Shown here piece after piece: positions 1-64,000 of a stretch of DNA of 64,000 bases (its first letter is position 1; every line of letters begins with the position of its first letter). Both the position numbers and the translations under genes were made by a program. Under the pieces are notes generated by a model. It did no database searches and was not told where the DNA came from. It was given only the letters and a program-made list of their open reading frames with translations. The stretch is from positions 62,001-126,000 of IMG/VR virus record IMGVR_UViG_3300027541_000009, one strand, 5' to 3'.

Positions 1-360
1 ACTGCAGTGTATTATAGTGATGCAGGAATTGGATATACTGCAATTCCTAATATAACGGTATCTTCACCAATAGGTGTTTCTACTGGCAATTATATCTTTA
101 ATGAAATTGTTAAAGGTGTTTCTACTGGAACTAGTGCATATGTTAAGAGTTGGGATTATGATACTAGAATTCTCAAGTTAGCAATAGTAAGTGGGAAATT
201 TGCAGTTGGGGAATCTATTGCAGGTTATGGTGCAACATATAAAATATATTCAATAGATGATTATGATGTATACGATACTTATGCATCAAATGAAGAAATA
301 GAAGAAGAAGCAGATCAGATTATAGATTTCAATGAAAAGAATCCTTTTGGGGAATTCTAA
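1..360 (+). CDS. gp14: Neck protein gp14, C-terminal part (truncated by window start)
   Basis: Ends with the gp14-type motif ADQIIDFNEKNPFGEF and lies directly before gp15. Confidence 0.8.
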   Translation, partial: TAVYYSDAGIGYTAIPNITVSSPIGVSTGNYIFNEIVKGVSTGTSAYVKSWDYDTRILKLAIVSGKFAVGESIAGYGATYKIYSIDDYDVYDTYASNEEIEEEADQIIDFNEKNPFGEF

Positions 361-386
361 ATAAAGTAAGGATTGTATTTTAAATC

Positions 387-1442
387 ATGTTAGGTAATCA
401 TACATACCACGAAATAATCAGAAGGACTACAGCATCTTTTGGCACACTTTTTAATAATATCTACATACAGCATAAAGATGCTGAAGGGGATGAATTTAGT
501 TTAATTAAAGTTCCTATTGCATATGGTCCAATTCAAAAATATTTGGCAAGAATTGAACAAAAACCAGATTTAAGAAAAAGGAATGCCATAACTTTGCCAA
601 GAATGTCTTTTGAAGTTGGGCAGTTATCTTACGATCCTAGCAGAAAATCTTCTACATTACAAACGTTTAAATCTATCACTGGAACTGATAACAAACCGGT
701 AAGTACTTACATGCCAGTTCCATATAATTTACCATTTGAATTGACAATTGCAACCAAATATAATGATGATATGTTCCAAATTGTGGAGCAAATATTACCA
801 TATTTTAGACCAGAATTTAATATTACAGTAAATCTAACTTCAACTTTAGGTGAGAAAAGGGATGTACCCATAATTCTCCAAAATGTTTCACCATTCCAAG
901 ACAATTATGAAGGGGGATTTGATGAACGTAGGTTTATGCAATGCACATTGACTTTCGTAGCAAAAATATTCTTATTTGGTTCAGTTCCATCTGATCAAGA
1001 TGGCAACATTATTAAAAGAGTTCAAGTTGATTATTATTCAGATACTAATAGAGTAAATGCATCTAGACAACTGCGTTATGTGGTTACACCTAGAGCAACA
1101 AAAGATTATAATAAAGATAAGACTACTACACTTTCTCAAGATATTGGAACAGAAGTTACCGAGTTTACAGTTTCAAATGCAAATCTTTTAGTACCAAATA
1201 GTTACATACAAATAAATGATGAGAATATGTATATTAAATCCATCAACAATGATGAGATAACTGTGTTACGTGGTCAGGATGGAACAACTATATCTGAACA
1301 TGAAGAAGGTGATTACATAAATGCAATCACACAAGAAGATGATGATATGATTATACCAGGTGATGATTTTGAATTTGATGAAGAACTTTTTGATTTTGGT
1401 GATGGTAGAATTTATAGCCCAAGAAAGGGTGAAGACCTATGA
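387..1442 (+). CDS. gp15: Tail sheath stabiliser / tail terminator gp15
   Basis: FGTLFNNI, VPIAYGP and LPRMSFE motifs; synteny gp14-15-16-17. Confidence 0.9.
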   Translation: MLGNHTYHEIIRRTTASFGTLFNNIYIQHKDAEGDEFSLIKVPIAYGPIQKYLARIEQKPDLRKRNAITLPRMSFEVGQLSYDPSRKSSTLQTFKSITGTDNKPVSTYMPVPYNLPFELTIATKYNDDMFQIVEQILPYFRPEFNITVNLTSTLGEKRDVPIILQNVSPFQDNYEGGFDERRFMQCTLTFVAKIFLFGSVPSDQDGNIIKRVQVDYYSDTNRVNASRQLRYVVTPRATKDYNKDKTTTLSQDIGTEVTEFTVSNANLLVPNSYIQINDENMYIKSINNDEITVLRGQDGTTISEHEEGDYINAITQEDDDMIIPGDDFEFDEELFDFGDGRIYSPRKGEDL

Positions 1443-1864
1443 GTAATAAATTTGATAAAATCAATGAAACTTTAGATATTGAGGCAGAAGCAGTATCTAC
1501 AGAGTATATTGAAAAAGTTAAAAAAGAAATAAAAAAACCAGTTTCTGAAGATGAGGCACATAATGATTATGAATACACTCGTCAAAATTTGTATGACTTA
1601 ATAGAAAAGGGACAAGAAGCAATTTATGAAATGTTGGAAATTGCAAAAGAGACCCAAAAAGCAAGAGATTTTGAAGTTGCAGGACAATTGATAAAGAGTG
1701 TTGGTGATGTTTCAGATAAATTATTAGATCTTCAACATAAAATGAAAAAATTAAAGGAAGAAGATAAATCATCTTCACCTACCAATGTAACTAATAATGC
1801 TCTTTTTGTTGGTTCTACTGCAGACCTTCAAAAATTTTTAAAAGAAAGTATGAAAGATAAATAA
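1439..1864 (+). CDS. gp16: Terminase small subunit gp16
   Basis: DYEYTRQNLYDLIEKG, FEVAGQLIK and NNALFVGSTADLQK motifs of T4-like gp16. Confidence 0.87.
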   Translation: MSNKFDKINETLDIEAEAVSTEYIEKVKKEIKKPVSEDEAHNDYEYTRQNLYDLIEKGQEAIYEMLEIAKETQKARDFEVAGQLIKSVGDVSDKLLDLQHKMKKLKEEDKSSSPTNVTNNALFVGSTADLQKFLKESMKDK

Positions 1865-1875
1865 TCAAAAAGACA

Positions 1876-2373
1876 ATGAAATCATATTCAGAACTAAGTA
1901 AAATTTTTGAGCAATTAAAAGATTACAAATCTCCAGAAAATATTGCTAAAAAGCATAATGTTCTACTGTCTCTCATTAAACAGCAATTAAAAATTGGAAA
2001 CAAGGTAGAAAGAGAACATACTAATTCAAAATCTCTTGCAAATCGAATTGCATCTCAACATTTAGAAGAATTACCAGATTATTATAATCGACTAAAAAAT
2101 ATAGAAAAAAATAAAAAAGTAGATCAAAAAATCTCAGAACAATATACTAGAATACAAACTAGAGGATCTACATATACTATATTTCTATCTTGGAGGGGGA
2201 AACCTCTAAATATACAGATATTCTTCCCTCAATTTACTAGGCCAACAAAATCTGAAGTAAAATATGAGGTAGACAAAATATATCCTGGAGCAATTGTTTT
2301 AACATATGTTCCATCACCAAAGGATCCTACTAAACCATTTTTCTTTGCAGGAGATACTGATGGACCCAGATAA
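1876..2373 (+). CDS. Two-module hypothetical protein between the terminase subunits
   Basis: 165 aa ORF; KIGNKVEREHT...IASQHLEELPDYY module, then an ISE junction and a second module. Confidence 0.7.
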   Translation: MKSYSELSKIFEQLKDYKSPENIAKKHNVLLSLIKQQLKIGNKVEREHTNSKSLANRIASQHLEELPDYYNRLKNIEKNKKVDQKISEQYTRIQTRGSTYTIFLSWRGKPLNIQIFFPQFTRPTKSEVKYEVDKIYPGAIVLTYVPSPKDPTKPFFFAGDTDGPR

Positions 2374-2536
2374 AATTGAACTAAAGAATCTAAGTAAGAT
2401 ATTTGAATATGAAAAAATAAGTAGAGAATTAGATGAATGCTCTGATATAGAAACACTCAAGTTGGTAGCAAAATCTTATTTTAAACTTTACCTCTCAACT
2501 TTAGAAAGTATTGTAGATTTAAATCTTCCCATTTAA
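2360..2536 (+). CDS. Small hypothetical protein (MDPDKIELKNLSKIFEYEK...)
   Basis: GGAG RBS before ATG 2360; ends 2 nt before gp17. Confidence 0.6.
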   Translation: MDPDKIELKNLSKIFEYEKISRELDECSDIETLKLVAKSYFKLYLSTLESIVDLNLPI

Positions 2537-2538
2537 TC

Positions 2539-4230
2539 ATGACTGACCAATATCTTGGTAATCCTAATTTAAAAAGAGCAAACACAAAAATTCAATTTTC
2601 TGCGGAAAATATTGAAGAATTTATAAAATGCAAAAAAGACCCAGTTTATTTTGCTAGAAATTATGTAAAAATTATATCTCTGGATGAAGGTGTAGTTCCT
2701 TTTAAAATGTATAAGTTCCAAGAAAAACTTATTAAAAGATTCCATAAGCATCGTTTTAACATATGTAAAATGCCTCGTCAGACAGGTAAAAGTACTACAT
2801 GTGTTAGTTATCTACTACATTACATTATATTCAATGATAATGTTAATATTGCAATTCTTGCAAACAAAGCACAGACAGCTAAGGATTTGTTAGGAAGATT
2901 GCAATTGGCATATGAATATTTGCCAAAATGGATGCAACATGGTGTAAAGATTTGGAATAAAGCATCTTTAGAATTGGATAATGGATCTAAAATTCTTGCT
3001 GCATCAACCTCAGCATCTGCAGTTAGAGGTGGATCTTATAATATTATATTTTTGGATGAGTTTGCGTTTATTCCAAATCAAATTGCTGATGACTTTTTCA
3101 GTTCAGTATATCCAACCATTACTTCAGGACAAAATACAAAAGTAATTATGGTTTCTACCCCTAAGGGTATGAATGCCTTTTATAAATTTTGGACAGATGC
3201 CGAAAAGGGTAGAAATGAATATGTACCTACTGAAGTTCATTGGTCCGAAGTTCCTGGAAGAGACCAACGGTGGAAAGAGCAAACAATCTCTAATACTAGT
3301 AAAGAACAATTTCAACAAGAATTTGAATGCGACTTCTTAGGATCTAGTGATACTTTAATAAGTGCATCTAAATTAAAAACTTTAGTTTATGATGACCCAC
3401 TAGAAAAAAACAAAGGATTAGATGTTTATGAAAAACCAAAAAAGGATCATAATTATCTAATGACTGTTGATGTCTCTAGAGGAACGGAAAAAGACTACCA
3501 TGCATTTATTTTATTTGACGTAACTACAATACCATATACCATAGTTGCAAAATATAAAAATAACGAACTGAAGCCAATGTTATATCCTGATATTATTCAT
3601 AGGATAGGTACTGCATATAATAATGCTTATGTTCTTATAGAAGTAAATGACATCGGAGAACAAATAGCAAAAGAATTACATTTTGATTTAGAATATGACA
3701 ATATTCTCATGTGCTCAATGCGAGGTAGAGCAGGTCAACTTGTAGGTCAAGGATTCTCTGGAAAAAAATCACAACTTGGAATTAAAATGTCCAAACAGGT
3801 TAAAAGAGTTGGATGTTCAAATTTAAAAAGTATTATAGAAGATGATAAATTAATTATACATGATTATGATATCATTAGTGAGTTAACAACATTCATTTCA
3901 AAAAATCAATCTTTTGAAGCAGAGCAAGGTTGTAATGATGACTTAGCAATGTGTTTAGTTATTTTTGCTTGGTTGATAGTTCAACCATATTTTAAAGAAA
4001 TGACGAACAATGATGTTCGTAAGAGAATGTATGAGGAGCAAAAAAATCAAATTGAACAAGATATGTCTCCATTTGGATTTATATTAAATGGAATTAATGA
4101 TGAAGAAGTATTTGTAGAAAAAGAAACAGGTGATCATTGGTTAGTTGCATCACCGACATCAAATTCAAGCATGGAATCTTGGAATGTTGATGAATATGGA
4201 GATGTGTCTTACATGTGGGACTATAGATAA
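2539..4230 (+). CDS. gp17: Terminase large subunit gp17
   Basis: PRQTGKST Walker A, IIFLDEFAF Walker B, C-terminal nuclease motif NDDLAM. Confidence 0.97.
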   Translation: MTDQYLGNPNLKRANTKIQFSAENIEEFIKCKKDPVYFARNYVKIISLDEGVVPFKMYKFQEKLIKRFHKHRFNICKMPRQTGKSTTCVSYLLHYIIFNDNVNIAILANKAQTAKDLLGRLQLAYEYLPKWMQHGVKIWNKASLELDNGSKILAASTSASAVRGGSYNIIFLDEFAFIPNQIADDFFSSVYPTITSGQNTKVIMVSTPKGMNAFYKFWTDAEKGRNEYVPTEVHWSEVPGRDQRWKEQTISNTSKEQFQQEFECDFLGSSDTLISASKLKTLVYDDPLEKNKGLDVYEKPKKDHNYLMTVDVSRGTEKDYHAFILFDVTTIPYTIVAKYKNNELKPMLYPDIIHRIGTAYNNAYVLIEVNDIGEQIAKELHFDLEYDNILMCSMRGRAGQLVGQGFSGKKSQLGIKMSKQVKRVGCSNLKSIIEDDKLIIHDYDIISELTTFISKNQSFEAEQGCNDDLAMCLVIFAWLIVQPYFKEMTNNDVRKRMYEEQKNQIEQDMSPFGFILNGINDEEVFVEKETGDHWLVASPTSNSSMESWNVDEYGDVSYMWDYR

Positions 4231-4246
4231 GTAAAGATTACCATTT

Positions 4247-4254
4247 TATAAATA
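4247..4254 (+). promoter_or_regulatory. T4-type late promoter
   Basis: Exact TATAAATA upstream of gp18. Confidence 0.8.
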
Positions 4255-4291
4255 TTACTAGAGAAAATAGACTTCTTCACGAGGTAATCAG

Positions 4292-6748
4292 ATGGCGGTA
4301 AATTTAGTATCACCTGGAGTCAACGTAAGGGAGGTTGACTTAACTGTTGGAAGGATTGATGCATCCAGAGAATTTGTAGGAGCAATTGCAGGACCATTCC
4401 AAAAAGGTCCAGTTAATGAACCAGCATTAATTGAGAATGAGCAACAACTTCTAAACGTTTTTGGTAAACCTCAATTAGCAGATGGTCAGTATGAATATTG
4501 GTTGAGTGCTTCCAATTATCTCTCATATGGTGGAACTTTAAGAGTAGTTAGAACAGATGTAAATGAAATTTTATTTCCAAATTCACTTATTAATGCTAAT
4601 GCATCTCCAAATGGATTTTTAGATGATTTAAAAATTACTTCAGATGAAGATTATTTAAATAATCACTACAATGATGTTAATTGGTATTATTCTTCAAGAA
4701 ATCCAGGATCTTGGTCAAATGATCTGAAAGTATGCATGATTGATAGTGCTGCAGACCAAACAATAAGTGGAATTAATACAACTTTTGTTAGTACTTTAGG
4801 ATTTTCTACAGATTTTACTAGAACAAATATAACCATTGGTATCGGCACAGATAAACTTGTAGGTATTGATACTACTGGAATTACACTACAAACTAAAATT
4901 AATGAGACTGCTTCTGGCGCTATATCCTTTAATACTCTAATTACAGATATTTCTGCGGATGATGGTGGTACAATTACATTTTCACCAAGTTCAGACAACA
5001 CAGGTATTGTAACAGAATCAGTTCAGTTTGGTTCAACTATTGAAATTCAACAACCAAATCAATTACAAGTTGGTGCGGCAGTAACTCAAACACTATCAAA
5101 GAGTGGAGTTGAAGGTTCCCAAGTTGTAACTTATAATGGATATTTAAGAGGAATTATTACTCAAATTGGAAATAAAGAAATATCAGTAAAAATAACTGAT
5201 AGAGTTGATGAAGATGGTGTTTCATATCCTATAGAATATAAAAATCCAGGAGCAAATACTAATTTGAATGCATATTCATTTGATGTTCAGAGAGCTCTTC
5301 CATTTTTTATTACAAATCCCTCACAGATTAGTGCAGTACAATATAATTCTGATGCATTATCTTTATCTGATTGGTATGATAATCAGACTTTAGGACTTAC
5401 AAATTCAACAATATATTGGAAAAATATTGCACCAAAACCTGGAACCTCTCAATATTGTTCAGAAAGAAGTTCTACGAATGATGAACTCCATATAGTTGTT
5501 GTGGATGATAAAGGATCTGTAACAGGTGTTAGTGGAAACATAGTAGAAAAATTTACAAATATTTCAAAAGCAATTGATGCTAGAGTTTCACCATCTCAAC
5601 CAATTTATTATAAAGATCTTATAAAAGATGGTTCAAATTACATTTTTGCAGGTGTACCTGAAATTGGAACTGCTTCTGGACTTATTGTTACAGGAATCGG
5701 AACTGATGCACAACTACAAAGAACCAGTGGATCATGGGGTTCCGCAGCACAAAGCACCAAGTTTAACGTAGTTGGAGCTGTCACTTATGATTTACAGGGT
5801 GGAACTGACTACAGTGGACCTGGTAGTGTAGGTGGATATTCTGCATCGGTTTCAGATTTGATTACTTCATATCAAATTTTTAATAACCCAGCAGAGTACG
5901 GAATTAACTTCTTAATTAATGGTCCTTCAAGTGGAACAACAATTTATGAATCTCAAGCTAAAGCAAATGCTTTGATTTCTATTGCACAAAATAGAAAAGA
6001 TTGTATTGCAGTCGTTTCTCCACATAAACAATCTGTTGTTGATGTAACTAATCCAGAAACACAAACTTCTAATATTATTGAATTCTTTGAACCTTTAACT
6101 TCTTCATCCTATGCCGTTTTTGATAGTGGTTACAAGTACACATATGATAGATTTAATAACAAATTTACATATATTCCATGCAACTCTGATATTGCAGGAT
6201 TAATGGCAAGAACTACATTAAATAATTATTCTTGGTTCTCCCCAGCAGGATCCAATAGAGGATCATTAAACAATGTAGTGAAACTTGCATATAATCCAAC
6301 TCAAGCTCAAAGGGATCAAATTTATACCAAGAGAATTAATCCTATTATTTCATCTCCAGGTGCAGGATTTATACTCTTTGGTGATAAAACTGCACTATCT
6401 TATGCTTCAGCATTAGATAGAATTAATGTTCGTAGATTATTCTTAACTATTGAAGAATCTATCGAAAGAGCAGCAAGAGCACAACTATTTGAGTTCAATG
6501 ATGTGATTACAAGAACCAATTTCATTAATATCGTTGAACCTTATCTTCGTGATGTAAAAGCAAAGAGAGGAATTACTGAATTCTTAGTTGTTTGCGATGA
6601 GACAAATAACACTCCTGACATTATTGACTCTAATCAATTTAGAGCTGATATTTTCGTAAAACCTGCAAGATCCATTAACTTTATTGGTCTTACTTTCGTT
6701 GCTACAAGAACCGGAGTTTCATTCTCCGAAGTAGTAGGAACCGTTTAA
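4292..6748 (+). CDS. gp18: Tail sheath protein gp18
   Basis: LVSPGVNVREVDLT N-terminus; WFSPAG, RINVRRLF and IFVKPARSINFI C-terminal motifs. Confidence 0.96.
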   Translation: MAVNLVSPGVNVREVDLTVGRIDASREFVGAIAGPFQKGPVNEPALIENEQQLLNVFGKPQLADGQYEYWLSASNYLSYGGTLRVVRTDVNEILFPNSLINANASPNGFLDDLKITSDEDYLNNHYNDVNWYYSSRNPGSWSNDLKVCMIDSAADQTISGINTTFVSTLGFSTDFTRTNITIGIGTDKLVGIDTTGITLQTKINETASGAISFNTLITDISADDGGTITFSPSSDNTGIVTESVQFGSTIEIQQPNQLQVGAAVTQTLSKSGVEGSQVVTYNGYLRGIITQIGNKEISVKITDRVDEDGVSYPIEYKNPGANTNLNAYSFDVQRALPFFITNPSQISAVQYNSDALSLSDWYDNQTLGLTNSTIYWKNIAPKPGTSQYCSERSSTNDELHIVVVDDKGSVTGVSGNIVEKFTNISKAIDARVSPSQPIYYKDLIKDGSNYIFAGVPEIGTASGLIVTGIGTDAQLQRTSGSWGSAAQSTKFNVVGAVTYDLQGGTDYSGPGSVGGYSASVSDLITSYQIFNNPAEYGINFLINGPSSGTTIYESQAKANALISIAQNRKDCIAVVSPHKQSVVDVTNPETQTSNIIEFFEPLTSSSYAVFDSGYKYTYDRFNNKFTYIPCNSDIAGLMARTTLNNYSWFSPAGSNRGSLNNVVKLAYNPTQAQRDQIYTKRINPIISSPGAGFILFGDKTALSYASALDRINVRRLFLTIEESIERAARAQLFEFNDVITRTNFINIVEPYLRDVKAKRGITEFLVVCDETNNTPDIIDSNQFRADIFVKPARSINFIGLTFVATRTGVSFSEVVGTV

Positions 6749-6767
6749 ATTACTTTAGGAGAACCAA

Positions 6768-7421
6768 ATGGCTAAAGAAGGAACTACAAATTTACCTCAA
6801 TTTACTGAAAGAACTATAAGTGATTTCAAATCTAGACTAGTTGGTGGTGGTACTAGATCTAACCTTTTTGAATGTGTATTAAACTTCCCAGATGGAGTTG
6901 GGGTAACCCCTGATGATGATTTCCGTTTCATGATCAAGGCAGCTCAACTTCCAGGATCTACTATTAGTTCAATTCCAGTACCTTTTCGTGGAAGAACTTT
7001 AAAAATTGCAGGTGATAGAACATTTGACCCTTGGACTATAACAGTTATCAACGATACCAATTTCAAAATTCGTAATGCTTTTGAAAAGTGGATGAATTTT
7101 ATGAATAGACATGACGATAATGCTGGTGTAATCACACCTGCAGCATATCAAAGAGAAATGTTGGTTTACCAATTAGGAAGAGGTTTTACAAATGAAGGTG
7201 GTGCATCTGGAGCATCACTCCCAGGAACTGCATCACAAATGCCAGTTTTAAAAACTTATAAATTCTACGGTTGCTTTCCTACAGAAATTACACCAATTGA
7301 ATTATCATACGATAGTTCAGATACCATTCAAGAATTTTCTGTAACTTTACAAGTCCAGTGGTGGGATACCTTTGCAGCTGGAGAATCTACAAGTATGTTG
7401 GGCACTTCAGAAACCACCTAA
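6768..7421 (+). CDS. gp19: Tail tube protein gp19
   Basis: GGTRSNLFE, VPFRGRTLKIAGDRTFDPWTITVIND motifs. Confidence 0.95.
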   Translation: MAKEGTTNLPQFTERTISDFKSRLVGGGTRSNLFECVLNFPDGVGVTPDDDFRFMIKAAQLPGSTISSIPVPFRGRTLKIAGDRTFDPWTITVINDTNFKIRNAFEKWMNFMNRHDDNAGVITPAAYQREMLVYQLGRGFTNEGGASGASLPGTASQMPVLKTYKFYGCFPTEITPIELSYDSSDTIQEFSVTLQVQWWDTFAAGESTSMLGTSETT

Positions 7422-7452
7422 ATATTTTATACTTGATTTTATATATTGAATA

Positions 7453-9135
7453 ATGTCTAAACTGTTTGGATTTAAAATAGAAGAGACTGGGGAAGATAAA
7501 AATAGTCAAATTATCTCCCCAGTTCTTTCTAATGATGAAGATAAATCTAATTTTTATATTACTAGTGGATTTTATGGTCAGTATGTAGATATTGAAGGTG
7601 TATATAAAAATGAAGCAGACTTAGTTAGAAGATATCGAGAAATGTCACTTCATCCAGAATGTGACAGTGCTATCGAAGACGTAGTAAATGAAGCAATAGT
7701 ATCAGATTTAAATGATAGTCCAGTGCAAATTGAACTATCAAATTTACCAGCTTCAGATAAATTAAAAGAAATTATAAGAAAAGAATTCAAATCCATTAAG
7801 GAAATCATGGATTTCGATTCTAAAGCACATGAAATTTTTAGAAATTGGTACGTAGATGGGAGAATCTATTACCACAAAGTAATTGATTTAAAGCACCCAG
7901 AAGAGGGAATTAAAGAAGTTAGATATATTGACCCATTAAAAATTAAATATATTAGAAGACTTAAGAAAAAACAGGAAAATACTGTATCTGCACAAGTTAA
8001 ATCTATACTTGCAAGAAACGGTCAGACTAATGTTGATGAAATTACAAATCCAGAAATTGAAGAGTTTTATTTATATGACCCCTCAGTAGGATATTCTGCC
8101 ACAGTATCTAATTTACATGGAAGTTATACTTCTGCAACTAAAGGGATAAAATTGTCCCCAGACTCAGTTGTCTATGTAACATCTGGTCTTGTTGATAGAA
8201 ACAGACAAACCGTACTATCCTATTTACATAAAGCAATCAAATCACTCAATCAACTTAGAATGATTGAAGATTCTCTAGTGATTTATAGACTATCTCGTGC
8301 ACCTGAACGTAGACTTTTCTATATTGATGTCGGCAACCTACCAAAAATTAAAGCCGAGCAATATATGAGAGATGTTATGAACAGGTATAGAAATAAACTT
8401 GTTTATAATGCAGATACTGGTGAGATTAAAGATGACAGAAAATATATGGCAATGCTTGAAGATTATTGGTTGCCTCGTAGGGAAGGTGGAAGAGGAACTG
8501 AAGTTACTACTCTACCTGGTGGTCAGAATCTAGGAGAACTTTCAGATATTGAGTATTTTCAGAAGAAACTTTACAAATCACTTGGGGTTCCATCTACAAG
8601 ATTAGATTCGGGTGGTGGATTTAACCTCGGAAGATCTTCAGAAATTCTTCGTGATGAATTAAAATTTACCAGATTTGTAGGAAGATTAAGAAAGAGATTT
8701 TCTAATGTCTTTTTAGACATGCTAAAAACACAACTTATATTAAAAAATATTGTAACTCCAGAGGATTGGAAAGTATTATCTGAGCATATTCAATTTGATT
8801 ATCTTTATGATAACCATTTTTCAGATCTTAAGAAAAATGAGATTATGAATGATAAACTTGGTGTGGTTGCAGCAATGGATCCATATCTTGGTAGATATTT
8901 CTCTGCAGAATATGTAAGGAGAGAAATTCTCGGACAGAGTGATAGTGAAATGCTTGAAATAGATAAACAAATGAAAAAAGAAATAAAAGATGGAATAATT
9001 CCAGATCCTGCTGCAATGATGCAACCTGAAATGGGAGCACCTATGCAACAAGGAGATATCGGAACAGATGCTTTAGGTGCTCCGATGAAAGAACCCGGAG
9101 TATCAGACTCTAATGTTCAAGCTGGAGAAATTTGA
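7453..9135 (+). CDS. gp20: Portal protein gp20
   Basis: WYVDGR, RAPERRLFYIDVGNLPK and EDYWLPRREGGRGTE motifs. Confidence 0.97.
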   Translation: MSKLFGFKIEETGEDKNSQIISPVLSNDEDKSNFYITSGFYGQYVDIEGVYKNEADLVRRYREMSLHPECDSAIEDVVNEAIVSDLNDSPVQIELSNLPASDKLKEIIRKEFKSIKEIMDFDSKAHEIFRNWYVDGRIYYHKVIDLKHPEEGIKEVRYIDPLKIKYIRRLKKKQENTVSAQVKSILARNGQTNVDEITNPEIEEFYLYDPSVGYSATVSNLHGSYTSATKGIKLSPDSVVYVTSGLVDRNRQTVLSYLHKAIKSLNQLRMIEDSLVIYRLSRAPERRLFYIDVGNLPKIKAEQYMRDVMNRYRNKLVYNADTGEIKDDRKYMAMLEDYWLPRREGGRGTEVTTLPGGQNLGELSDIEYFQKKLYKSLGVPSTRLDSGGGFNLGRSSEILRDELKFTRFVGRLRKRFSNVFLDMLKTQLILKNIVTPEDWKVLSEHIQFDYLYDNHFSDLKKNEIMNDKLGVVAAMDPYLGRYFSAEYVRREILGQSDSEMLEIDKQMKKEIKDGIIPDPAAMMQPEMGAPMQQGDIGTDALGAPMKEPGVSDSNVQAGEI

Positions 9136-9164
9136 TAAATAATCAGAACTAACAAATTAATTTT

Positions 9165-9323
9165 ATGGAAGACCTAATTACAATGATTGTTAATGGTGAA
9201 ACTCCTTCAGATGTAAGTGACAAAATTAAAGAGCTTCTTTATATGAGAGCTGCAGAAAAAGTGGAATCACTAAAACCTGAAGTTGCAGCAAGTGTTTTTG
9301 GGGATGAGCAATCTGAATATTAA
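9165..9323 (+). CDS. 52 aa hypothetical protein (MEDLITMIVNGETPSDVSDKIKELLY...), absent from the ORF track
   Basis: Translated by hand; fills the gap after the portal, where T4 has small prohead core genes. Confidence 0.65.
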   Translation: MEDLITMIVNGETPSDVSDKIKELLYMRAAEKVESLKPEVAASVFGDEQSEY

Positions 9324-9357
9324 TAATAATAAATAACTAATATAAGTATCAAATACT

Positions 9358-9918
9358 ATGTCTGCGTTTAAAATTGTACAAAATTTACCTACTTTGAGTG
9401 TTGCAGGAACTGGAATAGTGACTTCAACTCCTATTGCACTTAAATCCGGTTATTTGCGTATTGTACCAGAACAAAATACTTATATTGAATTAGGTACAAC
9501 ACCAGTAGTTAACACCTCAACTTCAATATGGATTCCTGCAAATGGTGAATTAATCTTAAAAGAAACTGTAAGATCACAACCAACTGTAGGAATACAAACA
9601 GGAGCAACTACAACAATTACAGTACCATCTGGAACTGGATGTGCATTTGAAGTTGGTGATTATGTATCACTATCTGGAATTTCTCCCGCAGGAATTAATA
9701 CTAATTTTGCACGAGTTTCCAATATTGATCAATCTACATCATATGATAGCCCACATCAAACCAAAATGGTTTTGAGTTGGGATACATCATCACAAGGTCC
9801 TGTTACTGTACCTACAGGTGAAGTTAGAAAAGTAACCAAAGTTGCTGCCTATAATGACAGTGGTTCCTCTTCAAAAATTCATATTACAGAAGTACAAGTC
9901 GTATCTAATTTCAGCTAA
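9358..9918 (+). CDS. Hypothetical beta-rich, probably virion-associated protein
   Basis: 186 aa Thr/Val/Gly-rich ORF whose stop overlaps the gp21 start. Confidence 0.7.
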   Translation: MSAFKIVQNLPTLSVAGTGIVTSTPIALKSGYLRIVPEQNTYIELGTTPVVNTSTSIWIPANGELILKETVRSQPTVGIQTGATTTITVPSGTGCAFEVGDYVSLSGISPAGINTNFARVSNIDQSTSYDSPHQTKMVLSWDTSSQGPVTVPTGEVRKVTKVAAYNDSGSSSKIHITEVQVVSNFS

Positions 9919-10571
9919 TGAAACTAATCACAGAAGAAATTGAACAGGTAGAAGTTATCGTTGAAGAAATCAACGGTAAAAAATCTCTCTACATTGAAGG
10001 AATATTTTTACAAGGAAATATTGCAAATAGAAATAGAAGAATGTATCCAATGGACACCCTGAGAAAAGGGGTTAATTTGTATACTGAAAATTATTTAAGC
10101 AAAGGTAGAGCAGTAGGTGAACTTGGTCACCCATCTGGACCAACTATCAATTTAGATAGAGTTTCTCACAATATTATTTCACTAAAAGAAAGTGGTAATA
10201 ATTTCATAGGCAAAGCTAAAATTTTAACTTCCTTACCAATGGGTAAAATTGCAGCAGGTCTTTATGAAGAAGGTGTAAAACTTGGAGTTTCTTCTCGTGG
10301 TGTTGGTACGTTAGTCCAAACCAATGAGGGTTACAGTAAAGTAAGTGAAGATTTCATGCTTTCTACTGCTGCTGACATTGTGCACGATCCATCTGCACCT
10401 GAAGCTTTTGTAAATGGAATCATGGAAGGTGTTAGTTGGTTATATGATTCTAAAAAACAAATTTGGATTTCTGAAAATATTAAAAATAAGATTGAAAATG
10501 ATGTAGTTTCTAGAAGATTAACTGAAGAAAGAAAATTACAACATTTTGAAAATTATTTAAAACTCATATAA
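9918..10571 (+). CDS. gp21: Prohead core protease gp21
   Basis: NRNRRMYP, GELGHP, VSSRGVG and DIVHDPSAPEAFV motifs. Confidence 0.94.
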   Translation: MKLITEEIEQVEVIVEEINGKKSLYIEGIFLQGNIANRNRRMYPMDTLRKGVNLYTENYLSKGRAVGELGHPSGPTINLDRVSHNIISLKESGNNFIGKAKILTSLPMGKIAAGLYEEGVKLGVSSRGVGTLVQTNEGYSKVSEDFMLSTAADIVHDPSAPEAFVNGIMEGVSWLYDSKKQIWISENIKNKIENDVVSRRLTEERKLQHFENYLKLI

Positions 10572-10582
10572 AAACTCAACAT

Positions 10583-10590
10583 TATAAATA
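10583..10590 (+). promoter_or_regulatory. T4-type late promoter
   Basis: Exact TATAAATA upstream of gp22. Confidence 0.8.
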
Positions 10591-10629
10591 AATACAGAAT
10601 AAAACAATAAGGTTATTCGGAGAGTTCAA

Positions 10630-11856
10630 ATGTCTCGTGGTAAAAACTTACAAGAAATGGAAGTAGGCACTAAGCAATCCAAAACTGCTGTCAATGCTGG
10701 TGCAAAGGCAGGAGACCCAATGGCAAAGTTAACTACAGGTATTCCTGATGGTCAAACAGCTGGATGGGAAGATTTGGGAGGTCCTACCCCAGAAAATAGT
10801 CGTCCTGATGATGATAGTAATAAATTGAAAGATCCTGCTGCAATCCTTCAGCAAGTAAGAGACGTAGTAAATCGTGGTGCTAAAGCAGCCGATCCTATGA
10901 AACATCTTGCAAAAGGTGCAGTTAAAGAAGAGGAAGAATTAGATGATGAAGATCTGATCGATGAAGACTTGGAAGACGAAGTAGTTGAAGAAGCTGCAGA
11001 GTCTGAAGATGAAGAAAAATCTTCTAAGAAAAAGTCTAAGAAAAAAGACGAAGAAGAAGATGAGGATGAAGAGGACGAGGATGAAGAAGACGAGTCCATG
11101 AAGGAGCAAATCGAAGAAATCGAGACTCAGATTGAAGAAGATGTAGAGGCACTCCTTTCAGGTGAAGAACTTTCCGAAGAATTTAAATTCAAGGCAAAGA
11201 CTGTTTTTGAAGCAGCACTAAATGCCAGAACTGAGCAAATTGAAGAAGCAATCGTACAAAAGTACGAACAGCAACTTTCAGAAGAAGTTGAAGCAATTGC
11301 TGAATCTTTAACTGAAAGAGTAGATTCCTATCTTGAGTATGTTGCTCAAGAATGGTTGGAAGAGAATGCAATTGCTCTAGAGCAAGGTCTCAGAGCAGAA
11401 ATGACAGAGAGCTTCCTCAATAATCTCAAGCAACTTTTTGAAGATCATTATGTAACTATCCCTGAAGAAAGATATGATGTACTTGAGAGCATGGTAGAAA
11501 AACTTGATGATATGGAGACTAAACTCAACGAGCAAATTGAAAGAAATATTGCTCTAAACAAAAGACTAGCAGAGTCAGTTACCGATGTAATCTTTGGTGA
11601 AGTTTCTGAGGGTCTTGCACTTTCTCAGAAAGATAAGCTTGCTTCTCTTGCGGAAAATGTTGAGTTTGATGGTGAGGAAGAATATCGTGAGAAACTAGTA
11701 ACATTGAGGGAATCTTATTTCCCATCTACTACTGGTACTCCAAGAAACACCCAAGATTATCTAGTAGAAGAAACTACTGAGACTATGCAATATCAGTCAA
11801 CCAGTAGAACTATGGATGCATACTTAAATGCACTTGGAAAGGTTTCTAGAAAGTGA
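10630..11856 (+). CDS. gp22: Prohead scaffold protein gp22
   Basis: Acidic coiled coil with LSEEFKFKAKTVFEAA and VDSYLEYVAQEW; lies between gp21 and gp23. Confidence 0.92.
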   Translation: MSRGKNLQEMEVGTKQSKTAVNAGAKAGDPMAKLTTGIPDGQTAGWEDLGGPTPENSRPDDDSNKLKDPAAILQQVRDVVNRGAKAADPMKHLAKGAVKEEEELDDEDLIDEDLEDEVVEEAAESEDEEKSSKKKSKKKDEEEDEDEEDEDEEDESMKEQIEEIETQIEEDVEALLSGEELSEEFKFKAKTVFEAALNARTEQIEEAIVQKYEQQLSEEVEAIAESLTERVDSYLEYVAQEWLEENAIALEQGLRAEMTESFLNNLKQLFEDHYVTIPEERYDVLESMVEKLDDMETKLNEQIERNIALNKRLAESVTDVIFGEVSEGLALSQKDKLASLAENVEFDGEEEYREKLVTLRESYFPSTTGTPRNTQDYLVEETTETMQYQSTSRTMDAYLNALGKVSRK

Positions 11857-11910
11857 ATTTTAGATAATAAAAATCAAACAAAAAACAATTTTACACAGAG
11901 GTAAATTCAA

Positions 11911-13320
11911 ATGCAAATGTTCAATGCAGAACAGCTGCAGGAAAAGTGGGCACCACTCCTTGACTACAATGGTCTTAATGAAATCAAAGATCCACATCGT
12001 AGAGCGGTAACTGCTATCCTGTTAGAGAACCAAGAAAAAGCTCTTAGAGAAGAGAGAGAATTTCTTACAGAAGCAACCCCAACCATGAACACTGATCCCG
12101 CAGGATCAGGTGCAGCAGGTTTCAGCTACGGTGCTTCCGCAGCAGGTCCAGTAGCAGGTTTCGACCCAGTTCTGATCTCACTGATCAGACGTTCAATGCC
12201 TAACCTTGTTGCATATGACCTAGCAGGTGTTCAACCAATGAACGGTCCTGTAAGTCTCATTTTCGCAATGAGATCACGTTATACCAACCCACAAGGTAAT
12301 GAAACATTCTACAATGAAGTAGATACCACCTTCTCTGGTCAGAATGCTGGCAGAAACAATGACAATGGTTGGACTAACGGTAACGTTGGTTTCGGAACCA
12401 CTGCACAGGTTGGTTCAAACCCAGGTCTTCTCAACCCAACTTCTGCACCTCTCGGTGAGTACAATGTTGGTCAGGCAATGAGCACTTCTGAGGCAGAAAG
12501 TCTCGGTAATGATCTCAATGATGCTGGCACCTTCTTCAACGAGATGGCACTTAGCATCGAGCGTGTATCCGTTACTGCTAAGTCTCGTGCTCTGAAAGCA
12601 GAATACAGTCTTGAGCTTGCTCAGGATCTGAAGGCAATTCACGGTCTGAATGCTGAGGCTGAACTTGCAAACATTCTCTCAACTGAGATTCTTGCTGAGA
12701 TCAACCGTGAAGTTATTCGTACCATCTACATGATTGCAGAACCTGGTGCACAAAATAACGTTGCAACTCCTGGTATCTTTGACCTTGATGTTGACTCCAA
12801 CGGTCGTTGGTCAGTTGAGAAGTTCAAAGGTCTTATTTTCCAAATGGAAAGAGATGCCAACCTGATTGCACAAAGAACTCGTAGAGGTAAGGGGAACATG
12901 ATTCTCTGCTCTGCAGACGTTGCTTCAGCACTGTCTCACGCAGGAATCCTGGATTACACCCCAGCACTCAACGCAAACCTCCAGGTAGATGACACCGGTA
13001 ATACTTTTGCAGGTGTTCTCCAAGGTAAGTATAAGGTTTATATCGACCCATATTCTGCAAACAATAGCAACACCCAGTTCTATGTTGCTGGTTACAAGGG
13101 AACCTCACCTTACGATGCAGGTCTCTTCTATTGCCCATATGTTCCTCTCCAAATGGTTCGTGCCGTTGGTGAGCAGTCCTTCCAACCAAAAATTGGATTT
13201 AAGACTCGTTATGGCATGGTTGCTAACCCATTTGCTGAAGGTCTTAACCAAGGTCTTGGAAGACTCCAGAGAAACTCCAACACCTACTACAAGAGAACTC
13301 TTGTTAAGAACCTCATGTGA
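11911..13320 (+). CDS. gp23: Major capsid protein gp23
   Basis: GVQPMNGP, VTAKSRALKAEYSLELAQDLKAIHG and QPKIGFKTRYG motifs. Confidence 0.98.
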   Translation: MQMFNAEQLQEKWAPLLDYNGLNEIKDPHRRAVTAILLENQEKALREEREFLTEATPTMNTDPAGSGAAGFSYGASAAGPVAGFDPVLISLIRRSMPNLVAYDLAGVQPMNGPVSLIFAMRSRYTNPQGNETFYNEVDTTFSGQNAGRNNDNGWTNGNVGFGTTAQVGSNPGLLNPTSAPLGEYNVGQAMSTSEAESLGNDLNDAGTFFNEMALSIERVSVTAKSRALKAEYSLELAQDLKAIHGLNAEAELANILSTEILAEINREVIRTIYMIAEPGAQNNVATPGIFDLDVDSNGRWSVEKFKGLIFQMERDANLIAQRTRRGKGNMILCSADVASALSHAGILDYTPALNANLQVDDTGNTFAGVLQGKYKVYIDPYSANNSNTQFYVAGYKGTSPYDAGLFYCPYVPLQMVRAVGEQSFQPKIGFKTRYGMVANPFAEGLNQGLGRLQRNSNTYYKRTLVKNLM

Positions 13321-13341
13321 TCCATTCACATTAAGTTCACT

Positions 13342-13365
13342 GGACCCCTCAGGGGGTCCTTTTTT
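13342..13365 (+). terminator. Intrinsic terminator after gp23
   Basis: GGACCCC-TCAG-GGGGTCC followed by T6. Confidence 0.9.
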
Positions 13366-13405
13366 ATTGGAAATAAATATATTGTATGAATATTTTTTCA
13401 ATAAA

Positions 13406-13954
13406 ATGTCACAAAATCCTTGGAAAAATCAAATCAATAATAAAAGTTTTTTATCTCCAACGGGATTTAAATTTTCTTTAGTTAAAAAACCAAAAATTGA
13501 TTTTTTTTGTAATGAAATTTCAATTCCTGGTATTAATTTGGGAGTTGCAGTCCAGTCATCATATTTAAAACAAATTCCAGTTCCTGGTGATGTATTAACT
13601 TATGATGATTTAACTCTTCGTTTTAATGTAGATGAAGATATGGAAAATTATCTTGAAGTTTATAATTGGTTAATTCAATTTGGTTTCCCAAGTAGTCTAG
13701 AGCAATATCAACAACTTCTAAATGAAGACGAGAATAGCAAAGGCAAGCAAACTGCTATTTCAGGTATGTCAGATGGAAGTTTAGTAATTTATAATAGTAA
13801 CTACAATCCTAATATAAGAATTGATTTTAAAGATTTATTTCCAGTATCTCTTAGCACGATACAATTTAATTCACAAGTAAATGATATCCAATACGTGACA
13901 GCACAAGCAACTTTCAAGTATACTATCTACAATATTGTCAAACTTAATTCATGA
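13406..13954 (+). CDS. gp3: Tail completion / sheath stabiliser gp3-like protein
   Basis: FLSPTGFKF, SIPGINLG and VDEDMENYLEVYNW motifs. The true start is ATG 13406; the ORF-track extension from 12989 is spurious overlap with gp23. Confidence 0.85.
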   Translation: MSQNPWKNQINNKSFLSPTGFKFSLVKKPKIDFFCNEISIPGINLGVAVQSSYLKQIPVPGDVLTYDDLTLRFNVDEDMENYLEVYNWLIQFGFPSSLEQYQQLLNEDENSKGKQTAISGMSDGSLVIYNSNYNPNIRIDFKDLFPVSLSTIQFNSQVNDIQYVTAQATFKYTIYNIVKLNS

Positions 13955-14379
13955 ATATCAATGAAATTGAAGATCTTTGGGAAAAAGATTCTCAAATAGA
14001 TCCCGATAATTTACATCTAGAAAGTATTAAAATTCCCAATCTACACTCCAAATATTATAAAATTTATAATAATATTTCACTTTTAAAAAAAATAGAAGAA
14101 AACAAGTACTTAGAAATTCAAAAAGAAAAATGGTTATATTACTCAGGAAAGGCAAGTCCTGAAGTGTACAAGGAAAACCCTTTCGATCATAGAGTAATTA
14201 AACAAGACCTAGATAAGTATATGAGTTCAGATCAAGATATTATAAAGTCTGCAACTAAAATAGATTATTATAATTTAATGTTAAAATATCTGGAAAGTAT
14301 TTTAAAAAATATTGAAAATAGAACTTTTGTAATTAAAAACAGTATTGAATGGTCTAAATTTACTGCAGGATATAGTTAA
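13951..14379 (+). CDS. uvsY: Recombination mediator UvsY
   Basis: IPNLHSKY, WLYYSGKA motifs; precedes uvsW. Confidence 0.88.
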   Translation: MNINEIEDLWEKDSQIDPDNLHLESIKIPNLHSKYYKIYNNISLLKKIEENKYLEIQKEKWLYYSGKASPEVYKENPFDHRVIKQDLDKYMSSDQDIIKSATKIDYYNLMLKYLESILKNIENRTFVIKNSIEWSKFTAGYS

Positions 14380-14380
14380 C

Positions 14381-15856
14381 ATGAAATCTGATGTTGTTAT
14401 TAAAAAGAAAAATGAAGTCTATCTAAAGTTAGAATGTGAACCTCACGTTTTATATGATCTATCCCCATATTTTGCATTTGAAGTTCCCAATGCAAAATTT
14501 ATGAGAGGTAATAAGTATAAAAATTGGAATGGTCAAATTCATCTACTAAACGTACACAGTAAAGAAATTTATGTAGGACTTTTAGATAAATTAATAGAAA
14601 AAATAAAATTACATGATTATACTTACGAATTTGAGAATAGTAAGTACTATGGACTTCCATATGAAGAGAACGAGATGATTTCATATGAAGGTGTTAAATC
14701 TTATATGAAAAAGATTATCTCGTCAAAATATGAACCTAGAGATTATCAAATTCAAGCAGTAACAGACGCATTAAAAAATAATAGGAAGTTATTAGTATCA
14801 CCAACTTCCTCTGGTAAATCTATGATGATTTATTCATTGGTAAGATACTATACTGAAAAAAATATGAAAACTTTATTGATTGTTCCTACTACTTCTTTAG
14901 TTGAACAAATGAGTAAAGATTTTGAAGACTATGGTTGGGACACTCAAAACTATGTGCATAAAATTTATGCAGGTCGTGCTAAAAATACAGATAAAAAAGT
15001 TACTATTTCGACATACCAAAGTTTATATGATTTGGAGAAATCTTATTTTGAAAATTTTGATGTAGTAATTGTAGATGAAGCACATACTGCAAAAAGTAAA
15101 TCTATAACAGATATTTTGCACAAAATGCATGGTGCTAAGTATCGTTTTGGATTTACTGGTACAACTAATCCAGAAAAAGTAAACATTTGGATTCTTGAAG
15201 GATTATTTGGTCCTGCATATAAAGTTATCCGTACTCAAGAATTGATGGATAAAGGAAATATTGCAAAACTTCAAATTAAAATTTTAATTCTTCAACATAA
15301 AGGTCAAAAATTTGAAACCTATGAAGATGAATTGCAATATTTAATTACACATGAAAAGAGAAATAATTTTATTAAAAATCTAGCATTAGATTTAAAAGGA
15401 AACACTTTGATTCTTTTTAGTAGAGTAGAAACCCACGGATCTGTTTTATTTGAATTAATAAATAATTCAGTCAAAGAAAATCAAAAAGTATTCTTTGTTT
15501 ATGGTGGTGTGGATACTGAACAAAGAGAAAAAATTAGAGAAATTACTGAACAAGAAAATAATGCAATTATCGTTGCATCTTATGGTGTATTCAGTACTGG
15601 AATATCAATAAAAAACTTACATAATTTAATTTTTGCAAGTCCAACTAAATCTAAAATTAGAAATCTCCAAAGCATTGGAAGGATTTTAAGAAAATCAAAT
15701 ACTAAAAATAAAGCAGTTTTGTATGATATTGCTGATGATATCACTTATCAGTCTAAAAAAAATTATACCTTAAATCATCTTATTGAAAGAATCAAAACCT
15801 ATAATGAAGAAAATTTTGTTTATGAATTACATAAAATTAATTTTAAGGAAAAATGA
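14381..15856 (+). CDS. uvsW: SF2 helicase UvsW
   Basis: PRDYQ, SPTSSGKS, DEAH and LQSIGRILR helicase motifs; start set at ATG 14381. Confidence 0.94.
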   Translation: MKSDVVIKKKNEVYLKLECEPHVLYDLSPYFAFEVPNAKFMRGNKYKNWNGQIHLLNVHSKEIYVGLLDKLIEKIKLHDYTYEFENSKYYGLPYEENEMISYEGVKSYMKKIISSKYEPRDYQIQAVTDALKNNRKLLVSPTSSGKSMMIYSLVRYYTEKNMKTLLIVPTTSLVEQMSKDFEDYGWDTQNYVHKIYAGRAKNTDKKVTISTYQSLYDLEKSYFENFDVVIVDEAHTAKSKSITDILHKMHGAKYRFGFTGTTNPEKVNIWILEGLFGPAYKVIRTQELMDKGNIAKLQIKILILQHKGQKFETYEDELQYLITHEKRNNFIKNLALDLKGNTLILFSRVETHGSVLFELINNSVKENQKVFFVYGGVDTEQREKIREITEQENNAIIVASYGVFSTGISIKNLHNLIFASPTKSKIRNLQSIGRILRKSNTKNKAVLYDIADDITYQSKKNYTLNHLIERIKTYNEENFVYELHKINFKEK

Positions 15857-16266
15857 AAGAAGAAGAATTTTATGCAATTATTAAATTAGTATCTGGTGAA
15901 GAAATCTTATCAAAGGTATGTCCTTTTGATGAAAATGATGATACAATGGTTGTGTTAGACAACCCTGTATTCATTGAAACTGCTTTTGTACCTAAACTCG
16001 GTGTTCCCATTGCTAAAATAAATCCTTGGTTAAGACTTTCTGAGGATACTATGTTTATAATGAGTTTAGATAAAATTATAACAATGACTGAATGTAAGGA
16101 TGTATCTTTAATTAAGATACATCAACGTTATGTTAGAGAACAAAATAAAGAAACTAATCTAACAACATTAACTCCTAATATGGGATATGTTTCTTCTATT
16201 TCAGATGCTAGGGTTTCCCTAGAGAAACTTTATAACTCGGAGACTTCAAACAGTAAATTCGAATGA
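15853..16266 (+). CDS. Conserved T4-like hypothetical protein
   Basis: FYAIIKLVSGEEI N-terminus; overlaps the uvsW stop. Confidence 0.75.
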   Translation: MKEEEFYAIIKLVSGEEILSKVCPFDENDDTMVVLDNPVFIETAFVPKLGVPIAKINPWLRLSEDTMFIMSLDKIITMTECKDVSLIKIHQRYVREQNKETNLTTLTPNMGYVSSISDARVSLEKLYNSETSNSKFE

Positions 16267-16323
16267 TTTCCTAGAGTATCTTATAGTATTATTAATATAG
16301 TATTTTCCAAACTCAACAGAGTA

Positions 16324-16352
16324 ATTATACCGGTATTCAGGTATAGTGTCAA
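16324..16352 (-). promoter_or_regulatory. Perfect sigma70-type promoter on the antisense strand
   Basis: Reverse complement reads TTGACA-ctatacctgaataccgg (17 nt)-TATAAT. Confidence 0.75.
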
Positions 16353-16355
16353 GGG

Positions 16356-16363
16356 TATAAATA
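16356..16363 (+). promoter_or_regulatory. T4-type late promoter upstream of gp55
   Basis: TATAAATA within GGGTAT-AA-ATACCC. Confidence 0.55.
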
Positions 16364-16430
16364 CCCATATTTTAAAAAATTGACTTATTAATTATTTTGA
16401 GATTAAAATCATAAAAAAATAAAATACAAC

Positions 16431-16910
16431 ATGTTAAATCAGGTTATGAATAAAAAACAAAAAAATGTCCACTATGTAAACAATAAAGATTTCCATGATG
16501 CACTCATTGCTTACAAAAGGAAGGTAGACATTGCTAAAGAAAATGGACAACCGAAACCAAGAATACCAAATTATCTTGGAGATTGCTTTTTAAAAATTGC
16601 AACCCACCTTTCATATCGTCCAAATTTCGTAAATTATATGTATCGTGATGATATGATTTCAGATGGAGTTGAAAATTGTGTTCAATATATTCATAATTTT
16701 GACGTAACTCGTAGTAATCCTTTTGCATATTTTACTCAAATAGTTTACTACGCATTTCTTCGTAGGATTGGTAGAGAAAAGAAGCAAGTGGAAATAAAAG
16801 AAAAAATTCTAGAAAGAACTTCTTTTGATGAAGTTTTCACAGCAGATGAACATTACAGCAGTTCAGATTATAATTCTATTAAAGATGCTGTTTATTCTAA
16901 GTATTATTGA
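16431..16910 (+). CDS. gp55: Late transcription sigma factor gp55
   Basis: HYVNNKDF, LSYRPNFVNY and NPFAYFTQIVYYAFLRRI motifs. Confidence 0.95.
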   Translation: MLNQVMNKKQKNVHYVNNKDFHDALIAYKRKVDIAKENGQPKPRIPNYLGDCFLKIATHLSYRPNFVNYMYRDDMISDGVENCVQYIHNFDVTRSNPFAYFTQIVYYAFLRRIGREKKQVEIKEKILERTSFDEVFTADEHYSSSDYNSIKDAVYSKYY

Positions 16911-16933
16911 TTTTGATTTAATTTATAAAAATA

Positions 16934-17983
16934 ATGAAAGTAGCAGTAATTACGGACACTCACTTTTGCTTTAAAAAATCTAGCAAAGTATATCATGATT
17001 ATTTTGAACGATTTTATAGTAATGTGTTTTTCCCTACTCTAGAAGACCGTAAGATCACCCATGTCATTCATATGGGGGATGCTTTTGATAATCGTAGAGG
17101 AGTCGATTACTGGGGACTAGAGTGGGCACAGAGAGTAGTTTATAATAAATTTAGAGACTTAAGTATTGAAGTCTATCAAATCATGGGAAATCATGATGCA
17201 TACCACAAGAATACTAACACTATAAATTCAGTTGAAACTCTTTTGTATCATTATGATAATATAATTCCAATAACAGATCCTAAAGAATATAATATTGGTG
17301 GACTGGACTGTTTGATGCTTCCATGGATTTGTAAAGATAATGAGCAGAGAACATTTGAACTAATTCAAAATACAAAAGCAAAAGTTGTTTTTGGTCATTT
17401 GGAACTTCAAGGATTTTCCTTATTCCCAGGACACCCTCAAACTCATGGTATGAGTGTGGAAAAATTTGAAAAATTTGATAGAGTATATTCTGGTCATTAT
17501 CATACTCGCAGTAACGATGGAAAAATATTTTATCTGGGAAATCCATATCAGATGTTCTGGTCAGATGTGAATGATAAAAGAGGATTTAGTATTTTTGATA
17601 CAGAAACTTATGAGATAGAATTTATAGAAAATCCATATTACATGTATGAAAAAATCTATTATTCTGATCTTGATTATAAAAAATTTGACTTTTCTACTTT
17701 AGAAAATAAAAATGTAAAAGTTTTAGTGCAACAAAGAACTAATCAACTTCAATATGAAAAATTCATTTCAGAAATTTTAAAAAGAAATATTGTAGATCTT
17801 AAAATATCTGAAACTGTTGATTTGGAATCTGAACGTGTGGATATCATCAATATTGATTCCGAGGATACTTTGAGTATTCTTAATAAATATATCGAAGATG
17901 CAGATTTTAACTTAAACAAAAATAAAGTTAAAAAAATATTGCAAGATGTTTATAAAGAGGCAATAGAATTAGAAATCGCATAA
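16934..17983 (+). CDS. gp47: Recombination endonuclease gp47 (Mre11/SbcD-like)
   Basis: Metallophosphoesterase motifs DTH, GD, GNHD, GHLE and GHYH. Confidence 0.93.
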   Translation: MKVAVITDTHFCFKKSSKVYHDYFERFYSNVFFPTLEDRKITHVIHMGDAFDNRRGVDYWGLEWAQRVVYNKFRDLSIEVYQIMGNHDAYHKNTNTINSVETLLYHYDNIIPITDPKEYNIGGLDCLMLPWICKDNEQRTFELIQNTKAKVVFGHLELQGFSLFPGHPQTHGMSVEKFEKFDRVYSGHYHTRSNDGKIFYLGNPYQMFWSDVNDKRGFSIFDTETYEIEFIENPYYMYEKIYYSDLDYKKFDFSTLENKNVKVLVQQRTNQLQYEKFISEILKRNIVDLKISETVDLESERVDIINIDSEDTLSILNKYIEDADFNLNKNKVKKILQDVYKEAIELEIA

Positions 17984-18022
17984 TATTTTTCATATGCACT
18001 TTTACAGATGGGGAACTAATGC

Positions 18023-18307
18023 ATGTATATAATTACAATTAGTGGTAAAAAGGATGAAGGTGCATATGCAGTAATTGATGAACATGGTGACAAAACCTTG
18101 TGTTTTTTTGAAGAAGAAGATGATGCAATTAGATATGCTGGATTATTGGAAGCAGATGATTATCCTGAAATGGAAGTAATAGAAGTAGAGGATGAACTTG
18201 CAATAAAGACGTGTGAAATGTATAATTACCACTACGTGGTTGTAAAACCTGATGATTTCGTGATCCCCCCAAAAGAAGATGCTCTGTATTCAGAAAATAA
18301 AATATAA
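18023..18307 (+). CDS. Conserved cyanophage-type hypothetical protein
   Basis: EGAYAV...FEEEDDAIRYAGLLE...DDFVIPP; lies between gp47 and gp46. Confidence 0.75.
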   Translation: MYIITISGKKDEGAYAVIDEHGDKTLCFFEEEDDAIRYAGLLEADDYPEMEVIEVEDELAIKTCEMYNYHYVVVKPDDFVIPPKEDALYSENKI

Positions 18308-19994
18308 AAACTTTTTAAGTACTGGAAATCAATTTACTGAAATATGTTTTACTGACACAAAAACTACATTAATAGTAGGAAAAAATGGAGAGGGTAAGAC
18401 TACACTACACTCTGCTTTAGTATTTGGTCTGTACGGTAAATCTAATAGAAACACAACAAAAAAACTATTGGTCAATAGTAGAAATAAAAAAGATTGTGTA
18501 GTCGAAGTTTATTTTTCAAACGAGGGTAAAGACTACAAAATTGTAAGAGGAATTTCTCCAAATATTTTTGAAATTTGGATAAATGGTAATTTGCAAGAAG
18601 AACTTTCTGCAGTGAAAGATCAACAAAAATATTTGGAACAAGTAATTCTAAAAATGAGTTACAAAACTTTCATGCAGGTTGTTGTTCTTGGGAGTAGTAA
18701 TTTTATACCATTTATGCAATTGTCTTCTTCTGATCGTAGAGATTTAGTGGAAGAATTATTGGACATTAAAATCTTTTCTTCAATGAACATTGTATTAAAA
18801 GATAAAATTAAAGGTTTGGAAAGAAAGTCTAAAGAAATAGATTCAAATATTTCATCAATCAAAGACAAAATTGAAATGCAAAAAGTCTTTATTGAAACAC
18901 TTAAAAATAACAGTAAAGATATTATCACTAAACATAAAAATAAGATTGGTGAGTTGGATTTCCAAGTGCAGGAATTGATTAAATTGAATGATGAATATTT
19001 AAAATCTATTGAAATTGAGCAAGAAAAATTAAATTCAATTTCTTTTTCATCTAAAAAATTAAAACAATTATCTGGAATACGTGGTAAATTAGAAACTAAA
19101 AAATCTATTTTTGAAGAAGAGAAAGATTTTTTTAACGAAAATGAAATTTGCCCAACTTGTAAGACACACTTACAAGTTGATTTTAGAGAAGAAAAAGTAA
19201 AAGAAATCGACATTCAACTTCAAAAAATAGAAGAAGGATTTATCGAATTGCAAGATGCTATTTTGGAAGAAGAGAATAGAGAAAGTATAGTTAAAAATAT
19301 AACCAAAGACATCAGTAACATAACATCAAATATTACTGTCAACAATTCTACAATAAAACAATATAATAAACAGAAGTTAGAACTTGAAAAAGAAATTGAG
19401 AATCTTCTTAGCAAAAATAAAAATGAAAGCAAAGAAGTAAAAATTTTAAGAGATATGATGAAAGAAGAAGATAAGTTGGATAAAGTAAAGTCTCAATGTA
19501 ATGAAGCACTTCATTACTTTGAATTTGCACATCTTCTTATGAAAGATGGTGGAATAAAATCCAAAATAATTCAAAAATATTTGCCAATAATAAATCAGCA
19601 AATAAACAGATATCTCCAAATGATGGATTTGTTTATTAATTTTTCTTTAGATGAAGAATTTAAAGAAAGTGTTAATACACCAGTCCATGAAGATTTTTCT
19701 TATGGATCTTTTAGTGAGGGTGAAAAACAAAGAATATCCTTATCCATTTTATTTGCATGGAGAGAGGTTGCTAGAATGAAGAATTCGGTAAATTGCAATT
19801 TACTTTTCCTAGATGAAATTTTTGATAGTTCGTTGGATACTGAAGGAACAGAATACTTACTTAAAATAATTAAATACGCAATTCAAGATTCTAATATTTT
19901 TATAATTTCTCATAGAATCGATGACCTTACAGATAAATTTGAAAGGGTATTAGAGGTAAAAAAAGTTAATGGATTCTCCAAATTTTTCTCTTGA
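18279..19994 (+). CDS. gp46: Recombination ATPase gp46 (Rad50/SbcC-like)
   Basis: GKNGEGKT Walker A, CPTC zinc hook, FSEGEK signature, LFLDEIFD. Confidence 0.95.
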   Translation: MLCIQKIKYKNFLSTGNQFTEICFTDTKTTLIVGKNGEGKTTLHSALVFGLYGKSNRNTTKKLLVNSRNKKDCVVEVYFSNEGKDYKIVRGISPNIFEIWINGNLQEELSAVKDQQKYLEQVILKMSYKTFMQVVVLGSSNFIPFMQLSSSDRRDLVEELLDIKIFSSMNIVLKDKIKGLERKSKEIDSNISSIKDKIEMQKVFIETLKNNSKDIITKHKNKIGELDFQVQELIKLNDEYLKSIEIEQEKLNSISFSSKKLKQLSGIRGKLETKKSIFEEEKDFFNENEICPTCKTHLQVDFREEKVKEIDIQLQKIEEGFIELQDAILEEENRESIVKNITKDISNITSNITVNNSTIKQYNKQKLELEKEIENLLSKNKNESKEVKILRDMMKEEDKLDKVKSQCNEALHYFEFAHLLMKDGGIKSKIIQKYLPIINQQINRYLQMMDLFINFSLDEEFKESVNTPVHEDFSYGSFSEGEKQRISLSILFAWREVARMKNSVNCNLLFLDEIFDSSLDTEGTEYLLKIIKYAIQDSNIFIISHRIDDLTDKFERVLEVKKVNGFSKFFS

Positions 19995-20019
19995 CTTTTA
20001 ACCCGAAACTTACTATACT
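19991..20019 (+). promoter_or_regulatory. Sigma70-like early promoter
   Basis: TTGACT-17 nt-TATACT. Confidence 0.55.
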
Positions 20020-20040
20020 TTATTCTTGATAAAAGCAATT

Positions 20041-20511
20041 ATGGAAAACTTTGACATGATCAATGATTACATTGGAATTTCATCTTCTTTACCTTCACCT
20101 TATGCGGATACTACAATTTTAGGAGGGGAAGACTATTTGAGTTTTAATTCTAATTCTTACAATTCAGATTATATTACATTTAATACAATGTCAGGTTCTA
20201 GTGCTGGAAGTCCTATGACTAATGAAAATGCAAATGGTTTTTGGAAATATAATGAAGATAAAATTATAAAGCAACTAGAAGAATATATTAAAGGTACATA
20301 TCGACAGCATTATGTAGATCGAACTGGTGGTGGAAATGAACAAACACTAGACAAGATCAAACACAATCGTCGTGAAGGGTTTTGTGCTGGTAATGTAACT
20401 AAGTATATTGATCGTTACGATACCAAAGGAACTCCTCGTGCAGATCTCTTTAAAGTACTGCATTACACTATTCTCCTGATCAATCATCTTAACCTTATTG
20501 AAAACAAGTGA
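20041..20511 (+). CDS. Hypothetical protein upstream of the sliding clamp
   Basis: WKYNEDKI...TYRQHY...GFCAGNVTKYIDRY...DLFKVLHY pattern of a conserved phage family (DUF3310-like by recollection). Confidence 0.7.
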   Translation: MENFDMINDYIGISSSLPSPYADTTILGGEDYLSFNSNSYNSDYITFNTMSGSSAGSPMTNENANGFWKYNEDKIIKQLEEYIKGTYRQHYVDRTGGGNEQTLDKIKHNRREGFCAGNVTKYIDRYDTKGTPRADLFKVLHYTILLINHLNLIENK

Positions 20512-21179
20512 TGAAACTTTCTGAAAATACTATTTCTATTTTAAAAAACTTTTCGACTATTAATCCTAGTATCTACATTCGAAAAGGTAATGTCATCAGA
20601 ACTATTGCAATGTCTGGAAATATTGCTGCATCTGCAAAAGTTGCAGAAGAATTTGATAATGAATTTGCAATTTATGATCTGAATCAATTTCTTAATGGTC
20701 TGAAACTTTATGATAATCCACAACTAGATTTTTCTGAAGAAAATTGCGTATTGGTGAAGCAAGGAAGTCATACCATTAAATATTTTCTAACTGATCCTAC
20801 TCTTATTTTCGCACCTGAAAATAAAGATATTGTTCTCCCTTCTAAAGATATTTGTTTCCAAATTGATGAAGCACAATTTGAAAAATTAGTTCGAGCTTCA
20901 TCTGTTTTTGGTCTTCCTGACCTTTCAGTAGTTGGGGAAGATGGAAAAATCGAATTGCAAGTTCGACAGAAAGAAAATGTTACATCTAATGAAGTATCTA
21001 TTGTTGTGGGTGAGACTGAGGATGAGTTTTGCTTGAACTTCAAAATTGAAAACTTGCGGATTATTCCTGGATCCTATAACGTAGTTATCTCAAGGCAATT
21101 CATTGCAGAGTTTACAAATCAGAATTTTGATTTGACTTATTTTGTTGGTCTTGAGAGTGATAGTTCCTTCATCTCTTAA
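20508..21179 (+). CDS. gp45: Sliding clamp gp45
   Basis: MKLSENTISILKNFSTINPSI and FAIYDLNQFL motifs. Confidence 0.94.
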   Translation: MMKLSENTISILKNFSTINPSIYIRKGNVIRTIAMSGNIAASAKVAEEFDNEFAIYDLNQFLNGLKLYDNPQLDFSEENCVLVKQGSHTIKYFLTDPTLIFAPENKDIVLPSKDICFQIDEAQFEKLVRASSVFGLPDLSVVGEDGKIELQVRQKENVTSNEVSIVVGETEDEFCLNFKIENLRIIPGSYNVVISRQFIAEFTNQNFDLTYFVGLESDSSFIS

Positions 21180-21187
21180 TTTTTATT

Positions 21188-21598
21188 ATGGACTTTTTGT
21201 TTTATCTAACACCTATAGGTAGAGAAATCATCAGCAGTGTTATGCTAAAAAACTTTAGAATTCAGGAAAATCCTCCTATTTGTAAAAAATATAAAGATTT
21301 GTTTGGATATACTAAAAGTCCCAATTTTGTAATTTGCACAGATAACATTAAAAATAATATCAGTCCAGTATCACATTATGTAAATGAAACTGTATACCAT
21401 GAAGCTGTTCATGTTGTACAATCATGTAAAGGTGGTCCAATTAATATAAAAGACATTACACTTAGTTCTGAAAAATTGAATGATGTAAATCGTTCTGTAA
21501 ATTATGGAACTTCTGCAAGTGTTTATGAAATGGAATCTTATTATTTGGAAGATAAACCTGAGTTGGTTTCAAGTTATTTGAAAAAATACTGTTTTTAA
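21188..21598 (+). CDS. Putative zincin-like metallopeptidase
   Basis: HEAVH (HExxH) with a downstream Glu in EMESY. Confidence 0.55.
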   Translation: MDFLFYLTPIGREIISSVMLKNFRIQENPPICKKYKDLFGYTKSPNFVICTDNIKNNISPVSHYVNETVYHEAVHVVQSCKGGPINIKDITLSSEKLNDVNRSVNYGTSASVYEMESYYLEDKPELVSSYLKKYCF

Positions 21599-21604
21599 TT
21601 TGTT

Positions 21605-22144
21605 ATGAACATTTTTGTTGTAGATCAATGTCCAAAAAAATCTGCTGAACAACTTCCCGATAAACATATTGTAAAAATGCCCTTAGAGACCTGTCAAATG
21701 GTCTCTGTGATATATTCGGATTGGTATTATAATTGGGGAACAATTAACAAAGTAGATGGAAATCCTTATAGCACCAAACGAGGAGCATTCCGTAACCATC
21801 CATGTACTAAATGGGCATCAGAATCTTACGGGAATCTTGCCTGGTTGCTTTCCCATGGACTATTTCTTTGCTTAGAATATACTGAACGTTACAATAAAAG
21901 ACATTCCTGTCAGAATACAATTGAGCAGGCAATTGATATATTTAATAGTAAAAGTGATAGGTTATTCTCTAATTACCAAGATGTAATAGAATTTACTCGT
22001 GCAATGCCAGATGAGTTGAAAAATAATACGTCTATAAGTACAATGGAAGCATATCAAAAATATGTTGCATCTAAACCTTGGGTGAAAGATAATTACCTAA
22101 GAAAACCTGAAAGACTACCTGAGTGGATTTTTAATTATGCGTGA
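21605..22144 (+). CDS. Pyrimidine-dimer DNA glycosylase-like protein (DenV/Pyr_excise-related)
   Basis: MNIF...DKHIVKMPLETCQM and HPCTKW motifs. Confidence 0.65.
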   Translation: MNIFVVDQCPKKSAEQLPDKHIVKMPLETCQMVSVIYSDWYYNWGTINKVDGNPYSTKRGAFRNHPCTKWASESYGNLAWLLSHGLFLCLEYTERYNKRHSCQNTIEQAIDIFNSKSDRLFSNYQDVIEFTRAMPDELKNNTSISTMEAYQKYVASKPWVKDNYLRKPERLPEWIFNYA

Positions 22145-23078
22145 TGACTTTTTGTTTGTTGAAAAATATGCACCAAAAACCATAGATGAATGTATTCTTC
22201 CCGAAGAACTGAGGAAGTTTTTTAATGAAATTAGAAACTCTAAAGAAGTTCCTAATTTAATCTTGTCTGGTCCTCCTGGGATAGGTAAAACTTCTACAAT
22301 TAAAGCTCTATCCAATGAACTTGGATTGGACTTTATGATGATTAATGGATCAGAAGAAGGACGTTTTATTGATACTATTAGAAATAAGGTTCAAACTTAT
22401 GCATCCACAGTATCACTTACAAATACTGGTAAAAAAATACTTTTGATTGATGAGGCAGACAATGTAACTCATGATGCCCAACTTGCTTTACGTGGGGCAA
22501 TTGAAAAACTTCAAAAGAATTGTATTTTTATTTTTACTTGTAATTACAAAAATAAAATTCTTCCACCTCTTCATTCTAGATGTTCAGTATTAGATTTTAC
22601 TATTCCTACAAAAGAAAAACCTAAACTGGCTCTAGCATTATTTGAACGTATTGAAAATATTTTAAAATCTGAAAATATTGAATATGAAAAGAAAGTTCTT
22701 GCACAACTAGTGCAAAAATATTTTCCAGATTTCCGTAGAACTCTAAATGAACTTCAAAGGTATTCATCTACAGGTAAGTTAGAATTAAATTCAATAACAT
22801 CTTCATCTAATGCAAATGTTTTAGAATTAATGGAATACCTGAAAACTAAAAATTTCACAGAAGTCAAGAAGTGGACTACTTTAAATATTGACAATGATAT
22901 TAGTAAAGTTTTACGTCAAATTTATGATGAACTTTATAAAGTATTGGTTCCATCTACTCTTCCTGCTGCTGTTTTGGTTTTAGCAAAATATCAATATCAA
23001 AGTGGTTTTGTGATGGATCAGGAAATCAATCTTCTTGCATGTTTAGTTGAAATTATGTGTGAATGTGAGTTTGTATGA
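22137..23078 (+). CDS. gp44: Clamp loader large subunit gp44
   Basis: VEKYAP, GPPGIGKT, IDEAD and LHSRC (SRC) motifs. Confidence 0.95.
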   Translation: MRDDFLFVEKYAPKTIDECILPEELRKFFNEIRNSKEVPNLILSGPPGIGKTSTIKALSNELGLDFMMINGSEEGRFIDTIRNKVQTYASTVSLTNTGKKILLIDEADNVTHDAQLALRGAIEKLQKNCIFIFTCNYKNKILPPLHSRCSVLDFTIPTKEKPKLALALFERIENILKSENIEYEKKVLAQLVQKYFPDFRRTLNELQRYSSTGKLELNSITSSSNANVLELMEYLKTKNFTEVKKWTTLNIDNDISKVLRQIYDELYKVLVPSTLPAAVLVLAKYQYQSGFVMDQEINLLACLVEIMCECEFV

Positions 23079-23464
23079 GCACTTCTCCTTGGGATTGGGT
23101 AAAAACAATAACGAGTACTAAAGAAAATCTATTAGAGACTGAAGATTTAAAAACTTATGAACCTTTCATAGTAAATAAAGCTTTATCGTATCATTTTGAT
23201 TGTACTTTATATGCAAATGAAATGAATAAGCATTTTTATCTAGATAAAGATATGCAGTATTCTTTTTACTTGCATGGTATTCGTAAAATGAAAAGAGGAT
23301 TTTCTCCTTGGATTAAAAAAGAAAGTATACAAGATTTAGATTATATCAAGGCATATTATGGATATAATAATGAAAAAGCACTTCAAGTTCTTAGTATTCT
23401 CTCAAAAAAACAAATAAACTATATAAAAGATAGACTTGAAAATCGTGGATTTGAAAAACAATGA
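23075..23464 (+). CDS. gp62: Clamp loader small subunit gp62
   Basis: YEPFIVNKALS, ANEMN and YYGYNNEKA motifs; follows gp44. Confidence 0.9.
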   Translation: MSTSPWDWVKTITSTKENLLETEDLKTYEPFIVNKALSYHFDCTLYANEMNKHFYLDKDMQYSFYLHGIRKMKRGFSPWIKKESIQDLDYIKAYYGYNNEKALQVLSILSKKQINYIKDRLENRGFEKQ

Positions 23465-23895
23465 CTAATGTAAATGAACCCCAAGTAAATTGGACACCAT
23501 CTATGATGGTTGAAGTTACTCTAAACGAACCAGATGACTTTTTGAAAGTTAGAGAGACTCTTACTAGAATAGGAGTTGCATCTAGAAAGGAAAAGAAACT
23601 TTATCAATCCGTTCATATTCTTCATAAGCAAGGCAGATATTATCTGACACATTTTAAAGAACTATTTGCTCTAGATGGAAAATATGCAAATATTACAGTC
23701 AATGATGTTCAAAGACGTAATAGAATTGTTCAACTAGTTGCAGATTGGGGATTGATTTCTATTGTAAATCCAGATCAAGTAGTAGATATTGCTCCTCTCA
23801 ATCAAATCAAAGTTATTTCTTTTAAAGAAAAAAATGAGTGGGCACTGGAAAGTAAATATTCCATTGGCAAAAAAGTTAAACCTGAAAACGAGTAA
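23461..23895 (+). CDS. regA: Translational repressor RegA
   Basis: PDDFLKVRETLTRIGVAS and HILHKQGRYYLTHFKELF. Confidence 0.96.
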   Translation: MTNVNEPQVNWTPSMMVEVTLNEPDDFLKVRETLTRIGVASRKEKKLYQSVHILHKQGRYYLTHFKELFALDGKYANITVNDVQRRNRIVQLVADWGLISIVNPDQVVDIAPLNQIKVISFKEKNEWALESKYSIGKKVKPENE

Positions 23896-23914
23896 TCAGT
23901 GATATAACCCGAAT

Positions 23915-23946
23915 AAAATGGGAGTGCTAACCACACTCCCATTTTT
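23915..23946 (+). terminator. Intrinsic (possibly bidirectional) terminator after regA
   Basis: AAAATGGGAGTG-CTAACCA-CACTCCCATTTT. Confidence 0.8.
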
Positions 23947-24023
23947 AATGTAAGAAAATATATAATAATGAAATGAGATGCCCACTGGGATCTCATAAAC
24001 TAAGATGCTCATTGGAGGTCAAA

Positions 24024-24455
24024 ATGACAACTATCGCAAAATACAACACGTCTAACATTCAAAAGTTTTTTGAAGATATTGACAGACTAACAATTGGAAT
24101 GGATCCATTTTTTAGTAGGTTAGATAATCTTCATGTTACTAATTATCCCCCATTTAATGTTATAGATTTAGGGAATGGTCAGCAACGATTAGAAATTGCA
24201 GTTGCAGGATTTTCAAAGTCTGAAATTAGTGTCTACACTGAAAATAATGTTCTAACAGTTTCTGGAACAAAAGAAAGTAGACCTGAAGAAAACTATAAGC
24301 ATCATGGAATTGCTTCTAGATCATTCACTAGAACATGGCCAATTTCAGATGATATTAGAATTGGTGATGTAAAACTTATAGATGGTTTATTGTCTATTGA
24401 GGTATTGAGAATTATTCCAGATCATCAAAAGAAAAGAACTTATAGTGTTCTATAA
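24024..24455 (+). CDS. hsp20: Small heat-shock protein Hsp20 (IbpA-like)
   Basis: NYPPFNV, LEIAVAGF, HHGIASRSFTR and DGLL motifs; GGAGG RBS before ATG 24024. Confidence 0.93.
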   Translation: MTTIAKYNTSNIQKFFEDIDRLTIGMDPFFSRLDNLHVTNYPPFNVIDLGNGQQRLEIAVAGFSKSEISVYTENNVLTVSGTKESRPEENYKHHGIASRSFTRTWPISDDIRIGDVKLIDGLLSIEVLRIIPDHQKKRTYSVL

Positions 24456-24458
24456 ATA
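24451..24458 (+). promoter_or_regulatory. T4-type late promoter
   Basis: TATAAATA overlapping the hsp20 stop, 10 nt before a small ORF. Confidence 0.75.
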
Positions 24459-24468
24459 AAAATAAAAA

Positions 24469-24624
24469 ATGAAAACCTTTCAGGAATTTAAAAAAATTAT
24501 AAATGAAATGGTAGGTGATTTTGGTTCTGGTGTAAGACCACCAAAACCCAAATGTTATGGGAAAACGACTACTTATGCCATGCTTCCCGGAAAAAGAGTA
24601 TGTAAGTTCAAAAGAAAAAGATAA
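24469..24624 (+). CDS. 51 aa basic microprotein with a T4 capsid-targeting-like N-terminus (MKTFQEFKKIINE), absent from the ORF track
   Basis: Translated by hand: MKTFQEFKKIINEMVGDFGSGVRPPKPKCYGKTTTYAMLPGKRVCKFKRKR; has its own late promoter and terminator. Confidence 0.7.
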   Translation: MKTFQEFKKIINEMVGDFGSGVRPPKPKCYGKTTTYAMLPGKRVCKFKRKR

Positions 24625-24649
24625 ATACTTTTGAATATCGTCGGCGCAA

Positions 24650-24692
24650 GAGGAGTACCTGGCAAAATCCAGGTTGACTCCTCCTTTTTTTT
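24650..24692 (+). terminator. Composite intrinsic terminator
   Basis: GAGGAGT/ACTCCTC stem enclosing a CCTGG/CCAGG hairpin, followed by T8. Confidence 0.75.
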
Positions 24693-24734
24693 GTGATATC
24701 ATTGTTGGATACCAAATGTGAATGGAAAAATAAA

Positions 24735-25025
24735 ATGATACAAGGACTATTACTTACAACTAACCAAATCTTAGTAACGGAAGTACATGAAGTGATGGTT
24801 GATTTGGGTGAACCTAATTGTAGGATGGTTAATCCTTGCACAATTAATAGTGATGGTGATCTTGTAAGGTACTTGTCTGATCACACAAATCAGACTACAT
24901 TTATGATTTCATCTGATAAAATTTTAACTATCTTTGATCCACTTACTGATATAAAGGATCAATATAGAATTTTGACTGGATATGTAGAAGAGGTTTCAAC
25001 TAGTGAGGAGGAGGAACTGAATTGA
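24735..25025 (+). CDS. Conserved hypothetical protein upstream of DNA polymerase
   Basis: Start set at MIQGLLL; LGEPNCRMVNP motif; overlaps the gp43 start. Confidence 0.7.
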   Translation: MIQGLLLTTNQILVTEVHEVMVDLGEPNCRMVNPCTINSDGDLVRYLSDHTNQTTFMISSDKILTIFDPLTDIKDQYRILTGYVEEVSTSEEEELN

Positions 25026-27517
25026 GATTTTACACTAATGTAACTCAAAAATTCGATAAAATGTTGGTTCGTGGATATGAAGATGGTGAAAGGTTTAACC
25101 AGGAACTTGAATTTTATCCTACATTATATGTTTTAAGTAAAAAAGAGACAGAACATAAGACACTTGATGGTCAATTTGTAAAACCAATTCAACCTGGATT
25201 GATTTCTGATTGTAGAGAATTTTATAAAAAATATAATGAAGTAGATGGATTTTCCATTTATGGGATGGATAACTATACCTTCCAATATATCTCAGATAAT
25301 TATTCTGAGGATGAAATTAAATATGATATTTCTAAAATTAAATTATTTACAATTGACATTGAGGTTGCATCTGAAAATGGATTCCCCAATGTTTTTGATT
25401 GCTCAGAAGAACTTCTTTTGATTACAATTCAAGATTATAATACCAAGGAAATTATTACTTTCGGGTCTAGGGATTATTCTGGAAATAGAAAAGACTTCAC
25501 ATTTATAAAATGTGAAGATGAAGTTGATCTATTTAATAAATTCTTGGAATTTTGGGAAACTTCATCTCCTGATGTAGTAACTGGATGGAATAATTCACTG
25601 TATGATATTCCATATATTGTGGGTAGGATTGATAGAGTACTTGGTTCCAAAGAGGTTAAAAGACTTTCTCCTTGGAAAAATGTAAGAATTAGAGAAGTAG
25701 AAATTTCTGGAAGGACAAATCTTATTTGTGATATTTCTGGAATTACTATATTGGATTATCTCAATCTCTATAAAAAGTTTACTTATACTAATAGGGAAAG
25801 TTATGCACTTAATCACATTGGTGAAGTAGAATTAGGTCAGAAAAAACTGGACCACTCAGAGTTTGATACGTTTAAAGAATTTTATACAAAAAATTGGAAT
25901 AAGTTTGTTGATTATAATATTCTAGACGTAGAACTTGTAGATAAACTTGAGGAGAAATTAAAATTAATTGAACTTTGTATTATGATGGCATATAATGCAA
26001 AGATTAACTTCGATGACGTTTTTTATCAAGTTAGGATGTGGGATGCAATTACTTACAATTATTTGAGAAAAAAGAATATTGCAATTCCACCTAAAGTTGC
26101 TTCAGATAAGGATGAAAAATTTGAGGGTGCTTATGTAAAAGAACCTAAACCTGGAATGTACGATTGGGTTGTGAGTTTTGACCTTGCTTCCCTATATCCA
26201 AGTCTAATCATGATGTATAATATTAGTCCAGAAACAATTTTGGATAATAAACATCCTAACATTAACATTCAAAAAGTTCTTAATAAAACTGTAGATACTG
26301 AAAGTTATTCTGAGTATGCTATATGTCCAAATGGATGTATGTACAGAAAAGATATACGTGGATTCTTTCCTGAACTTATTGAAAAAATGTTCAATGATAG
26401 AAAACTCTACAAGAAAAAAATGCTTGAGGCTCAGATAAAGTATGAAAAAGAACCATCTAAAAAGTTAAGCAACTTAATTTCTGAATATAATAATATCCAA
26501 CAGAACTTGAAGATTTGTTTGAATAGTCTTTATGGTGCCCTTGGAAATCAATACTTTAGATATTACCGATTAGACAATGCAAAGGCAGTTACCTTTTCTG
26601 GGCAAACTGTAATTAAGTGGATTGAGAGTAAATTAAATACATATCTCAATAAAATTATTGGTACTAAAAATCAAGACTTTATTATTGCATTGGATACTGA
26701 TTCTAACTATTTAAATTTGGGACCTCTTATTAAAAAAGTTTTTAAAGATAAGCAAGTATCAAAAGAAAAAATTATTAGTTTCATCGATACTATTTGTGAA
26801 GATAAATTCCAAGAGTTTATTAATACATCGTTCCAGGAACTTTCTGATTACACCAATGCATATAAAAATACTCTTTATATGAAAAGAGAGGCAATTTGCG
26901 ATAGGGCTATCTGGACCAAAAAGAAAAGATATATCCTCAATGTATGGGATAATGAAGGAGTTAGGTATGAGGAACCTAAGATTAAAATCAAGGGTCTAGA
27001 AGCAATTAAATCATCTACCCCTGCAGTATGCAGAAAAATGATTAAAGATGCAGTTCCAATTATGATGAATCAATCTGAAGATGATATGATCCGTTACATC
27101 AAAGAATGTAAGGAAAAATTTATGAAATTTTCAGTTGAAGAGATTTCATTTCCAAGATCTGTTAATAACTTAGATGTTTATGGATCTAGAGGTGAAATTT
27201 ACAAAAAAGGAACTCCGATGCATGTTAGGGGAGCACTTCTTTATAATTACTATGTAAGGAAGAATAAAATAGATCATAAATATCCAATTATCCAAAATGG
27301 AGAAAAAATAAAGTACTGTGCACTTAAAGTTCCAAATCCTATTAGGGAAGATGTAATTTGTTTTATCCAGAACTTTCCGAAGGAACTTGATTTGGATAAG
27401 TACGTAGACTATACTACACAGTTCAATAAATCTTTTCTGGAGCCTCTTAAAATTATTCTAGATGCTATTGGGTGGAAAACAGAGAAGACAGTAAACTTAG
27501 CAAACTTTTACGCATAA
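25022..27517 (+). CDS. gp43: Family B DNA polymerase gp43
   Basis: Exonuclease DIE and GWN motifs; SFDLASLYPS, KICLNSLYG and DTDS polymerase motifs; no intein. Confidence 0.98.
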   Translation: MRFYTNVTQKFDKMLVRGYEDGERFNQELEFYPTLYVLSKKETEHKTLDGQFVKPIQPGLISDCREFYKKYNEVDGFSIYGMDNYTFQYISDNYSEDEIKYDISKIKLFTIDIEVASENGFPNVFDCSEELLLITIQDYNTKEIITFGSRDYSGNRKDFTFIKCEDEVDLFNKFLEFWETSSPDVVTGWNNSLYDIPYIVGRIDRVLGSKEVKRLSPWKNVRIREVEISGRTNLICDISGITILDYLNLYKKFTYTNRESYALNHIGEVELGQKKLDHSEFDTFKEFYTKNWNKFVDYNILDVELVDKLEEKLKLIELCIMMAYNAKINFDDVFYQVRMWDAITYNYLRKKNIAIPPKVASDKDEKFEGAYVKEPKPGMYDWVVSFDLASLYPSLIMMYNISPETILDNKHPNINIQKVLNKTVDTESYSEYAICPNGCMYRKDIRGFFPELIEKMFNDRKLYKKKMLEAQIKYEKEPSKKLSNLISEYNNIQQNLKICLNSLYGALGNQYFRYYRLDNAKAVTFSGQTVIKWIESKLNTYLNKIIGTKNQDFIIALDTDSNYLNLGPLIKKVFKDKQVSKEKIISFIDTICEDKFQEFINTSFQELSDYTNAYKNTLYMKREAICDRAIWTKKKRYILNVWDNEGVRYEEPKIKIKGLEAIKSSTPAVCRKMIKDAVPIMMNQSEDDMIRYIKECKEKFMKFSVEEISFPRSVNNLDVYGSRGEIYKKGTPMHVRGALLYNYYVRKNKIDHKYPIIQNGEKIKYCALKVPNPIREDVICFIQNFPKELDLDKYVDYTTQFNKSFLEPLKIILDAIGWKTEKTVNLANFYA

Positions 27518-27521
27518 AATT

Positions 27522-28532
27522 ATGGATTTTCTAAAAGATATTGTAAATGAAATTGGAGGAGAGTACACACAACTAGCCTCTGAAATTGATGAAACTGAAT
27601 CATATGTAGATACTGGTTCTTATATATTCAATGCTGCAGTTTCTGGAAGCATTTATGGGGGAGTATCTGGAAATAAAATTACAGCACTTGCAGGTGAGCA
27701 AGCAAGTGGTAAGACGTTCTTTGCACTTGCAGTAGTTAAGAATTTCCTACAAAATAATCCAGAAGGGTATTGTTTGTATTTTGATACTGAAGCTGCAATA
27801 ACAAAATCTCTTCTACAAAGTAGAGGAATTGATACAAATCGTTTGGTTGTAGTTAATGTAGTAACTGTTGAAGAATTCCGAACAAAGGCTTTAAAGGCAG
27901 TTGATATTTACGAGAAAAAACCAGAAAAGGATAGAAAACCTTGTATTTTTGTTCTTGATAGTTTGGGTATGCTTTCTACCAATAAAGAAATTGGAGATGC
28001 TCTCTCTGAAAAAGACACTAGGGATATGACCAAACCTCAACTTATTAAAGGTGCATTCCGAATGTTGACTCTTAAACTTGGGCAGGTTAATATTCCAATG
28101 ATAGTGACAAACCATACTTATGAAACTATGAGTATGTACTCATCTAAGGAAATGTCTGGGGGAAGTGGACTTAAATATGCCGCATCTACTATCGTTTATC
28201 TTTCGAAATCAAAAGAGAAGGAAGGTACTGAAGTAGTTGGCAATATAATCAAAGTAAAAACATTCAAGTCACGTTTAAGTAAAGAAAATAAAGAAGTTGA
28301 AGTTCGTCTTTATTATGATGAAAGGGGACTTGATAGGTATTATGGTCTTTTGGATCTTGCTGAAAAATACGAAATATTTAAAAAGTCTGGTGCCAGATAT
28401 CAAGTTGGAGATGGAACTTCTCAATATGGAAAAACCATTATGGAAAATCCAGAAAAATACTTTACTCCTGATGTAATGCAAGCACTTGATGAAGCAGCAA
28501 AAACAGAATACTCTTATGGTCAACCAACTTGA
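27522..28532 (+). CDS. uvsX: RecA-like recombinase UvsX
   Basis: GEQASGKT, FDTE, DSLG and MSGGSGLKY motifs. Confidence 0.95.
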   Translation: MDFLKDIVNEIGGEYTQLASEIDETESYVDTGSYIFNAAVSGSIYGGVSGNKITALAGEQASGKTFFALAVVKNFLQNNPEGYCLYFDTEAAITKSLLQSRGIDTNRLVVVNVVTVEEFRTKALKAVDIYEKKPEKDRKPCIFVLDSLGMLSTNKEIGDALSEKDTRDMTKPQLIKGAFRMLTLKLGQVNIPMIVTNHTYETMSMYSSKEMSGGSGLKYAASTIVYLSKSKEKEGTEVVGNIIKVKTFKSRLSKENKEVEVRLYYDERGLDRYYGLLDLAEKYEIFKKSGARYQVGDGTSQYGKTIMENPEKYFTPDVMQALDEAAKTEYSYGQPT

Positions 28533-28589
28533 TGTAGGTGTCTGACTACAGGGCATAAAATAGTTTAATATTCATTTACAATACAAATA

Positions 28590-29963
28590 ATGGAAAGAGT
28601 TGAGACTACTATTCTTCGTAATTTACTTTTCAACAGTGAATACTGTAGAAAAGTATTGCCTTTCATAAACCCTGATTATTTTGAGAATAAACATGAACGT
28701 GTTGTCTTTGAAGAAATAAGTAAGTTTATTGTTTCTTATGAAGATATGGCAACAAAAGAAGTTGTCTTAATTGAGGCAGAAAAAAGAACTGATATTTCAG
28801 AAGAAACTTATAAAATTATTTGTGATTATGTATCTAATCTGGATAATGTTCATGTAGACCTTCAGTGGTTGATGGACACTACAGAATCTTGGTGTAGAGA
28901 TCGTGCAATTTACCTTGCACTCATGGAAAGCATCAAGATTGCTGATGGGCAGGATGAAAAGAAAGGTAGAGATGCTATTCCTGGAATTCTTCAGGAGGCA
29001 CTCTCTGTATCTTTCGATGAGCATATCGGACACGATTTCATTGAGGATTACTCTAAACGATATGATTATTATACTAGAGTTGAAGAAAAACTTCCTTTTG
29101 ATTTAGATTACTTTAATAGAATTACTAATGGTGGACTTTCAAAGAAAACATTATCATTGATTCTTGCAGGTCCTAATGTAGGTAAATCACTTGCAATGTG
29201 CTCATTTGCATCTGGATTTCTATCCAAAGGTAAAAATGTTTTATACATTACTTTAGAAATGGCAGAAGAAAAAATCGCACAAAGAATAGATGCTAATCTT
29301 TTGAATGTTAACATCACAGACATTGATAAATTATCAAAAGAAAAGTTTGAGAATAAAATTGTCAAACTTTCACAAAAAACCCATGGTAAGTTGATCATTA
29401 AAGAATATCCACCTTCTTCTGCTCATGTAGGTCATTTCAAATCTCTTCTCAATGAACTTGCTCTTAAAAAGCATTTCCATCCTGATATAATTTTTGTTGA
29501 CTATCTTAATATCTGTGCATCCAGTAGGTATAGGAATAACTCAGCAGTAAACTCTTACACTTACGTTAAGAGTATCTCTGAAGAACTTCGTGCCCTTGCT
29601 GTTGAATATAATGTACCAGTGTTCAGTTCAACTCAAACTACTCGTAGTGGTTACAGTACAACTGACCCAGACATGACTGATACTTCAGAAAGTTTTGGTA
29701 CAGTTGCTACCGTAGATATGATTATCGCAATGATTAAAACTGAAGAACTTGATCAACTTGGTCAGGTAATGTTTAAACAAATTAAAAATCGTGATAATGA
29801 TGTTTCAAAATTTAAAAGATTTGTTGTTGGTGTAGATAGGAATAAAATGAGATTGTATGATGTTGAACAAAATGCTCAAATTCAAGCTCTTGACGAAGCT
29901 TTAGAAGAAGAGTATAATTTTGAGGATGATAAAAAAAGCAAATTTAAGGAATTTAAATTTTAA
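28590..29963 (+). CDS. gp41: Replicative helicase gp41
   Basis: AGPNVGKS, YITLEM, IFVDYL and SESFG DnaB-like motifs. Confidence 0.95.
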   Translation: MERVETTILRNLLFNSEYCRKVLPFINPDYFENKHERVVFEEISKFIVSYEDMATKEVVLIEAEKRTDISEETYKIICDYVSNLDNVHVDLQWLMDTTESWCRDRAIYLALMESIKIADGQDEKKGRDAIPGILQEALSVSFDEHIGHDFIEDYSKRYDYYTRVEEKLPFDLDYFNRITNGGLSKKTLSLILAGPNVGKSLAMCSFASGFLSKGKNVLYITLEMAEEKIAQRIDANLLNVNITDIDKLSKEKFENKIVKLSQKTHGKLIIKEYPPSSAHVGHFKSLLNELALKKHFHPDIIFVDYLNICASSRYRNNSAVNSYTYVKSISEELRALAVEYNVPVFSSTQTTRSGYSTTDPDMTDTSESFGTVATVDMIIAMIKTEELDQLGQVMFKQIKNRDNDVSKFKRFVVGVDRNKMRLYDVEQNAQIQALDEALEEEYNFEDDKKSKFKEFKF

Positions 29964-30436
29964 TGTCTATTTCTATCAATAAGAAAACACTAGAAAACGG
30001 ATGTGCCGAATATACTATGACTGAAACTCCAAAGCATGTTGACTTTAATAAGTATGCTGAATTTGTAGATGCTGTAACTTCTGATGAATCAAAAGACTTC
30101 CTTGCACTTTCAGATCGTCTAGTTGCTCTAGATGAGAAGGGTGCAAATATTGAAAGACTTTTGACTTCTGCCGTTGGTATTAATGCTGAAGGTGGTGAGT
30201 TTATGGAAATCGTCAAAAAGATGGTGTTCCAAGGCAAACCTTACAATGAAGATAATCGTGAGCACTTGATTATCGAACTGGGTGATATCATGTGGTACGT
30301 TGCTCAGGCATGTATGGCACTTGATGTGACTCTTGATGATGTGGTTGCTCGTAATGTGCACAAACTCCTCAAACGTTATCCTGAAGGTGCTTTTGATGTT
30401 TATTTCTCTGAAAACCGTGCTTCGGATGATAGATAA
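29963..30436 (+). CDS. mazG: MazG-like NTP pyrophosphohydrolase
   Basis: AEGGEFMEIVKK, ELGDIMWY and NVHKLLKRYP; follows gp41 as in cyanomyophages. Confidence 0.92.
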   Translation: MSISINKKTLENGCAEYTMTETPKHVDFNKYAEFVDAVTSDESKDFLALSDRLVALDEKGANIERLLTSAVGINAEGGEFMEIVKKMVFQGKPYNEDNREHLIIELGDIMWYVAQACMALDVTLDDVVARNVHKLLKRYPEGAFDVYFSENRASDDR

Positions 30437-30491
30437 TTATTCTTGATTATCCAATTTAAATCTCTCTAAATATTTGGAGAGATTTTTTTGT

Positions 30492-31475
30492 ATGGATATT
30501 ACTGTAGATCAGGTTTACGATGAATTAATAAAAAAACCAGAGTATTCCTCAAATATAGTAAAAGAGGCTAATAAAATCACTATATACTCAAATGATTCAA
30601 TAAAAAAATCAGAAGAAAGGAAAAATAAACTAAGAGGAATTAGAGATTATTTAAGAGAGAAATTTCCAGAATCTTCTAATCTTATAATTTACAATCCTAA
30701 AGGATCTGGTAGTACAATAGGAAGAACTGAGATAATAAATAGTGGATCTCGGGATATAGTAGTACTTTTAAAACCAGTACTAGAACCAATTATTCTAAAA
30801 AATTGGCTTTTAAATGAAGAAATGTTTGCTGACATATCTAATGAATATAAAGATTATGCAGATGAAGATTCAAGTAAATATAAAATACTTATAAGTGATG
30901 GTAGAAAAAGTATCATTATAGATGATGTTAAAAGTGTTACTAGAGTTGGGGGATTGAATAAAAAGTCGGATATAAAAATAACTAAGACAATAGGAAAAGA
31001 ATATAACATATCCTTAAAAATGTCTCAGTTTCCAGCTTGGCAAGGATATGCAAATAGTAGTCCATCTGCAGTAGAGACTGCAAAAAAAATAATAAGCAAT
31101 TTAGTAAATCCTACTGCTTCATTTGGTAAAGGTTCTGGTGGAGTTTCTGTTATCTCTACTTTATCTGAAGTTAAAGAATTTTGTTTTGGTGGAGATGGGT
31201 CAAATAGAGTAGATTATATTATTAGTGCAGATTTTACATCAAAATCACCTAAATCTTCATTTAAATATAATCAAGATACTAAAACTCTTACTATAATAGT
31301 GAATAAAATATATTCTAGAACTCCTATTGATTATGAAGAAGTTAGAAAAAATTGTTATTTGTTAATCTCTAAAGTTTCCAATGCTAGCATTACAATAGGA
31401 AATCAATATAGAGGATATCAAATATCATTTGTTCCAGAAAGTAGAGTTAGAAACACCATTCCAGGAAAAAGATAA
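30492..31475 (+). CDS. Hypothetical protein, possibly a PD-(D/E)XK nuclease
   Basis: KKSDIKI...YNISLK motif pattern. Confidence 0.5.
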   Translation: MDITVDQVYDELIKKPEYSSNIVKEANKITIYSNDSIKKSEERKNKLRGIRDYLREKFPESSNLIIYNPKGSGSTIGRTEIINSGSRDIVVLLKPVLEPIILKNWLLNEEMFADISNEYKDYADEDSSKYKILISDGRKSIIIDDVKSVTRVGGLNKKSDIKITKTIGKEYNISLKMSQFPAWQGYANSSPSAVETAKKIISNLVNPTASFGKGSGGVSVISTLSEVKEFCFGGDGSNRVDYIISADFTSKSPKSSFKYNQDTKTLTIIVNKIYSRTPIDYEEVRKNCYLLISKVSNASITIGNQYRGYQISFVPESRVRNTIPGKR

Positions 31476-31494
31476 ATAATTAAAAAACTAATCA

Positions 31495-32694
31495 ATGAAG
31501 TCCTTTCGTCAGTTTATATCAGAAGCTTTAGAAACTGTAGCATCATCTCAAGCCAAGCAAATGGGTTTGAGGGGGAATGGTCATGGAGATTGGTACGACA
31601 ATCAAGGAAATTTAGTAGCAAAAACTGTTGGTGGAAAATTAAAAGTATTTAAAGGGAGAGGTGGAAAGGGACCTAGAGATGAATCTCAACCTCAAACTAA
31701 ACAAAAGATATCAGTAACTGATAAAGTTTCTCAACAACAATCTGATGCACAACAGCAACAGTCGGACGGATCCGATGGAATCGTTGTAGTATTTGGAAGA
31801 TTTAATCCACCATCTAGGAATCATGAGCAACTTTTAAAATTTGGATTTGCTAGATCTAAAGAATCTGGATATGACTATAGAATTTACCCAAGTCGTATTC
31901 AAGATGCTGGAACTAATCCATTGAATCCTTCTTTGAAGGTTCAATTTATGCAGATCATGTATCCAGAGTATGCAGATTATATTTTAGATAGTGAAGACTC
32001 TAAGACAATTTTTGATGTACTTGAATCTTTGTATGGAGATGGATATAAGAATGTTAAAATTGTAGTTGGATCAGATAGACTTGGAGAATTTCAAAGTCTT
32101 GCTCATAGGAATGATGGTCAGAATTATACTTTCGATAATATAGAAGTATTATCTGCATCTGTTAGAGATCCTGATAGTGATACTGCAGGTTCTGGATCTT
32201 CTGTAGCATTGAGAACTGCTGCTGCTGAAGGAAATTATGAAGCATTTGCTTCTAATCTTCCACCTAAAATGAAAACTGCAGATAAGCAGCAATTATTTGA
32301 TTCTGTAGTTAAATCGATGAAAATTGGTGAGGATTTAGAATTGTGGAAGATTGCCCCCGAACTTGATATGGAAAGTTTGCGTATAAATTATAAAAAAAAT
32401 AATTTATACCCTGTAGGTTCTATGGTTGAAAATTTAAATACCGGATTATCAGGAAGAGTTTTAAGAAGAGGTACAAATTACCTTATCTGTGTTACAGAAA
32501 GTGGGGTAATGTTTAAATCTTGGTTGCAAAATGTAAGAGAATCTACTTATGAGGTAGGGACAGATAAGTATAGGGAAAAACTTCAAAGCATGGTACATGG
32601 TCAACCTATAAAATCTTTTACTAAAATTCCCATTAAAGAAACTGTACCTAAAAACCTAAATAAACTTAGGAAAGATTTGCAAAAAGTAAAATGA
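31495..32694 (+). CDS. Cytidylyltransferase-like (HUP-fold) nucleotidyltransferase with a capsid-targeting-like N-terminus
   Basis: VVFGRFNPPSRNH, IVVGSDR and SSVALR motifs; N-terminus MKSFRQFISE. Confidence 0.8.
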   Translation: MKSFRQFISEALETVASSQAKQMGLRGNGHGDWYDNQGNLVAKTVGGKLKVFKGRGGKGPRDESQPQTKQKISVTDKVSQQQSDAQQQQSDGSDGIVVVFGRFNPPSRNHEQLLKFGFARSKESGYDYRIYPSRIQDAGTNPLNPSLKVQFMQIMYPEYADYILDSEDSKTIFDVLESLYGDGYKNVKIVVGSDRLGEFQSLAHRNDGQNYTFDNIEVLSASVRDPDSDTAGSGSSVALRTAAAEGNYEAFASNLPPKMKTADKQQLFDSVVKSMKIGEDLELWKIAPELDMESLRINYKKNNLYPVGSMVENLNTGLSGRVLRRGTNYLICVTESGVMFKSWLQNVRESTYEVGTDKYREKLQSMVHGQPIKSFTKIPIKETVPKNLNKLRKDLQKVK

Positions 32695-34163
32695 GTTCTG
32701 AGGAAAGAATTTTTTTAGAGGCTACGGCTGCTGAAATTAAAAGAGCTGGTGAGAAGGAACTTAAAAAAACTCAAAAGGAAAATAAAAAGGAAAAAAAGGA
32801 TTCCGAGTGGTATAGGAAGCAGCTCGAGGCAAATCTCGCATATAAGAGAGAAAGATTAGAGTGGCAAAAGGAAAGGTCATTATTAAAGGATAAATTAAGA
32901 AGAAAAAGAGAAACTGAAAAGGGTGCTGAAAGTGTAAAGGAACCACTTCGTAAAATTAAAACTGAAGTAATTAGTGATAAAGATAAAGATCCAACTGCTT
33001 ATCAAAAAGCAATGGGAAGTGCAGCATCTTTAGCAAAAGGACTTGCTACTGCGGGAGTTGCTGCAGTTAAAAGGAGAGCAGAAAAGAAAAAACAAGAATC
33101 TGAAGGACTTAAAAAACCTAAAGTTGGAACTAGAGAACCTAAACCATATTCGATTGCATATAAGTCTGCTAAGAAAAAAAAGAAATTGGAACCTCAAAAA
33201 TTGTCCGGAACTCCAGAGAGAGAAAAACTCCCTGCAGGTAAAGCACCAATTGCAAGAAGACTGCCTGCAGGTCAAGGTCCTAGTAAACCATCAGGTACAC
33301 TTGGACAAAGAGCTAGAAAAAATCCAGAACTTAAAAAAAAGTTAATCGCACAAAGATCTGTTGGAGAAGAATTTTCTTGTTGGAGAGAAGAATTTTTATA
33401 TGAACTAGGGGAACTTAGAAAAAATAAAAAAAATAAGAAAATGAAAAATGGTGATGAAGAAAAAATTATTGATGTAATGAGTGGTAAAAATAAAATTGTA
33501 ATTGGTCCAAAAATTGATGAGCAATTAGATATTGTAGAAGCAAGAAAAAGAGAGAAAATTGCTAATGCAGTTCTTTTAGCAACTATGGCAGCAACTGCGG
33601 GACAATCTCCCAAAGATTTTGTAAGAACTGGTCATATTGAGTCACCTGGAACTGCTCTTATGCAAACATGGGCAAGAAAAAGAGGTGAGGCAGAAAGAAA
33701 TTTAGATAGTGGTAGAGTTTCTCACCCCTCTAGAAACATTAAGAAAAAAAAAGTTACCGAAGAATGTGATTGTGAAAAAGATCCAAAAAAAGAATTAGTA
33801 AAAGCAATAGTCTCAAAAGCTATGAGTGAAAAGAAAAGAAAAAATTATTTGTTGAATTCTGGAATTATTGGGGAAAAGATGGAAATCTCAGAAGCAAAAA
33901 AGTCTGAGATGAAATGTAATAAACCAAGAGCAGAAGCACATGGTTCTGGTGAAACTGGAAAATCTCATGTCGTAAAGGCTTGTGAAGGTGGAACTGAAAA
34001 ATTAATTCGTTTTGGGCAACTTGGAGTCAAAGGTTCTCCAAAGAGAAAAGGTGAATCTAAAGAATATGCAAGTCGTCGTAATCGATTTAAAACAAGACAT
34101 GCAAAAAATATTGCAAAAGGAAAAATGTCTGCGGCTTATTGGGCAAATAAAGTTAAATGGTAA
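32691..34163 (+). CDS. Large Lys/Glu-rich modular hypothetical protein
   Basis: 490 aa; basic modules separated by xxE junctions; C-terminal KSHVVKAC...LIRFGQ...RFKTRH...SAAYWANKVKW domain. Confidence 0.75.
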   Translation: MSSEERIFLEATAAEIKRAGEKELKKTQKENKKEKKDSEWYRKQLEANLAYKRERLEWQKERSLLKDKLRRKRETEKGAESVKEPLRKIKTEVISDKDKDPTAYQKAMGSAASLAKGLATAGVAAVKRRAEKKKQESEGLKKPKVGTREPKPYSIAYKSAKKKKKLEPQKLSGTPEREKLPAGKAPIARRLPAGQGPSKPSGTLGQRARKNPELKKKLIAQRSVGEEFSCWREEFLYELGELRKNKKNKKMKNGDEEKIIDVMSGKNKIVIGPKIDEQLDIVEARKREKIANAVLLATMAATAGQSPKDFVRTGHIESPGTALMQTWARKRGEAERNLDSGRVSHPSRNIKKKKVTEECDCEKDPKKELVKAIVSKAMSEKKRKNYLLNSGIIGEKMEISEAKKSEMKCNKPRAEAHGSGETGKSHVVKACEGGTEKLIRFGQLGVKGSPKRKGESKEYASRRNRFKTRHAKNIAKGKMSAAYWANKVKW

Positions 34164-34210
34164 AGCATTAATTTTAGATAAATATTTTTATCCATAACAC
34201 GGAGAGCATC

Positions 34211-34381
34211 ATGGGAGCACTTGTAGAACTAGTAAAACCAATTTTATTTGCTGCAATTAATAGTTGCACCACAAAAAAACTTGTGTGTGATTTACTTGAT
34301 CGTTATGCAAAATCAACCGATAATGATGTAGACAATCTAATCGCAGCAACTGTTAGAACAGCACTATTAAAGAATTGCTGA
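34211..34381 (+). CDS. 56 aa hypothetical protein (MGALVELVKPILFAA...), absent from the ORF track
   Basis: GGAGAG RBS; followed by a terminator. Confidence 0.65.
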   Translation: MGALVELVKPILFAAINSCTTKKLVCDLLDRYAKSTDNDVDNLIAATVRTALLKNC

Positions 34382-34400
34382 TACTAAATTAAATAAGTTT

Positions 34401-34429
34401 TGGAGACCTTTCTAGGGTCTCCATTTTTT
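34401..34429 (+). terminator. Intrinsic terminator
   Basis: TGGAGACC/GGTCTCCA stem followed by T6. Confidence 0.8.
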
Positions 34430-34436
34430 ATAAATA
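34429..34436 (+). promoter_or_regulatory. T4-type late promoter
   Basis: Exact TATAAATA upstream of the Ig-domain gene. Confidence 0.8.
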
Positions 34437-34466
34437 CTCTTAGAAAAAACTTACGGGAATAAACAA

Positions 34467-35261
34467 ATGGCACTTTGGGGTAATAAAGACGATGTATTCT
34501 CTCCTGGCTCAGTATCAGTAAATTATGCAACTAAAGTAATTACTGGATCTGGAACTTCTTTCCTTGCAGCTTCTGTTGGTGATGTGATTAGTATTGGTGC
34601 AGGTAAAACTTTTGGTGAAGCAATCATTGATAAAATTAATTCACAGACTTCTATTTCTATTGCTACTACCCAATTTTTAAGTGGTGCTGCCATTTCTGGT
34701 GTAAGTGACTATGTAATTTCACAAAAACCAAAATACACTCAGCATGATACACATTTCACTGCAAACCAAATTTTTGGTGTAGATGAGAGTGAGATTGCAG
34801 TAAATACTTATCTTACTCATGCAGGATGGGTTGGAATTATTACTTATGTAGATAGTAGTGGTGAACTGAGAACAAAGACTGAAACTTTAGTCGCAATGTC
34901 TGGAATTACAACAGGCACAACAACATACGCTACTGCAGGTGATGCGGCAGATGATGCTAAACTTCCAGATGTAGATATCACTATCACTTCTCAACCTGCT
35001 TCTGTTGGAGTAGGAACCACTCAAACAGCAACATTTAGTGTTGCTGCAACTGTAGTTCCTTCAACTGCACCTCTATCTTACCAGTGGAGGAAGTCTACAA
35101 CTGCAGGTGGATCGACTTATGCTGACATTGCTGGAGCAACTAACTCCAGTGTAAACATTACTAATAATGGAACTGCAAATAACGGATATCGTTATCGTGT
35201 CGTTATTACTAGTGGTGATGTTTCAGTAACGTCTTCATTTGCTACATTAACTGTTTCATGA
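34467..35261 (+). CDS. Virion structural protein with a C-terminal Ig-like domain
   Basis: ITITSQP...ATFSV...LSYQWRK...GYRYRVVI...ATLTV Ig-like pattern; late promoter. Confidence 0.75.
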   Translation: MALWGNKDDVFSPGSVSVNYATKVITGSGTSFLAASVGDVISIGAGKTFGEAIIDKINSQTSISIATTQFLSGAAISGVSDYVISQKPKYTQHDTHFTANQIFGVDESEIAVNTYLTHAGWVGIITYVDSSGELRTKTETLVAMSGITTGTTTYATAGDAADDAKLPDVDITITSQPASVGVGTTQTATFSVAATVVPSTAPLSYQWRKSTTAGGSTYADIAGATNSSVNITNNGTANNGYRYRVVITSGDVSVTSSFATLTVS

Positions 35262-35270
35262 TAATTTAGT

Positions 35271-35642
35271 ATGAGATTTAATGAGTTGAATGAAGAGAAC
35301 TATGTTTTATTTGCAATTAAACATTATGAAAATCCTCAAGCAGTAACAAAAGAGGATTTTTACGATGACCTTAAACGGTTTAAATGGATAAAACGGTTAC
35401 TTAGAAAATATAAATCAAGTGGTGAATTGAACACTCATCTGTTAATTAACCACTTTTTGATTTTATATAATGTTTTTGGTGAAGCTACTACTCCTTTATT
35501 GTTTTATAAAATTGATTCTGAATATTGGAGTTTGATAAAAACTATAATCATGTATCTGGGAAGATTTCCAAATTATCCAAAAACTGAATTGCACGATATA
35601 CCAATTGATACTAGCTGTTTAAATCAACTCAATGATCTCTAA
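35271..35642 (+). CDS. Conserved T4-like hypothetical protein
   Basis: FAIKHYENPQ...FYDDLKRFKWIKRLL...LLINHFLILYNVFG. Confidence 0.8.
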   Translation: MRFNELNEENYVLFAIKHYENPQAVTKEDFYDDLKRFKWIKRLLRKYKSSGELNTHLLINHFLILYNVFGEATTPLLFYKIDSEYWSLIKTIIMYLGRFPNYPKTELHDIPIDTSCLNQLNDL

Positions 35643-35878
35643 TGAAAGACAGAACTTTTAATTATATAAGAAAAATCATTCATGATATGTTAGAAGAGGA
35701 TGTCTCTGCGATTTCTGCACCGACAAATAGTTTATCTAGTGGAAAGATTGCAGGAACTCCTGAAGCAGGTGATTTACCCCCCGTTGATCTTCGTAAAAAG
35801 AAATATAAAAAATTACCATTCTTTTATAAAGACATGTTTAGGAGGAAAACGAGTGTTCAATCAAAACGCACCATTTGA
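35642..35878 (+). CDS. Small basic hypothetical protein
   Basis: Acidic leader (MLEE), then APTNS...GKIAG and a Lys-rich tail. Confidence 0.65.
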   Translation: MKDRTFNYIRKIIHDMLEEDVSAISAPTNSLSSGKIAGTPEAGDLPPVDLRKKKYKKLPFFYKDMFRRKTSVQSKRTI

Positions 35879-36299
35879 TACTAGAGTGGCAGTACTTGAA
35901 GAAAAATTCAGTGTGTATGAGCAAATGATGAATAAGTTAGAAGCTGCAATAAGAACAATTAGTGAAACTAGTCAAGGCATTTCAAAAATGTTGGCTATAC
36001 ATGATGAAAGATTGGAAAATACAATAAGATCGGATACATTGATTTTACAAAAAATTACTGAGGTAGATGCTAGAAATGCCATAGAGCATGAAAAAGTAAT
36101 TACAAGAATGAATGAATTGGAAGATAAAGTCGATGAAATAAGTAAAATTAAATGGATGACTATTGGAACTGGAGTAGTTCTTGCAGTATTAGCAACAGCA
36201 TTTTCAACTCTTGCTTCTGGTTGGTGGACTCCTCCTGAAATGCAAATGTTAAAAGATGGACATATGCATCAGCAAAACGTACCTCCAGATAAGAATTGA
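35853..36299 (+). CDS. Coiled-coil protein with a C-terminal transmembrane helix
   Basis: GGAGG RBS before GTG 35853; hydrophobic MTIGTGVVLAVLATAFSTLASGWW. Confidence 0.7.
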   Translation: MFNQNAPFDTRVAVLEEKFSVYEQMMNKLEAAIRTISETSQGISKMLAIHDERLENTIRSDTLILQKITEVDARNAIEHEKVITRMNELEDKVDEISKIKWMTIGTGVVLAVLATAFSTLASGWWTPPEMQMLKDGHMHQQNVPPDKN

Positions 36300-36324
36300 C
36301 AAAAACTTGATCTTTCAGTAGAGT
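36296..36324 (+). promoter_or_regulatory. Possible sigma70-like promoter upstream of primase
   Basis: TTGACA-17 nt-TAGAGT. Confidence 0.4.
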
Positions 36325-36347
36325 GTGAGTCACAGACTTTTATATGA

Positions 36348-37343
36348 ATGGATTTAATTGATTTCAAGTATATTGATCTTGTATCTACCAGACTGCAAAA
36401 ATTTAAAAGAGTAAAAGATAGTCTTTATAATTTTCGTTGCTTTTACTGCGGGGATAGTAAAAGGACAAAAAATAAAGCAAGAGGATATTTGTATTCTATC
36501 AAGAATACCTTTAACTACAAGTGTCATAATTGTGGGAAATCTACATCGTTTGTTAATTTCCTAAAAGATGTAGATCCAAATATTCATGATCAATATATCA
36601 TTGATAGATTTAAAACAAATAAGAAAAAAGAACCAGTATTAAAGGTAGAAAAAAAATCATCTAAACCAGTATTTAAAAAAAAATATTTTGATCTTCCTCA
36701 ACTGTCTAAACTAAATAAAGAACACTTTGCACGACAATACGCAGAGAAAAGAGGAATTCCAGAAAAAAAATTGAGTGAACTTTATTTTTGTGAAAAATTT
36801 AAAGAATGGACCAACACACAAAAACCAACTTTTAAATCATTGGAATATGATGAACCTAGAATTATCATTCCTCTCATTTATAATGATGAAATTTTTGGAT
36901 TCCAAGGTAGAAGTTTATCTAAGAATTCAAAAGTAAAATACATAACAATTATTTTAGATGATTCTATACCTAAAATTTATGGTCTCGATGGAATAGATTG
37001 GTCAAAAAATGTTTATGTAGTGGAAGGACCTATTGATAGCATGTTTATCCCAAATGCTATTGCTATGGTCGGTGCAGATGTAAACATTTCTCAAATTCCA
37101 GATAGGAAAGATATTGATTACATTTTTGTGTATGATAATGAGAAACGGAATAAAGAAATAGTAGACAGAATGCAAAAAACTATTTCTCAAGGGCATTATA
37201 TTGTAATTTGGCCAAATGACTTGAAAGAAAAAGACATTAATGATATGATCTTAGCAGGACTTCCTGTTGAGGAAATTATAAAAGAAAACACTTTTATGGG
37301 ATTAGAAGCAAAAGCAAAACTTATCGGATGGAAAAGAGTATGA
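36348..37343 (+). CDS. gp61: DNA primase gp61
   Basis: CFYCGDS...CHNCG zinc finger, FQGRSL, VVEGPIDSMF and YDNE TOPRIM motifs. Confidence 0.95.
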   Translation: MDLIDFKYIDLVSTRLQKFKRVKDSLYNFRCFYCGDSKRTKNKARGYLYSIKNTFNYKCHNCGKSTSFVNFLKDVDPNIHDQYIIDRFKTNKKKEPVLKVEKKSSKPVFKKKYFDLPQLSKLNKEHFARQYAEKRGIPEKKLSELYFCEKFKEWTNTQKPTFKSLEYDEPRIIIPLIYNDEIFGFQGRSLSKNSKVKYITIILDDSIPKIYGLDGIDWSKNVYVVEGPIDSMFIPNAIAMVGADVNISQIPDRKDIDYIFVYDNEKRNKEIVDRMQKTISQGHYIVIWPNDLKEKDINDMILAGLPVEEIIKENTFMGLEAKAKLIGWKRV

Positions 37344-39640
37344 GCAATGGAACTAAAGTACTGAAGAGAAAAGGTCACACTGAACCACTTGACCTGAATA
37401 AGATTCATACGATGGTTGAGGAGGCATGTAGAGACCTTTCAGGAGTTTCTGCATCTCAAGTAGAAATGCAATCTGGGATTCAATTTTATGATGGGATTTC
37501 TACACAAGAAATTCAAGAGATTCTGATCAAATCTGCGTCTGATTTAATTGATTTGGACAATCCAAATTATCAATTTGTTGCGGCAAGACTTTTGCTATTT
37601 TCTCTCAGAAAGTCACTTTACGGAAAAATTAAAGATCACCCCTCATTCTTTGATCACATTGTAAAGTGTGTGGGAGTTAATGTGTATGATACAGAGATTT
37701 TAGAAAAGTATACTGAAGATGAACTCAATAAACTTGGCAATTATATTGACCATGATAGAGATTATCTCTTCACCTATGCTGGATTGAGACAAGTTGTGGA
37801 TAAGTATCTAGTTCAGGACAGAAGTACTGGGAAAGTTTACGAGACACCACAATTTGCTTATATGATGATTTCGGCAACAATGTTTGCAAATTATCCTCAA
37901 AGTACTCGTCTTTCTTATGTTAGAAAGTATTATGATGCTATTTCAAAACACAAGATTAATATCCCAACTCCAATTATGGCAGGAGTAAGAACTCCTACTC
38001 GTCAATTTGCATCATGTACTCTGATTGATGTTGATGATACTCTGAATAGTATTATTGCATCTGATGGTGCAATGATGAAATACGTTGCAGGACGTGCTGG
38101 AATTGGTTTGAATATTGGTAGACTTCGTGCAATTAATAGTAAAATTCGTAATGGTGAAGTTGTTTCTACTGGAGTAATTCCATTCCTTAAAAAATTTGAA
38201 AGTTCATTAAAATCATGCCACCAAGGTGGTCTACGTCAAGGAAGTGCTACTGTTTATTTTCCAATTTGGCACAAAGAAATTGAAGAAGTTATTGTTTTAA
38301 AAAACAATAAAGGAACCGAAGATAATCGTGTACGTAGACTAGATTATAATATTCAATTATCTAAAATTTTCTATGAAAGATTCATTCAAAATAAGGAGAT
38401 TACATTATTTTCTCCGCATGATGTCCCTGGACTTTATGATTCTTTCGGAACAGATTTATTTGACGACCTCTATATTCAGTATGAAAAAGATTCGTCCATT
38501 CCGAAAAAAACTGTCAAGGCACAAGAACTCATTCTTGATCTCCTCAAAGAACGTGCTGAAACGGGTCGTATCTATTTGATGAACATTGATCATTGTAATT
38601 CTCATAGTTCTTTCAAGGATAAGGTTAATATGAGTAATCTTTGCTGTGAGATTACTCTTCCTACTAAACCAATTCAACATATTGATGATGAAGATGGTGA
38701 AATTGCATTGTGTATTCTTAAAGCACTAAATGTTGGAAAAATTAAATCTGATGAAGAACTGGAAGAGTTATGTGATCTTTGTGTCAGAACTCTTGATGAA
38801 TTGATTGAGTATCAAGAATATCCAATCAAGGCTGCAGAGATTGCTACAAAGGCACGTAGAACACTTGGAGTTGGTATTATTGGACTTGCTCACTATCTTG
38901 CTAAATTGGGATACAATTATGATCAACCTGAGGCATGGAGTGCAGTTCATGGTCTTTCTGAGAGTATTCAATACTATCTCCTGAAGGCATCAAATCAACT
39001 TGCTAAAGAAAAAGGTAAGTGTGATTATTTCCATAGAACTAAATATGCAGATGGAATTCTTCCAATTGATACTTATAAGAAAGATGTTGATGAGATTTGT
39101 AATGATCCACTTCAGCACGATTGGGAAGAACTTCGTCAGAATATTTTGACAGATGGACTAAGGCATTCTACTCTTACCTGTATCATGCCTTCTGAAAGTA
39201 GTTCAGTGACTTCAAATGCAACCAATGGAATTGAACCTCCTCGTGGATATCTTTCCATTAAAAAGTCTAAAAAAGGACCTATCAAACAAGTAGTTCCCCA
39301 ATATACTACTTTGAAAAGTCATTACACTTTGCTTTGGGACATGAAAAATAACAATGGTTATTTTAATATTGTTTCAGTAATTCAGAAGTTTTTTGATCAG
39401 GCAATTAGTGCTAATTGGAATTATAATCCAGAGCATTATCCAAACAATGAAGTGCCTATGAGTGTAATTGCTCAAGATTTTCTGAGGGCATATAAGTATG
39501 GTCATAAGACTGGTTACTATCAGAATACATATGATGGTAAGAGTGATGAACCTAAAGAAGATAATAATGAAATTCAAAATCTTATTGATGAAATTTTAAA
39601 CAGTGATGATGAAGAAGCTTGCGATAGTTGTACAATCTAA
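37340..39640 (+). CDS. nrdA: Class Ia ribonucleotide reductase alpha subunit
   Basis: ATP-cone, PTPIMAG, SCTL, SNLCCEI and C-terminal CDSC; start set at ATG 37340. Confidence 0.97.
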   Translation: MSNGTKVLKRKGHTEPLDLNKIHTMVEEACRDLSGVSASQVEMQSGIQFYDGISTQEIQEILIKSASDLIDLDNPNYQFVAARLLLFSLRKSLYGKIKDHPSFFDHIVKCVGVNVYDTEILEKYTEDELNKLGNYIDHDRDYLFTYAGLRQVVDKYLVQDRSTGKVYETPQFAYMMISATMFANYPQSTRLSYVRKYYDAISKHKINIPTPIMAGVRTPTRQFASCTLIDVDDTLNSIIASDGAMMKYVAGRAGIGLNIGRLRAINSKIRNGEVVSTGVIPFLKKFESSLKSCHQGGLRQGSATVYFPIWHKEIEEVIVLKNNKGTEDNRVRRLDYNIQLSKIFYERFIQNKEITLFSPHDVPGLYDSFGTDLFDDLYIQYEKDSSIPKKTVKAQELILDLLKERAETGRIYLMNIDHCNSHSSFKDKVNMSNLCCEITLPTKPIQHIDDEDGEIALCILKALNVGKIKSDEELEELCDLCVRTLDELIEYQEYPIKAAEIATKARRTLGVGIIGLAHYLAKLGYNYDQPEAWSAVHGLSESIQYYLLKASNQLAKEKGKCDYFHRTKYADGILPIDTYKKDVDEICNDPLQHDWEELRQNILTDGLRHSTLTCIMPSESSSVTSNATNGIEPPRGYLSIKKSKKGPIKQVVPQYTTLKSHYTLLWDMKNNNGYFNIVSVIQKFFDQAISANWNYNPEHYPNNEVPMSVIAQDFLRAYKYGHKTGYYQNTYDGKSDEPKEDNNEIQNLIDEILNSDDEEACDSCTI

Positions 39641-39650
39641 GGAGAATTAA

Positions 39651-40793
39651 ATGGTAGAAGGGATGACAGTCTTTAATACAAATCAAGTAGATACACTTAA
39701 ACAACCAATGTTTTTTGGTGCTCCTTTAGGAGTTCAAAGATATGATACTTATAAGTATCCTGAATTTGATAAACTCACTCAACAACAACTTGGATTCTTT
39801 TGGAGACCTGAGGAGGTTTCTTTACAAAAAGATCGTTCTGACTACCTTACACTTCGTCCAGAACAAAAGCATATCTTCACTTCCAATCTAAAGTATCAGA
39901 TCCTCCTTGATAGTGTTCAAGGTCGTGGACCTGGTATGGCATTTATCCCATACTGCTCTCTTCCTGAATTGGAGGCAGCAATGACAGTATGGGAATTTAT
40001 GGAGATGATTCACAGTAGGTCATATACCTATATAATTAAAAATGTATATGCAGATCCTTCAGTAGTATTTGATAAAATCATTACTGATGAAATGATCTTG
40101 GAAAGAGCATCCTCTGTGACATCATCATATGATGACTTTATCAATTCTGCTCAACAATATGGAACTTCCAACACTTGGAGGTTTGCAAATGAAGGGGTTG
40201 ATTTGGGTAAAACCGAAAGAATCGAATTAAAGAGGAAACTTTACCGTGCAATTGCCAATGTCAATATTCTCGAAGGTATCAGATTCTACGTCTCTTTTGC
40301 TTGCTCGTTTGCGTTTGGTGAACTCAAGCTTATGGAAGGATCCGCTAAAATTATCTCTTTCATCGCAAGAGATGAAAACCAACATCTTACACTTACTCAA
40401 AAAATTCTGACTAAGTGGGCTCAGGGTGATGATCCAGAAATGCAAGAAATTGCTAAAGAAGAAGAATCTTATGTCTATAAAATGTTTGAAAACACTGTAA
40501 ACGAAGAAAAACGTTGGGCAGAATATCTGTTCAAGGATGGATCGATGATAGGCCTCAATGATAAACTTCTTTGGATGTATGTGGAATGGATTGCTAATCG
40601 TCGCATGAAATCAATTGGACTAAAACCAATGTTTGATATTCCAGCTAAAACCAATCCACTCCCTTGGACTGAACATTGGTTGAATAGCAAAAATATGCAA
40701 GAAGCTCCAATGGAAACTGAAAAAGAAAGTTATTTGGTAGGGGCAATTAAACAAGATATTGAAACTAATGCCTTTGCGGGATTTAGTTTGTGA
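39651..40793 (+). CDS. nrdB: Class Ia ribonucleotide reductase beta subunit
   Basis: FWRPEEV, LDSVQGRGP, EMIHSRSY, LEGIRFYVSFAC and ARDENQH. Confidence 0.97.
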   Translation: MVEGMTVFNTNQVDTLKQPMFFGAPLGVQRYDTYKYPEFDKLTQQQLGFFWRPEEVSLQKDRSDYLTLRPEQKHIFTSNLKYQILLDSVQGRGPGMAFIPYCSLPELEAAMTVWEFMEMIHSRSYTYIIKNVYADPSVVFDKIITDEMILERASSVTSSYDDFINSAQQYGTSNTWRFANEGVDLGKTERIELKRKLYRAIANVNILEGIRFYVSFACSFAFGELKLMEGSAKIISFIARDENQHLTLTQKILTKWAQGDDPEMQEIAKEEESYVYKMFENTVNEEKRWAEYLFKDGSMIGLNDKLLWMYVEWIANRRMKSIGLKPMFDIPAKTNPLPWTEHWLNSKNMQEAPMETEKESYLVGAIKQDIETNAFAGFSL

Positions 40794-40794
40794 T

Positions 40795-40823
40795 AAAAGA
40801 GGGGTAATAACCCCTCTTTTTTT
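40795..40823 (+). terminator. Intrinsic terminator after nrdB
   Basis: AAAAGAGGGGT-AATA-ACCCCTCTTTT followed by Ts. Confidence 0.85.
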
Positions 40824-40862
40824 ATGAAAAAGATAAATAAAAATAAAGATCTTTTTATATTA

Positions 40863-42734
40863 ATGGATAAATCACAAAATATTTACGAAGCTTATCTTCA
40901 GGTTTATTCAGAAGGTATTGCATCAGAACATCCTGATATTTCTGGACAGAAGGAATTTGCCAAAAAGGCAGATGAAGAACTTGCACGTAGAAGAAAGGAA
41001 AGAGCAAAAAAATCGGGACCTCAACTTCCTAAGTTTTTAAAAACTAAGAAGGGTATTCAAATCGAAGAAAAGGATCATGAGTACTCAATGGCTCGAACTG
41101 AACTTCATAAAATTGATGGTGCAGTTAAAAAACTTCGTAAAAAATTAAAAGGTGAAGGTAATATTGAAGCTTGGGTGCAATCTAAAATTACGAGAGCAGC
41201 AGATTATTTAGATTCAGCATCAACTTATATTGAGAGTGGTGAGCACGATCATATTGAAGAAGATATTATGCTTGAAAGAGAAATGACTCCTTCTGAAGTT
41301 AGAAAGGAGAAAAGACTTAAAGGTAAATATGATGATAGTGGAATGAAGAAAAGTATGATTGATCAATATGGGGAAGAAAAAGGAAAGCAAGTATATTTTG
41401 CAACTATCCGTAAGCAAGCAATGGCAAACTCATTTGAACCAGAAGGTGAACAACTTGATGAGAATCCACTGGTCGGATTAGGACTTCGTGCAGGTGCTGC
41501 TGCACTTGGAGGTTATCTAGCAAGCAAGGGCATGGAGGCAGCAAAGAAAAAAGTAGATTCTACAATTGATAAAGCAAGAAAAACTTCACCTATTGGTGGT
41601 GAGAGATATTCTTCACAATTAAATCAATTAAAGCAATCAATTGATTATGATGGTGAAACCTTAGAAGAGAAAAAACTTTCAAGAACTGAAAGAAGAGAAC
41701 AAAATCAAGGTAAAAAGAAAAAAGGTGGTGCAGTTCATGCTTACGATATGGACGAAACTTTGTTTGGTCATGACCATTCAAAAGTAAAAGTTCATGTAAA
41801 AGATGATAAAGGAAAGAGAGTACAGAGTCTCACTAATCAAGAGTTTAATACTCACAAACTTCCAAAAGGACATTCTTATGACTTTGGTGAATTCCGTAGT
41901 TCTAAAGTCTTTACAAAATCAGCTAAACCTAATAAAGGAATTATCAAAAAGTTAAAGAAGCAAGTAAAGCAAGGTAAAAACGTTCATATCATTACTGCTC
42001 GTGGTGATATGGATGATCAAAAAACCTTTTCAAAACACTTGAAAAAACACGGTATTAATATTGAAAAAGGTGGAAAAAATTATGTTCATGTCCATCGTGC
42101 AGGAAATGTAGAAGGTGGTGACATTGGTGAAAAGAAAAAAACCATCCTTCATGGTTTAATGAAGAAAGCAGGTACTAAAAAAGGTCATATGTATGATGAT
42201 GCGGCAAAAGTGCATAAAGCAATGGAAAAGGCCAATAAAGAAACAGTATCTGGTCCAAAAGTTAAAACTCACATGGTAAAACCAAATAAGGAGGGTAAAG
42301 TCGTGTCACGTTCTTATCAAGCAACTAAGGAAGAATTTGAAGTTATTTTAGATTTTATTCTAGAGCAACTTGTAGATCAGGGTTATGTAGAAAATCTAGA
42401 TTCTGCATTGGATTTAGTAGATACATTTGAAGAGGATTATGTAGATGATTTAATTTCACAGAGTATTGGATTACTTTCAGAATCTGTAGAAGATGAATCT
42501 GCTTTAAAATTTGGATACGTATCTAGATTTACAAATAGAACTGAAAATACAATCGAAGAGGATGACGAACAACTAACACCATATGAGTATTGGAAAACAT
42601 TTATTGGTGAAGATGATATTCAAGAAGAAGTTGAAGAAGAGGTTATTTCAGAAGAAGTAATTGTAGAGAATAAAAAAGAAACTACTTATGAACAGTGGAA
42701 AAAATTTATTGAACAAAGAGAAGTTCAAAAATGA
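40863..42734 (+). CDS. Modular protein containing a HAD-family phosphatase domain
   Basis: AYDMDETLF (DxDxT), IITARG and MYDD motifs within basic modules separated by IEE/LDE/LEE; start may be 40824 or 40863. Confidence 0.7.
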   Translation: MDKSQNIYEAYLQVYSEGIASEHPDISGQKEFAKKADEELARRRKERAKKSGPQLPKFLKTKKGIQIEEKDHEYSMARTELHKIDGAVKKLRKKLKGEGNIEAWVQSKITRAADYLDSASTYIESGEHDHIEEDIMLEREMTPSEVRKEKRLKGKYDDSGMKKSMIDQYGEEKGKQVYFATIRKQAMANSFEPEGEQLDENPLVGLGLRAGAAALGGYLASKGMEAAKKKVDSTIDKARKTSPIGGERYSSQLNQLKQSIDYDGETLEEKKLSRTERREQNQGKKKKGGAVHAYDMDETLFGHDHSKVKVHVKDDKGKRVQSLTNQEFNTHKLPKGHSYDFGEFRSSKVFTKSAKPNKGIIKKLKKQVKQGKNVHIITARGDMDDQKTFSKHLKKHGINIEKGGKNYVHVHRAGNVEGGDIGEKKKTILHGLMKKAGTKKGHMYDDAAKVHKAMEKANKETVSGPKVKTHMVKPNKEGKVVSRSYQATKEEFEVILDFILEQLVDQGYVENLDSALDLVDTFEEDYVDDLISQSIGLLSESVEDESALKFGYVSRFTNRTENTIEEDDEQLTPYEYWKTFIGEDDIQEEVEEEVISEEVIVENKKETTYEQWKKFIEQREVQK

Positions 42735-42991
42735 TCGATAATGCAGTAAGTGAACTTGAAAAAAACCTTCCTAAACTTAGGAAGGTTTCATACTCATCTA
42801 TTGATTCACTAATGAGACGTATTATGAGAAAGTATGATGTTACTGCAAAGGAACTTCATTTCTCTTTTAAAGATAAACATCATAAAACTCCAGATGAGTG
42901 GATCAAAGAAAAAAATTCTTTAAAAGAAATGAAGACTTTTGATGAGTTTTATGAAACTTGTATGTTATTAATGTTTAAAAATGAAATTTAA
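42731..42991 (+). CDS. Small hypothetical protein
   Basis: YSSIDSLMR...ELHFSFKDKHHKTPDEW module; C-terminal MKTFDEFYE. Confidence 0.65.
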   Translation: MIDNAVSELEKNLPKLRKVSYSSIDSLMRRIMRKYDVTAKELHFSFKDKHHKTPDEWIKEKNSLKEMKTFDEFYETCMLLMFKNEI

Positions 42992-43454
42992 TTTTTCTTT
43001 CGGTAAGAAAAGAAGAGGAATTATAGAGTGGGCAAAACTCTCTATAATTTTTGAAAGTATTATTGAGTTTTTGTCAAATAAATTTAATATTGATAAAAAA
43101 AGACTCTGGGATATTGTAGATGAACTTCAAAGAGAACTTTTAAAAAGAGGTTGGATTGATGATACTGTGAATGAGTATGTCATCAATACTCCAGAATTAT
43201 TGGATCAACGAGTTGAACGTGATGTAGATAGAGCAATCGAAGAATATAAACAACTGGAAGAATCAGAACCAGTGAATATGAAGAATGAGGTGATATTAAA
43301 AGAAATAGAAAAAGATAAGTATACTAAAACTCAAAAGAAGATTGTAAAGGATGCAGTATATTATGAAAAACAACCAGATGGCAGTAAGGCACAGGAACTT
43401 TTAGGTGGAGATATTGGTATAAGAGGAATTTGGGAAATTGATAAAGATAAATAA
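42981..43454 (+). CDS. Hypothetical protein, paralogue of 50071..50475
   Basis: Shares the FNFxFGKK start, LWDxxDE, VERDVDxAI and AQxLLGG. Confidence 0.7.
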   Translation: MKFNFSFGKKRRGIIEWAKLSIIFESIIEFLSNKFNIDKKRLWDIVDELQRELLKRGWIDDTVNEYVINTPELLDQRVERDVDRAIEEYKQLEESEPVNMKNEVILKEIEKDKYTKTQKKIVKDAVYYEKQPDGSKAQELLGGDIGIRGIWEIDKDK

Positions 43455-43489
43455 TATTAATAAAAGTACTTTTCAATGCTCAAAGAAAG

Positions 43490-45931
43490 ATGAAAAAAGA
43501 GAATTTGGATGATTTGAAGGTTTTATACGAGAGTGTCTATGATGAAGAATATTTAAATGAAGCACCAGGTGGTCCCGCAAGGTTTTGGGATAGCAATATG
43601 GGCAGGTTTGTCACAAAAGTTACAAATGCTGCTAAATCTGCAGGAGAGTATCTTGCCCCATCCCCAGAAAGGTCTGCTGAACCATCAGTTCGTGCTGGTG
43701 TTAGAACACCAACTACTGGATTTTCTCATGTCCAAAGTATGGATAAAGCACCAACATCAGCAGCAAGAGAAACTAGAGCACAAAGAGAAGCAAGAATATC
43801 AAGAGCACAAGATGCTGCAATTGCTGCTGCAGAAAGGGCAGAAAAAGCAAAAGCAAAAGAAAGAGCAGCAACAACTCCTGCTACAACTCCAGCAAGACCA
43901 ACAGTAACTACACCTGCGGCAACTTCTCCAGCAGCAAAACCAGCAACACCAGGAGCAGGAGCAAAGGTTGCACCAACTGCTGCAGCAAGACCAACAAGTT
44001 CACCTGCAACTGCAACGACTGCACAAAAGATTAAAGGTGGATTGGATGTTTATAAGTCTCAAGTTAAGTCTGGAGATATAAAAGGTGCAGAAGCAACTGG
44101 AAAATCAACTTGGGCATTGGCAAACCCAACACTTGCAAACAAACAAAAAACTCCCAATCCACTATTGCAAGATAATGAAATTAGTAAAATGAAATCTGCT
44201 TCAGTAATGAGGCAGAATAATATATCATTACCAGGTGCAAAAAATCCTACAAGTTCCGATATTTCAATGTCACAACAAAAAGCAAAAGCACAAGAAATTG
44301 TAAAGAGTGGTAAAGTAGAAGCATTGAAACAATCATTTGAATGGGGATCAACTTCTAAAATTGTTGATGATATTGCAGATGCTTATGCTTCAATCTATGA
44401 AGCAAAGAAAAAAGTAGACCAAGACAAAGATGGTGATAATGACTTTGCAGACGTAAGAATTGCAAGAATGATTGCCTCTGGTGTTCCAAAAGAAAAAGCA
44501 ATCGCAGCAGTTAAGAATAAACCATACAATGAAGAATTTGAATCTTGGATTGATTCTCTTGTGGAGGAAGGTTATGACCTTTCTGATTATACTATGGAAG
44601 AAATGTTTGATATTTATCTTAGTGAAGCAGAAGGTTCATATGGAGAAACTCCAAAGGCATATAGTGCAGCATTCAAAACCAAGATGACTGCAAAGAGAAA
44701 ACCTTTCCTCAAGAAAATGATGAGCAGAACTAATCCTGCAAATAGAAAGGATGCTTATGATTCTCCAAGAAAGGGCATGACTGCTTCTGATAGAGAGGAA
44801 GCAAGAGCTGGTGCAGCACATGGTTCCCCTAGAGGACATGATTATCCTTCACAAGGTCCTGGTGGAATAACCAAGAGTGCTAAGAAACTCCGTAAGCAAA
44901 AGGCAATGGGTGAGTTTGGTGAAGCATATGAAATTGATGAAGCAACTAGAATGAGAAAGGAACTCGGTAAGGAAGGTGAAATTGCAACTCGTAAGGAACT
45001 TGCAGCACGTTCTAAATCATTCAAACGTTCTGGTAGTGTAGATAAGACAATTGCAGCAGCAGAAAGAGGTGCCGATAGACCTTATATTAAGCACAAACGT
45101 GATGAATCTGATTCTGACAGAAAAGCAAGAGAAGAAAAGCAAAGTAGAACACTAAGAGGACTTGCTGCTTCGAGAAGAGGGTCTGTAAGGGATAAACCAA
45201 GAGCAGGAATGAGAGGATATGCTGCTAAGGTAGAGGGTTCTGATAGGGACCTACAATCTGCAAGAGGTTCTGCCAGAAGTGCAGGAACTCTTACCCCTGC
45301 GGAAAAGCAAAAGTTAAATGATAATTTTAATAAATATCAAAAGGGATCACAAGAACTATCCGAGAAATCAATTATGTCAAACAATCATCAAATTTACGAA
45401 GTAGTGGCAAGCTACCTGCTAGAGAATAATCTAGCAGAATCTGTTGATAGTGCAAATGCTATCATGGAAAATATGAGTTCCCAGTGGATTTCTGGCATTA
45501 TTCAAGAGTACAATGAATATGTAGAAAACTATAATATGTTTGTAGAATGTCTCGATGAATTAGGTTATGATCTATCAGAAATGTCAGATTACGATTTGGA
45601 AGAAGCATATGGTGATCTTTCAACTAGAAAACTGATTTTCACTGAAGCAAGAGCAAAGGGTGTAAAGGCATATAAGCCTGCTCCAACTCAAGCAGAAATT
45701 AGAGCAAATGAAAGAAAAGCTCGTAAAAAGCATGTAGAATCTGGTAGTGATAAGTCAGGTTATGGTCCTGATGAAAAATTCTATAAGCCAGAAGATAAGA
45801 AGGTTCCCGATAAGGAAACTGCAGAATGGTTCAGAAGAGTAGGACACAAGAAAAAGTTCGGCAGACCTTTTGGTAAATATCAACCAAGTGCAATCAAATT
45901 TGGTGATATCAAGAGAATGGGTCTCAAGTGA
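43490..45931 (+). CDS. Very large modular hypothetical protein (polyprotein-like)
   Basis: 813 aa with a Pro/Ala/Thr-rich linker, DKDGDNDFAD motif, repeated acidic GYDLS modules and basic modules. Confidence 0.75.
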   Translation: MKKENLDDLKVLYESVYDEEYLNEAPGGPARFWDSNMGRFVTKVTNAAKSAGEYLAPSPERSAEPSVRAGVRTPTTGFSHVQSMDKAPTSAARETRAQREARISRAQDAAIAAAERAEKAKAKERAATTPATTPARPTVTTPAATSPAAKPATPGAGAKVAPTAAARPTSSPATATTAQKIKGGLDVYKSQVKSGDIKGAEATGKSTWALANPTLANKQKTPNPLLQDNEISKMKSASVMRQNNISLPGAKNPTSSDISMSQQKAKAQEIVKSGKVEALKQSFEWGSTSKIVDDIADAYASIYEAKKKVDQDKDGDNDFADVRIARMIASGVPKEKAIAAVKNKPYNEEFESWIDSLVEEGYDLSDYTMEEMFDIYLSEAEGSYGETPKAYSAAFKTKMTAKRKPFLKKMMSRTNPANRKDAYDSPRKGMTASDREEARAGAAHGSPRGHDYPSQGPGGITKSAKKLRKQKAMGEFGEAYEIDEATRMRKELGKEGEIATRKELAARSKSFKRSGSVDKTIAAAERGADRPYIKHKRDESDSDRKAREEKQSRTLRGLAASRRGSVRDKPRAGMRGYAAKVEGSDRDLQSARGSARSAGTLTPAEKQKLNDNFNKYQKGSQELSEKSIMSNNHQIYEVVASYLLENNLAESVDSANAIMENMSSQWISGIIQEYNEYVENYNMFVECLDELGYDLSEMSDYDLEEAYGDLSTRKLIFTEARAKGVKAYKPAPTQAEIRANERKARKKHVESGSDKSGYGPDEKFYKPEDKKVPDKETAEWFRRVGHKKKFGRPFGKYQPSAIKFGDIKRMGLK

Positions 45932-45950
45932 TCGATTGATTTAACTTTTT

Positions 45951-45978
45951 AAAACCTCTCCGAAAGGGGAGGTTTTTT
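45951..45978 (+). terminator. Intrinsic terminator
   Basis: AAAACCTCTCC-GAAA-GGGGAGGTTTT followed by Ts. Confidence 0.85.
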
Positions 45979-46021
45979 ATTGCAAAATAATAAATAAATT
46001 TGACCCCACACTAAAATAAAA

Positions 46022-46402
46022 ATGAATTATCAAGAGTTTAAAGATTTATCGGAAGCATATCAACAAATTTATGCTTCAATTGAAGAAGAATTAGACATTT
46101 ATAATACTGTAATCGAATTCCTTTGTCTAGAGGGTTATGCCTCTACTTTAGATGAAGCAAATTGGATGGTAGCAAATGAATTAACTGAAAAAGACATACA
46201 TGATATTTTAGAAGCTACTAAATGGATTCAAAAAGCTATTAAAAAACCAGGAGCATTGAGTAAATCTTTAGGAGTTCCTGAGGAAAAGAATATCCCTGCC
46301 AAAAAACTTGCTGCTGCAGCAAAAAAAGGTGGCAAGTTGGGTAAGAGAGCAAGACTAGCTCAAACATTAAGAAAATTAGCAAGAAGAAAAAAGAAAGGAT
46401 AA
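46022..46402 (+). CDS. Acidic leader fused to a highly basic module
   Basis: C-terminal KWIQKAIKKPGAL...IPAKKL...GKRARLAQTLRK. Confidence 0.75.
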   Translation: MNYQEFKDLSEAYQQIYASIEEELDIYNTVIEFLCLEGYASTLDEANWMVANELTEKDIHDILEATKWIQKAIKKPGALSKSLGVPEEKNIPAKKLAAAAKKGGKLGKRARLAQTLRKLARRKKKG

Positions 46403-46406
46403 TTTC

Positions 46407-46434
46407 TTGACAAGTATTCAAATCTTGCTATAAT
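46407..46434 (+). promoter_or_regulatory. Consensus sigma70 promoter facing the minus-strand nuclease
   Basis: TTGACA-16 nt-TATAAT. Confidence 0.65.
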
Positions 46435-46461
46435 AACCCTGTGGAGTTTGAAGAATTACTA

Positions 46462-46514
46462 TATTAAAGAGTAATAAAACTATTAAGATATAAAACTCTT
46501 ATTACTCTTTAATA
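46462..46514. repeat. Perfect 16 bp inverted repeat across the 3' end of the GIY-YIG gene
   Basis: TATTAAAGAGTAATAA (46462-77) and TTATTACTCTTTAATA (46499-514). Confidence 0.9.
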
Positions 46515-46914
46515 CTACTTCATAAATTGTAGTCTTTTCACTTGAGAAGAATTTTCCTTCAATATTGGTGTTGTAATATTCATCACTCATTAAAACATTT
46601 CTATTAAATTGTTCATACATTTCATAGTATGACATGGATTTTTTATGAGGACATAAGTACAAGATTTCTCTAGTAAAATTTTCTTTTCCTATTTCTTTTA
46701 CGTCTTTAGTTAATTCATCACAAGATCCGAAATAATTTTTCCAATTACTTTCTTTAGTTTTCCTTCTTCCTGTTTTTGGATCCTTTCTTCTAACCCAAAA
46801 ATGTTTTTTTCCAATATATTTTTTGTTGTTAGTTGTATTAGTAATCAAATATACAAAACCTTCTAGATTTTTTGTGACTTCAATAAAATCTTCATCATTA
46901 TATTTCCAATTCAT
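46483..46914 (-). CDS. GIY-YIG (Seg-like) nuclease, catalytic domain only; the sole convincing minus-strand gene
   Basis: FVYLITN...KKYIGKK, YFGS, REIL and YYN motifs; TATAAATT late-like box upstream on the minus strand. Confidence 0.85.
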   Translation of the reverse strand: MNWKYNDEDFIEVTKNLEGFVYLITNTTNNKKYIGKKHFWVRRKDPKTGRRKTKESNWKNYFGSCDELTKDVKEIGKENFTREILYLCPHKKSMSYYEMYEQFNRNVLMSDEYYNTNIEGKFFSSEKTTIYEVVLKSNKSFIS

Positions 46915-47053
46915 TAAGATATCTTATTTTGTTTAATTTATATAGTAAGATAATTTAGTTTATTATATTCTTGTCATTTGATCAGTAATCAGGTAGAATA
47001 CAAGACTACAAGTAATATTGTAGTCAACAGAAGTTTGAATATAAAAAGATATT

Positions 47054-47242
47054 ATGGCAAAAAATGAAAAGATTAAAGAAATCTTCGGAGAAACGAAAAA
47101 ATATTTTATTAGTAGAATTAATGAGTTATGTGAGGAAAACCGAACTCTAGATGCATGTGCAATGCATGATGAACTCCGAGAGTGGTTGATAGAGCAGGAA
47201 AAACCGACCATTCTTACCGTAAGACGCAAGAGTAGGATCTGA
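47054..47242 (+). CDS. Small hypothetical protein
   Basis: 62 aa ORF followed by a TTGACA promoter-like site. Confidence 0.55.
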   Translation: MAKNEKIKEIFGETKKYFISRINELCEENRTLDACAMHDELREWLIEQEKPTILTVRRKSRI

Positions 47243-47280
47243 TATTGACAAATCAATAAATAATAACTCATAATATTTTT

Positions 47281-47390
47281 TCATCTTTCCTTCGGGATCA
47301 GATGATTTTTGACTTAGAGCCGTGGGGATTCCCCCTTGAAAAAGGGGATGTGCGGTTTCCCTATACGGATGTAGAATTCTGTACGTATTA
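47281..47390 (+). ncRNA. Candidate structured 5' leader RNA
   Basis: TCATCT/AGATGA stem with a TCC-TTCG-GGA tetraloop; CCGT/ACGG and TCCCC/GGGGA stems; GC-rich island in AT-rich DNA. Confidence 0.45.
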
Positions 47391-48059
47391 ATGCAAAGTT
47401 TCTTTACAGTAGCCCTGCCTCTTCTGGCAACGGTTACAACCAGTACGGCATCACTGCCATTCGTCAACTACAAGATGCAGGGGCCTCCCCCTCCAATTGA
47501 ACCAACAACCAAACCATTTGCTATTATCAAAGAATTTGATCTTGTAGATGAAAAGAAGACAGCAATCCGAGAGGTTGCTCCCGAAAAACCAAAAGAGAAA
47601 AGGCTAATTTGTAAAGGGTGTAATAATCATGAAAATACTGCTTTAGCATATTTTCAAAATATTGGTATCAAAGATAAAAACGCCCTTGCTACTATCATGG
47701 GCAATATTAAGCAGGAATCTATGTTTGTGCCTAATATTTGCGAAGGTGGTAGCAGAACCTCATACTATAATTGTGGAAGAGGTTATGGTTTGATACAATT
47801 TACTTCTGCTTCTCGTTATTATGGACTGGGTGCTTTTGCTAAAAAAATAGGAGGTAATCCTTCTACTGCTGATACTCAACTTCGGTATATTACTACTGAA
47901 CCACAATGGAAGAGTATTGAAAACAGAATGAAAGTTTCTGGAAAATCTATTGATAGGTATATGAATTATGCCTACGAATGGATTGGATGGGGACACCATG
48001 GAGCAAGAACACAATATGCTTATGACTATGCTAAACGATTGGTTCTTGCTGATGTCTAA
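47391..48059 (+). CDS. Lysozyme-like cell-wall hydrolase (phage tail lysozyme family) with an N-terminal hydrophobic segment
   Basis: ATIMGNIKQES and GYGLIQFT motifs. Confidence 0.75.
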   Translation: MQSFFTVALPLLATVTTSTASLPFVNYKMQGPPPPIEPTTKPFAIIKEFDLVDEKKTAIREVAPEKPKEKRLICKGCNNHENTALAYFQNIGIKDKNALATIMGNIKQESMFVPNICEGGSRTSYYNCGRGYGLIQFTSASRYYGLGAFAKKIGGNPSTADTQLRYITTEPQWKSIENRMKVSGKSIDRYMNYAYEWIGWGHHGARTQYAYDYAKRLVLADV

Positions 48060-48099
48060 ATAACTTTACCTGACTTGCTGACACTTTTCAGGTGGGATT

Positions 48100-48120
48100 G
48101 GAGTGCTTCGGCACTCCTTT
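48100..48120 (+). terminator. Intrinsic terminator hairpin
   Basis: GGAGTGC-TTCG-GCACTCC-TTT. Confidence 0.75.
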
Positions 48121-48124
48121 CTTG

Positions 48125-48132
48125 TATAAATA
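48125..48132 (+). promoter_or_regulatory. T4-type late promoter inside a long-range RBS-occluding stem
   Basis: TATAAATA between arms 48070-83 and 48137-50. Confidence 0.8.
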
Positions 48133-48156
48133 GTAATGTCAGCAAGTTAGAGTAGT

Positions 48157-48816
48157 ATGAAACACTTTTATGTGTATTATTCCTATGAGGAATATGGAAG
48201 AGGTTATATTGGAAAAAGAGAATGTAAATGTCTTCCAGAAGAAGATGTAAGTTATTTTGGAAGTTTCAAAGATAAAACTTTCAATCCAACTCAAAAAATA
48301 ATATTAGAAACTTTTGGGAGTGTTGAAGAAGCACTTGAAGCAGAATGTGCTCTCCACGATTTTTATGAAGTAGATAAAAATCCACACTTTGCTAATAGGG
48401 CAAAACAAACTTCTACTGGATTTTATTGTAATAAAGGTGCTGGTGAAGAAGCAAACAAGAAAAGAAGTGAGTTGATGAAAACAGAATACAATCCTATGAG
48501 TAATCCAAAACTCAAAGAGAAAGCAAGAAAAAACTTGATTAGAACTTTGAGTAATCCAGAAATGAGAAAACTAAAAAGTAGAGTTGGAAAGAAAGCACAC
48601 AATCGTCCAGAAGTAGTTGAGAACCATAGACAGGCAGCACTCAAATCTCATCAAAATCCAGAAACAAAAAGAAAACATATTGAGGCAAAACTTGGTGAGA
48701 AAAATCCTTGTTATGGTAAAAAGTGGATTACAAATGGAAATGAAAACAAATACATAAACTCTATTGATGAAGTTCCAAGTGGTTTTTGGTATGGTAGAGT
48801 TTTCATAAATACCTAA
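48157..48816 (+). mobile_element. Free-standing GIY-YIG homing endonuclease (Seg-like) with NUMOD-type C-terminal repeats
   Basis: FYVYYSY...GYIGKR, YFGS, ANRAKQT and GEKNPCYGKKWITNG. Confidence 0.85.
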
Positions 48817-48831
48817 AAAGTACTTATAAAG

Positions 48832-50034
48832 ATGCAGTTTCAAGAAGAAATCCTTGATGAAAGGACTTTGATGGTAGGGAAAAAAGTTAGACCTTCCGGA
48901 ACTATGAATATGCGTGGATCAGAAGGTGCCGCGAGAAAAGATGTTTCTCGTGCGGGGTTTAGGAAAAAAGGTCCCATTCAAGATCCAAAAGTAGAAAAGA
49001 GTGGAAAAGATGTTCCTGTTTGGGTAAGAACTCATAAGTCTCCTGGAGATTATGCTGCTCATACTGCAAGAAAGCAACATAGAGAGGGTGATAAGCCACA
49101 GAGTAAAGAATTAAAAAAACAGTTTGGTAAAACTGGTGCTAAGAAAGATTCTCCAGTTCATGATATCACTGTTGGTTCTCCAAAATCTAAAGTAAAAGAT
49201 CCCGGACAAAGAGCAAGACAATTTGTTGGTGCTCTCAAAGGCGTAAAAGATACTATGAAGTCAAAGAAAGGAGTTGCTACAAATACTCCTACTGCTATTG
49301 ATTCTGCTAAGTCTAAGGGTAAAAAGAGTAGAAGTGGTGAGGAAGGTGCAGAACAAAGAGGTAGAATTTATAAGAAACTAGGAATGGGAGAAAGAAATCC
49401 CAAGACTGGTGTTCAGATGGCGAAGTTGAGTGATTCCTTTAATGGAAAAACTTTTAGTGAGTTTATATATGAGTGTTATATTATTTTAGAAGCAAGAAAA
49501 TATACTAGAATCCGTTCTAGAGAAGATGCTGAGAAAATTCGACAATCACAAGAAAATCCAAATGCTTATAGATTAAAAAATAGACAAACTGCAGAAACTC
49601 CATATTGGGGACTAGAATCCAAAGAAAAAAGAAAAGACCAAGATGAAAGGAGAAAAGAAAATCTAAAAGCGATTAGTCATAAAGAGTTGGAAGATCATTG
49701 TAAAAGAAATTTGCATCCGGGTGATTGTAAAAAAAATGCGAATAGAGCATTAAGAATTGAAAGGGGAAGGAAAAAGTCTCAAAGAGATGAGGCAAAAAGT
49801 AAGTCTCAGGAAACAGGGCAAAAGCATGATGTAGATCATATTCAAGCACAACCAAATAGAAGAAGTGAAACAACAAAATCAAGATTTCAAGCAATTCATC
49901 CGGGTGATTCTTCTGATAATAGGAGAGTAATTCCAAGTAGAGAAAATCGTGAAAAAAATTCTAGTAATACTGAAAAATCAACGACTAGATCTGGTGCTCT
50001 TATGAGAGCCCTTCAAAGAGCTAGACAAAAATAA
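48832..50034 (+). CDS. Basic modular protein with a C-terminal HNH-like nuclease module
   Basis: Internal KTFSEFIYE; HDVDHI...DNRRVI...ENREK HNH-like pattern. Confidence 0.65.
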   Translation: MQFQEEILDERTLMVGKKVRPSGTMNMRGSEGAARKDVSRAGFRKKGPIQDPKVEKSGKDVPVWVRTHKSPGDYAAHTARKQHREGDKPQSKELKKQFGKTGAKKDSPVHDITVGSPKSKVKDPGQRARQFVGALKGVKDTMKSKKGVATNTPTAIDSAKSKGKKSRSGEEGAEQRGRIYKKLGMGERNPKTGVQMAKLSDSFNGKTFSEFIYECYIILEARKYTRIRSREDAEKIRQSQENPNAYRLKNRQTAETPYWGLESKEKRKDQDERRKENLKAISHKELEDHCKRNLHPGDCKKNANRALRIERGRKKSQRDEAKSKSQETGQKHDVDHIQAQPNRRSETTKSRFQAIHPGDSSDNRRVIPSRENREKNSSNTEKSTTRSGALMRALQRARQK

Positions 50035-50040
50035 TAAATA

Positions 50041-50070
50041 GAGGAGAGCGGTTGCTACTCCTCTTTTTTT
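50041..50070 (+). terminator. Intrinsic terminator
   Basis: GAGGAG/CTCCTC stem followed by T7. Confidence 0.7.
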
Positions 50071-50475
50071 ATGTTCAATTTTAACTTCGGAAAGAAGAAA
50101 CCTGATAAGAAGCAGATAATCCTTATAAGCGTCATACTCAGTGGTATCGTAGCAACCCTCTCCCAATGCACAGGAGCGCCTCAGGAGCGCCTCTGGGACC
50201 TTCTAGACGAGGTTCAGAGATCTCTGTTCCCAGGCACCGTAATCAACGATGTGCTGCTTCAGGACCCTGCTGTGGTTGGTAGGAGAGTTGAGCGTGATGT
50301 GGATAAAGCAATTCGTGATTATGAGGACTTGACAAGAGACTCAGATCCACCTAGAGTACCTTTGCCCAGGTTGATTGAGAAAGCTCCAGATAACTCTGAG
50401 GCTCAACGATTACTTGGTGGGGAGATGAGACTATGCGCTCCATGGGTTGACAGTTGCCCCAAAGAACCTATATAA
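50071..50475 (+). CDS. Hypothetical membrane-anchored protein, paralogue of 42981..43454
   Basis: Hydrophobic IILISVILSGIVATLSQC segment; VERDVDKAI. Confidence 0.7.
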   Translation: MFNFNFGKKKPDKKQIILISVILSGIVATLSQCTGAPQERLWDLLDEVQRSLFPGTVINDVLLQDPAVVGRRVERDVDKAIRDYEDLTRDSDPPRVPLPRLIEKAPDNSEAQRLLGGEMRLCAPWVDSCPKEPI

Positions 50476-50485
50476 TAGAAAAGTC

Positions 50486-50567
50486 GGGTAGGTGTCCGAG
50501 TGGTTAATGGAGGCGGACTGTAAATCCGCTGGCTCTGCCTACGGGGGTTCAAATCCCTCCCTGCCCA
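50486..50567 (+). tRNA. trnY: tRNA-Tyr(GUA)
   Basis: GGGTAGG/CCTGCCC acceptor, GCGGA-CTGTAAA-TCCGC anticodon arm, long variable arm. Confidence 0.95.
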
Positions 50568-50570
50568 CCT

Positions 50571-50642
50571 GGTCCCTTCGTCTAGCGGTTAGGACACCAC
50601 CCTTTCACGGTGTAGACACGGGTTCGATTCCCGTAGGGACTA
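50571..50642 (+). tRNA. trnE: tRNA-Glu(UUC)
   Basis: GGTCCCT/AGGGACT acceptor, CTTTCAC loop, GGTTCGATTCC. Confidence 0.92.
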
Positions 50643-50644
50643 TT

Positions 50645-50736
50645 GGAAGTGTGGCAGAGAGGTCTAATGCAGTGGATTGCTAATCCGCCGATGTACCTAA
50701 GTGCATCCGTTGGTTCGAATCCAACCACTTCCGCCA
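50645..50736 (+). tRNA. trnS: tRNA-Ser(GCU), CCA encoded
   Basis: GGAAGTG/CACTTCC acceptor, TTGCTAA loop, long variable arm. Confidence 0.95.
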
Positions 50737-50808
50737 GGGAGATTAGCTCAGTGGTAGAGCAATGTGCTGATAACGCAGAGGTCGGTGGTTCAAATCCACC
50801 ATTTCCCA
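50737..50808 (+). tRNA. trnI: tRNA-Ile(GAU)
   Basis: GGGAGAT/ATTTCCC acceptor, CTGATAA loop. Confidence 0.93.
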
Positions 50809-50809
50809 C

Positions 50810-50838
50810 TTGACCAGTTTCCAAACAACTGGTACAAT
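50810..50838 (+). promoter_or_regulatory. Sigma70-like promoter with a palindromic spacer
   Basis: TTGACC-17 nt-TACAAT; ACCAGTT/AACTGGT inverted repeat. Confidence 0.6.
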
Positions 50839-50843
50839 ATAAG

Positions 50844-50908
50844 AGTTGAGAAATCAACTGCGGCATTCCCCTTCGGTAGGTTCAGGAATGGCGGCGATAG
50901 GAACCTAC
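50844..50908 (+). ncRNA. Candidate pseudoknotted RNA before tRNA-Arg
   Basis: AGTTGA-GAAA-TCAACT hairpin, then crossing stems CATTCC/GGAATG and GTAGGTTC/GAACCTAC. Confidence 0.6.
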
Positions 50909-50913
50909 TTTAT

Positions 50914-50986
50914 GGGCACATAGCATAATGGATAATGCAACATCCTTCTAAGATGACGATTGGGGGTTCGAGTCCCTCTGTGCCTG
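50914..50986 (+). tRNA. trnR: tRNA-Arg(UCU)
   Basis: GGGCACA/TGTGCCT acceptor, CTTCTAA loop. Confidence 0.92.
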
Positions 50987-51069
50987 TTGGAGTTTATCTC
51001 CATACATAAAAGTGATAGAGGGTAAGCCTCTGTTATATCCTTATGAGGTATATTACGCTTACTCCATCT

Positions 51070-51152
51070 GCTTCAGTGGTGGAACGGTAGACACAGCGGA
51101 CTTAGAATCCGCCGCCTTAAAAAGCGTGGAAGTTCAAATCTTCTCTGGAGCA
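51070..51152 (+). tRNA. trnL: tRNA-Leu(UAG)
   Basis: GCTTCAG/CTGGAGC acceptor, GCGGA-CTTAGAA-TCCGC, long variable arm. Confidence 0.93.
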
Positions 51153-51153
51153 C

Positions 51154-51182
51154 TTGACAATCAAACTTAAATAGTTTATGAT
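51154..51182 (+). promoter_or_regulatory. Sigma70-like promoter embedded in an inverted repeat
   Basis: TTGACA-17 nt-TATGAT; GACAATC/GATTGTC. Confidence 0.6.
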
Positions 51183-51191
51183 TGTCTCATT

Positions 51192-51263
51192 GCGAAAGTA
51201 ACTCAACGGTAGAGTCCCTGCCTTCCAAGCAGGTTGTTGCGAGTTCGAATCTCGTCTTTCGCT
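51192..51263 (+). tRNA. trnG: tRNA-Gly(UCC)
   Basis: GCGAAAG/CTTTCGC acceptor, CCTGC-CTTCCAA-GCAGG. Confidence 0.95.
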
Positions 51264-51300
51264 CTTGGTAGTCGTTATGCAGATAGCATAGAAAGACGCC

Positions 51301-51375
51301 AAAGGAAGTTAAGTCAAAGAATCGAGACAAGCAGACAATGCCCTTTGAACTGGTGTAAGTCCAGTAACTTCCTTT
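51301..51375 (+). ncRNA. tRNA-like structured RNA of unknown type
   Basis: 10 bp AAAGGAAGTT/AACTTCCTTT stem stacked on a T-arm-like ACTGG-TGTAAGT-CCAGT; CAAAG/CTTTG inner stem. Confidence 0.55.
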
Positions 51376-51377
51376 AT

Positions 51378-51450
51378 TCCCATCGACCGAGCAAGCGAAC
51401 GGGCCTGACTGTTAATCAGAGATTGGTAGGGGCAGTACCTACGATGGGAG
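51378..51450 (+). tRNA. trnN: tRNA-Asn(GUU), non-canonical D and T loops
   Basis: TCCCATC/GATGGGA acceptor, CTGTTAA loop, T loop GGCAGTA. Confidence 0.85.
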
Positions 51451-51453
51451 CTT

Positions 51454-51525
51454 GCCCGAATAGCTCAAAGGCAGAGCGTTTCGTTTACACCGAAAATGTT
51501 GGGGGTTCAAGTCCCTCTTCGGGCA
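51454..51525 (+). tRNA. trnV: tRNA-Val(UAC)
   Basis: GCCCGAA/TTCGGGC acceptor, TTTCG-TTTACAC-CGAAA. Confidence 0.94.
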
Positions 51526-51549
51526 CTTTACTAAAACGAATACTTGTGT

Positions 51550-51557
51550 TATAAATA
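51550..51557 (+). promoter_or_regulatory. T4-type late promoter in the loop of an RBS-occluding hairpin
   Basis: TATAAATA between CGAATAC (51537-43) and GTATTCG (51565-71). Confidence 0.75.
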
Positions 51558-51579
51558 ATAAAAGGTATTCGGTTCTATT

Positions 51580-52116
51580 ATGACTACTTGTTTAAACTGC
51601 GGGTGTGAGAACGATAAACCTAAGTTCTGCTCCCGTTCGTGTTCTGTAACCTATAATAATAAGAAGTCTCCTAAGAGGAAAAGAACTGGTTGGGACACCG
51701 CCATCTGTAATTACTGCAGTGTAGAGTTTGACTATAAGAAAAAGAGTTCTACTGGCAAGTTCTGTTCTAACAAGTGTAGTGCTGCAGCCAAGAGACAATG
51801 GACAATAGATAAGTGGAAAGTAGGAGAACTGAACCATACAGGGCAGGGTTATGTTCCCAGCGGTGTTCGTGCTTACTTATTAGAAGCGAGTGGGGGTAAG
51901 TGTTCCCTTTGTGGTTGGTCTGGAACAAACATTCATACCGGACGAACCTGCCTTGAGGTGGACCACATAGACGACGACCCTTTCAACCACGCCCCTGAAA
52001 ATCTACAAGTGGTCTGTCCCAACTGCCACGCACAAAAAACTTTACCACCCCAAAAGAGTAACGGTGGACGTTACAGTAAGGACAAGCAACATCCTAAGTT
52101 TTGTATGAATAAGTAA
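51580..52116 (+). mobile_element. Free-standing HNH homing endonuclease within the tRNA array
   Basis: N-terminal CxxC/FCSxxC zinc repeats; CSLCG...LEVDHIDDD...NLQVVCPNCH. Confidence 0.9.
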
Positions 52117-52122
52117 AAAAAT

Positions 52123-52139
52123 GAATCCCTCTGCTCCCA
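52123..52139 (+). pseudogene. Possible orphan 3' fragment of a tRNA gene
   Basis: GAATCCCTCTGCTCCCA resembles a T-arm 3' half, acceptor strand and discriminator, with no matching 5' half. Confidence 0.4.
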
Positions 52140-52167
52140 TTTGCATAAATATTTCAAAAAGAGTATA

Positions 52168-52602
52168 ATGGAAAAACTTTATAAACTCTTGAGTGATGCA
52201 CAGTCATCGCTTTTTGTTTTATTCCATAAAACTTGGGCATTTCACTGGAATGTTGTAGGTGAAGATTTCACTCAACTACATCAACTCTTTGGTGGTCAGT
52301 ATGAGACTATGTTTGAAGAGATTGATCGTCTCTCAGAACATATGCGTTATCTGAATGTAAAACCTCTCAGTTCTCTCTCAAGAATGCTTGAGGTAACTCA
52401 AATCAAAGAGGCAGCAAGTTCAACCGGAGCAAAAGAAATGCTTCAAGAACTTCTTGATAACAATACCAAGTTTTGTGAATTGATGGGAGAAATTTCGGAA
52501 GAGTCTGAAAATCAAAAGTCATATGCTACAGCAAATTTAGTTCAAGATTTGATGGAATCTCATGGTAAGTTTGTTTGGCAGTTGAGAGCACACCTGCAAT
52601 GA
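52168..52602 (+). CDS. dps: Dps / ferritin-like DNA protection protein
   Basis: HWNVVG...LHQLF...YE...IDRLSEH ferroxidase pattern; start set at ATG 52168. Confidence 0.9.
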   Translation: MEKLYKLLSDAQSSLFVLFHKTWAFHWNVVGEDFTQLHQLFGGQYETMFEEIDRLSEHMRYLNVKPLSSLSRMLEVTQIKEAASSTGAKEMLQELLDNNTKFCELMGEISEESENQKSYATANLVQDLMESHGKFVWQLRAHLQ

Positions 52603-52617
52603 TTAGGATGAAGAATA

Positions 52618-52869
52618 ATGATTTCAATAAGATGCAAAGATTGTAATAGAGAAATAACAGGACATCATTCAAAAACAGTGACCTGTGGTTGTCCTAATAT
52701 GGCAACAATTCGTGGAGATAAGATTTCAGCACTTGACTTATCTCGTATTGTTATGTTAAACTCTATTCAGAAAGAACAAAAATCAAATGTTCTGACTTCA
52801 CAAGATATTGCCTGGCAAGAGGCAAGACGCCAACGCAAAGTAAAGCGTTTGGATTTTGAGGTTCGTTGA
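52618..52869 (+). CDS. Small Cys-rich (zinc-binding) hypothetical protein
   Basis: CKDC...CGCPN. Confidence 0.7.
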   Translation: MISIRCKDCNREITGHHSKTVTCGCPNMATIRGDKISALDLSRIVMLNSIQKEQKSNVLTSQDIAWQEARRQRKVKRLDFEVR

Positions 52870-52879
52870 ACCTCCCACT

Positions 52880-52964
52880 GGAAAGGTGGTCGAGTGGTTG
52901 AAGGCTCTAGTCTTGAAAACTAGCGATGTGAAAGCATCCGTGGGTTCGAATCCCACCCTTTCCG
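52880..52964 (+). tRNA. trnS: tRNA-Ser(UGA)
   Basis: GGAAAGG/CCTTTCC acceptor, CTAGT-CTTGAAA-ACTAG, long variable arm. Confidence 0.95.
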
Positions 52965-53079
52965 TTTTAAGTTAAGTTACAAATTTAATATTTTCTTCAA
53001 CAGTGTTACGATATGAACACAAAAAATTGACTTTGAAATGTCTGTGATTAGTATATAATAGTATCACAGGGACAAACCT

Positions 53080-53229
53080 ATGGATCAGCACACCTATGAT
53101 AATTGGGTGAAGATCAAGGCAACTTTTGAAGCCTCTGGCAACACTAATAATATGTTTTATTATCGAGCATGTGAGATTTTAAAAACCCGAAAAGATCCTC
53201 TCGCAAAGTTTCTTGGAGACGAGAAATGA
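53080..53229 (+). CDS. 49 aa hypothetical protein (MDQHTYDNWVKIK...), absent from the ORF track
   Basis: Translated by hand; ATGA overlap with the next gene. Confidence 0.65.
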   Translation: MDQHTYDNWVKIKATFEASGNTNNMFYYRACEILKTRKDPLAKFLGDEK

Positions 53230-53429
53230 TGCACGAACAAGACGAATTTATTACACGTTCTGAAGTTCAGGAGATGATCGATGCAGCAATACGACGACAC
53301 AACCGTAATGCTTCTATCATTAGTATGTGCGTCGGTTGGGTGGTTCTTGCTTTATTTGCTGAAGGACTTTTGAGACTTGTAGGGGTAATTCCTCCGTTGC
53401 TTCCATGGCTCAAAATCACTCTGAACTGA
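53226..53429 (+). CDS. Small membrane protein
   Basis: IDAAIRRHNRNASIISM followed by a hydrophobic helix. Confidence 0.7.
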   Translation: MMHEQDEFITRSEVQEMIDAAIRRHNRNASIISMCVGWVVLALFAEGLLRLVGVIPPLLPWLKITLN

Positions 53430-53695
53430 TTTTCTTGGTTCCTTGGTTTGTTCTTGTGGTGATTGCACTTACAATGTTCGTGCAGGGTTGGATGATTATG
53501 AATGCTCATCATGGGTATTCTAAAAGTCCAAAAGTAAAACATCCAGAATTAAACGACGTTAAAGCAGGAGATCCTTTACTAGTGGTTAAATTCACCGAAG
53601 AAGACTTGCAAGAACTGCAACAAAGAATTATACAACAAAAAATGGATGAACTCTTTGAAGAACCATCTACCTATGAGGACGAAGAAGATGATTAG
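53405..53695 (+). CDS. Small membrane protein (cyanobacterial DUF2973-like by recollection)
   Basis: N-terminal TM helix, KHPEL...LLVVKF. Confidence 0.6.
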   Translation: MAQNHSELIFLVPWFVLVVIALTMFVQGWMIMNAHHGYSKSPKVKHPELNDVKAGDPLLVVKFTEEDLQELQQRIIQQKMDELFEEPSTYEDEEDD

Positions 53696-53783
53696 GTTAA
53701 TATTCACTTCAATGACTTTGTTTGGTTCAATTGGACTTTTTATATATTGGGGACTTACGCACGCATATCCAGAGGTTTTATGA
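53688..53783 (+). CDS. 31 aa single-TM microprotein, absent from the ORF track
   Basis: MIRLIFTSMTLFGSIGLFIYWGLTHAYPEVL; overlaps both neighbours. Confidence 0.5.
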   Translation: MIRLIFTSMTLFGSIGLFIYWGLTHAYPEVL

Positions 53784-54814
53784 AAGTAGGATTAATCGGT
53801 TTAGGAAGAATGGGCGAAGGTATGTCTCGCCGCATGATGAAATCGGGTATAGAGGTTTGGGGATATAGAAGAAATTATGAGAAAGCAAACGAAGCTTTTG
53901 AAAAGGGATTTGTTAATGGAATTACGACTGATATTGAAAGCCTTGTTAAAGTAGTTAAACAAAATAAAAACGGTAGACAACAACCAGGTATTTTTCAAAT
54001 GGTTGTTCCATCCGAAACAGTAGAGGAAACGATCAATGAGTTACTACGATATTGTGGTGAAGGAGATATTATTATTGATCATGGCAATAGCAATTTTAAA
54101 GACAGTCGGAAAAGAGCAGAGCGTCTGGCAAAACTTGGTATCCAATATATTGATTGTGGTACTAGCGGCGGTGTTTATGGTTTGGATCGTGGATACTGTC
54201 TTATGGTTGGTGGCGGAAATACTGCGGTCGCCACTTGTGCGAGGATTTTTGATGCCCTTGCCCCAGGAATCAACGCTGCCCCCAGGACTCAGTATGACTC
54301 GGATGTAACTTCTGCTGAGTTTGGTTGGTTACATTGTGGTGGTCCTGGTGCTGGACATTTTGTGAAGATGGTTCACAATGGAATTGAATATGGAATGATG
54401 CAGGCATATGCTGAAGGATTTAATATCTTAAAGAACGCAAATAACGGAGCACAGTATGTCAAAGAAGGAGATGCTGAAGTTGCTCCTATGGCAGACCCAG
54501 AAAGTTATTGTTACGACATTGATGTTGCTGAGGTGGCTGAGTTATGGCGTCGCGGTAGCGTGGTTGGTAGTTGGTTACTCGATCTTACTGCTGATGTGCT
54601 ACGCAGGGATGGTAGCCTTAAACGCTTCTCTGGAGGAGTATCCGATAGCGGTGAGGGTCGTTGGACTGTTTCTGCCGCTGTGGACTTGGGGGTTCCCGCT
54701 CCTGTTATTACTACGGCACTATTTGAAAGATTTAACTCACGCAATCTCGGATCATTTGGAGCAAAAATCCTGAACGGAATGCGTTATATGTTTGGTGGTC
54801 ATCATGTTAGGTAA
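53780..54814 (+). CDS. gnd: 6-phosphogluconate dehydrogenase (short form), auxiliary metabolic gene
   Basis: GLIGLGRMG, IIDHGN, DCGTSGG, GHFVKMVHNGIEYG and DSGEGRWT; start set at ATG 53780. Confidence 0.96.
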   Translation: MKVGLIGLGRMGEGMSRRMMKSGIEVWGYRRNYEKANEAFEKGFVNGITTDIESLVKVVKQNKNGRQQPGIFQMVVPSETVEETINELLRYCGEGDIIIDHGNSNFKDSRKRAERLAKLGIQYIDCGTSGGVYGLDRGYCLMVGGGNTAVATCARIFDALAPGINAAPRTQYDSDVTSAEFGWLHCGGPGAGHFVKMVHNGIEYGMMQAYAEGFNILKNANNGAQYVKEGDAEVAPMADPESYCYDIDVAEVAELWRRGSVVGSWLLDLTADVLRRDGSLKRFSGGVSDSGEGRWTVSAAVDLGVPAPVITTALFERFNSRNLGSFGAKILNGMRYMFGGHHVR

Positions 54815-54923
54815 AGCACTTATTTTTGTTGCTATTCCATTTGTATTATCTACACTCTATTTCGGAACAAGAGGCGGATACTATGACTCCAAAGACTATA
54901 AGGGAAATGGAACCGCACATTAG
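54804..54923 (+). CDS. ndhP: NDH-1L complex small subunit NdhP-like protein (39 aa), absent from the ORF track
   Basis: MLGKALIFVAIPFVLSTLYFGTRGGYYDSKDYKGNGTAH: single TM helix plus FGTRxGxYD..xYxGNGxAH tail as in cyanobacterial NdhP. Confidence 0.8.
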   Translation: MLGKALIFVAIPFVLSTLYFGTRGGYYDSKDYKGNGTAH

Positions 54924-55110
54924 GCAGAGATATTGGTTTGCAATGTCTGCCTTTTCAAGAATGTATGGAGTAAAAACTGCTTCTAATGATATACATATTA
55001 AACAGTTCTGTATTGAATGGTCATATTGGGATTGTCAAGCTCCTTTACAGGGGCTTGACGAAGCAGACCAATACATGTATTATGAATACAAGAACTGGAG
55101 AGGAAGATGA
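54907..55110 (+). CDS. Small hypothetical protein
   Basis: MEPHIRQRYWFAMS...; overlaps the ndhP end. Confidence 0.6.
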   Translation: MEPHIRQRYWFAMSAFSRMYGVKTASNDIHIKQFCIEWSYWDCQAPLQGLDEADQYMYYEYKNWRGR

Positions 55111-55223
55111 TTTTCCACTTGGTTGAAACCCTAGCAGCAAGTCCTTTCTTTCTTTTTCTTTGTGGATGTGGGTTGACAATCGTACCATTCGCTGGTATTA
55201 TGTTTATACATAAAAACAAATAA
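55107..55223 (+). CDS. 38 aa hydrophobic microprotein, absent from the ORF track
   Basis: MIFHLVETLAASPFFLFLCGCGLTIVPFAGIMFIHKNK; ATGA overlap. Confidence 0.5.
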   Translation: MIFHLVETLAASPFFLFLCGCGLTIVPFAGIMFIHKNK

Positions 55224-55224
55224 C

Positions 55225-55298
55225 CGGATATCGCCTAACTTGGTCATGGCACCTGCTTTGGGAGCAGGAATAATTTCAGTTCAAATCTGAATATCCGG
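55225..55298 (+). tRNA. trnP: tRNA-Pro(UGG)
   Basis: CGGATAT/ATATCCG acceptor, CCTGC-TTTGGGA-GCAGG. Confidence 0.93.
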
Positions 55299-55317
55299 AC
55301 TCATAAAACTTCACTTT

Positions 55318-55548
55318 ATGAAAATGTATCCAGAACTTTCAGATCTCCAAAAGTTTACAGTTCAAGAGTTTCAAGAAGATTTTGACAACCTAATAGAAAG
55401 AGTAGAAAATGGTGAATCATTTGTCATTACTGACGGAGAAAGAAACGCAGTGATAGTTCCATACAACGAAACCATAAAGTTTGCAGTAGAATCTAAAGTG
55501 GACGACGATGTGATACGAATACATACCGACCACGAAGAAGGTTGTTGA
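55318..55548 (+). CDS. Phd/YefM antitoxin-like small protein
   Basis: FTVQEFQEDFDNLIERVENGESFVIT...NAVIVP resembles the Phd/YefM DNA-binding fold. Confidence 0.55.
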   Translation: MKMYPELSDLQKFTVQEFQEDFDNLIERVENGESFVITDGERNAVIVPYNETIKFAVESKVDDDVIRIHTDHEEGC

Positions 55549-55573
55549 CACAGAGTTTCAGGTCCTCTATAAT
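55545..55573 (+). promoter_or_regulatory. Perfect sigma70 promoter with an inverted repeat around the -10 box
   Basis: TTGACA-17 nt-TATAAT; TTCAGGTC/GACCTGAA. Confidence 0.75.
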
Positions 55574-55587
55574 AGACCTGAATTTAA

Positions 55588-55675
55588 GCGAGTGAGACTT
55601 GGTAGTCAGAGGAGTCTTATAAACTCTTTCCGCCAGATTAGCGGCTTTGAGGTGGTTCGAATCCACCCACTCGTA
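55588..55675 (+). tRNA. Non-canonical tRNA with UAU anticodon (Ile?) and a long variable arm
   Basis: GCGAGTG/CACTCGT acceptor, short GAC-TTGGTA-GTC D arm, GAGT-CTTATAA-ACTC, GGTGG-TTCGAAT-CCACC. Confidence 0.75.
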
Positions 55676-55679
55676 CCTT

Positions 55680-55752
55680 GCTCCTTTAGCAATCTGGTGA
55701 ATGCAGCGAACTCATAATTCGCCTGAGGCGTGTTCGATCCACGCAAGGAGCA
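55680..55752 (+). tRNA. trnM: tRNA with CAU anticodon (elongator Met, or Ile2 if lysidinylated)
   Basis: GCTCCTT/AAGGAGC acceptor (paired 1-72, so not initiator), GCGAA-CTCATAA-TTCGC. Confidence 0.9.
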
Positions 55753-55753
55753 C

Positions 55754-55783
55754 TTGACAGATTACCTGTCAAACCCTTATAAT
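55754..55783 (+). promoter_or_regulatory. Sigma70 promoter with an inverted repeat over the -35 box
   Basis: TTGACA-18 nt-TATAAT; TTGACAG/CTGTCAA. Confidence 0.7.
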
Positions 55784-55805
55784 ACTAAGGTCAACATTCA
55801 AAACA

Positions 55806-56021
55806 ATGACTCTCACAGCAAAATTCAAGAAAGACGTTCAAACCCTTCGTGGTGCAGCAAACGGTGACTTCTACCTTGATGTAAAGAATCCTAAACTCTA
55901 TAAAAAGGTTCGTCGTTTTTATGAGAATGAGGGTGTAGTATTCTCTGGTGATCCACTGGATGATTATGAGATGCTTATGGAATATGTTCTTGCTGATCTT
56001 GAATCCGTTGAAGTTGCATGA
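55806..56021 (+). CDS. Conserved cyanophage-type hypothetical protein
   Basis: MTLTAKFKKDVQTLRGAANG...LDVKNPKLYKKVRR. Confidence 0.75.
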   Translation: MTLTAKFKKDVQTLRGAANGDFYLDVKNPKLYKKVRRFYENEGVVFSGDPLDDYEMLMEYVLADLESVEVA

Positions 56022-56266
56022 CAACACGACTTCCTAAGGTTCTTTTGGAACGAGAAGGATATCGCTTCGTAGAAGTTGGTATTCTTGAGATTAACGGTAA
56101 ACCCGATTACCGTCTCCAAAAACAAAATGAGTACACCAAACGCTGGAATGACATTTATCTTTTTGATAATGTTCTACAATGCTCTACTGCAATGGAGGAT
56201 ATTGAATATGCTAAATGGTTGGACCCAGACCGTGTTCCTTGTTATGTGAAAGACGATGAAGATTAA
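56018..56266 (+). CDS. Conserved cyanophage-type hypothetical protein
   Basis: GYRFVE...GKPDYRLQ...WLDPDRVPCY; ATGA overlap. Confidence 0.75.
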   Translation: MTTRLPKVLLEREGYRFVEVGILEINGKPDYRLQKQNEYTKRWNDIYLFDNVLQCSTAMEDIEYAKWLDPDRVPCYVKDDED

Positions 56267-56271
56267 TTAAA

Positions 56272-56928
56272 ATGTTAAATCATATTGAACGAATAAAAAT
56301 TTGTTCCGAAGTAGCTATTAAACTTTATTACGATTTTAATTTCGAATATAGTCTAAAAGCAAAAGCGGATGAGACAGTAGACTATTCTAAAAATCAAAAA
56401 GAACAAGTACCCTTAGAAAAAGGAGAAGCAACATCTACTGTTATACATAATATCAATGGGCAACCTCATACTTGGACAGAGAATAGGAAATACATTCAAT
56501 TTTTGAATGCAAATATGCCTTACATTCTCAAAGAATTTGGTCTCTCCAATCAACCAATTGAAGTAGCAAATTCTTGGATTAATCGTCATTCTAAAGGGGG
56601 AAGAACTGTAGAACACAAGCATCAATTTGTTGATATTGTTGTTAGTTCTTACCTTCATTGTCCACCAAATAGTGGAAATCTCTTGATAAGAGATCCATTA
56701 GAATATCATAGGGCAAATGATGTCGTAGAATCTGCTTTCTCTAAACAAGTAAAATATCAGTATCCTTGGATTGAAGTTCCTGTTAAAACAAATGAACTTG
56801 TAATCTTTCCTGGATGGGTAAATCACAAAACAGAAGAAAGCAATTCTGATTTTGATAGATATGTTATGACTTTTAATCTCAAGTATATGCATGGTCCAAT
56901 GATGGGTGAAAGTCCCGGGATGACTTAA
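56272..56928 (+). CDS. 2OG-Fe(II) oxygenase (TIGR02466-like)
   Basis: SWIN, HxH, VIFPGWVNH and RYVMTFN motifs. Confidence 0.8.
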   Translation: MLNHIERIKICSEVAIKLYYDFNFEYSLKAKADETVDYSKNQKEQVPLEKGEATSTVIHNINGQPHTWTENRKYIQFLNANMPYILKEFGLSNQPIEVANSWINRHSKGGRTVEHKHQFVDIVVSSYLHCPPNSGNLLIRDPLEYHRANDVVESAFSKQVKYQYPWIEVPVKTNELVIFPGWVNHKTEESNSDFDRYVMTFNLKYMHGPMMGESPGMT

Positions 56929-56956
56929 AAAGCGCACTGGTCGGGAGCAACCCCTT
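56911..56956 (+). repeat. Divergent copy of the 5' domain of the downstream manA-like RNA
   Basis: AGTCCCGGGATGACTTAAAA-N6-ACTGGT...CCCCTT versus AGTCCTGGAACGACTTAAAA-N6-ACTGGT at 57176. Confidence 0.8.
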
Positions 56957-57193
56957 ATGGCAAAATCTGATCTACTTCGTTGGATTGGAAACATTCTCCT
57001 CATAATTGGTTATCAAACTATGCTATGGGGAGAATTTAAATATGGTTTAATGATAAAGGTTGTTGGAGGATTACTCACAGTACCCTTTGCTATTAAACTT
57101 AAACTTTGGGATGTACTATTCTTATGTGCATTCTTTGGTATTACCGAGATATCAAAGTTAACCCAACTTTTCTTTAGTCCTGGAACGACTTAA
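56957..57193 (+). CDS. Small multi-TM membrane protein
   Basis: Hydrophobic 78 aa; flanked by the two repeat copies. Confidence 0.7.
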   Translation: MAKSDLLRWIGNILLIIGYQTMLWGEFKYGLMIKVVGGLLTVPFAIKLKLWDVLFLCAFFGITEISKLTQLFFSPGTT

Positions 57194-57325
57194 AACTTAT
57201 ACTGGTGGAGTCAAAATGACCCTATTATGAGTTTATTGCCTCTCTCAAGGGCAATTGGTGCGGATGGGACTCTCTCCCGCCTGGTTTCTTGCCTCCAGTC
57301 AAAGGGCAAGTGGCGAGCCTGAGTT
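57176..57325 (+). ncRNA. Cyanophage cis-regulatory structured RNA, manA-like (wcaG is the alternative)
   Basis: Multiple stems (AGTC/GACT, ATTGCC/GGCAAT, GGGA/TCCC, CTTGCC/GGCAAG) with GGTGCGGA and GGCGAGCC; followed by a terminator and sugar-epimerase genes; family recalled, not searched. Confidence 0.7.
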
Positions 57326-57330
57326 ACATA

Positions 57331-57359
57331 AGAGGAGTTGCATAAACTCCTCTTTTTTT
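57331..57359 (+). terminator. Intrinsic terminator after the structured RNA
   Basis: AGAGGAGTT-GCATA-AACTCCTCT followed by Ts. Confidence 0.85.
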
Positions 57360-57392
57360 GTATACTATATACTAAGAGAAATTTATTGGTCT

Positions 57393-58505
57393 ATGAGTGA
57401 GTACAAGAAAACGGCACTTGTGTTAGGTGCTGGTGGCTTTATTGGAAGTCATATGGTAAGAAGATTAAAGTCTGAAGGTTATTGGGTGCGTGGTGTAGAC
57501 CTCAAGTATCCAGAATTTTCAATTTCTGAAGCAGATGAATTCATTCAGGGAGACCTGAGGGATATGAACTTTGTTCGCCGTGTTCTTGAATTTAAAGGAG
57601 AGCAAGGAAACTTTTATAACTCAGTTCCTTATCGATATATTCTACCCTTCCATGAAATCTATCAGTTCGCTGCTGATATGGGCGGTGCAGGATTTGTTTT
57701 CACTGGAGAAAATGATGCTGATATTATGCACAACTCTGCAACCATCAACTTAAATGTTCTTGAAGCACAGCGTCAATTGAATGAAACTTTTGATGGTGTT
57801 GATAATGGCACCGCTTGTGTTCGCCCAGTATTAGATTATAAAACTAAAATTTTCTATTCTGGATCTGCTTGTATGTATCCAGAACATAATCAATTAGATC
57901 CAGACAATCCCGATTGTCGTGAAGAGTCCGCTTATCCTGCTAACCCAGATTCCGAGTATGGTTGGGAAAAACTCTTCTCAGAGAGACTCTTCTTCGCTTA
58001 TCACCGCAACTATGGTATTCCTGTGCGGGTTGCTAGGTATCATAATATCTTTGGACCTGAAGGAACCTGGACTGGTGGTAGAGAAAAAGCACCCGCAGCA
58101 ATCTGTCGTAAAGTTGCCTACCTTTCAGAGGAAGGTGGAACCATCGAGGTGTGGGGAGACGGGCTACAAACTCGTTCCTTCCTGTATATTGATGAATGCA
58201 TCGAAGCAACCCGCAGAATGATGAATAGTGATTTCATCGGACCTGTTAATATTGGTTCCGAAGAAATGGTAACCATTAATCAACTCGTAGATACTGCTGC
58301 TAAAGTTGCAGGTAAAGTCGTAGAGAAGAATCATATTGATGGTCCTCTTGGAGTTCGTGGACGCAATTCAAATAATGATTTGATTCGCGAAAAACTTGGT
58401 TGGGATTATTCACAGACTCTGGAAGAAGGTATCCGCAAGACTTATGAGTGGATTAATACGCAAATGAAAAAGGTGGAAGAGGTGAAAGGTGACAGTAAAG
58501 AATGA
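57393..58505 (+). CDS. NAD-dependent epimerase, GDP-mannose 3,5-epimerase-like
   Basis: GAGGFIG, AADMGG, YGWEK and GGREKAPAAICRK; start set at ATG 57393. Confidence 0.88.
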   Translation: MSEYKKTALVLGAGGFIGSHMVRRLKSEGYWVRGVDLKYPEFSISEADEFIQGDLRDMNFVRRVLEFKGEQGNFYNSVPYRYILPFHEIYQFAADMGGAGFVFTGENDADIMHNSATINLNVLEAQRQLNETFDGVDNGTACVRPVLDYKTKIFYSGSACMYPEHNQLDPDNPDCREESAYPANPDSEYGWEKLFSERLFFAYHRNYGIPVRVARYHNIFGPEGTWTGGREKAPAAICRKVAYLSEEGGTIEVWGDGLQTRSFLYIDECIEATRRMMNSDFIGPVNIGSEEMVTINQLVDTAAKVAGKVVEKNHIDGPLGVRGRNSNNDLIREKLGWDYSQTLEEGIRKTYEWINTQMKKVEEVKGDSKE

Positions 58506-59232
58506 TTTGGATATCGACTTTGATTATATTAATCAAAAACTTAAATCTGGACTAAAACTTAGAATTGATGTGGGTCTTTCCTGTGATATGGGAAGATCTA
58601 AACGATGGATTAATTTTATTGATGATGTTTTTGTTATTGGTATTGAACCCCACCCAGAAAATTGTTCTTCCCTAAAGGAACTTTTAGTTAGAACAAGAGG
58701 TGGAGATAGATTCTATCTTATCGAAGCTGCAATTGATAATGTTGAAGAACCAACTACAAAAGAATTTTATGGATTTGGTTGGGATGTTTGGCCAAATAAT
58801 CCAGGATGTTCTTCACTACTCAAACCAAAGGGTAGGTTTGAGAATTCTACAGAAAATGTGTATAATGTGGATGTCATTTCTTTAAAGTCTATATTGGATA
58901 ATATTGATTATGATGTAGTAGAAGTCTTAAAAACTGACACGCAGGGTAACGATCTTAATGTTATTAAGAGTCTTGGTGACCACATTAAAAATGTCGTCTT
59001 CATTGATTCTGAATATGATGAATCTGATGACTATGAAAATGCAAATACTGGTGGTGAGTTAGATGAATATTTGGTAGAAAATAATTTTAAAAAATATCAG
59101 ATGATTCTTCAACCGACAAGAGATATGATGGTTGAAGATACGCGATATATGAACACTCTAATAGAAGACATAGATAAGTATTCGGATGATTATACATTTG
59201 AATCTCATGAAGTTATGGTTGATGTAGAATGA
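58489..59232 (+). CDS. FkbM-like SAM-dependent methyltransferase
   Basis: IDVG, GIEPHP, SLKSIL and LKTDTQGNDL pattern. Confidence 0.75.
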   Translation: MTVKNDLDIDFDYINQKLKSGLKLRIDVGLSCDMGRSKRWINFIDDVFVIGIEPHPENCSSLKELLVRTRGGDRFYLIEAAIDNVEEPTTKEFYGFGWDVWPNNPGCSSLLKPKGRFENSTENVYNVDVISLKSILDNIDYDVVEVLKTDTQGNDLNVIKSLGDHIKNVVFIDSEYDESDDYENANTGGELDEYLVENNFKKYQMILQPTRDMMVEDTRYMNTLIEDIDKYSDDYTFESHEVMVDVE

Positions 59233-60080
59233 AAATTACTATTCTTGGTTCCAGTGGGCAAATTGGTGCCTACCTTTCGGAGTATCTTCGAGAAAAAGGT
59301 CATACTGTTATTGACTTTGATAAGGTGGAAACACCCAATCATGATATGACTGTGATACCGAATCAATATCTTGAGAATGCAATTGAGACTGCAGACTTTG
59401 TATTCTTTCTTGCATTTGATGTTGGTGGGTCTCGTTACCTGAAGAAGTATCAACATACTTTCCAGTTCATTGATAATAACGCTCGCTTGATGGCAAATGC
59501 ATTTGGACTTCTTAAAAAGTATAATAAGAGATTTGTATTTGCATCATCTCAAATGAGCAACATGAGTTACTCTCCATATGGGGTACTCAAAAATGTTGGA
59601 GAACTTTATACCAAATCTCTTAATGGACTTATTGTTAAGTTCTGGAATGTATATGGTATCGAAAAGGACCATGACAAAGCACATGTTATCACAGACTTCA
59701 TCCGTAAAGGATTTGAGACTGGTGCAATTGATATGCTTACTGATGGTCAGGAAGAACGGGAGTTTCTATATGCTGAAGACTGCTGCGAAGCACTTGAGGC
59801 AATTATGGAAAACTATAATGAATTTACCTCAGAAGATAATCTTCATATTACAAGCTTTAAGTCAACAAAAATCATTGACATTGCAAGTATTATTTGTGGA
59901 CAATTTAATTTGATCGGAAAGTATGATGTAAAAGTTCAACCATCTGATCAAAAAGATAGTGTACAGATGGATAAAAGAAATAGACCAGATACCTATTTGA
60001 TGAAATGGTGGACCCCTAAAACCACAATTGATCAAGGTATTGCTAAAGTATTTGAAGCAATGAAAGGAGATTATCTATGA
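59229..60080 (+). CDS. NAD-dependent epimerase/dehydratase
   Basis: GSSGQIG, YGVLK (YxxxK), NVYG and REFLYAED. Confidence 0.88.
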   Translation: MKITILGSSGQIGAYLSEYLREKGHTVIDFDKVETPNHDMTVIPNQYLENAIETADFVFFLAFDVGGSRYLKKYQHTFQFIDNNARLMANAFGLLKKYNKRFVFASSQMSNMSYSPYGVLKNVGELYTKSLNGLIVKFWNVYGIEKDHDKAHVITDFIRKGFETGAIDMLTDGQEEREFLYAEDCCEALEAIMENYNEFTSEDNLHITSFKSTKIIDIASIICGQFNLIGKYDVKVQPSDQKDSVQMDKRNRPDTYLMKWWTPKTTIDQGIAKVFEAMKGDYL

Positions 60081-61069
60081 AGATATTTGTTACTGGATGC
60101 GCGGGACTCCTTGGGTCCAATTATACTCGACATCTTTTAGCGAACGGTCATAAGGTAATAGGTATTGATGATCTTTCTGGTGGATATAAAGCGTTTCTTC
60201 CAAAGGCAGAAAATTTTACATTTGCAAAATTTGATCTTGAAAGGAGAAAAAAAGTAGTTGAATTGTTCGAAGAACATAAACCAGATGTCCTTTTGCATTT
60301 TGCTGCATATGCTGCTGAAGGACTATCACCTTTTATTCGAAACTATAACTATAGAAACAATCTTATTTGTTCTGCCAATTTAATTAATGAATGTATCAAG
60401 CACGATACTAAAATGATTTTCACCTCTAGTATGGCAGTCTATGGTGAGCAAGAACCACCATTCACTGAAGATAAGCGTCCTCAACCAATTGACCCATATG
60501 GTATTGCTAAGTATGCTGTCGAGTGTGATTTAAAATTAGCTCACGAACAGTTTGGACTTCGATACAATATTGTTCGTCCTCATAATGTTCTTGGAATTTA
60601 CCAAAACATTTGGGACCGTTATCGAAATGTGATTGGTATTTTCATTCGCAAAACTTTGAATGGTCAACCAATTCTTGTTTATGGTGATGGGGAACAGACT
60701 CGTGCTTTCTCCGATATCAAATATTATATGGAACCATTTGATAAACTTCTTACAGAATATGATGGAGAAATTTTTAATATTGGTGCCGATAAACATTTTA
60801 CTTTGAATGAGGTTGCTGAAACCGTACAGAAGATTGGTAAGAAATATGGATATGAAGTTCCTATTGAACATGGTGAACCAAGACATGAAGTTAAGCACGC
60901 ATATTGTGATCATACAAAAGCAAAAAGTATGTTAGAATTCAGGGATGAAACAAAACTTGAAGAACTAATTGAAAGTATGTTTATCTGGGCTATGAAGCAA
61001 CCGAATAGAAAAGTGAAGAGTATGGAATATGAAGTTACTAAAGACATTTACGATTATTGGAGAAATTAA
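60077..61069 (+). CDS. NAD-dependent epimerase/dehydratase (GalE/WcaG-like)
   Basis: VTGCAGLLG, TSSMAVYG, YGIAK and RAFSDI. Confidence 0.9.
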   Translation: MKIFVTGCAGLLGSNYTRHLLANGHKVIGIDDLSGGYKAFLPKAENFTFAKFDLERRKKVVELFEEHKPDVLLHFAAYAAEGLSPFIRNYNYRNNLICSANLINECIKHDTKMIFTSSMAVYGEQEPPFTEDKRPQPIDPYGIAKYAVECDLKLAHEQFGLRYNIVRPHNVLGIYQNIWDRYRNVIGIFIRKTLNGQPILVYGDGEQTRAFSDIKYYMEPFDKLLTEYDGEIFNIGADKHFTLNEVAETVQKIGKKYGYEVPIEHGEPRHEVKHAYCDHTKAKSMLEFRDETKLEELIESMFIWAMKQPNRKVKSMEYEVTKDIYDYWRN

Positions 61070-61741
61070 ATGACAACTAGAACTATCGAAATTACAAAAC
61101 AAGATTTTGAATCTAAATCGGAACTGCTGGAATATGATTATGAATTTCTTTCCAAATTGGAAGGAATGTTTGATCATAGTGAAGGTGGATTATTTAATTG
61201 GAGAACAGCTGAAAATATGGTTCACCAATTAAAATTTCATAAAAAATATTTGCAAAAGATTCAACCAAAGTATATCTTGGAAATTGGAACTTTTAAGGGA
61301 TTTTATTCTTACGTTGTTAAAAAAGAAATACCTGAAGTAAAAGTTTATACTTTTGGTATTAATGAGGAAAGTCAACTTTGTGTTGATGCAATTAATGAAC
61401 TTTATGGTGAAAATTTTATTACTTTTTTTCCCGGAGATTCTTTAGAAACTTTAACTTCTTTTGACAACCCAGATGACATTCCATTTGATATGGCATGGGT
61501 AGATGGTGGACATAGTTACGAATGTGCTATTTCCGATTTGGTAAATTGTGGAAAATTGGGAATAGAAAATATCTTAATCGATGATTGTGATATGGGACAA
61601 GTAACCGCTGCCTTAAGAGATTTTTGTAATATGGTTTTTTCCGATAATGAAAATGATTATTCTTATTCTATTAAAGATTATAGTCCAAATGAAAGAATGA
61701 TAACCTATTTGTCCAGAGAAAAAATTTATGAAAATATTTGA
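61070..61741 (+). CDS. Class I SAM-dependent methyltransferase (Methyltransf_24-like)
   Basis: LEIGTFKG, GDS, WVDGGHSYE and LIDD. Confidence 0.8.
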   Translation: MTTRTIEITKQDFESKSELLEYDYEFLSKLEGMFDHSEGGLFNWRTAENMVHQLKFHKKYLQKIQPKYILEIGTFKGFYSYVVKKEIPEVKVYTFGINEESQLCVDAINELYGENFITFFPGDSLETLTSFDNPDDIPFDMAWVDGGHSYECAISDLVNCGKLGIENILIDDCDMGQVTAALRDFCNMVFSDNENDYSYSIKDYSPNERMITYLSREKIYENI

Positions 61742-62582
61742 TTCCTTTAGATTTTTTAATGAGTTAGAGATACTTGAAATACGTTTCAATCTCCTTTATG
61801 ACTATGTGGATTATTTTGTTATAACAGAATGTCCATATACTACTATGGGTGATGAAAAACCTCTTTATTATTTGGAGAACAAAGAACGTTTTTCCAAATT
61901 TAACGATAAGGTTATTCATGATGTAATGGATGAAATCCCTGTGGATTTTACTGCATTTTTAGAAAAACAAAAATTTCATACTGCATATGAAGACATTGAT
62001 CCAAATTGTGGACAAAGATATATTGATATTCCTCTCCCCTATCAAAGGGATATGTATGCAAGAAATTATACTGCAGTCTCGATTGAAAAAGCAGGAGTGA
62101 CTGATGATGATATTGTTATAACAAGTGATGCTGATGAAATTGTAAATCCATTAATTTTAGAAAATCTAAATTGGTTTAATCCTAATAATTTATATGTTGC
62201 AATGCAGAGAGCATTTTATTATAATCTTAATACTCATTATCATGATAATTGGAGAGGTTCAAGAATTTGTACTTGGAAAAAAATAAAAAATCTTTCTATA
62301 GACAAACTGAGAGATAGTATGTGGAATGAATCTTATCGAATTCAAGATGGTGGATGGCATTGGAGTTATTTTGGTGGTGTGGAAAGATATAAACAAAAAA
62401 TGGTCGCAGGTGCCGATGCTCAACCTTCAATAATAGTGAATGCCGAAGATATAGTCAGTGAAAAGAAAGACCCTTTGGGTAGAGGTGTAAATTATTTTCC
62501 TGTTCCTATAGATGAATCATTTCCACAGTACATTGTAGATAATCAAGAAAAATATTCAGAATTTATTACGCCATGGAATTGA
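61728..62582 (+). CDS. Glycosyltransferase family 17-like
   Basis: FFNELEILEIRF...VDYFVITE, QR...RN, SDADEI and GGWHWS. Confidence 0.8.
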   Translation: MKIFDSFRFFNELEILEIRFNLLYDYVDYFVITECPYTTMGDEKPLYYLENKERFSKFNDKVIHDVMDEIPVDFTAFLEKQKFHTAYEDIDPNCGQRYIDIPLPYQRDMYARNYTAVSIEKAGVTDDDIVITSDADEIVNPLILENLNWFNPNNLYVAMQRAFYYNLNTHYHDNWRGSRICTWKKIKNLSIDKLRDSMWNESYRIQDGGWHWSYFGGVERYKQKMVAGADAQPSIIVNAEDIVSEKKDPLGRGVNYFPVPIDESFPQYIVDNQEKYSEFITPWN

Positions 62583-63505
62583 TTGAAGGTGTAGCACTTT
62601 CAAAACTATGTGATTATTCTTTCGGAGACCAGTCTGGTCAATGGGGGAATATTTTTACATCATTTATGAAAGATGCTAATTTATTGAATCTTGAATTCGT
62701 TAATAGATTATTTGAGATTAAAAAAAGCAGAGATTATATGACTCTGTTTATTGATAATATTCGTTTATATAAAAGACATATTGTTGAGGTTAGTGATTCT
62801 GATAGACCATATGTCAATTCATTAATGGAAAGGAGTGATTTATTAAATCTTTGCTCAAATTTTCCTGAAATGAATTTTATTATTTTCACAAATCTTGAGG
62901 ATACTCCCATTGATGATTATATCTTTGACTTGATACCCAATAATGTTTTGTGCATTTCTGCAGTAAATGCTATTGCTAATGGTGGAAAAGTTATCCCAGC
63001 TCCTTATGGACTGCAGAGAGCAATGAATCCTAATGATATGAGAGTATCTGAAATTAAAGGCGCTTCAAAAAATCTTCCAAATAATCCTCCCGGACTTTTA
63101 TATGTGAGTCACAACGAATCTTCCAATGAAGAAAGGAAGGGAATAAAAGAAATGTTCAGGAATAAATCTTGGGCAGTGGTACATGAAAATAGAGTTTCTT
63201 TTTCTGTGTTTCTTTATAATCTTAGTCAATCAAAATTTATGATATGCCCAAGAGGAAATGCTATTGATTGTCATCGTAATTGGGAAGTTCTTTATATGAG
63301 AAGAGTTCCAATTATGAAGAGGCATCTTTATTTGGAAACTTTATTTGCAGATTACCCTGTTCTTTTTGTGGATAAATACTCCGAAGTAAATGAAAATCTA
63401 TTAATAGAAAACGATCATTTATTCCAAAAAGCTCAAAAAATGGATTTGTCTGGATTGACACTTCCAAAATTTTTTGATAATATCGTAAATAAGTACACGA
63501 ATTAA
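62573..63505 (+). CDS. Exostosin / GT47-like glycosyltransferase
   Basis: SKFMICPRGNAIDCHRNWEVLYMRRVPI motif. Confidence 0.75.
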   Translation: MELIEGVALSKLCDYSFGDQSGQWGNIFTSFMKDANLLNLEFVNRLFEIKKSRDYMTLFIDNIRLYKRHIVEVSDSDRPYVNSLMERSDLLNLCSNFPEMNFIIFTNLEDTPIDDYIFDLIPNNVLCISAVNAIANGGKVIPAPYGLQRAMNPNDMRVSEIKGASKNLPNNPPGLLYVSHNESSNEERKGIKEMFRNKSWAVVHENRVSFSVFLYNLSQSKFMICPRGNAIDCHRNWEVLYMRRVPIMKRHLYLETLFADYPVLFVDKYSEVNENLLIENDHLFQKAQKMDLSGLTLPKFFDNIVNKYTN

Positions 63506-64000
63506 ATGAAGTATCTAACTGATTTTTGTAATAAAGCTTTAAACGGAAACCTAGATTCTGATAGGCATATTATTACAATTTTTTCAATCGCTTTGGCATC
63601 TAAAGGTTCTACATATGTTGAACTTGGTGTTAGGGAAGGACATACCACAGAACCTTTATATGAAGCAGCAAAGTTAAATAACGGACATCTGTGGTCTGTT
63701 GATCTTAATCCACCGTCAGAATTTAAACCAAATAATGGCAACTATACATTTCATCAAGGAGATAGTATCAAGTTCCTTGAAGATTGGCCTAAGGATAAAA
63801 AAATAGATGTTGTTTATGTCGATGACTGGCATTCATATCCTCATGTTAAAAAGCAGTTAGAACTTCTTGATGAATTAGTTGGTCCAACAAGTGTTATTCT
63901 TTTGCACGATTTGATGTATGGAAGCACTGACCCATTCTACCATTCTGATCTTACACTTAAAGATGGTCAATGGGCTGGTGGTGGTCCATATAGAGCAGTA
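63506..64000 (+). CDS. Class I SAM-dependent methyltransferase (truncated by window end; absent from the ORF track)
   Basis: Translated by hand: VELGVREG, SVD, GDS, YVDDWHSY and LLHD. Confidence 0.8.
   Translation, partial: MKYLTDFCNKALNGNLDSDRHIITIFSIALASKGSTYVELGVREGHTTEPLYEAAKLNNGHLWSVDLNPPSEFKPNNGNYTFHQGDSIKFLEDWPKDKKIDVVYVDDWHSYPHVKKQLELLDELVGPTSVILLHDLMYGSTDPFYHSDLTLKDGQWAGGGPYRAV

What the first reader, a model, noticed from the sequence alone, without database searches (positions are those of the whole stretch)
40863..50034. Candidate system: shared targeting modules loading diverse cargo domains into the capsid
Seen: three recurring signatures across otherwise unrelated ORFs. (1) T4-like leaders: MKTFDEFYE (42929), KTFSEFIYE (49447), MKSFRQFISE (31495), MKTFQEF (24469). 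(2) An (L/I)xEAYxx(V/I)Y-type leader: NIYEAYLQVYSE (40863 ORF); LKVLYESVYDE and IADAYASIYE (43490 ORF); LSEAYQQIYASIEE (46022 ORF). (3) An acidic helical module: ILEQLVDQGYVENLDSAL, YLLENNLAESVDSANAIM, FLCLEGYASTLDEANWMV, plus two GYDLS(D/E) repeats. Each is followed by a Glu junction and a basic or enzymatic payload (HAD, HNH, nucleotidyltransferase, cationic peptides). Inference: a mix-and-match, gp21-processed injection system much richer than T4's three IPs plus Alt, with the Glu junctions doubling as points for payload exchange.
Basis: partly seen in the sequence, partly recalled or inferred. Interest (0 to 1): 0.75.

Follow-up and report, generated by a model that had tools for sequence, protein, structure and literature searches.

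The report
Cyanophage capsid-targeting leaders with swappable cargo
A variable stretch of a large T4-like cyanophage genome encodes modular proteins that carry, at their start or at module joints, a tag nearly identical to the one phage T4 uses to load proteins into its head, and related phages have swapped different cargo in exactly behind that tag.

Summary
The window is part of a 284-kb T4-like cyanophage. The motifs are real and non-random, but they are two different things.

(1) The T4-like leader is a close copy of T4's capsid-targeting sequence (CTS, MKTYQEFIAE|A). It is N-terminal on the cytidylyltransferase (31495) and on a 51-aa cationic peptide (24469), both outside the given coordinates. 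Inside them it is internal (49447) or near a C-terminus (42929). In relatives, the 49447 motif is the true N-terminus of stand-alone genes with the same cargo. In eight other contigs the conserved 205-aa front module is followed, right after the motif's Glu, by unrelated cargo. That is cassette exchange at the tag.

(2) The EAYxxVY, GYDLS and acidic-helix motifs are not free-standing leaders. They define one large uncharacterised family (over 4,400 clusters, no Pfam model) with five to six paralogues in this genome, often next to CTS genes.

Head targeting and gp21 cleavage are inferred, not shown. Supports: gp21/gp22/gp23 are present, published virion proteomes contain the cytidylyltransferase and T4-GC119, and late-promoter-like motifs sit upstream. 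For the second family, virion location is untested.

Verdict: new variant of a known kind.

The parts
40824..42734 (+). 636-aa mosaic protein. The likely true start is Met14 at 40863, because a NATAAATA motif lies at 40832. Order of parts: N-terminal EAYxxVY (S2) motif at 40878-40913; a module shared with T4-GC119 proteins at 41064-41249; a HAD-like domain at about 41715-42233 (DMDETL motif); a weak acidic-helix (S3-like) module at 42351-42410; an acidic tail.
42731..42991 (+). 86-aa ORF. It consists of the N-terminal module of T4-GC119-type mosaic proteins (residues 3-68), then a CTS-like motif MKTFDEFYETC at 42929-42961, then a stop after 9 more residues. In effect it is a module plus tag with no cargo.
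42981..43454 (+). phrog_3316 paralogue (157 aa). It marks the right-hand flank of the first cassette site.
43490..45931 (+). 813-aa protein made of two fused units of the S2/GYDLS/S3 family. Parts: S2-like motif at 43514-43546; internal S2 at 44366-44410, which is N-terminal in L018/L021; GYDLS module at 44528-44620; S3 at 45395-45487; second GYDLS at about 45527-45625; basic tail. NATAAATA lies 44 nt upstream and a terminator-like hairpin lies at 45955-45972.
46022..46402 (+). 126-aa minimal family member. It starts MNYQEFKDLSE|AY (S2, 46037-46087), followed by an S3 module (46100-46189) and a basic DUF3008-like tail (46214-46399).
46483..46914 (-). SegE-type GIY-YIG homing endonuclease. It is a mobile element inside the variable locus, not part of the system.
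   Evidence: PF19835, E = 8e-38
47391..48059 (+). Phage_lysozyme2-domain protein with a signal-like N-terminus. The homologue in phage DSL-LC02 is annotated as a virion structural protein.
48157..48816 (+). Second GIY-YIG/NUMOD3-type homing endonuclease.
48832..49446 (+). Conserved basic N-terminal module (residues 1-205) of the 400-aa ORF. It is 82-100% identical in 9 IMG/VR contigs and 68% identical to DSL-LC02 WJZ48347.
49447..49494 (+). Internal CTS-type junction KTFSEFIYECYIILE|A. The Glu codon is at 49489-49491. This is the left breakpoint of the cargo cassette.
49495..50034 (+). Swappable cargo, about 180 aa and basic, with an HNH-like motif (DVDHI..DNRRVIPSxEN). It is 67% and 53% identical to stand-alone genes in L110 and L111 that begin with the tag: L110 with a full 10-residue CTS (MKTFKEFIIE|A), L111 with a shorter 9-residue variant (MKTFQQFLE|A).
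50071..50475 (+). phrog_3316 protein (134 aa, with a TM/lipobox-like N-terminus). It is the conserved right flank of the cargo cassette.
31495..32694 (+). Outside the given coordinates. Cytidylyltransferase with the canonical N-terminal CTS MKSFRQFISE|A. This is T4-GC190, which has been detected in virions of related phages.
24469..24624 (+). Outside the given coordinates. 51-aa cationic peptide starting MKTFQEFKKIINE, with TATAAATA 18 nt upstream.
9918..10571 (+). gp21 prohead protease (Peptidase_S77), the presumed processing enzyme. The gp22 scaffold is at 10630-11856. gp23 is at 11911-13320 and has an FLTE|A site.

Best explanation
Region 40.8-50.5 kb lies between nrdB and the tRNA cluster. 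It is a hyperplastic locus of a T4-like cyanophage, comparable to the internal-protein loci of the T-even phages, and it holds two kinds of modular genes that are probably expressed late.

(a) CTS-type genes. A 10-16-residue motif, K-T/S-F-x-E/Q-F-(I/L)-x-E|A, is homologous in sequence to the T4 capsid-targeting sequence. Here it is N-terminal (31495 and 24469) or internal as a joint between a conserved front module and an exchangeable cargo (48832-50034), and there is a cargo-less stub (42731-42991).

Inferred mechanism: as in T4, the motif docks the protein onto the gp22 scaffolding core while the prohead assembles. The gp21 protease then cuts after the Glu (ISE|A, ILE|A). The freed cargo (nucleotidyltransferase, HNH-like protein, basic DNA-binding pieces) stays in the head and enters the host with the DNA.

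Shown rather than inferred: because the motif's coding sequence is conserved, recombination between phages swaps cargo exactly behind it.

(b) A large paralogous family: 636-aa (weakly), 813-aa (two fused units) and 126-aa ORFs, plus two more genes elsewhere in the genome. Its architecture is M-x7-L-x-E-A-Y-x-x-V-Y, then GYDLS, a low-complexity stretch, an acidic three-helix module and a basic tail. These genes sit beside CTS genes more often than chance predicts. I take them to be further prohead-core or internal proteins, but with much lower confidence.
For: Shown here:
- Near-identity of the motif to T4 IPI-III leaders.
- N-terminal enrichment: 27 observed against 0.15 expected.
- Conservation of K2, T/S3, F4, F7 and E10 (all at least 90%) and A11 (66 of 89) in 89 of 111 members of one cargo family.
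- Synonymous codon variation at these positions, including both Ser codon families, so selection acts on the peptide and not on the DNA.
- Seven unrelated cargo clusters carry the same leader, plus GNAT and PARP-like cargoes in L117 and L059.
- Sharp breakpoints: residues 1-205 are 82-100% identical, while the sequence downstream of the motif is 22-34% identical. DNA homology stops at 49424-49503 and resumes at 50030.
- The same cargo occurs as stand-alone genes that start with the tag: a full 10-residue CTS in L110 and a shorter 9-residue variant in L111.
- gp21 (PF03420, E = 1.6e-34), gp22, and a gp23 with FLTE|A are present.
- NATAAATA lies 10-60 nt upstream of 6 of 10 candidate genes, against 37 of 390 others (p = 1.7e-4).
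- S2/S3-family genes lie within 1.5 kb of CTS genes in 13 of 45 cases, against a 5% background.

From the literature:
- The CTS concept, and the role of residues 4 and 7 in targeting and 8 and 10 in cleavage (PMC9026906).
- The cytidylyltransferase was found in virions of S-SM1 (25 peptide counts), S-SZBM1 and S-CREM2. T4-GC119 was found in S-SM1 (13 counts).
Against: - There are no direct data on virion content or N-termini for this phage.
- The only motif instances inside the finding's coordinates are internal or near a C-terminus. T4 work has established only N-terminal targeting.
- The GYDLS-bearing S-SZBM1_194 is absent from the 30 proteins of the S-SZBM1 virion list. S-SCSM2R ORF205, which carries the acidic-helix module, is not among the virion proteins that paper names; one of its 23 is an unnamed protein of unknown function.
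- Virion evidence for T4-GC119 is at cluster level. The S-SM1 protein was not shown to share the modules present in this window.
- NATAAATA is not enriched overall in this AT-rich DNA.
- Related loci are not independent samples, so the association p-values are optimistic.
- The gp21-peptide complex prediction gave no answer.
Confidence: 0.55

Rival explanations
1. The S2/GYDLS/S3 family, and perhaps the mosaic proteins too, are not virion proteins. They would be intracellular, largely disordered host-takeover or regulatory proteins. The small acidic three-helix modules would bind a host or phage partner, and the N-terminal EAYxxVY helix would be part of that fold rather than a cleavable leader.
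For: - No member of this family appears in the virion proteomes read here.
- In the AF2 model the S2 helix runs straight into the first S3 helix (H3-37), so it may be structural.
- The genes sit among many small unknown genes typical of non-structural flexible regions.
- One paralogue lies between psbA and psbD.
- Enzymatic cargo is almost absent in 60 family members.
Against: - The motif keeps a fixed register from Met1 (L9-x-E11-A12 in 71 of 150), and the Glu-Ala pair is nearly invariant. Both fit a gp21-type L-x-E|A site that would release an 11-residue propeptide.
- Late-promoter-like motifs lie upstream.
- The genes are linked to CTS genes.
- In L104 an S2 leader replaces the N-terminus of the 48832-type protein.
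- The basic tails resemble those of core and internal proteins.
Confidence: 0.3
2. The CTS-like motif is kept only as a DNA-level recombination or translation-initiation cassette, a mobile joint, and has no targeting role in cyanophages.
For: - Breakpoints of cargo exchange coincide with the motif.
- The motif is tolerated internally and at C-termini.
Against: - Synonymous variation is found at every conserved residue, and Ser is encoded by both TCN and AGY codons.
- The upstream DNA is not conserved.
- The same residues matter for T4 targeting and cleavage.
- Virion detection of the leader-bearing cytidylyltransferase in three phages would remain unexplained.
Confidence: 0.1
3. The 400-aa ORF is an assembly or frameshift artefact that joins two genes.
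For: - The stand-alone cargo genes in L110 and L111, and the DSL-LC02 homologue that stops right after the motif, show that the two halves can exist apart.
Against: - The in-frame fusion, with Met replaced by Gly, Lys, Arg or Tyr before KTF, recurs in at least 9 different contigs with different cargoes.
- There is no stop codon or frame change in the DNA.
Confidence: 0.03

Closest known systems
T4 capsid-targeting sequence with internal proteins IPI, IPII, IPIII and Alt (Mullaney and Black 1996; reviewed in PMC9026906)
   Same: - A 10-residue N-terminal leader, MK(T/S)(F/Y)x(E/Q)F(I/L)xE followed by Ala.
- A gp21-type protease and a gp22 core in the same genome.
- Basic and enzymatic cargo.
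- In T4 too, the genes sit in variable regions next to a tRNA cluster and GIY-YIG homing endonucleases (ipI, tRNAs and segB).
   Different: - Different host and phage family (Kyanoviridae).
- Many more cargo types, including a cytidylyltransferase that is core to cyanophages.
- The motif is also used internally as a joint in larger proteins and occurs near C-termini.
- Some copies carry a YE(x)C(x)3 extension.
- Targeting and cleavage are not demonstrated here.
Polymorphic IP locus of the T-even phages (Repoila et al. 1994, as cited in PMC9026906)
   Same: Different basic proteins that share a CTS-like start replace one another at the same locus in related phages.
   Different: Here the exchange also happens in-frame behind a conserved 205-aa front module. 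The breakpoints are mapped to the Glu-Ala that ends the motif on the left and to a conserved phrog_3316 gene on the right.
Inner-body and ejection proteins of phiKZ, 201phi2-1 and SPN3US, processed at (A/S/G)-x-E by a gp21-like protease (PMC5694885)
   Same: Paralogous families of head-internal proteins, with cleavage after Glu at several sites per protein, including polyprotein-like processing.
   Different: - The proteins are not homologous.
- The leader and cleavage motif differ.
- Those are jumbo phages of Pseudomonas and Salmonella.
T4-GC119 and T4-GC190 'structural proteins' of cyanomyoviruses (Sullivan et al. 2010)
   Same: - The 31495 ORF belongs to T4-GC190.
- The 86-aa and 636-aa ORFs share modules with proteins at the GC119 position, between gp16 and gp17.
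- Both clusters were detected in S-SM1 virions.
   Different: In the text and supplementary table I read, that paper gives no leader, no processing and no route into the virion. The window's ORFs share only modules with GC119 and lie at another locus.

Membership tests
T4-type CTS / internal-protein system | An N-terminal leader of about 10 residues resembling MKTYQEFIAE | tested here: met
   Met for 31495 (MKSFRQFISE) and 24469 (MKTFQEFKKIINE), and for genome 225641. Inside 40863-50034 the motif is internal (49447) or near a C-terminus (42929), so for those ORFs the feature is not met as 'N-terminal'. For the 49447 cargo, however, homologues in 89 of 111 clusters carry it N-terminally.
T4-type CTS / internal-protein system | A gp21-type cleavage site: L/I at P3, Glu at P1 and a small residue at P1' | tested here: met
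   ISE|A at 31495; ILE|A at residues 218-221 of the 400-aa ORF; E10 in 87 of 89 and A11 in 66 of 89 family members. This is a sequence-level test only.
T4-type CTS / internal-protein system | A gp21 prohead protease and a gp22 scaffolding core encoded by the same phage | tested here: met
   PF03420 at window 9918-10571 (E = 1.6e-34). The catalytic GELxHP and GVSSRG motifs align with T4 gp21. gp22 and gp23 lie next to it.
T4-type CTS / internal-protein system | The protein is present inside the mature head | not testable with these tools
   Literature only. Cytidylyltransferase orthologues were found in S-SM1, S-SZBM1 and S-CREM2 virions, and T4-GC119 in S-SM1. Nothing is known for the ORFs of 40863-50034.
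T4-type CTS / internal-protein system | The leader is removed by the protease and is needed for packaging | not testable with these tools
   The complex prediction of gp21 with the junction peptide gave no answer. No N-terminal proteomics are available.
HNH nuclease (cargo at 49495-50034) | A beta-beta-alpha-metal fold with a catalytic His and Asn/His ligands | tested here: inconclusive
   Invariant H116, N143, N152 and K155 sit in a DVDHI...DN..V....N..K pattern. There is no Pfam hit and no PDB sequence hit. The AF2 model (pLDDT 85) has a best Foldseek E-value of 1.8 and a best VIA Z-score of 3.5; HNH domains appear only among the weak matches.
HAD phosphatase (636-aa ORF, residues 298-470) | A DxDxT nucleophile motif plus the motif II-IV pattern and HAD-family profile matches | tested here: inconclusive
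   YDMDETL is present. PHROG matches are to phosphoheptose isomerase (7.7e-5) and to polynucleotide kinase (7.2e-4). There is no Pfam hit at E <= 0.01 and no PDB hit.
Cytidylyltransferase-like nucleotidyltransferase (31495) | A profile match across the catalytic domain | tested here: met
   phrog_395, E = 1.5e-74 over residues 88-378. Pfam and PDB sequence searches were negative.
GIY-YIG homing endonucleases (46483-46914 on the minus strand; 48157-48816) | A GIY-YIG domain profile match | tested here: met
   PF19835, E = 8e-38, for the first. phrog_314 (homing endonuclease, E = 5e-12) plus a weak NUMOD3 match for the second.

The most novel reading that the evidence does not exclude
The EAYxxVY-type N-terminus (consensus M-N/D-S-Q/K-E/D-L/I/F-R-x-L-x-E|A-Y-x-x-V-Y, in a fixed register from Met1) may be a second class of capsid-targeting propeptide, about 11 residues long and derived from or parallel to the T4 CTS. 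The 126-aa ORF starts MNYQEFKDLSE|A, while T4 has MKTYQEFIAE|A. If so, the S2/S3 family of more than 4,400 sequence clusters, which has no Pfam model, would be the main internal head proteins of aquatic T4-like phages. Together with the CTS-tagged enzymes (cytidylyltransferase, PARP-like, GNAT, HNH-like), these phages would then inject a large, rapidly shuffled effector repertoire, partly made as polyproteins that gp21 cuts at internal tags.
Probability: 0.25. Interest if true: 0.8.

Novelty: new variant of a known kind. Interest (0 to 1): 0.62.

Why it matters
Virion proteomes of cyanomyoviruses have listed a cytidylyltransferase and hypervariable 'structural proteins' since 2010. In the papers read here, none explains how an enzyme gets into the particle. 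A T4-type targeting tag would explain it and gives a simple sequence rule for predicting which cyanophage proteins are packaged and delivered into Synechococcus or Prochlorococcus at infection. Such proteins are candidates for early host takeover or anti-defence. The mapped cargo swaps behind the tag show how this repertoire diversifies. The S2/S3 family is very abundant in metagenomes and has no annotation at all. The full-text library searched here holds no paper that links capsid-targeting sequences to cyanophage proteins.

Tried and rejected
- Pfam, PDB-sequence and ESM-Atlas searches of the region's large ORFs gave nothing usable.
- BLASTP of the 126-aa ORF against T4 gp68, which has a similar layout of acidic head and basic tail, found no alignment. 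Any resemblance is in style only.
- Fold searches with the good AF2 model of the HNH-like cargo found no significant match. The HNH call therefore stays at motif level.
- The AF2 model of the S2-S3 N-terminus is three helices at pLDDT 73. This is too generic to search with or to decide whether S2 is a leader.
- The complex prediction of gp21 with the junction peptide returned 'no answer' and is not used as evidence.
- I considered that the Met of an ancestral start codon at 49444 had been lost through a small indel. The frames do not fit, and the fused form recurs in many contigs, so I dropped this idea.
- Apart from the 48832 family, the internal matches to the strict CTS pattern look like chance: 31 were observed against about 11 expected, and most of the excess comes from that one family.
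- L008, L092-L095, L103 and L112 are copies of the window's own genome and were not counted as independent.

Full report
CONTEXT

The window is bases 62001-126000 of a single 284,050-bp virus record. It carries the T4-type genes gp20, gp21, gp22 and gp23 (window 7453-13320), DNA polymerase, UvsX, gp41, MazG, and nrdA/nrdB. Its nearest DNA relatives are Synechococcus myoviruses of the Kyanoviridae: S-SRM01, S-CREM1, DSL-LC02 and S-PM2.

The finding covers the stretch between nrdB (which ends at 40793) and a cluster of 12 tRNA genes (from 50486). The ORFs there are:
- 636 aa (40824-42734)
- 86 aa (42731-42991)
- 157 aa (42981-43454)
- 813 aa (43490-45931)
- 126 aa (46022-46402)
- a SegE GIY-YIG endonuclease on the minus strand (46483-46914)
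- a Phage_lysozyme2 protein (47391-48059)
- a second GIY-YIG/NUMOD3 endonuclease (48157-48816)
- 400 aa (48832-50034)
- 134 aa (50071-50475)

Pfam recognises only the endonucleases and the lysozyme-like domain. PHROGs adds weak HAD-type matches for the 636-aa ORF and places the 157-aa and 134-aa ORFs in one family, phrog_3316.

The T4-like pattern K[ST][FY]x[EQ]F occurs seven times in all six frames of the genome. Three occurrences directly follow a start Met: window 24469, window 31495 and genome 225641.

T4's own leaders, read from the T4 record, are MKTYQEFIAE (IPII and IPIII) and MKTFKEFTST...ITE (IPI). MKSFRQFISE|A at 31495 and MKTFQEF... at 24469 are therefore very close copies.

I compiled 4,611 ORFs from this genome and about 100 related loci. 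In that set the strict 10-mer is N-terminal 27 times, against 0.15 in residue shuffles.

The two instances inside the finding's coordinates are not leaders in this genome. MKTFDEFYE lies 20 residues before the stop of the 86-aa ORF. KTFSEFIYE is residues 206-214 of the 400-aa ORF.

Signatures 2 (L-x-E-A-Y-x-x-V/I-Y, here called S2) and 3 (the acidic helical module, S3, together with the GYDLS module) are also real. HMMs built from regex seeds find them with domain E-values down to 1e-18 in the local set.

THE CTS-TYPE MOTIF IS A JOINT WHERE CARGO IS SWAPPED

A scan of IMG/VR with the 400-aa ORF returned 20 loci. After setting aside copies of the window's own genome, the pattern is clear.

In nine contigs with the fused architecture, the first 205 residues are 82-100% identical to the window's protein (L096, L097, L100, L102, L104, L106, L108 and L109 were measured). 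L096 also keeps the window's cargo (98% identical). In the others that were measured, the sequence after the motif is 22-34% identical in forced global alignments, which amounts to unrelated.

At the DNA level, L102 is 97.4% identical from window 48800 to 49495 and then shows no similarity until 50030. From there the phrog_3316 gene is conserved again. The other contigs break at 49424, 49442, 49466 and 49503. The Glu codon of ...IILE|A is at 49489-49491. The cargo cassette is therefore 49495-50029, bounded on the left by the motif and on the right by the next gene.

Two contigs (L110 and L111) carry the window's cargo (67% and 53% identical) as stand-alone genes of 181 and 192 aa, starting MKTFKEFIIE|ARSKEDAEK... 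and MKTFQQFLE|AK... respectively.

A search of 5.8 billion proteins with the L110 protein found 111 clusters. Of these, 89 begin MK[TS][FY]x[EQ][FL][IL]xE, with E10 in 87 of 89 and A11 in 66 of 89. Eight more begin with near variants, and nine have the motif internally behind other N-terminal modules.

The DSL-LC02 homologue of the front module stops immediately after the motif (...ITFNEFMSMIYE*). This resembles the window's 86-aa ORF, which is a module, then the motif, then a 9-residue stub.

In the fused forms the Met is replaced by Gly, Lys, Arg or Tyr, so the cargo cannot be started separately at that position.

THE SAME LEADER SITS ON MANY CARGOES, AND ONE OF THEM IS A KNOWN VIRION PROTEIN

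Every cytidylyltransferase orthologue upstream of nrdA in the nrdB-anchored loci begins with the leader. Examples are MKTFARFFNE, MKRFLEFITE, MKSFLQFLSE and MKKFSQFILE.

Other cargoes are:
- low-complexity proteins of 420-460 aa (MKSFSQFLQE...)
- small peptides related to the 24469 ORF
- a 154-aa PARP-like protein with T4's exact leader (L059: MKTFQEFIAE|AKRIKFYTLHHGTS...GPGVYTS)
- a second PARP-like protein and a GNAT acetyltransferase in L117 (the GNAT has Pfam Acetyltransf hits)
- the HNH-like family

The local set holds seven unrelated cargo clusters.

Codons vary synonymously at every conserved position: AAA/AAG, TTT/TTC and GAA/GAG, and Ser is encoded by both TCN and AGY. The upstream DNA is not conserved. 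Selection is therefore on the peptide.

Published virion proteomes contain the cytidylyltransferase:
- S-SM1: T4-GC190, 25 peptide counts (PMC3037559 Suppl. Table 8)
- S-SZBM1: SSZBM1_140 (PMC9146016 Table 1)
- S-CREM2: ORF154 (PMC10665884)

The same S-SM1 table lists T4-GC119 as a virion protein with 13 counts. This is the hypervariable protein between gp16 and gp17, 276-2985 nt long in different phages.

The window's 86-aa ORF is the N-terminal module of proteins at that gp16-gp17 position (L113 and L115; also S-CRM01, S-SSM7 and S-SCSM2R). Residues 81-142 of the 636-aa ORF are 68% identical to a module of S-SM2's GC119 protein.

This is module-level kinship with a cluster that is virion-associated in one phage. 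It does not prove that the window's ORFs are in the virion.

SIGNATURES 2 AND 3 DEFINE ONE LARGE, UNANNOTATED FAMILY

In relatives, the post-nrdB locus holds zero to four genes with the same order of parts: S2 at about residues 5-25, GYDLS at about 31-61, low-complexity sequence, S3 near the C-terminus, and a basic tail. CTS-type genes are often interleaved. Examples are S-SRM01 QPX48234 / QPX48235 (MKSFSQFLEE) / QPX48236, and loci L023, L025 and L081.

Some relatives have none of these genes there and go straight from nrdB to the segE-like gene and the phrog_3316 gene. The locus is therefore hypervariable.

The 813-aa ORF is two such units fused. Its internal 'DIADAYASIYEAKKKVDQDKDGDNDFAD' is the N-terminus of a 468-aa protein in L018 and L021.

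The genome has two further members:
- Genome 152601-153335, between psbA and psbD.
- Genome 224271-224915, which is followed directly by two CTS-type ORFs, MLTFREFYEICE|A and MKTFQEFMSICEE.

A 45-position S3 profile finds 4,423 proteins at E <= 1e-3 (3,110 at E <= 1e-10) among 1.84 billion cluster representatives. Among the top 150:
- 114 have two or more S3 copies.
- 102 have the S2 motif within the first 12 residues.
- 71 have it in exactly the same register: L9-x-E11-A12-Y13-x-x-V16-Y17.
- None has a T4-type CTS.

Sixty of these proteins were scanned against Pfam and have essentially no domain. 'Mix-and-match leaders on unrelated ORFs' is therefore the wrong description for S2 and S3.

There is some shuffling. 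In L104 an S2 leader replaces the N-terminus of the 48832-type protein. The 636-aa ORF combines an S2 start with a GC119 module and a HAD-like domain.

S-family genes lie within 1.5 kb of a non-cytidylyltransferase CTS gene in 13 of 45 cases, against 5.3% for all ORFs (p = 4e-7). This p-value is optimistic because the loci are related.

HOW IT PROBABLY WORKS

Shown:
- The motif's identity with the T4 CTS.
- Its positional and peptide-level conservation.
- Cargo diversity.
- The exchange breakpoints.
- The presence of gp21 with conserved catalytic motifs, of gp22, and of a gp23 with the same FLTE|A pentapeptide that precedes the mature T4 gp23. That T4 cuts there is established knowledge and was not tested here.

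Suggestive:
- NATAAATA, the T4-type late-promoter core, lies 10-60 nt upstream of 6 of 10 candidate genes, against 37 of 390 other ORFs (p = 1.7e-4).
- It is present before 40863, 43490, 46022, 48832, 24469 and 31495, as it is before gp22 and other structural genes. It is absent before the replication genes.
- The motif is not enriched overall in this AT-rich DNA.

Inferred:
- The leader docks the protein to the scaffolding core.
- gp21 cuts after Glu (ISE|A at 31495; ILE|A at residues 218-221 of the 400-aa ORF).
- The cargo is delivered with the DNA.
- For the fused proteins this would amount to a small polyprotein. That is known for phiKZ-type inner-body proteins (PMC5694885) but not for T4 internal proteins.

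For the S2 family, the nearly invariant L-x-E-A pair at a fixed distance from Met1 would fit an 11-residue propeptide. The 126-aa ORF even starts MNYQEFKDLSE|A, which resembles T4's MKTYQEFIAE|A. However, the AF2 model shows S2 as the start of a long helix that continues into S3 (pLDDT 73). No proteome I could read lists a family member: S-SZBM1_194 is absent from that phage's 30 virion proteins, and S-SCSM2R ORF205 is not among the virion proteins that paper names. I give this reading about one chance in four.

PAYLOAD CALLS

- Nucleotidyltransferase: confirmed (phrog_395, E = 1.5e-74).
- HAD: a DMDETL motif and two weak PHROG matches only.
- HNH: an invariant H...N...N..K pattern similar to the Cas9 HNH motif. 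There is no Pfam or PDB sequence hit. A confident model (pLDDT 85) has no significant structural match; HNH domains appear only among the weak hits. Inconclusive.
- Cationic peptides: the 51-aa ORF at 24469 has a pI of 10.3, and the 400-aa ORF has a pI of 10.2.

COMPARISON AND NOVELTY

This works like the T4 CTS, internal-protein and Alt system and like the polymorphic IP locus of the T-even phages. T4 even places ipI next to its tRNA cluster and the GIY-YIG gene segB.

Sequence-level membership criteria are met for the N-terminal instances. The biochemical criteria (head location, cleavage, leader dependence) cannot be tested here.

The new elements are:
- the occurrence of the system in cyanophages;
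- the breadth of cargo;
- the internal use of the tag as an in-frame exchange joint;
- the link to a very large unannotated family.

Two full-text searches found no paper that connects capsid-targeting sequences with cyanophage proteins. The library is incomplete, so this is not proof of novelty.

My classification is a new variant of a known kind, with interest about 0.6.

Noticed in passing
L059:9132-9596 and L117:3566-3985 (related IMG/VR and JGI contigs): Small proteins of 139-154 aa carry T4's exact or near-exact leader (MKTFQEFIAE|A and MKTFSEFLEE|A), followed by H-G-[ST] and GPG[VH]Y motifs typical of PARP-like (H-Y-E class) ADP-ribosyltransferases. This is a possible functional analogue of T4 Alt. 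There was no Pfam hit for L059.
   Followed up: partly
L117:7582-7968: A 128-aa GNAT acetyltransferase (precomputed Pfam Acetyltransf_1/7/10 hits) starts MKTFSQFIAE|A and lies between two S2/S3-family genes.
   Followed up: partly
window 32691-34163: A 490-aa, very basic (pI 10.1) mosaic protein lies directly after the cytidylyltransferase. Its C-terminal module (...GKSHVVKACEGG..KGKMSAAYWANKVKW) recurs in a GC119-type protein (L116), where it is preceded by an internal GKTFMEFMES motif. An internal segment of it recurs as the N-terminal extension of some HNH-like family members (P0098, P0101, P0107).
   Followed up: partly
window 42981-43454 and 50071-50475: Two paralogues of phrog_3316 each close a cassette site. 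The 134-aa copy has a TM/lipobox-like start (..ATLSQC) and conserved C-terminal Cys residues, and lies near a lysozyme-like gene, so a spanin-like lysis role is possible. The 157-aa copy has lost the hydrophobic segment.
   Followed up: no
window 46407-46434 and 50447-50476: Two perfect 12-of-12 sigma-70 consensus promoters (TTGACA, 16-18 nt spacer, TATAAT). The second lies 10 nt before the first tRNA of the cluster.
   Followed up: no
genome 152148-153335 (outside the window): Between psbA and psbD lie a 145-aa ORF with an HNH-endonuclease-like sequence (not profile-tested) and a 244-aa S2/S3-family gene (MDAQELRNLQEAYMEVVENQ...).
   Followed up: no
window 23973-24624: The 51-aa CTS-bearing peptide lies immediately after the hsp20 gene. 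Sullivan et al. 2010 speculated that hsp20 acts in capsid scaffolding.
   Followed up: no
window 1876-2373: A 165-aa ORF starts MKSYSELSKIFE and carries the 'KHNV..EREHT..QHLEELPDYY' module found in GC119-type proteins. GATAAATA lies 20 nt upstream.
   Followed up: no
window 29651-47819 = L008; also L092-L095, L103 and L112: Several IMG/VR contigs from different metagenomes are 100% identical to parts of the window. The phage, or a very close strain, was therefore sampled repeatedly.
   Followed up: partly

What the first reader, a model, noticed from the sequence alone, without database searches (positions are those of the whole stretch)
56911..57325. Gene cassette bounded by duplicated domains of a manA-like RNA
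Seen: two consecutive unrelated genes both end inside the same element (AGT CCC GGG ATG ACT TAA = SPGMT*; AGT CCT GGA ACG ACT TAA = SPGTT*). Each copy continues AAA-N6-ACTGGT, a small hairpin, and CCC..TTATG. Copy 1 supplies the ATG of the 78 aa gene, while copy 2 continues into the remainder of the structured RNA. The copies differ in sequence but keep the AGTC/GACT stem and hairpin. Inference: the RNA's 5' domain is a reusable module giving a stop codon to the upstream gene and a start plus regulation to the downstream one, so genes can be stacked integron-like at this site, or it is an autonomous regulatory unit.
Basis: partly seen in the sequence, partly recalled or inferred. Interest (0 to 1): 0.7.

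Follow-up and report, generated by a model that had tools for sequence, protein, structure and literature searches.

The report
Small ORF nested in modular wcaG RNA
The two look-alike elements are real: they are two conserved pseudoknotted RNA modules forming an unmodelled 5' extension of the cyanophage wcaG RNA (not manA), and small genes sit in the gaps between such modules.

Summary
Copy 1 (56911-56954) and copy 2 (57176-57222) are the only two matches in the 284-kb phage genome to a model built from about 90 related modules (44.4 and 37.9 bits; next best 9 bits). The structured RNA is wcaG (RF01761, 57227-57324, 102.9 bits), not manA. Each copy is a 4-bp hairpin with an NYGGANN loop, an A-rich linker, an invariant CUGGU and a second hairpin. 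The stem shows compensatory changes. Two loop-linker pairs covary with no exception in the build set and one exception in a second set. The copies belong to two old module classes (A and B) and are not a recent duplication. At least 86% of wcaG cores sampled without reference to A or B carry such modules upstream. The 78-aa gene (phrog_2318/DUF6552-like, three predicted membrane helices) is flanked by A and B in nearly all relatives. Other ORFs occupy the inter-module gaps in some phages, mostly the gap between B and the core. Metatranscriptome contigs show the array on an early operon that ends at a terminator. There is no integrase and only two modules per genome, so "integron-like" is not supported. 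"Reusable autonomous RNA module" is supported. The function, probably cis-regulation of translation and termination, is inferred.

The parts
55754..55783 (+). Perfect sigma-70-type promoter (TTGACA, 18 nt, TATAAT) that probably drives the operon carrying the array
   Evidence: Consensus scan scores 12 of 12. RNA contig depth rises about 20-fold at 55806 in four metatranscriptomes, while DNA depth stays flat.
55806..56021 (+). 71-aa ORF, phrog_552, first gene of the operon
   Evidence: Its homologue lies directly upstream of module A in 29 related arrays.
56018..56266 (+). 82-aa ORF, phrog_481 ('gp206-like')
   Evidence: It is the commonest gene directly upstream of module A in relatives (73 of 147 arrays).
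56272..56928 (+). 2OG-Fe(II) oxygenase gene (218 aa). Its last five codons and stop lie in the hairpin of module A. It is a strain-specific insertion.
   Evidence: PF13759 E 3e-12 and phrog_81. About 20 nearest relatives lack it, as does a roughly 7% DNA variant in the same samples.
56911..56954 (+). Copy 1, a class A module. Hairpin 56911-56925, A-rich linker 56926-56937, CUGGU core at 56937-56941 (the C is the last base of the linker), second hairpin GGG/CCC 56943-56953 containing GGAG. Tertiary pairs are 56916:56934 (C-G) and 56919:56933 (G-C).
   Evidence: R1 scores 44.4 bits. Covariation is shown.
56957..57193 (+). 78-aa ORF with three predicted membrane helices (phrog_2318, DUF6552-like). 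The ATG lies 2 nt after module A, and the last codons and stop lie in the hairpin of module B.
   Evidence: It is flanked by A and B in relatives. The C-terminal tail varies with the hairpin type that follows.
57176..57222 (+). Copy 2, a class B module. Hairpin 57176-57190, linker 57191-57202, CUGGU core at 57202-57206 (the C is the last base of the linker), second hairpin GGAGUCA-AAA-UGACCC ending at 57222. Tertiary pairs are 57181:57199 (U-A) and 57184:57198 (A-U).
   Evidence: R1 scores 37.9 bits. Relatives are shown. Both tertiary pairs differ compensatorily from copy 1.
57227..57324 (+). wcaG RNA core as modelled by Rfam (classes C and D), with an internal 4-bp pseudoknot 57281-57284 : 57295-57298
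   Evidence: RF01761 scores 102.9 bits. Pseudoknot covariation is shown.
57330..57360 (+). Intrinsic terminator (10-bp stem followed by a T run) that ends the array
   Evidence: RNA depth falls about 2.5- to 4-fold after 57316, while DNA depth stays flat.
57393..58505 (+). NAD-dependent sugar epimerase/dehydratase gene downstream of the terminator
   Evidence: PF01370 E 9e-35 and PF16363 E 1e-24.

Best explanation
Copy 1 and copy 2 are two members, of different classes (A and B), of a family of 45-50-nt pseudoknotted RNA modules found in T4-like cyanophages. These modules are strung head to tail. Together with the part that Rfam calls wcaG (classes C and D) and a terminator, they form a variable array on a phage mRNA. 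Each module has a 5' half and a 3' half. The 5' half is a 4-bp hairpin whose loop pairs with the end of an A-rich linker. The 3' half is an invariant CUGGU followed by a class-specific hairpin. The modules fold on their own, so ORFs can sit in the gaps between them. In this phage the DUF6552-like 78-aa membrane protein gene lies between A and B. The likely workings, which are inferred, are as follows. The array is transcribed from the early promoter at 55754-55783. The second hairpin of module A holds the GGAG and abuts the AUG of the 78-aa ORF, so the folding state of A would set that ORF's translation. B plus the C/D core would set read-through of the terminator into the sugar-epimerase genes. 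The signal, a ligand or a protein, is unknown. The overlaps with stop codons are by-products: ORFs simply run into the module until they meet a stop. Because the modules share invariant stretches, they also serve as recombination joints through which ORFs are gained and lost.
For: Shown results:
- The two copies are the only strong matches to the module model in the window and in the genome.
- All four stem pairs show compensatory changes. Loop position 2 pairs with the linker position 4 nt before UGGU: C-G in 60 and U-A in 29 of 89 sequences, with no exception. Loop position 5 pairs with its neighbour as G-C, A-U or U-A. These pairs were not used to select the sequences. A second set gives C-G 67, U-A 10 and one exception. 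The two window copies differ compensatorily at both pairs.
- Of 50 wcaG cores fetched by a core-only pattern, 37 have an A or B module within 110 nt upstream and 6 more have one beyond an ORF.
- Array make-up varies: A-B, B-A, A-ORF-B, B-ORF-core, A+D only, and A/B upstream of a further gene, which in most such arrays proves to lie between B and the core.
- GGAG occurs in the second hairpin of A in 43 of 60 modules followed by an ORF, against 14 of 74 not followed by one (odds ratio 10.8).
- The 78-aa gene has A upstream in 77 of 79 close relatives and B downstream in 73 of 75. The association also holds at 44-58% identity.
- RNA contig depth steps up about 20-fold after the promoter, stays high across A, the ORF and B, and drops after the terminator. 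DNA depth is flat.
- Breakpoints between relatives fall at or inside the modules.
Against: - No experiment shows that the modules regulate anything. The signal is unknown.
- Thermodynamic folding of each copy alone is unremarkable (z +1.3 and -1.1).
- The second hairpin of class B is almost invariant, so it has no covariation support.
- In many arrays a late-promoter-like CTAAATA lies between B and the next gene, so B need not lie in that gene's own 5' UTR.
- In phage S-CREM1 the array is followed by a promoter and tRNA genes, not by a protein gene.
- RNA evidence comes from assembled contigs. It gives no strand information and no true transcript ends.
- The sequences are related, and the samples were capped and chosen by pattern, so the counts and the Fisher test are not phylogenetically independent.
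Confidence: 0.6

Rival explanations
1. The modules matter mainly at the DNA level, as patches of homology. In this view they resemble the PeSL cassettes of T4-type coliphages: recombination between repeated modules inserts, deletes and swaps the small ORFs between them, and any RNA role is secondary.
For: ORF content at module junctions varies among relatives. The 2OG oxygenase gene is present only in this strain, and homology resumes inside module A. The 5' halves and 3' halves of modules occur in many combinations, including a b-type hairpin in front of a class C 3' half. Low-depth contigs in the same samples skip from module to module: 56954 to 57251 and 57174 to 57330. PeSL-mediated shuffling is documented in T4-type phages (PMC2839356, PMC4122927).
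Against: There are only 1-2 such modules per genome, whereas PeSLs are numerous. The modules contain no promoter. The perfect Watson-Crick covariation of isolated loop-linker pairs is selection on a folded single strand, which homology patches alone do not explain. The A|B gap holds the same gene in 52 of 53 arrays. This rival is compatible with the best explanation as a side effect.
Confidence: 0.3
2. The modules are RNA processing or stability signals. They could be nuclease entry sites or protective structures between cistrons, and the array plus terminator could yield a stable 3'-end RNA (an sRNA). In this view they do not sense a signal.
For: Modules always sit between cistrons, right after a stop codon. 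The array lies at the 3' end of an operon and ends in a terminator. One RNA contig ends with adapter sequence at 57320, the 3' edge of the wcaG core. In S-CREM1 and in many arrays a promoter follows the array.
Against: RNA contig depth shows no sharp change at either module, although contigs are a blunt tool. The link between GGAG in module A and a following ORF points to translation.
Confidence: 0.2
3. This is an integron-like system. The modules are attC-like sites, and a site-specific recombinase stacks gene cassettes between them.
For: Different ORFs do occupy the gaps between modules in different phages.
Against: The genome has no tyrosine recombinase, while all 14 control genomes gave hits. 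It has only two modules. There are at most two or three slots, and one of them is nearly always filled by the same gene. The phage is a lytic T4-like myovirus.
Confidence: 0.03
4. The repeat is a decayed local duplication, a chance resemblance, or selection for a shared C-terminal peptide (SPG[MT]T).
For: The two elements are only 74% identical, and both overlap the ends of ORFs.
Against: Both classes are conserved in hundreds of phage contigs with compensatory changes. ORFs enter the hairpin in different frames (tails such as VTDGL or SPGMT), or stop before it. The tail of the 78-aa protein changes with the hairpin type and is predicted to be disordered.
Confidence: 0.02

Closest known systems
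wcaG RNA motif (Rfam RF01761; Weinberg et al. 2010, PMC2864571), an orphan riboswitch candidate of cyanophages
   Same: The locus contains a full-score wcaG RNA directly 3' of copy 2. It lies in a T4-like cyanophage upstream of nucleotide-sugar genes, as described for the motif. The core's own sub-domains share the plan of the copies: a hairpin, then UGGUG, then a GG...CC hairpin.
   Different: The Rfam model starts at 57227 and covers neither copy. The 5' modules have a different first hairpin (4 bp, NYGGANN loop, A-rich linker, loop-linker pairs). They can stand without the core, occur in either order, and can be separated from the core and from each other by ORFs.
manA RNA motif (RF01745)
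   Same: It is also a cyanophage riboswitch candidate, and it lies next to wcaG in phage S-CREM1.
   Different: manA gives no match in the region or the genome. The module model scores nothing inside a true manA RNA.
PeSL mobile regulatory cassettes of T4-type phages (Arbiol 2010, PMC2839356; Comeau 2014, PMC4122927)
   Same: Both are short conserved stem-loop-bearing elements between small variable ORFs in plastic regions of T4-like genomes, and gene gain or loss has breakpoints at the elements.
   Different: PeSLs combine an early promoter with a terminator-like stem-loop and are numerous in a genome. These modules have no promoter, number one or two per genome, and show RNA-type tertiary covariation.
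Small H-type pseudoknot aptamers such as preQ1-I (comparison from general knowledge, not tested here)
   Same: Both have a short hairpin followed by an A-rich tail whose 3' end pairs back to the hairpin loop, placed next to a ribosome-binding site.
   Different: There is no sequence or Rfam match. Only one or two loop-tail pairs are seen here. No ligand is known, and the modules are arrayed in tandem.
Integron attC/cassette arrays
   Same: Structured repeats bound promoter-less ORFs.
   Different: There is no integrase. There are two repeats rather than many, and one gap nearly always holds the same gene.

Membership tests
wcaG RNA (RF01761) | Covariance-model score at or above the gathering score of 42 bits | tested here: met
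   102.9 bits, full length 1-98, at 57227-57324. This applies to the core, not to the two copies.
wcaG RNA (RF01761) | The two copies themselves fall within the modelled motif | tested here: not met
   The model starts at 57227. Copy 2 ends at 57222 and copy 1 lies 270 nt upstream. No Rfam family matches either copy at E<=10. They form an unmodelled extension that is present upstream of at least 86% of sampled cores.
manA RNA (RF01745) | A covariance-model match | tested here: not met
   No hit at E<=10 in 56700-57450 and none in the 284-kb genome.
Structured RNA module (this report's classes A and B) | Hairpin stem maintained by compensatory changes | tested here: met
   All four pairs change on both sides, and 100% of cells are paired. 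Stem pairing was a selection criterion, so only the variety of pair types counts as evidence.
Structured RNA module (this report's classes A and B) | Loop-linker tertiary pairs (pseudoknot) | tested here: met
   Columns 9:27 give CG 60 and UA 29 with 0 unpaired. Columns 12:26 give GC 19, AU 11 and UA 3. None of 500 shuffles reaches this, and slid controls pair in 20-35% of cells. An independent set gives 77 of 78.
Riboswitch | Direct ligand binding that changes expression | not testable with these tools
   Only the architecture and gene context are available.
Integron cassette array | Tyrosine-recombinase integrase in the element or genome | tested here: not met
   PF00589 gives no match in the genome, while all 14 controls are positive.
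Integron cassette array | Many repeats bounding variable cassettes | tested here: not met
   Two modules in this genome and 1-2 in five complete phage genomes. The A|B gap holds the same gene in 52 of 53 arrays.
PeSL cassettes | Early promoter inside the repeated element | tested here: not met
   No promoter-like site overlaps either copy on the + strand.
PeSL cassettes | Gene gain or loss with breakpoints at the elements | tested here: met
PeSL cassettes | Excised mini-circles | not testable with these tools
   The runs are held only as assembled contigs.
phrog_2318 / DUF6552 (the 78-aa ORF) | Profile match | tested here: met
   phrog_2318 matches at E 3.8e-20 over residues 2-70. Pfam-A gave no family at E<=0.01. 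The DUF6552 label rests only on language-model similarity (0.91).

The most novel reading that the evidence does not exclude
The wcaG 'riboswitch candidate' may not be one aptamer. It may be a string of independent pseudoknot units of classes A, B, C and D, each gating the cistron or terminator that follows it. That would make it a beads-on-a-string polycistronic riboregulator specific to cyanophages. Its most constant client would be a SemiSWEET/PnuC-like three-helix membrane protein (DUF6552). That association would give a concrete lead to the unknown signal.
Probability: 0.25. Interest if true: 0.8.

Novelty: new variant of a known kind. Interest (0 to 1): 0.6.

Why it matters
wcaG has been an orphan riboswitch candidate since 2010, defined by a 98-nt model. 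These data indicate that the model covers only the 3' part of a larger modular RNA. The 5' modules are autonomous, pseudoknotted, combinable, and can be separated by ORFs. This changes three things:
- what should be probed, namely single 45-nt modules rather than the 98-nt core;
- which genes should be counted as associated, adding a conserved three-helix membrane protein and several small ORFs;
- how the hypervariable islands of cyanophage genomes are read, because the modules are fixed punctuation around which small genes come and go.

It is also a clear case of coding sequence borrowing its last codons, its stop, its start and its ribosome-binding site from a structured RNA.

Tried and rejected
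- **manA identity.** No Rfam hit, and the module model does not score inside a true manA RNA.
- **Thermodynamic folding of each copy.** Not better than shuffles, so the structural case rests on comparison of relatives only. Copy 2 plus the core and terminator folds better than shuffles (z -2.4), but that mostly reflects the known hairpins.
- **A closing helix between the linker of copy 2 and the UAUGAG after it.** It is predicted, but by eye it is not kept in relatives.
- **A 31-codon ORF starting at ATG 57226 across the wcaG core.** The ATG is absent in many relatives, so I take it as not coding.
- **Weak module hit at 51671-51696.** It lies inside a Cys-rich ORF and has no Rfam hit. I rate it as chance.
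- **Cellular genomes.** The module pattern was found on only 2 contigs from metagenome-assembled genomes among 185,579 species genomes. My guess is that these are mis-binned phage contigs, so the module looks phage-restricted.
- **Fold of the 78-aa protein against the PDB.** Nothing significant (best E 1.2). AlphaFold DB clusters give short 'PnuC'/SemiSWEET-annotated three-helix proteins at TM about 0.8 but with weak E-values of 6e-3 to 0.2. This is a lead only.
- I dropped it and did not send it elsewhere.
- **A remnant of the neighbouring gene's 3' end in the 2OG gene tail.** The tail resembles the end of the gp206-like gene in about 13 of 19 bases. This is suggestive but could be chance.

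Full report
**1. What is in the sequence**

The window comes from a 284-kb T4-like cyanomyovirus record; the finding lies at 118.9-119.3 kb of it. Two consecutive ORFs end in near-identical strings.
- ORF 56272-56928 is a 2OG-Fe(II) oxygenase (PF13759 and phrog_81) and ends AGT CCC GGG ATG ACT TAA.
- ORF 56957-57193 (78 aa) ends AGT CCT GGA ACG ACT TAA.

Each string is a 4-bp hairpin (AGTC / 7-nt loop / GACT). It is followed by TAAAA, seven more bases, TGGT, a small second hairpin, and CCC..TTATG. The repeat finder reports them as a 31-nt pair at 74% identity. The 20-nt pattern matches nowhere else in 64 kb, where 0.2 matches are expected.

Rfam places a full-length wcaG RNA (RF01761, 102.9 bits) at 57227-57324, starting 5 nt after copy 2. 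Rfam finds no manA in the region at E<=10 or in the genome. An intrinsic terminator follows at 57330-57354. A sugar epimerase/dehydratase gene starts at 57393.

**2. The copies are members of a conserved RNA module family**

A scan of IMG/VR for the 3' part of copy 2 returned the capped 120 contigs. In 86 matches the pattern lay just upstream of a wcaG core, and many had a second, copy-1-like element in front of it. The phages S-SRM01, S-SKS1, S-SZBM1, S-RS29 and S-CREM1 show the same elements.

I aligned 92 non-identical modules. All four stem pairs change on both sides: AGUC/GACU, AGAC/GUCU, CGCC/GGCG, UGCC/GGCA and CACC/GGUG. More telling are two pairs that I did not select for.
- Loop position 2 pairs with the linker base 4 nt before UGGU: C-G in 60 and U-A in 29 sequences, never anything else.
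- Loop position 5 pairs with the neighbouring linker base wherever the 12-nt linker is present: G-C 19, A-U 11, U-A 3.
- No shuffle reaches these values, and slid controls pair in only 20-35% of cells.

A second set was fetched with a different pattern and aligned by the model. It gives 77 of 78 for the first pair.

The two copies in the window differ from each other compensatorily at both pairs. Copy 1 has 56916 C : 56934 G and 56919 G : 56933 C. Copy 2 has 57181 U : 57199 A and 57184 A : 57198 U. So the 5' half of each module is a small H-type pseudoknot with an A-rich strand. Invariant positions are GG in the loop, AA in the linker, CUGGU, and one G two bases on.

The covariance model built from this alignment (R1) finds exactly two hits in the whole genome, the two copies, at 44.4 and 37.9 bits. 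The next best score in the window is 9.1 bits.

**3. Two classes, not a duplication**

Copy 1 is class A, with 3' half UGGUCGG, a variable hairpin, then CCC. Copy 2 is class B, with 3' half UGGUGGAGUC, a loop, then GACCC. Each class has recognisable orthologues in hundreds of contigs.

The wcaG core has the same plan: a hairpin, then UGGUGCGGAUGGG..CCCGCC (class C), then a hairpin and GUGGCG (class D). The first hairpin comes in two kinds. Kind b is the pseudoknotted 4-bp hairpin of both window copies. Kind a is GUUUC-stem-loop-stem abutting UGGU, as in the core. The halves occur in many combinations, including a b-type hairpin in front of a class C half.

To ask how general the 5' extension is, I fetched cores with a core-only pattern. 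Of 50 new ones, 37 have an A or B module within 110 nt upstream, 6 have one further up beyond an ORF, and 7 have none by my strict definition. Some of those seven carry variant hairpins. The Rfam model therefore describes only the 3' part of a larger modular RNA.

**4. What sits between modules**

Non-redundant arrays fetched by the two module-pattern scans were sorted by the gene in each gap.

| Gap | Content | Arrays |
|---|---|---|
| A\|B | Empty (modules adjacent) | 28 A-B and 16 B-A in the first scan |
| A\|B | 78-aa gene (44-100% identity) | 51 |
| A\|B | 78-aa gene plus a 191-aa methyltransferase-like gene (L096) | 1 |
| A\|B | Unrelated 65-aa ORF ending in a TGA inside the hairpin of B (L024) | 1 |
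| B\|core | Coiled-coil family of about 75 aa (phrog_35121-like) | about 17 |
| B\|core | 68-aa MTPYxL family | 8, plus 3 more in arrays without a B module and 1 that also carries the 78-aa gene |
| Other gaps | A 70-aa ORF; Cys-rich ORFs | a few |

Loci chosen through the 78-aa protein alone have A upstream in 77 of 79 and B downstream in 73 of 75. These are close relatives, so they are not independent.

The gene upstream of A falls into about 30 families. The main ones are gp206-like/phrog_481 (73 arrays) and phrog_552 (29 arrays). Its stop codon lies 1-13 nt before the hairpin in most arrays. In 34 of 147 it lies inside or just after the hairpin, in two different frames, giving tails such as VTDGL or SPGMT.

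The conserved part of the 78-aa protein ends at residue 71. The tail follows whichever hairpin comes next and is predicted to be disordered. So the shared SPG[MT]T ending is a by-product of ORFs running into the RNA module. It is not a feature selected in the protein.

**5. Translation start**

The ATG of the 78-aa ORF follows the second hairpin of A by 2-3 nt throughout the family. GGAG occurs in the 5' arm of that hairpin in 43 of 60 A modules followed by an ORF, against 14 of 74 not followed by one (odds ratio 10.8; not corrected for relatedness). A truncated A module sits directly in front of a 2OG oxygenase gene in other phages (L016). Module A therefore supplies the initiation region and holds the Shine-Dalgarno-like bases in a stem. 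This is the basis for proposing translational control.

**6. Transcription**

A perfect TTGACA-18-TATAAT promoter lies at 55754-55783. In four metatranscriptome runs that hold this phage, the contig word depth changes as follows.
- It rises about 20-fold at 55806; in run X15, from 90 to about 2,000.
- It stays at about 1,240 across the oxygenase gene, module A and the 78-aa ORF.
- It is about 900-1,080 over B and the core.
- It falls to about 430 after 57316.

DNA runs from the same river are flat at 220-400. One RNA contig ends in adapter sequence at 55810 and another at 57320. These are contigs, not reads, so they show presence and rough level only. They fit one early operon running from the promoter through both modules to a leaky terminator.

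**7. Recombination at the modules**

About 20 nearest relatives lack 56272-56897, the oxygenase gene. Their homology stops at the end of the gp206-like gene and resumes at 56898-56934, inside module A. A DNA variant at about 7% depth in the same samples has the gene replaced by 40 nt that make a standard class A 5' half. Low-depth contigs skip from 56954 to 57251 and from 57174 to 57330.

This resembles PeSL-mediated shuffling in T4-type coliphages (PMC2839356, PMC4122927). Here, though, the element has no promoter and there are only 1-2 per genome. No tyrosine recombinase is encoded.

**8. The 78-aa gene**

It matches phrog_2318 (E 4e-20) and is DUF6552-like by language-model features. AlphaFold gives three helices with mean pLDDT 80. 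The nearest AlphaFold-DB clusters are 70-100-aa proteins annotated PnuC or SemiSWEET, at TM about 0.8 but with weak E-values. The PDB gives nothing significant. A small transporter-like protein flanked by riboswitch-candidate modules is a suggestive pairing, but no more than that.

**9. Verdict**

- The RNA is wcaG, not manA.
- The 'integron-like' reading is not supported.
- The mechanism is inferred from anatomy and contig-level RNA data and has not been tested. It comprises cis-regulation of the following ORF and of the terminator, with recombination at modules as a side effect.
- Caveats: the collection scans were capped at 120 rows and chosen by pattern, the sequences are related, and the RNA data are assemblies.

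Noticed in passing
window 57281-57284 with 57295-57298: Inside the Rfam wcaG core, the four bases before GUUUC pair with the start of the last hairpin's loop. The pairs covary across 132 cores: CUGG/CCAG, CGAG/CUCG, CCUG/CAGG, CCAG/CUGG and CAGG/CCUG. This pseudoknot is not in the Rfam structure line.
   Followed up: partly
window 56272-56928: The 2OG-Fe(II) oxygenase gene is specific to this strain. About 20 nearest relatives lack it, as does a roughly 7% DNA variant in the same river samples. The last 19 bases before the hairpin loosely resemble the 3' end of the neighbouring gp206-like gene.
   Followed up: partly
window 55545-55573 and 55754-55783: Two perfect sigma-70 promoters (12 of 12 consensus matches) lie 200 nt apart. 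RNA contig depth jumps about 20-fold only after the second.
   Followed up: partly
window 55318-55548: A 76-aa ORF has a sub-threshold match to the Phd/YefM antitoxin family (PF02604, E 3.9e-6, 27.0 bits against a cut-off of 29.8). No toxin partner was sought.
   Followed up: no
window 50486-52964: Rfam finds a cluster of nine tRNA genes. A Cys-rich ORF starts at 51580 between two of them.
   Followed up: no
window 56957-57193: The 78-aa protein is predicted to form a three-helix membrane bundle. Its nearest AlphaFold-DB clusters are short proteins annotated PnuC or SemiSWEET (TM about 0.8, weak E-values).
   Followed up: partly
L130, L132, L135, L142 and others, just 3' of module B: In many relatives module B is followed by CTAAAAACTAAATAA, which looks like a T4-type late promoter, and then by a coiled-coil gene of about 75 aa (phrog_35121-like) that lies between B and the wcaG core. 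That gene may therefore have its own late transcript.
   Followed up: no
window 57361-57392; L001, L002, L041: Right after the terminator's T run, relatives carry TGnTATAAT-like boxes, and the window has TATACT twice. The downstream epimerase gene may have its own promoter as well as read-through transcription.
   Followed up: no
L126 (S-CREM1) 646-840: In phage S-CREM1 the array has the order B-A-core. It is followed by a perfect TTGACA/TATAAT promoter and tRNA genes, not by a protein gene.
   Followed up: no
window 56954-57330 (contig joints in runs X15, X17 and X2): Low-depth contigs in the same samples join 56954 to 57251, 57174 to 57330 and 57214 to 57274. They probably come from co-occurring relatives with fewer modules.
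   Followed up: no
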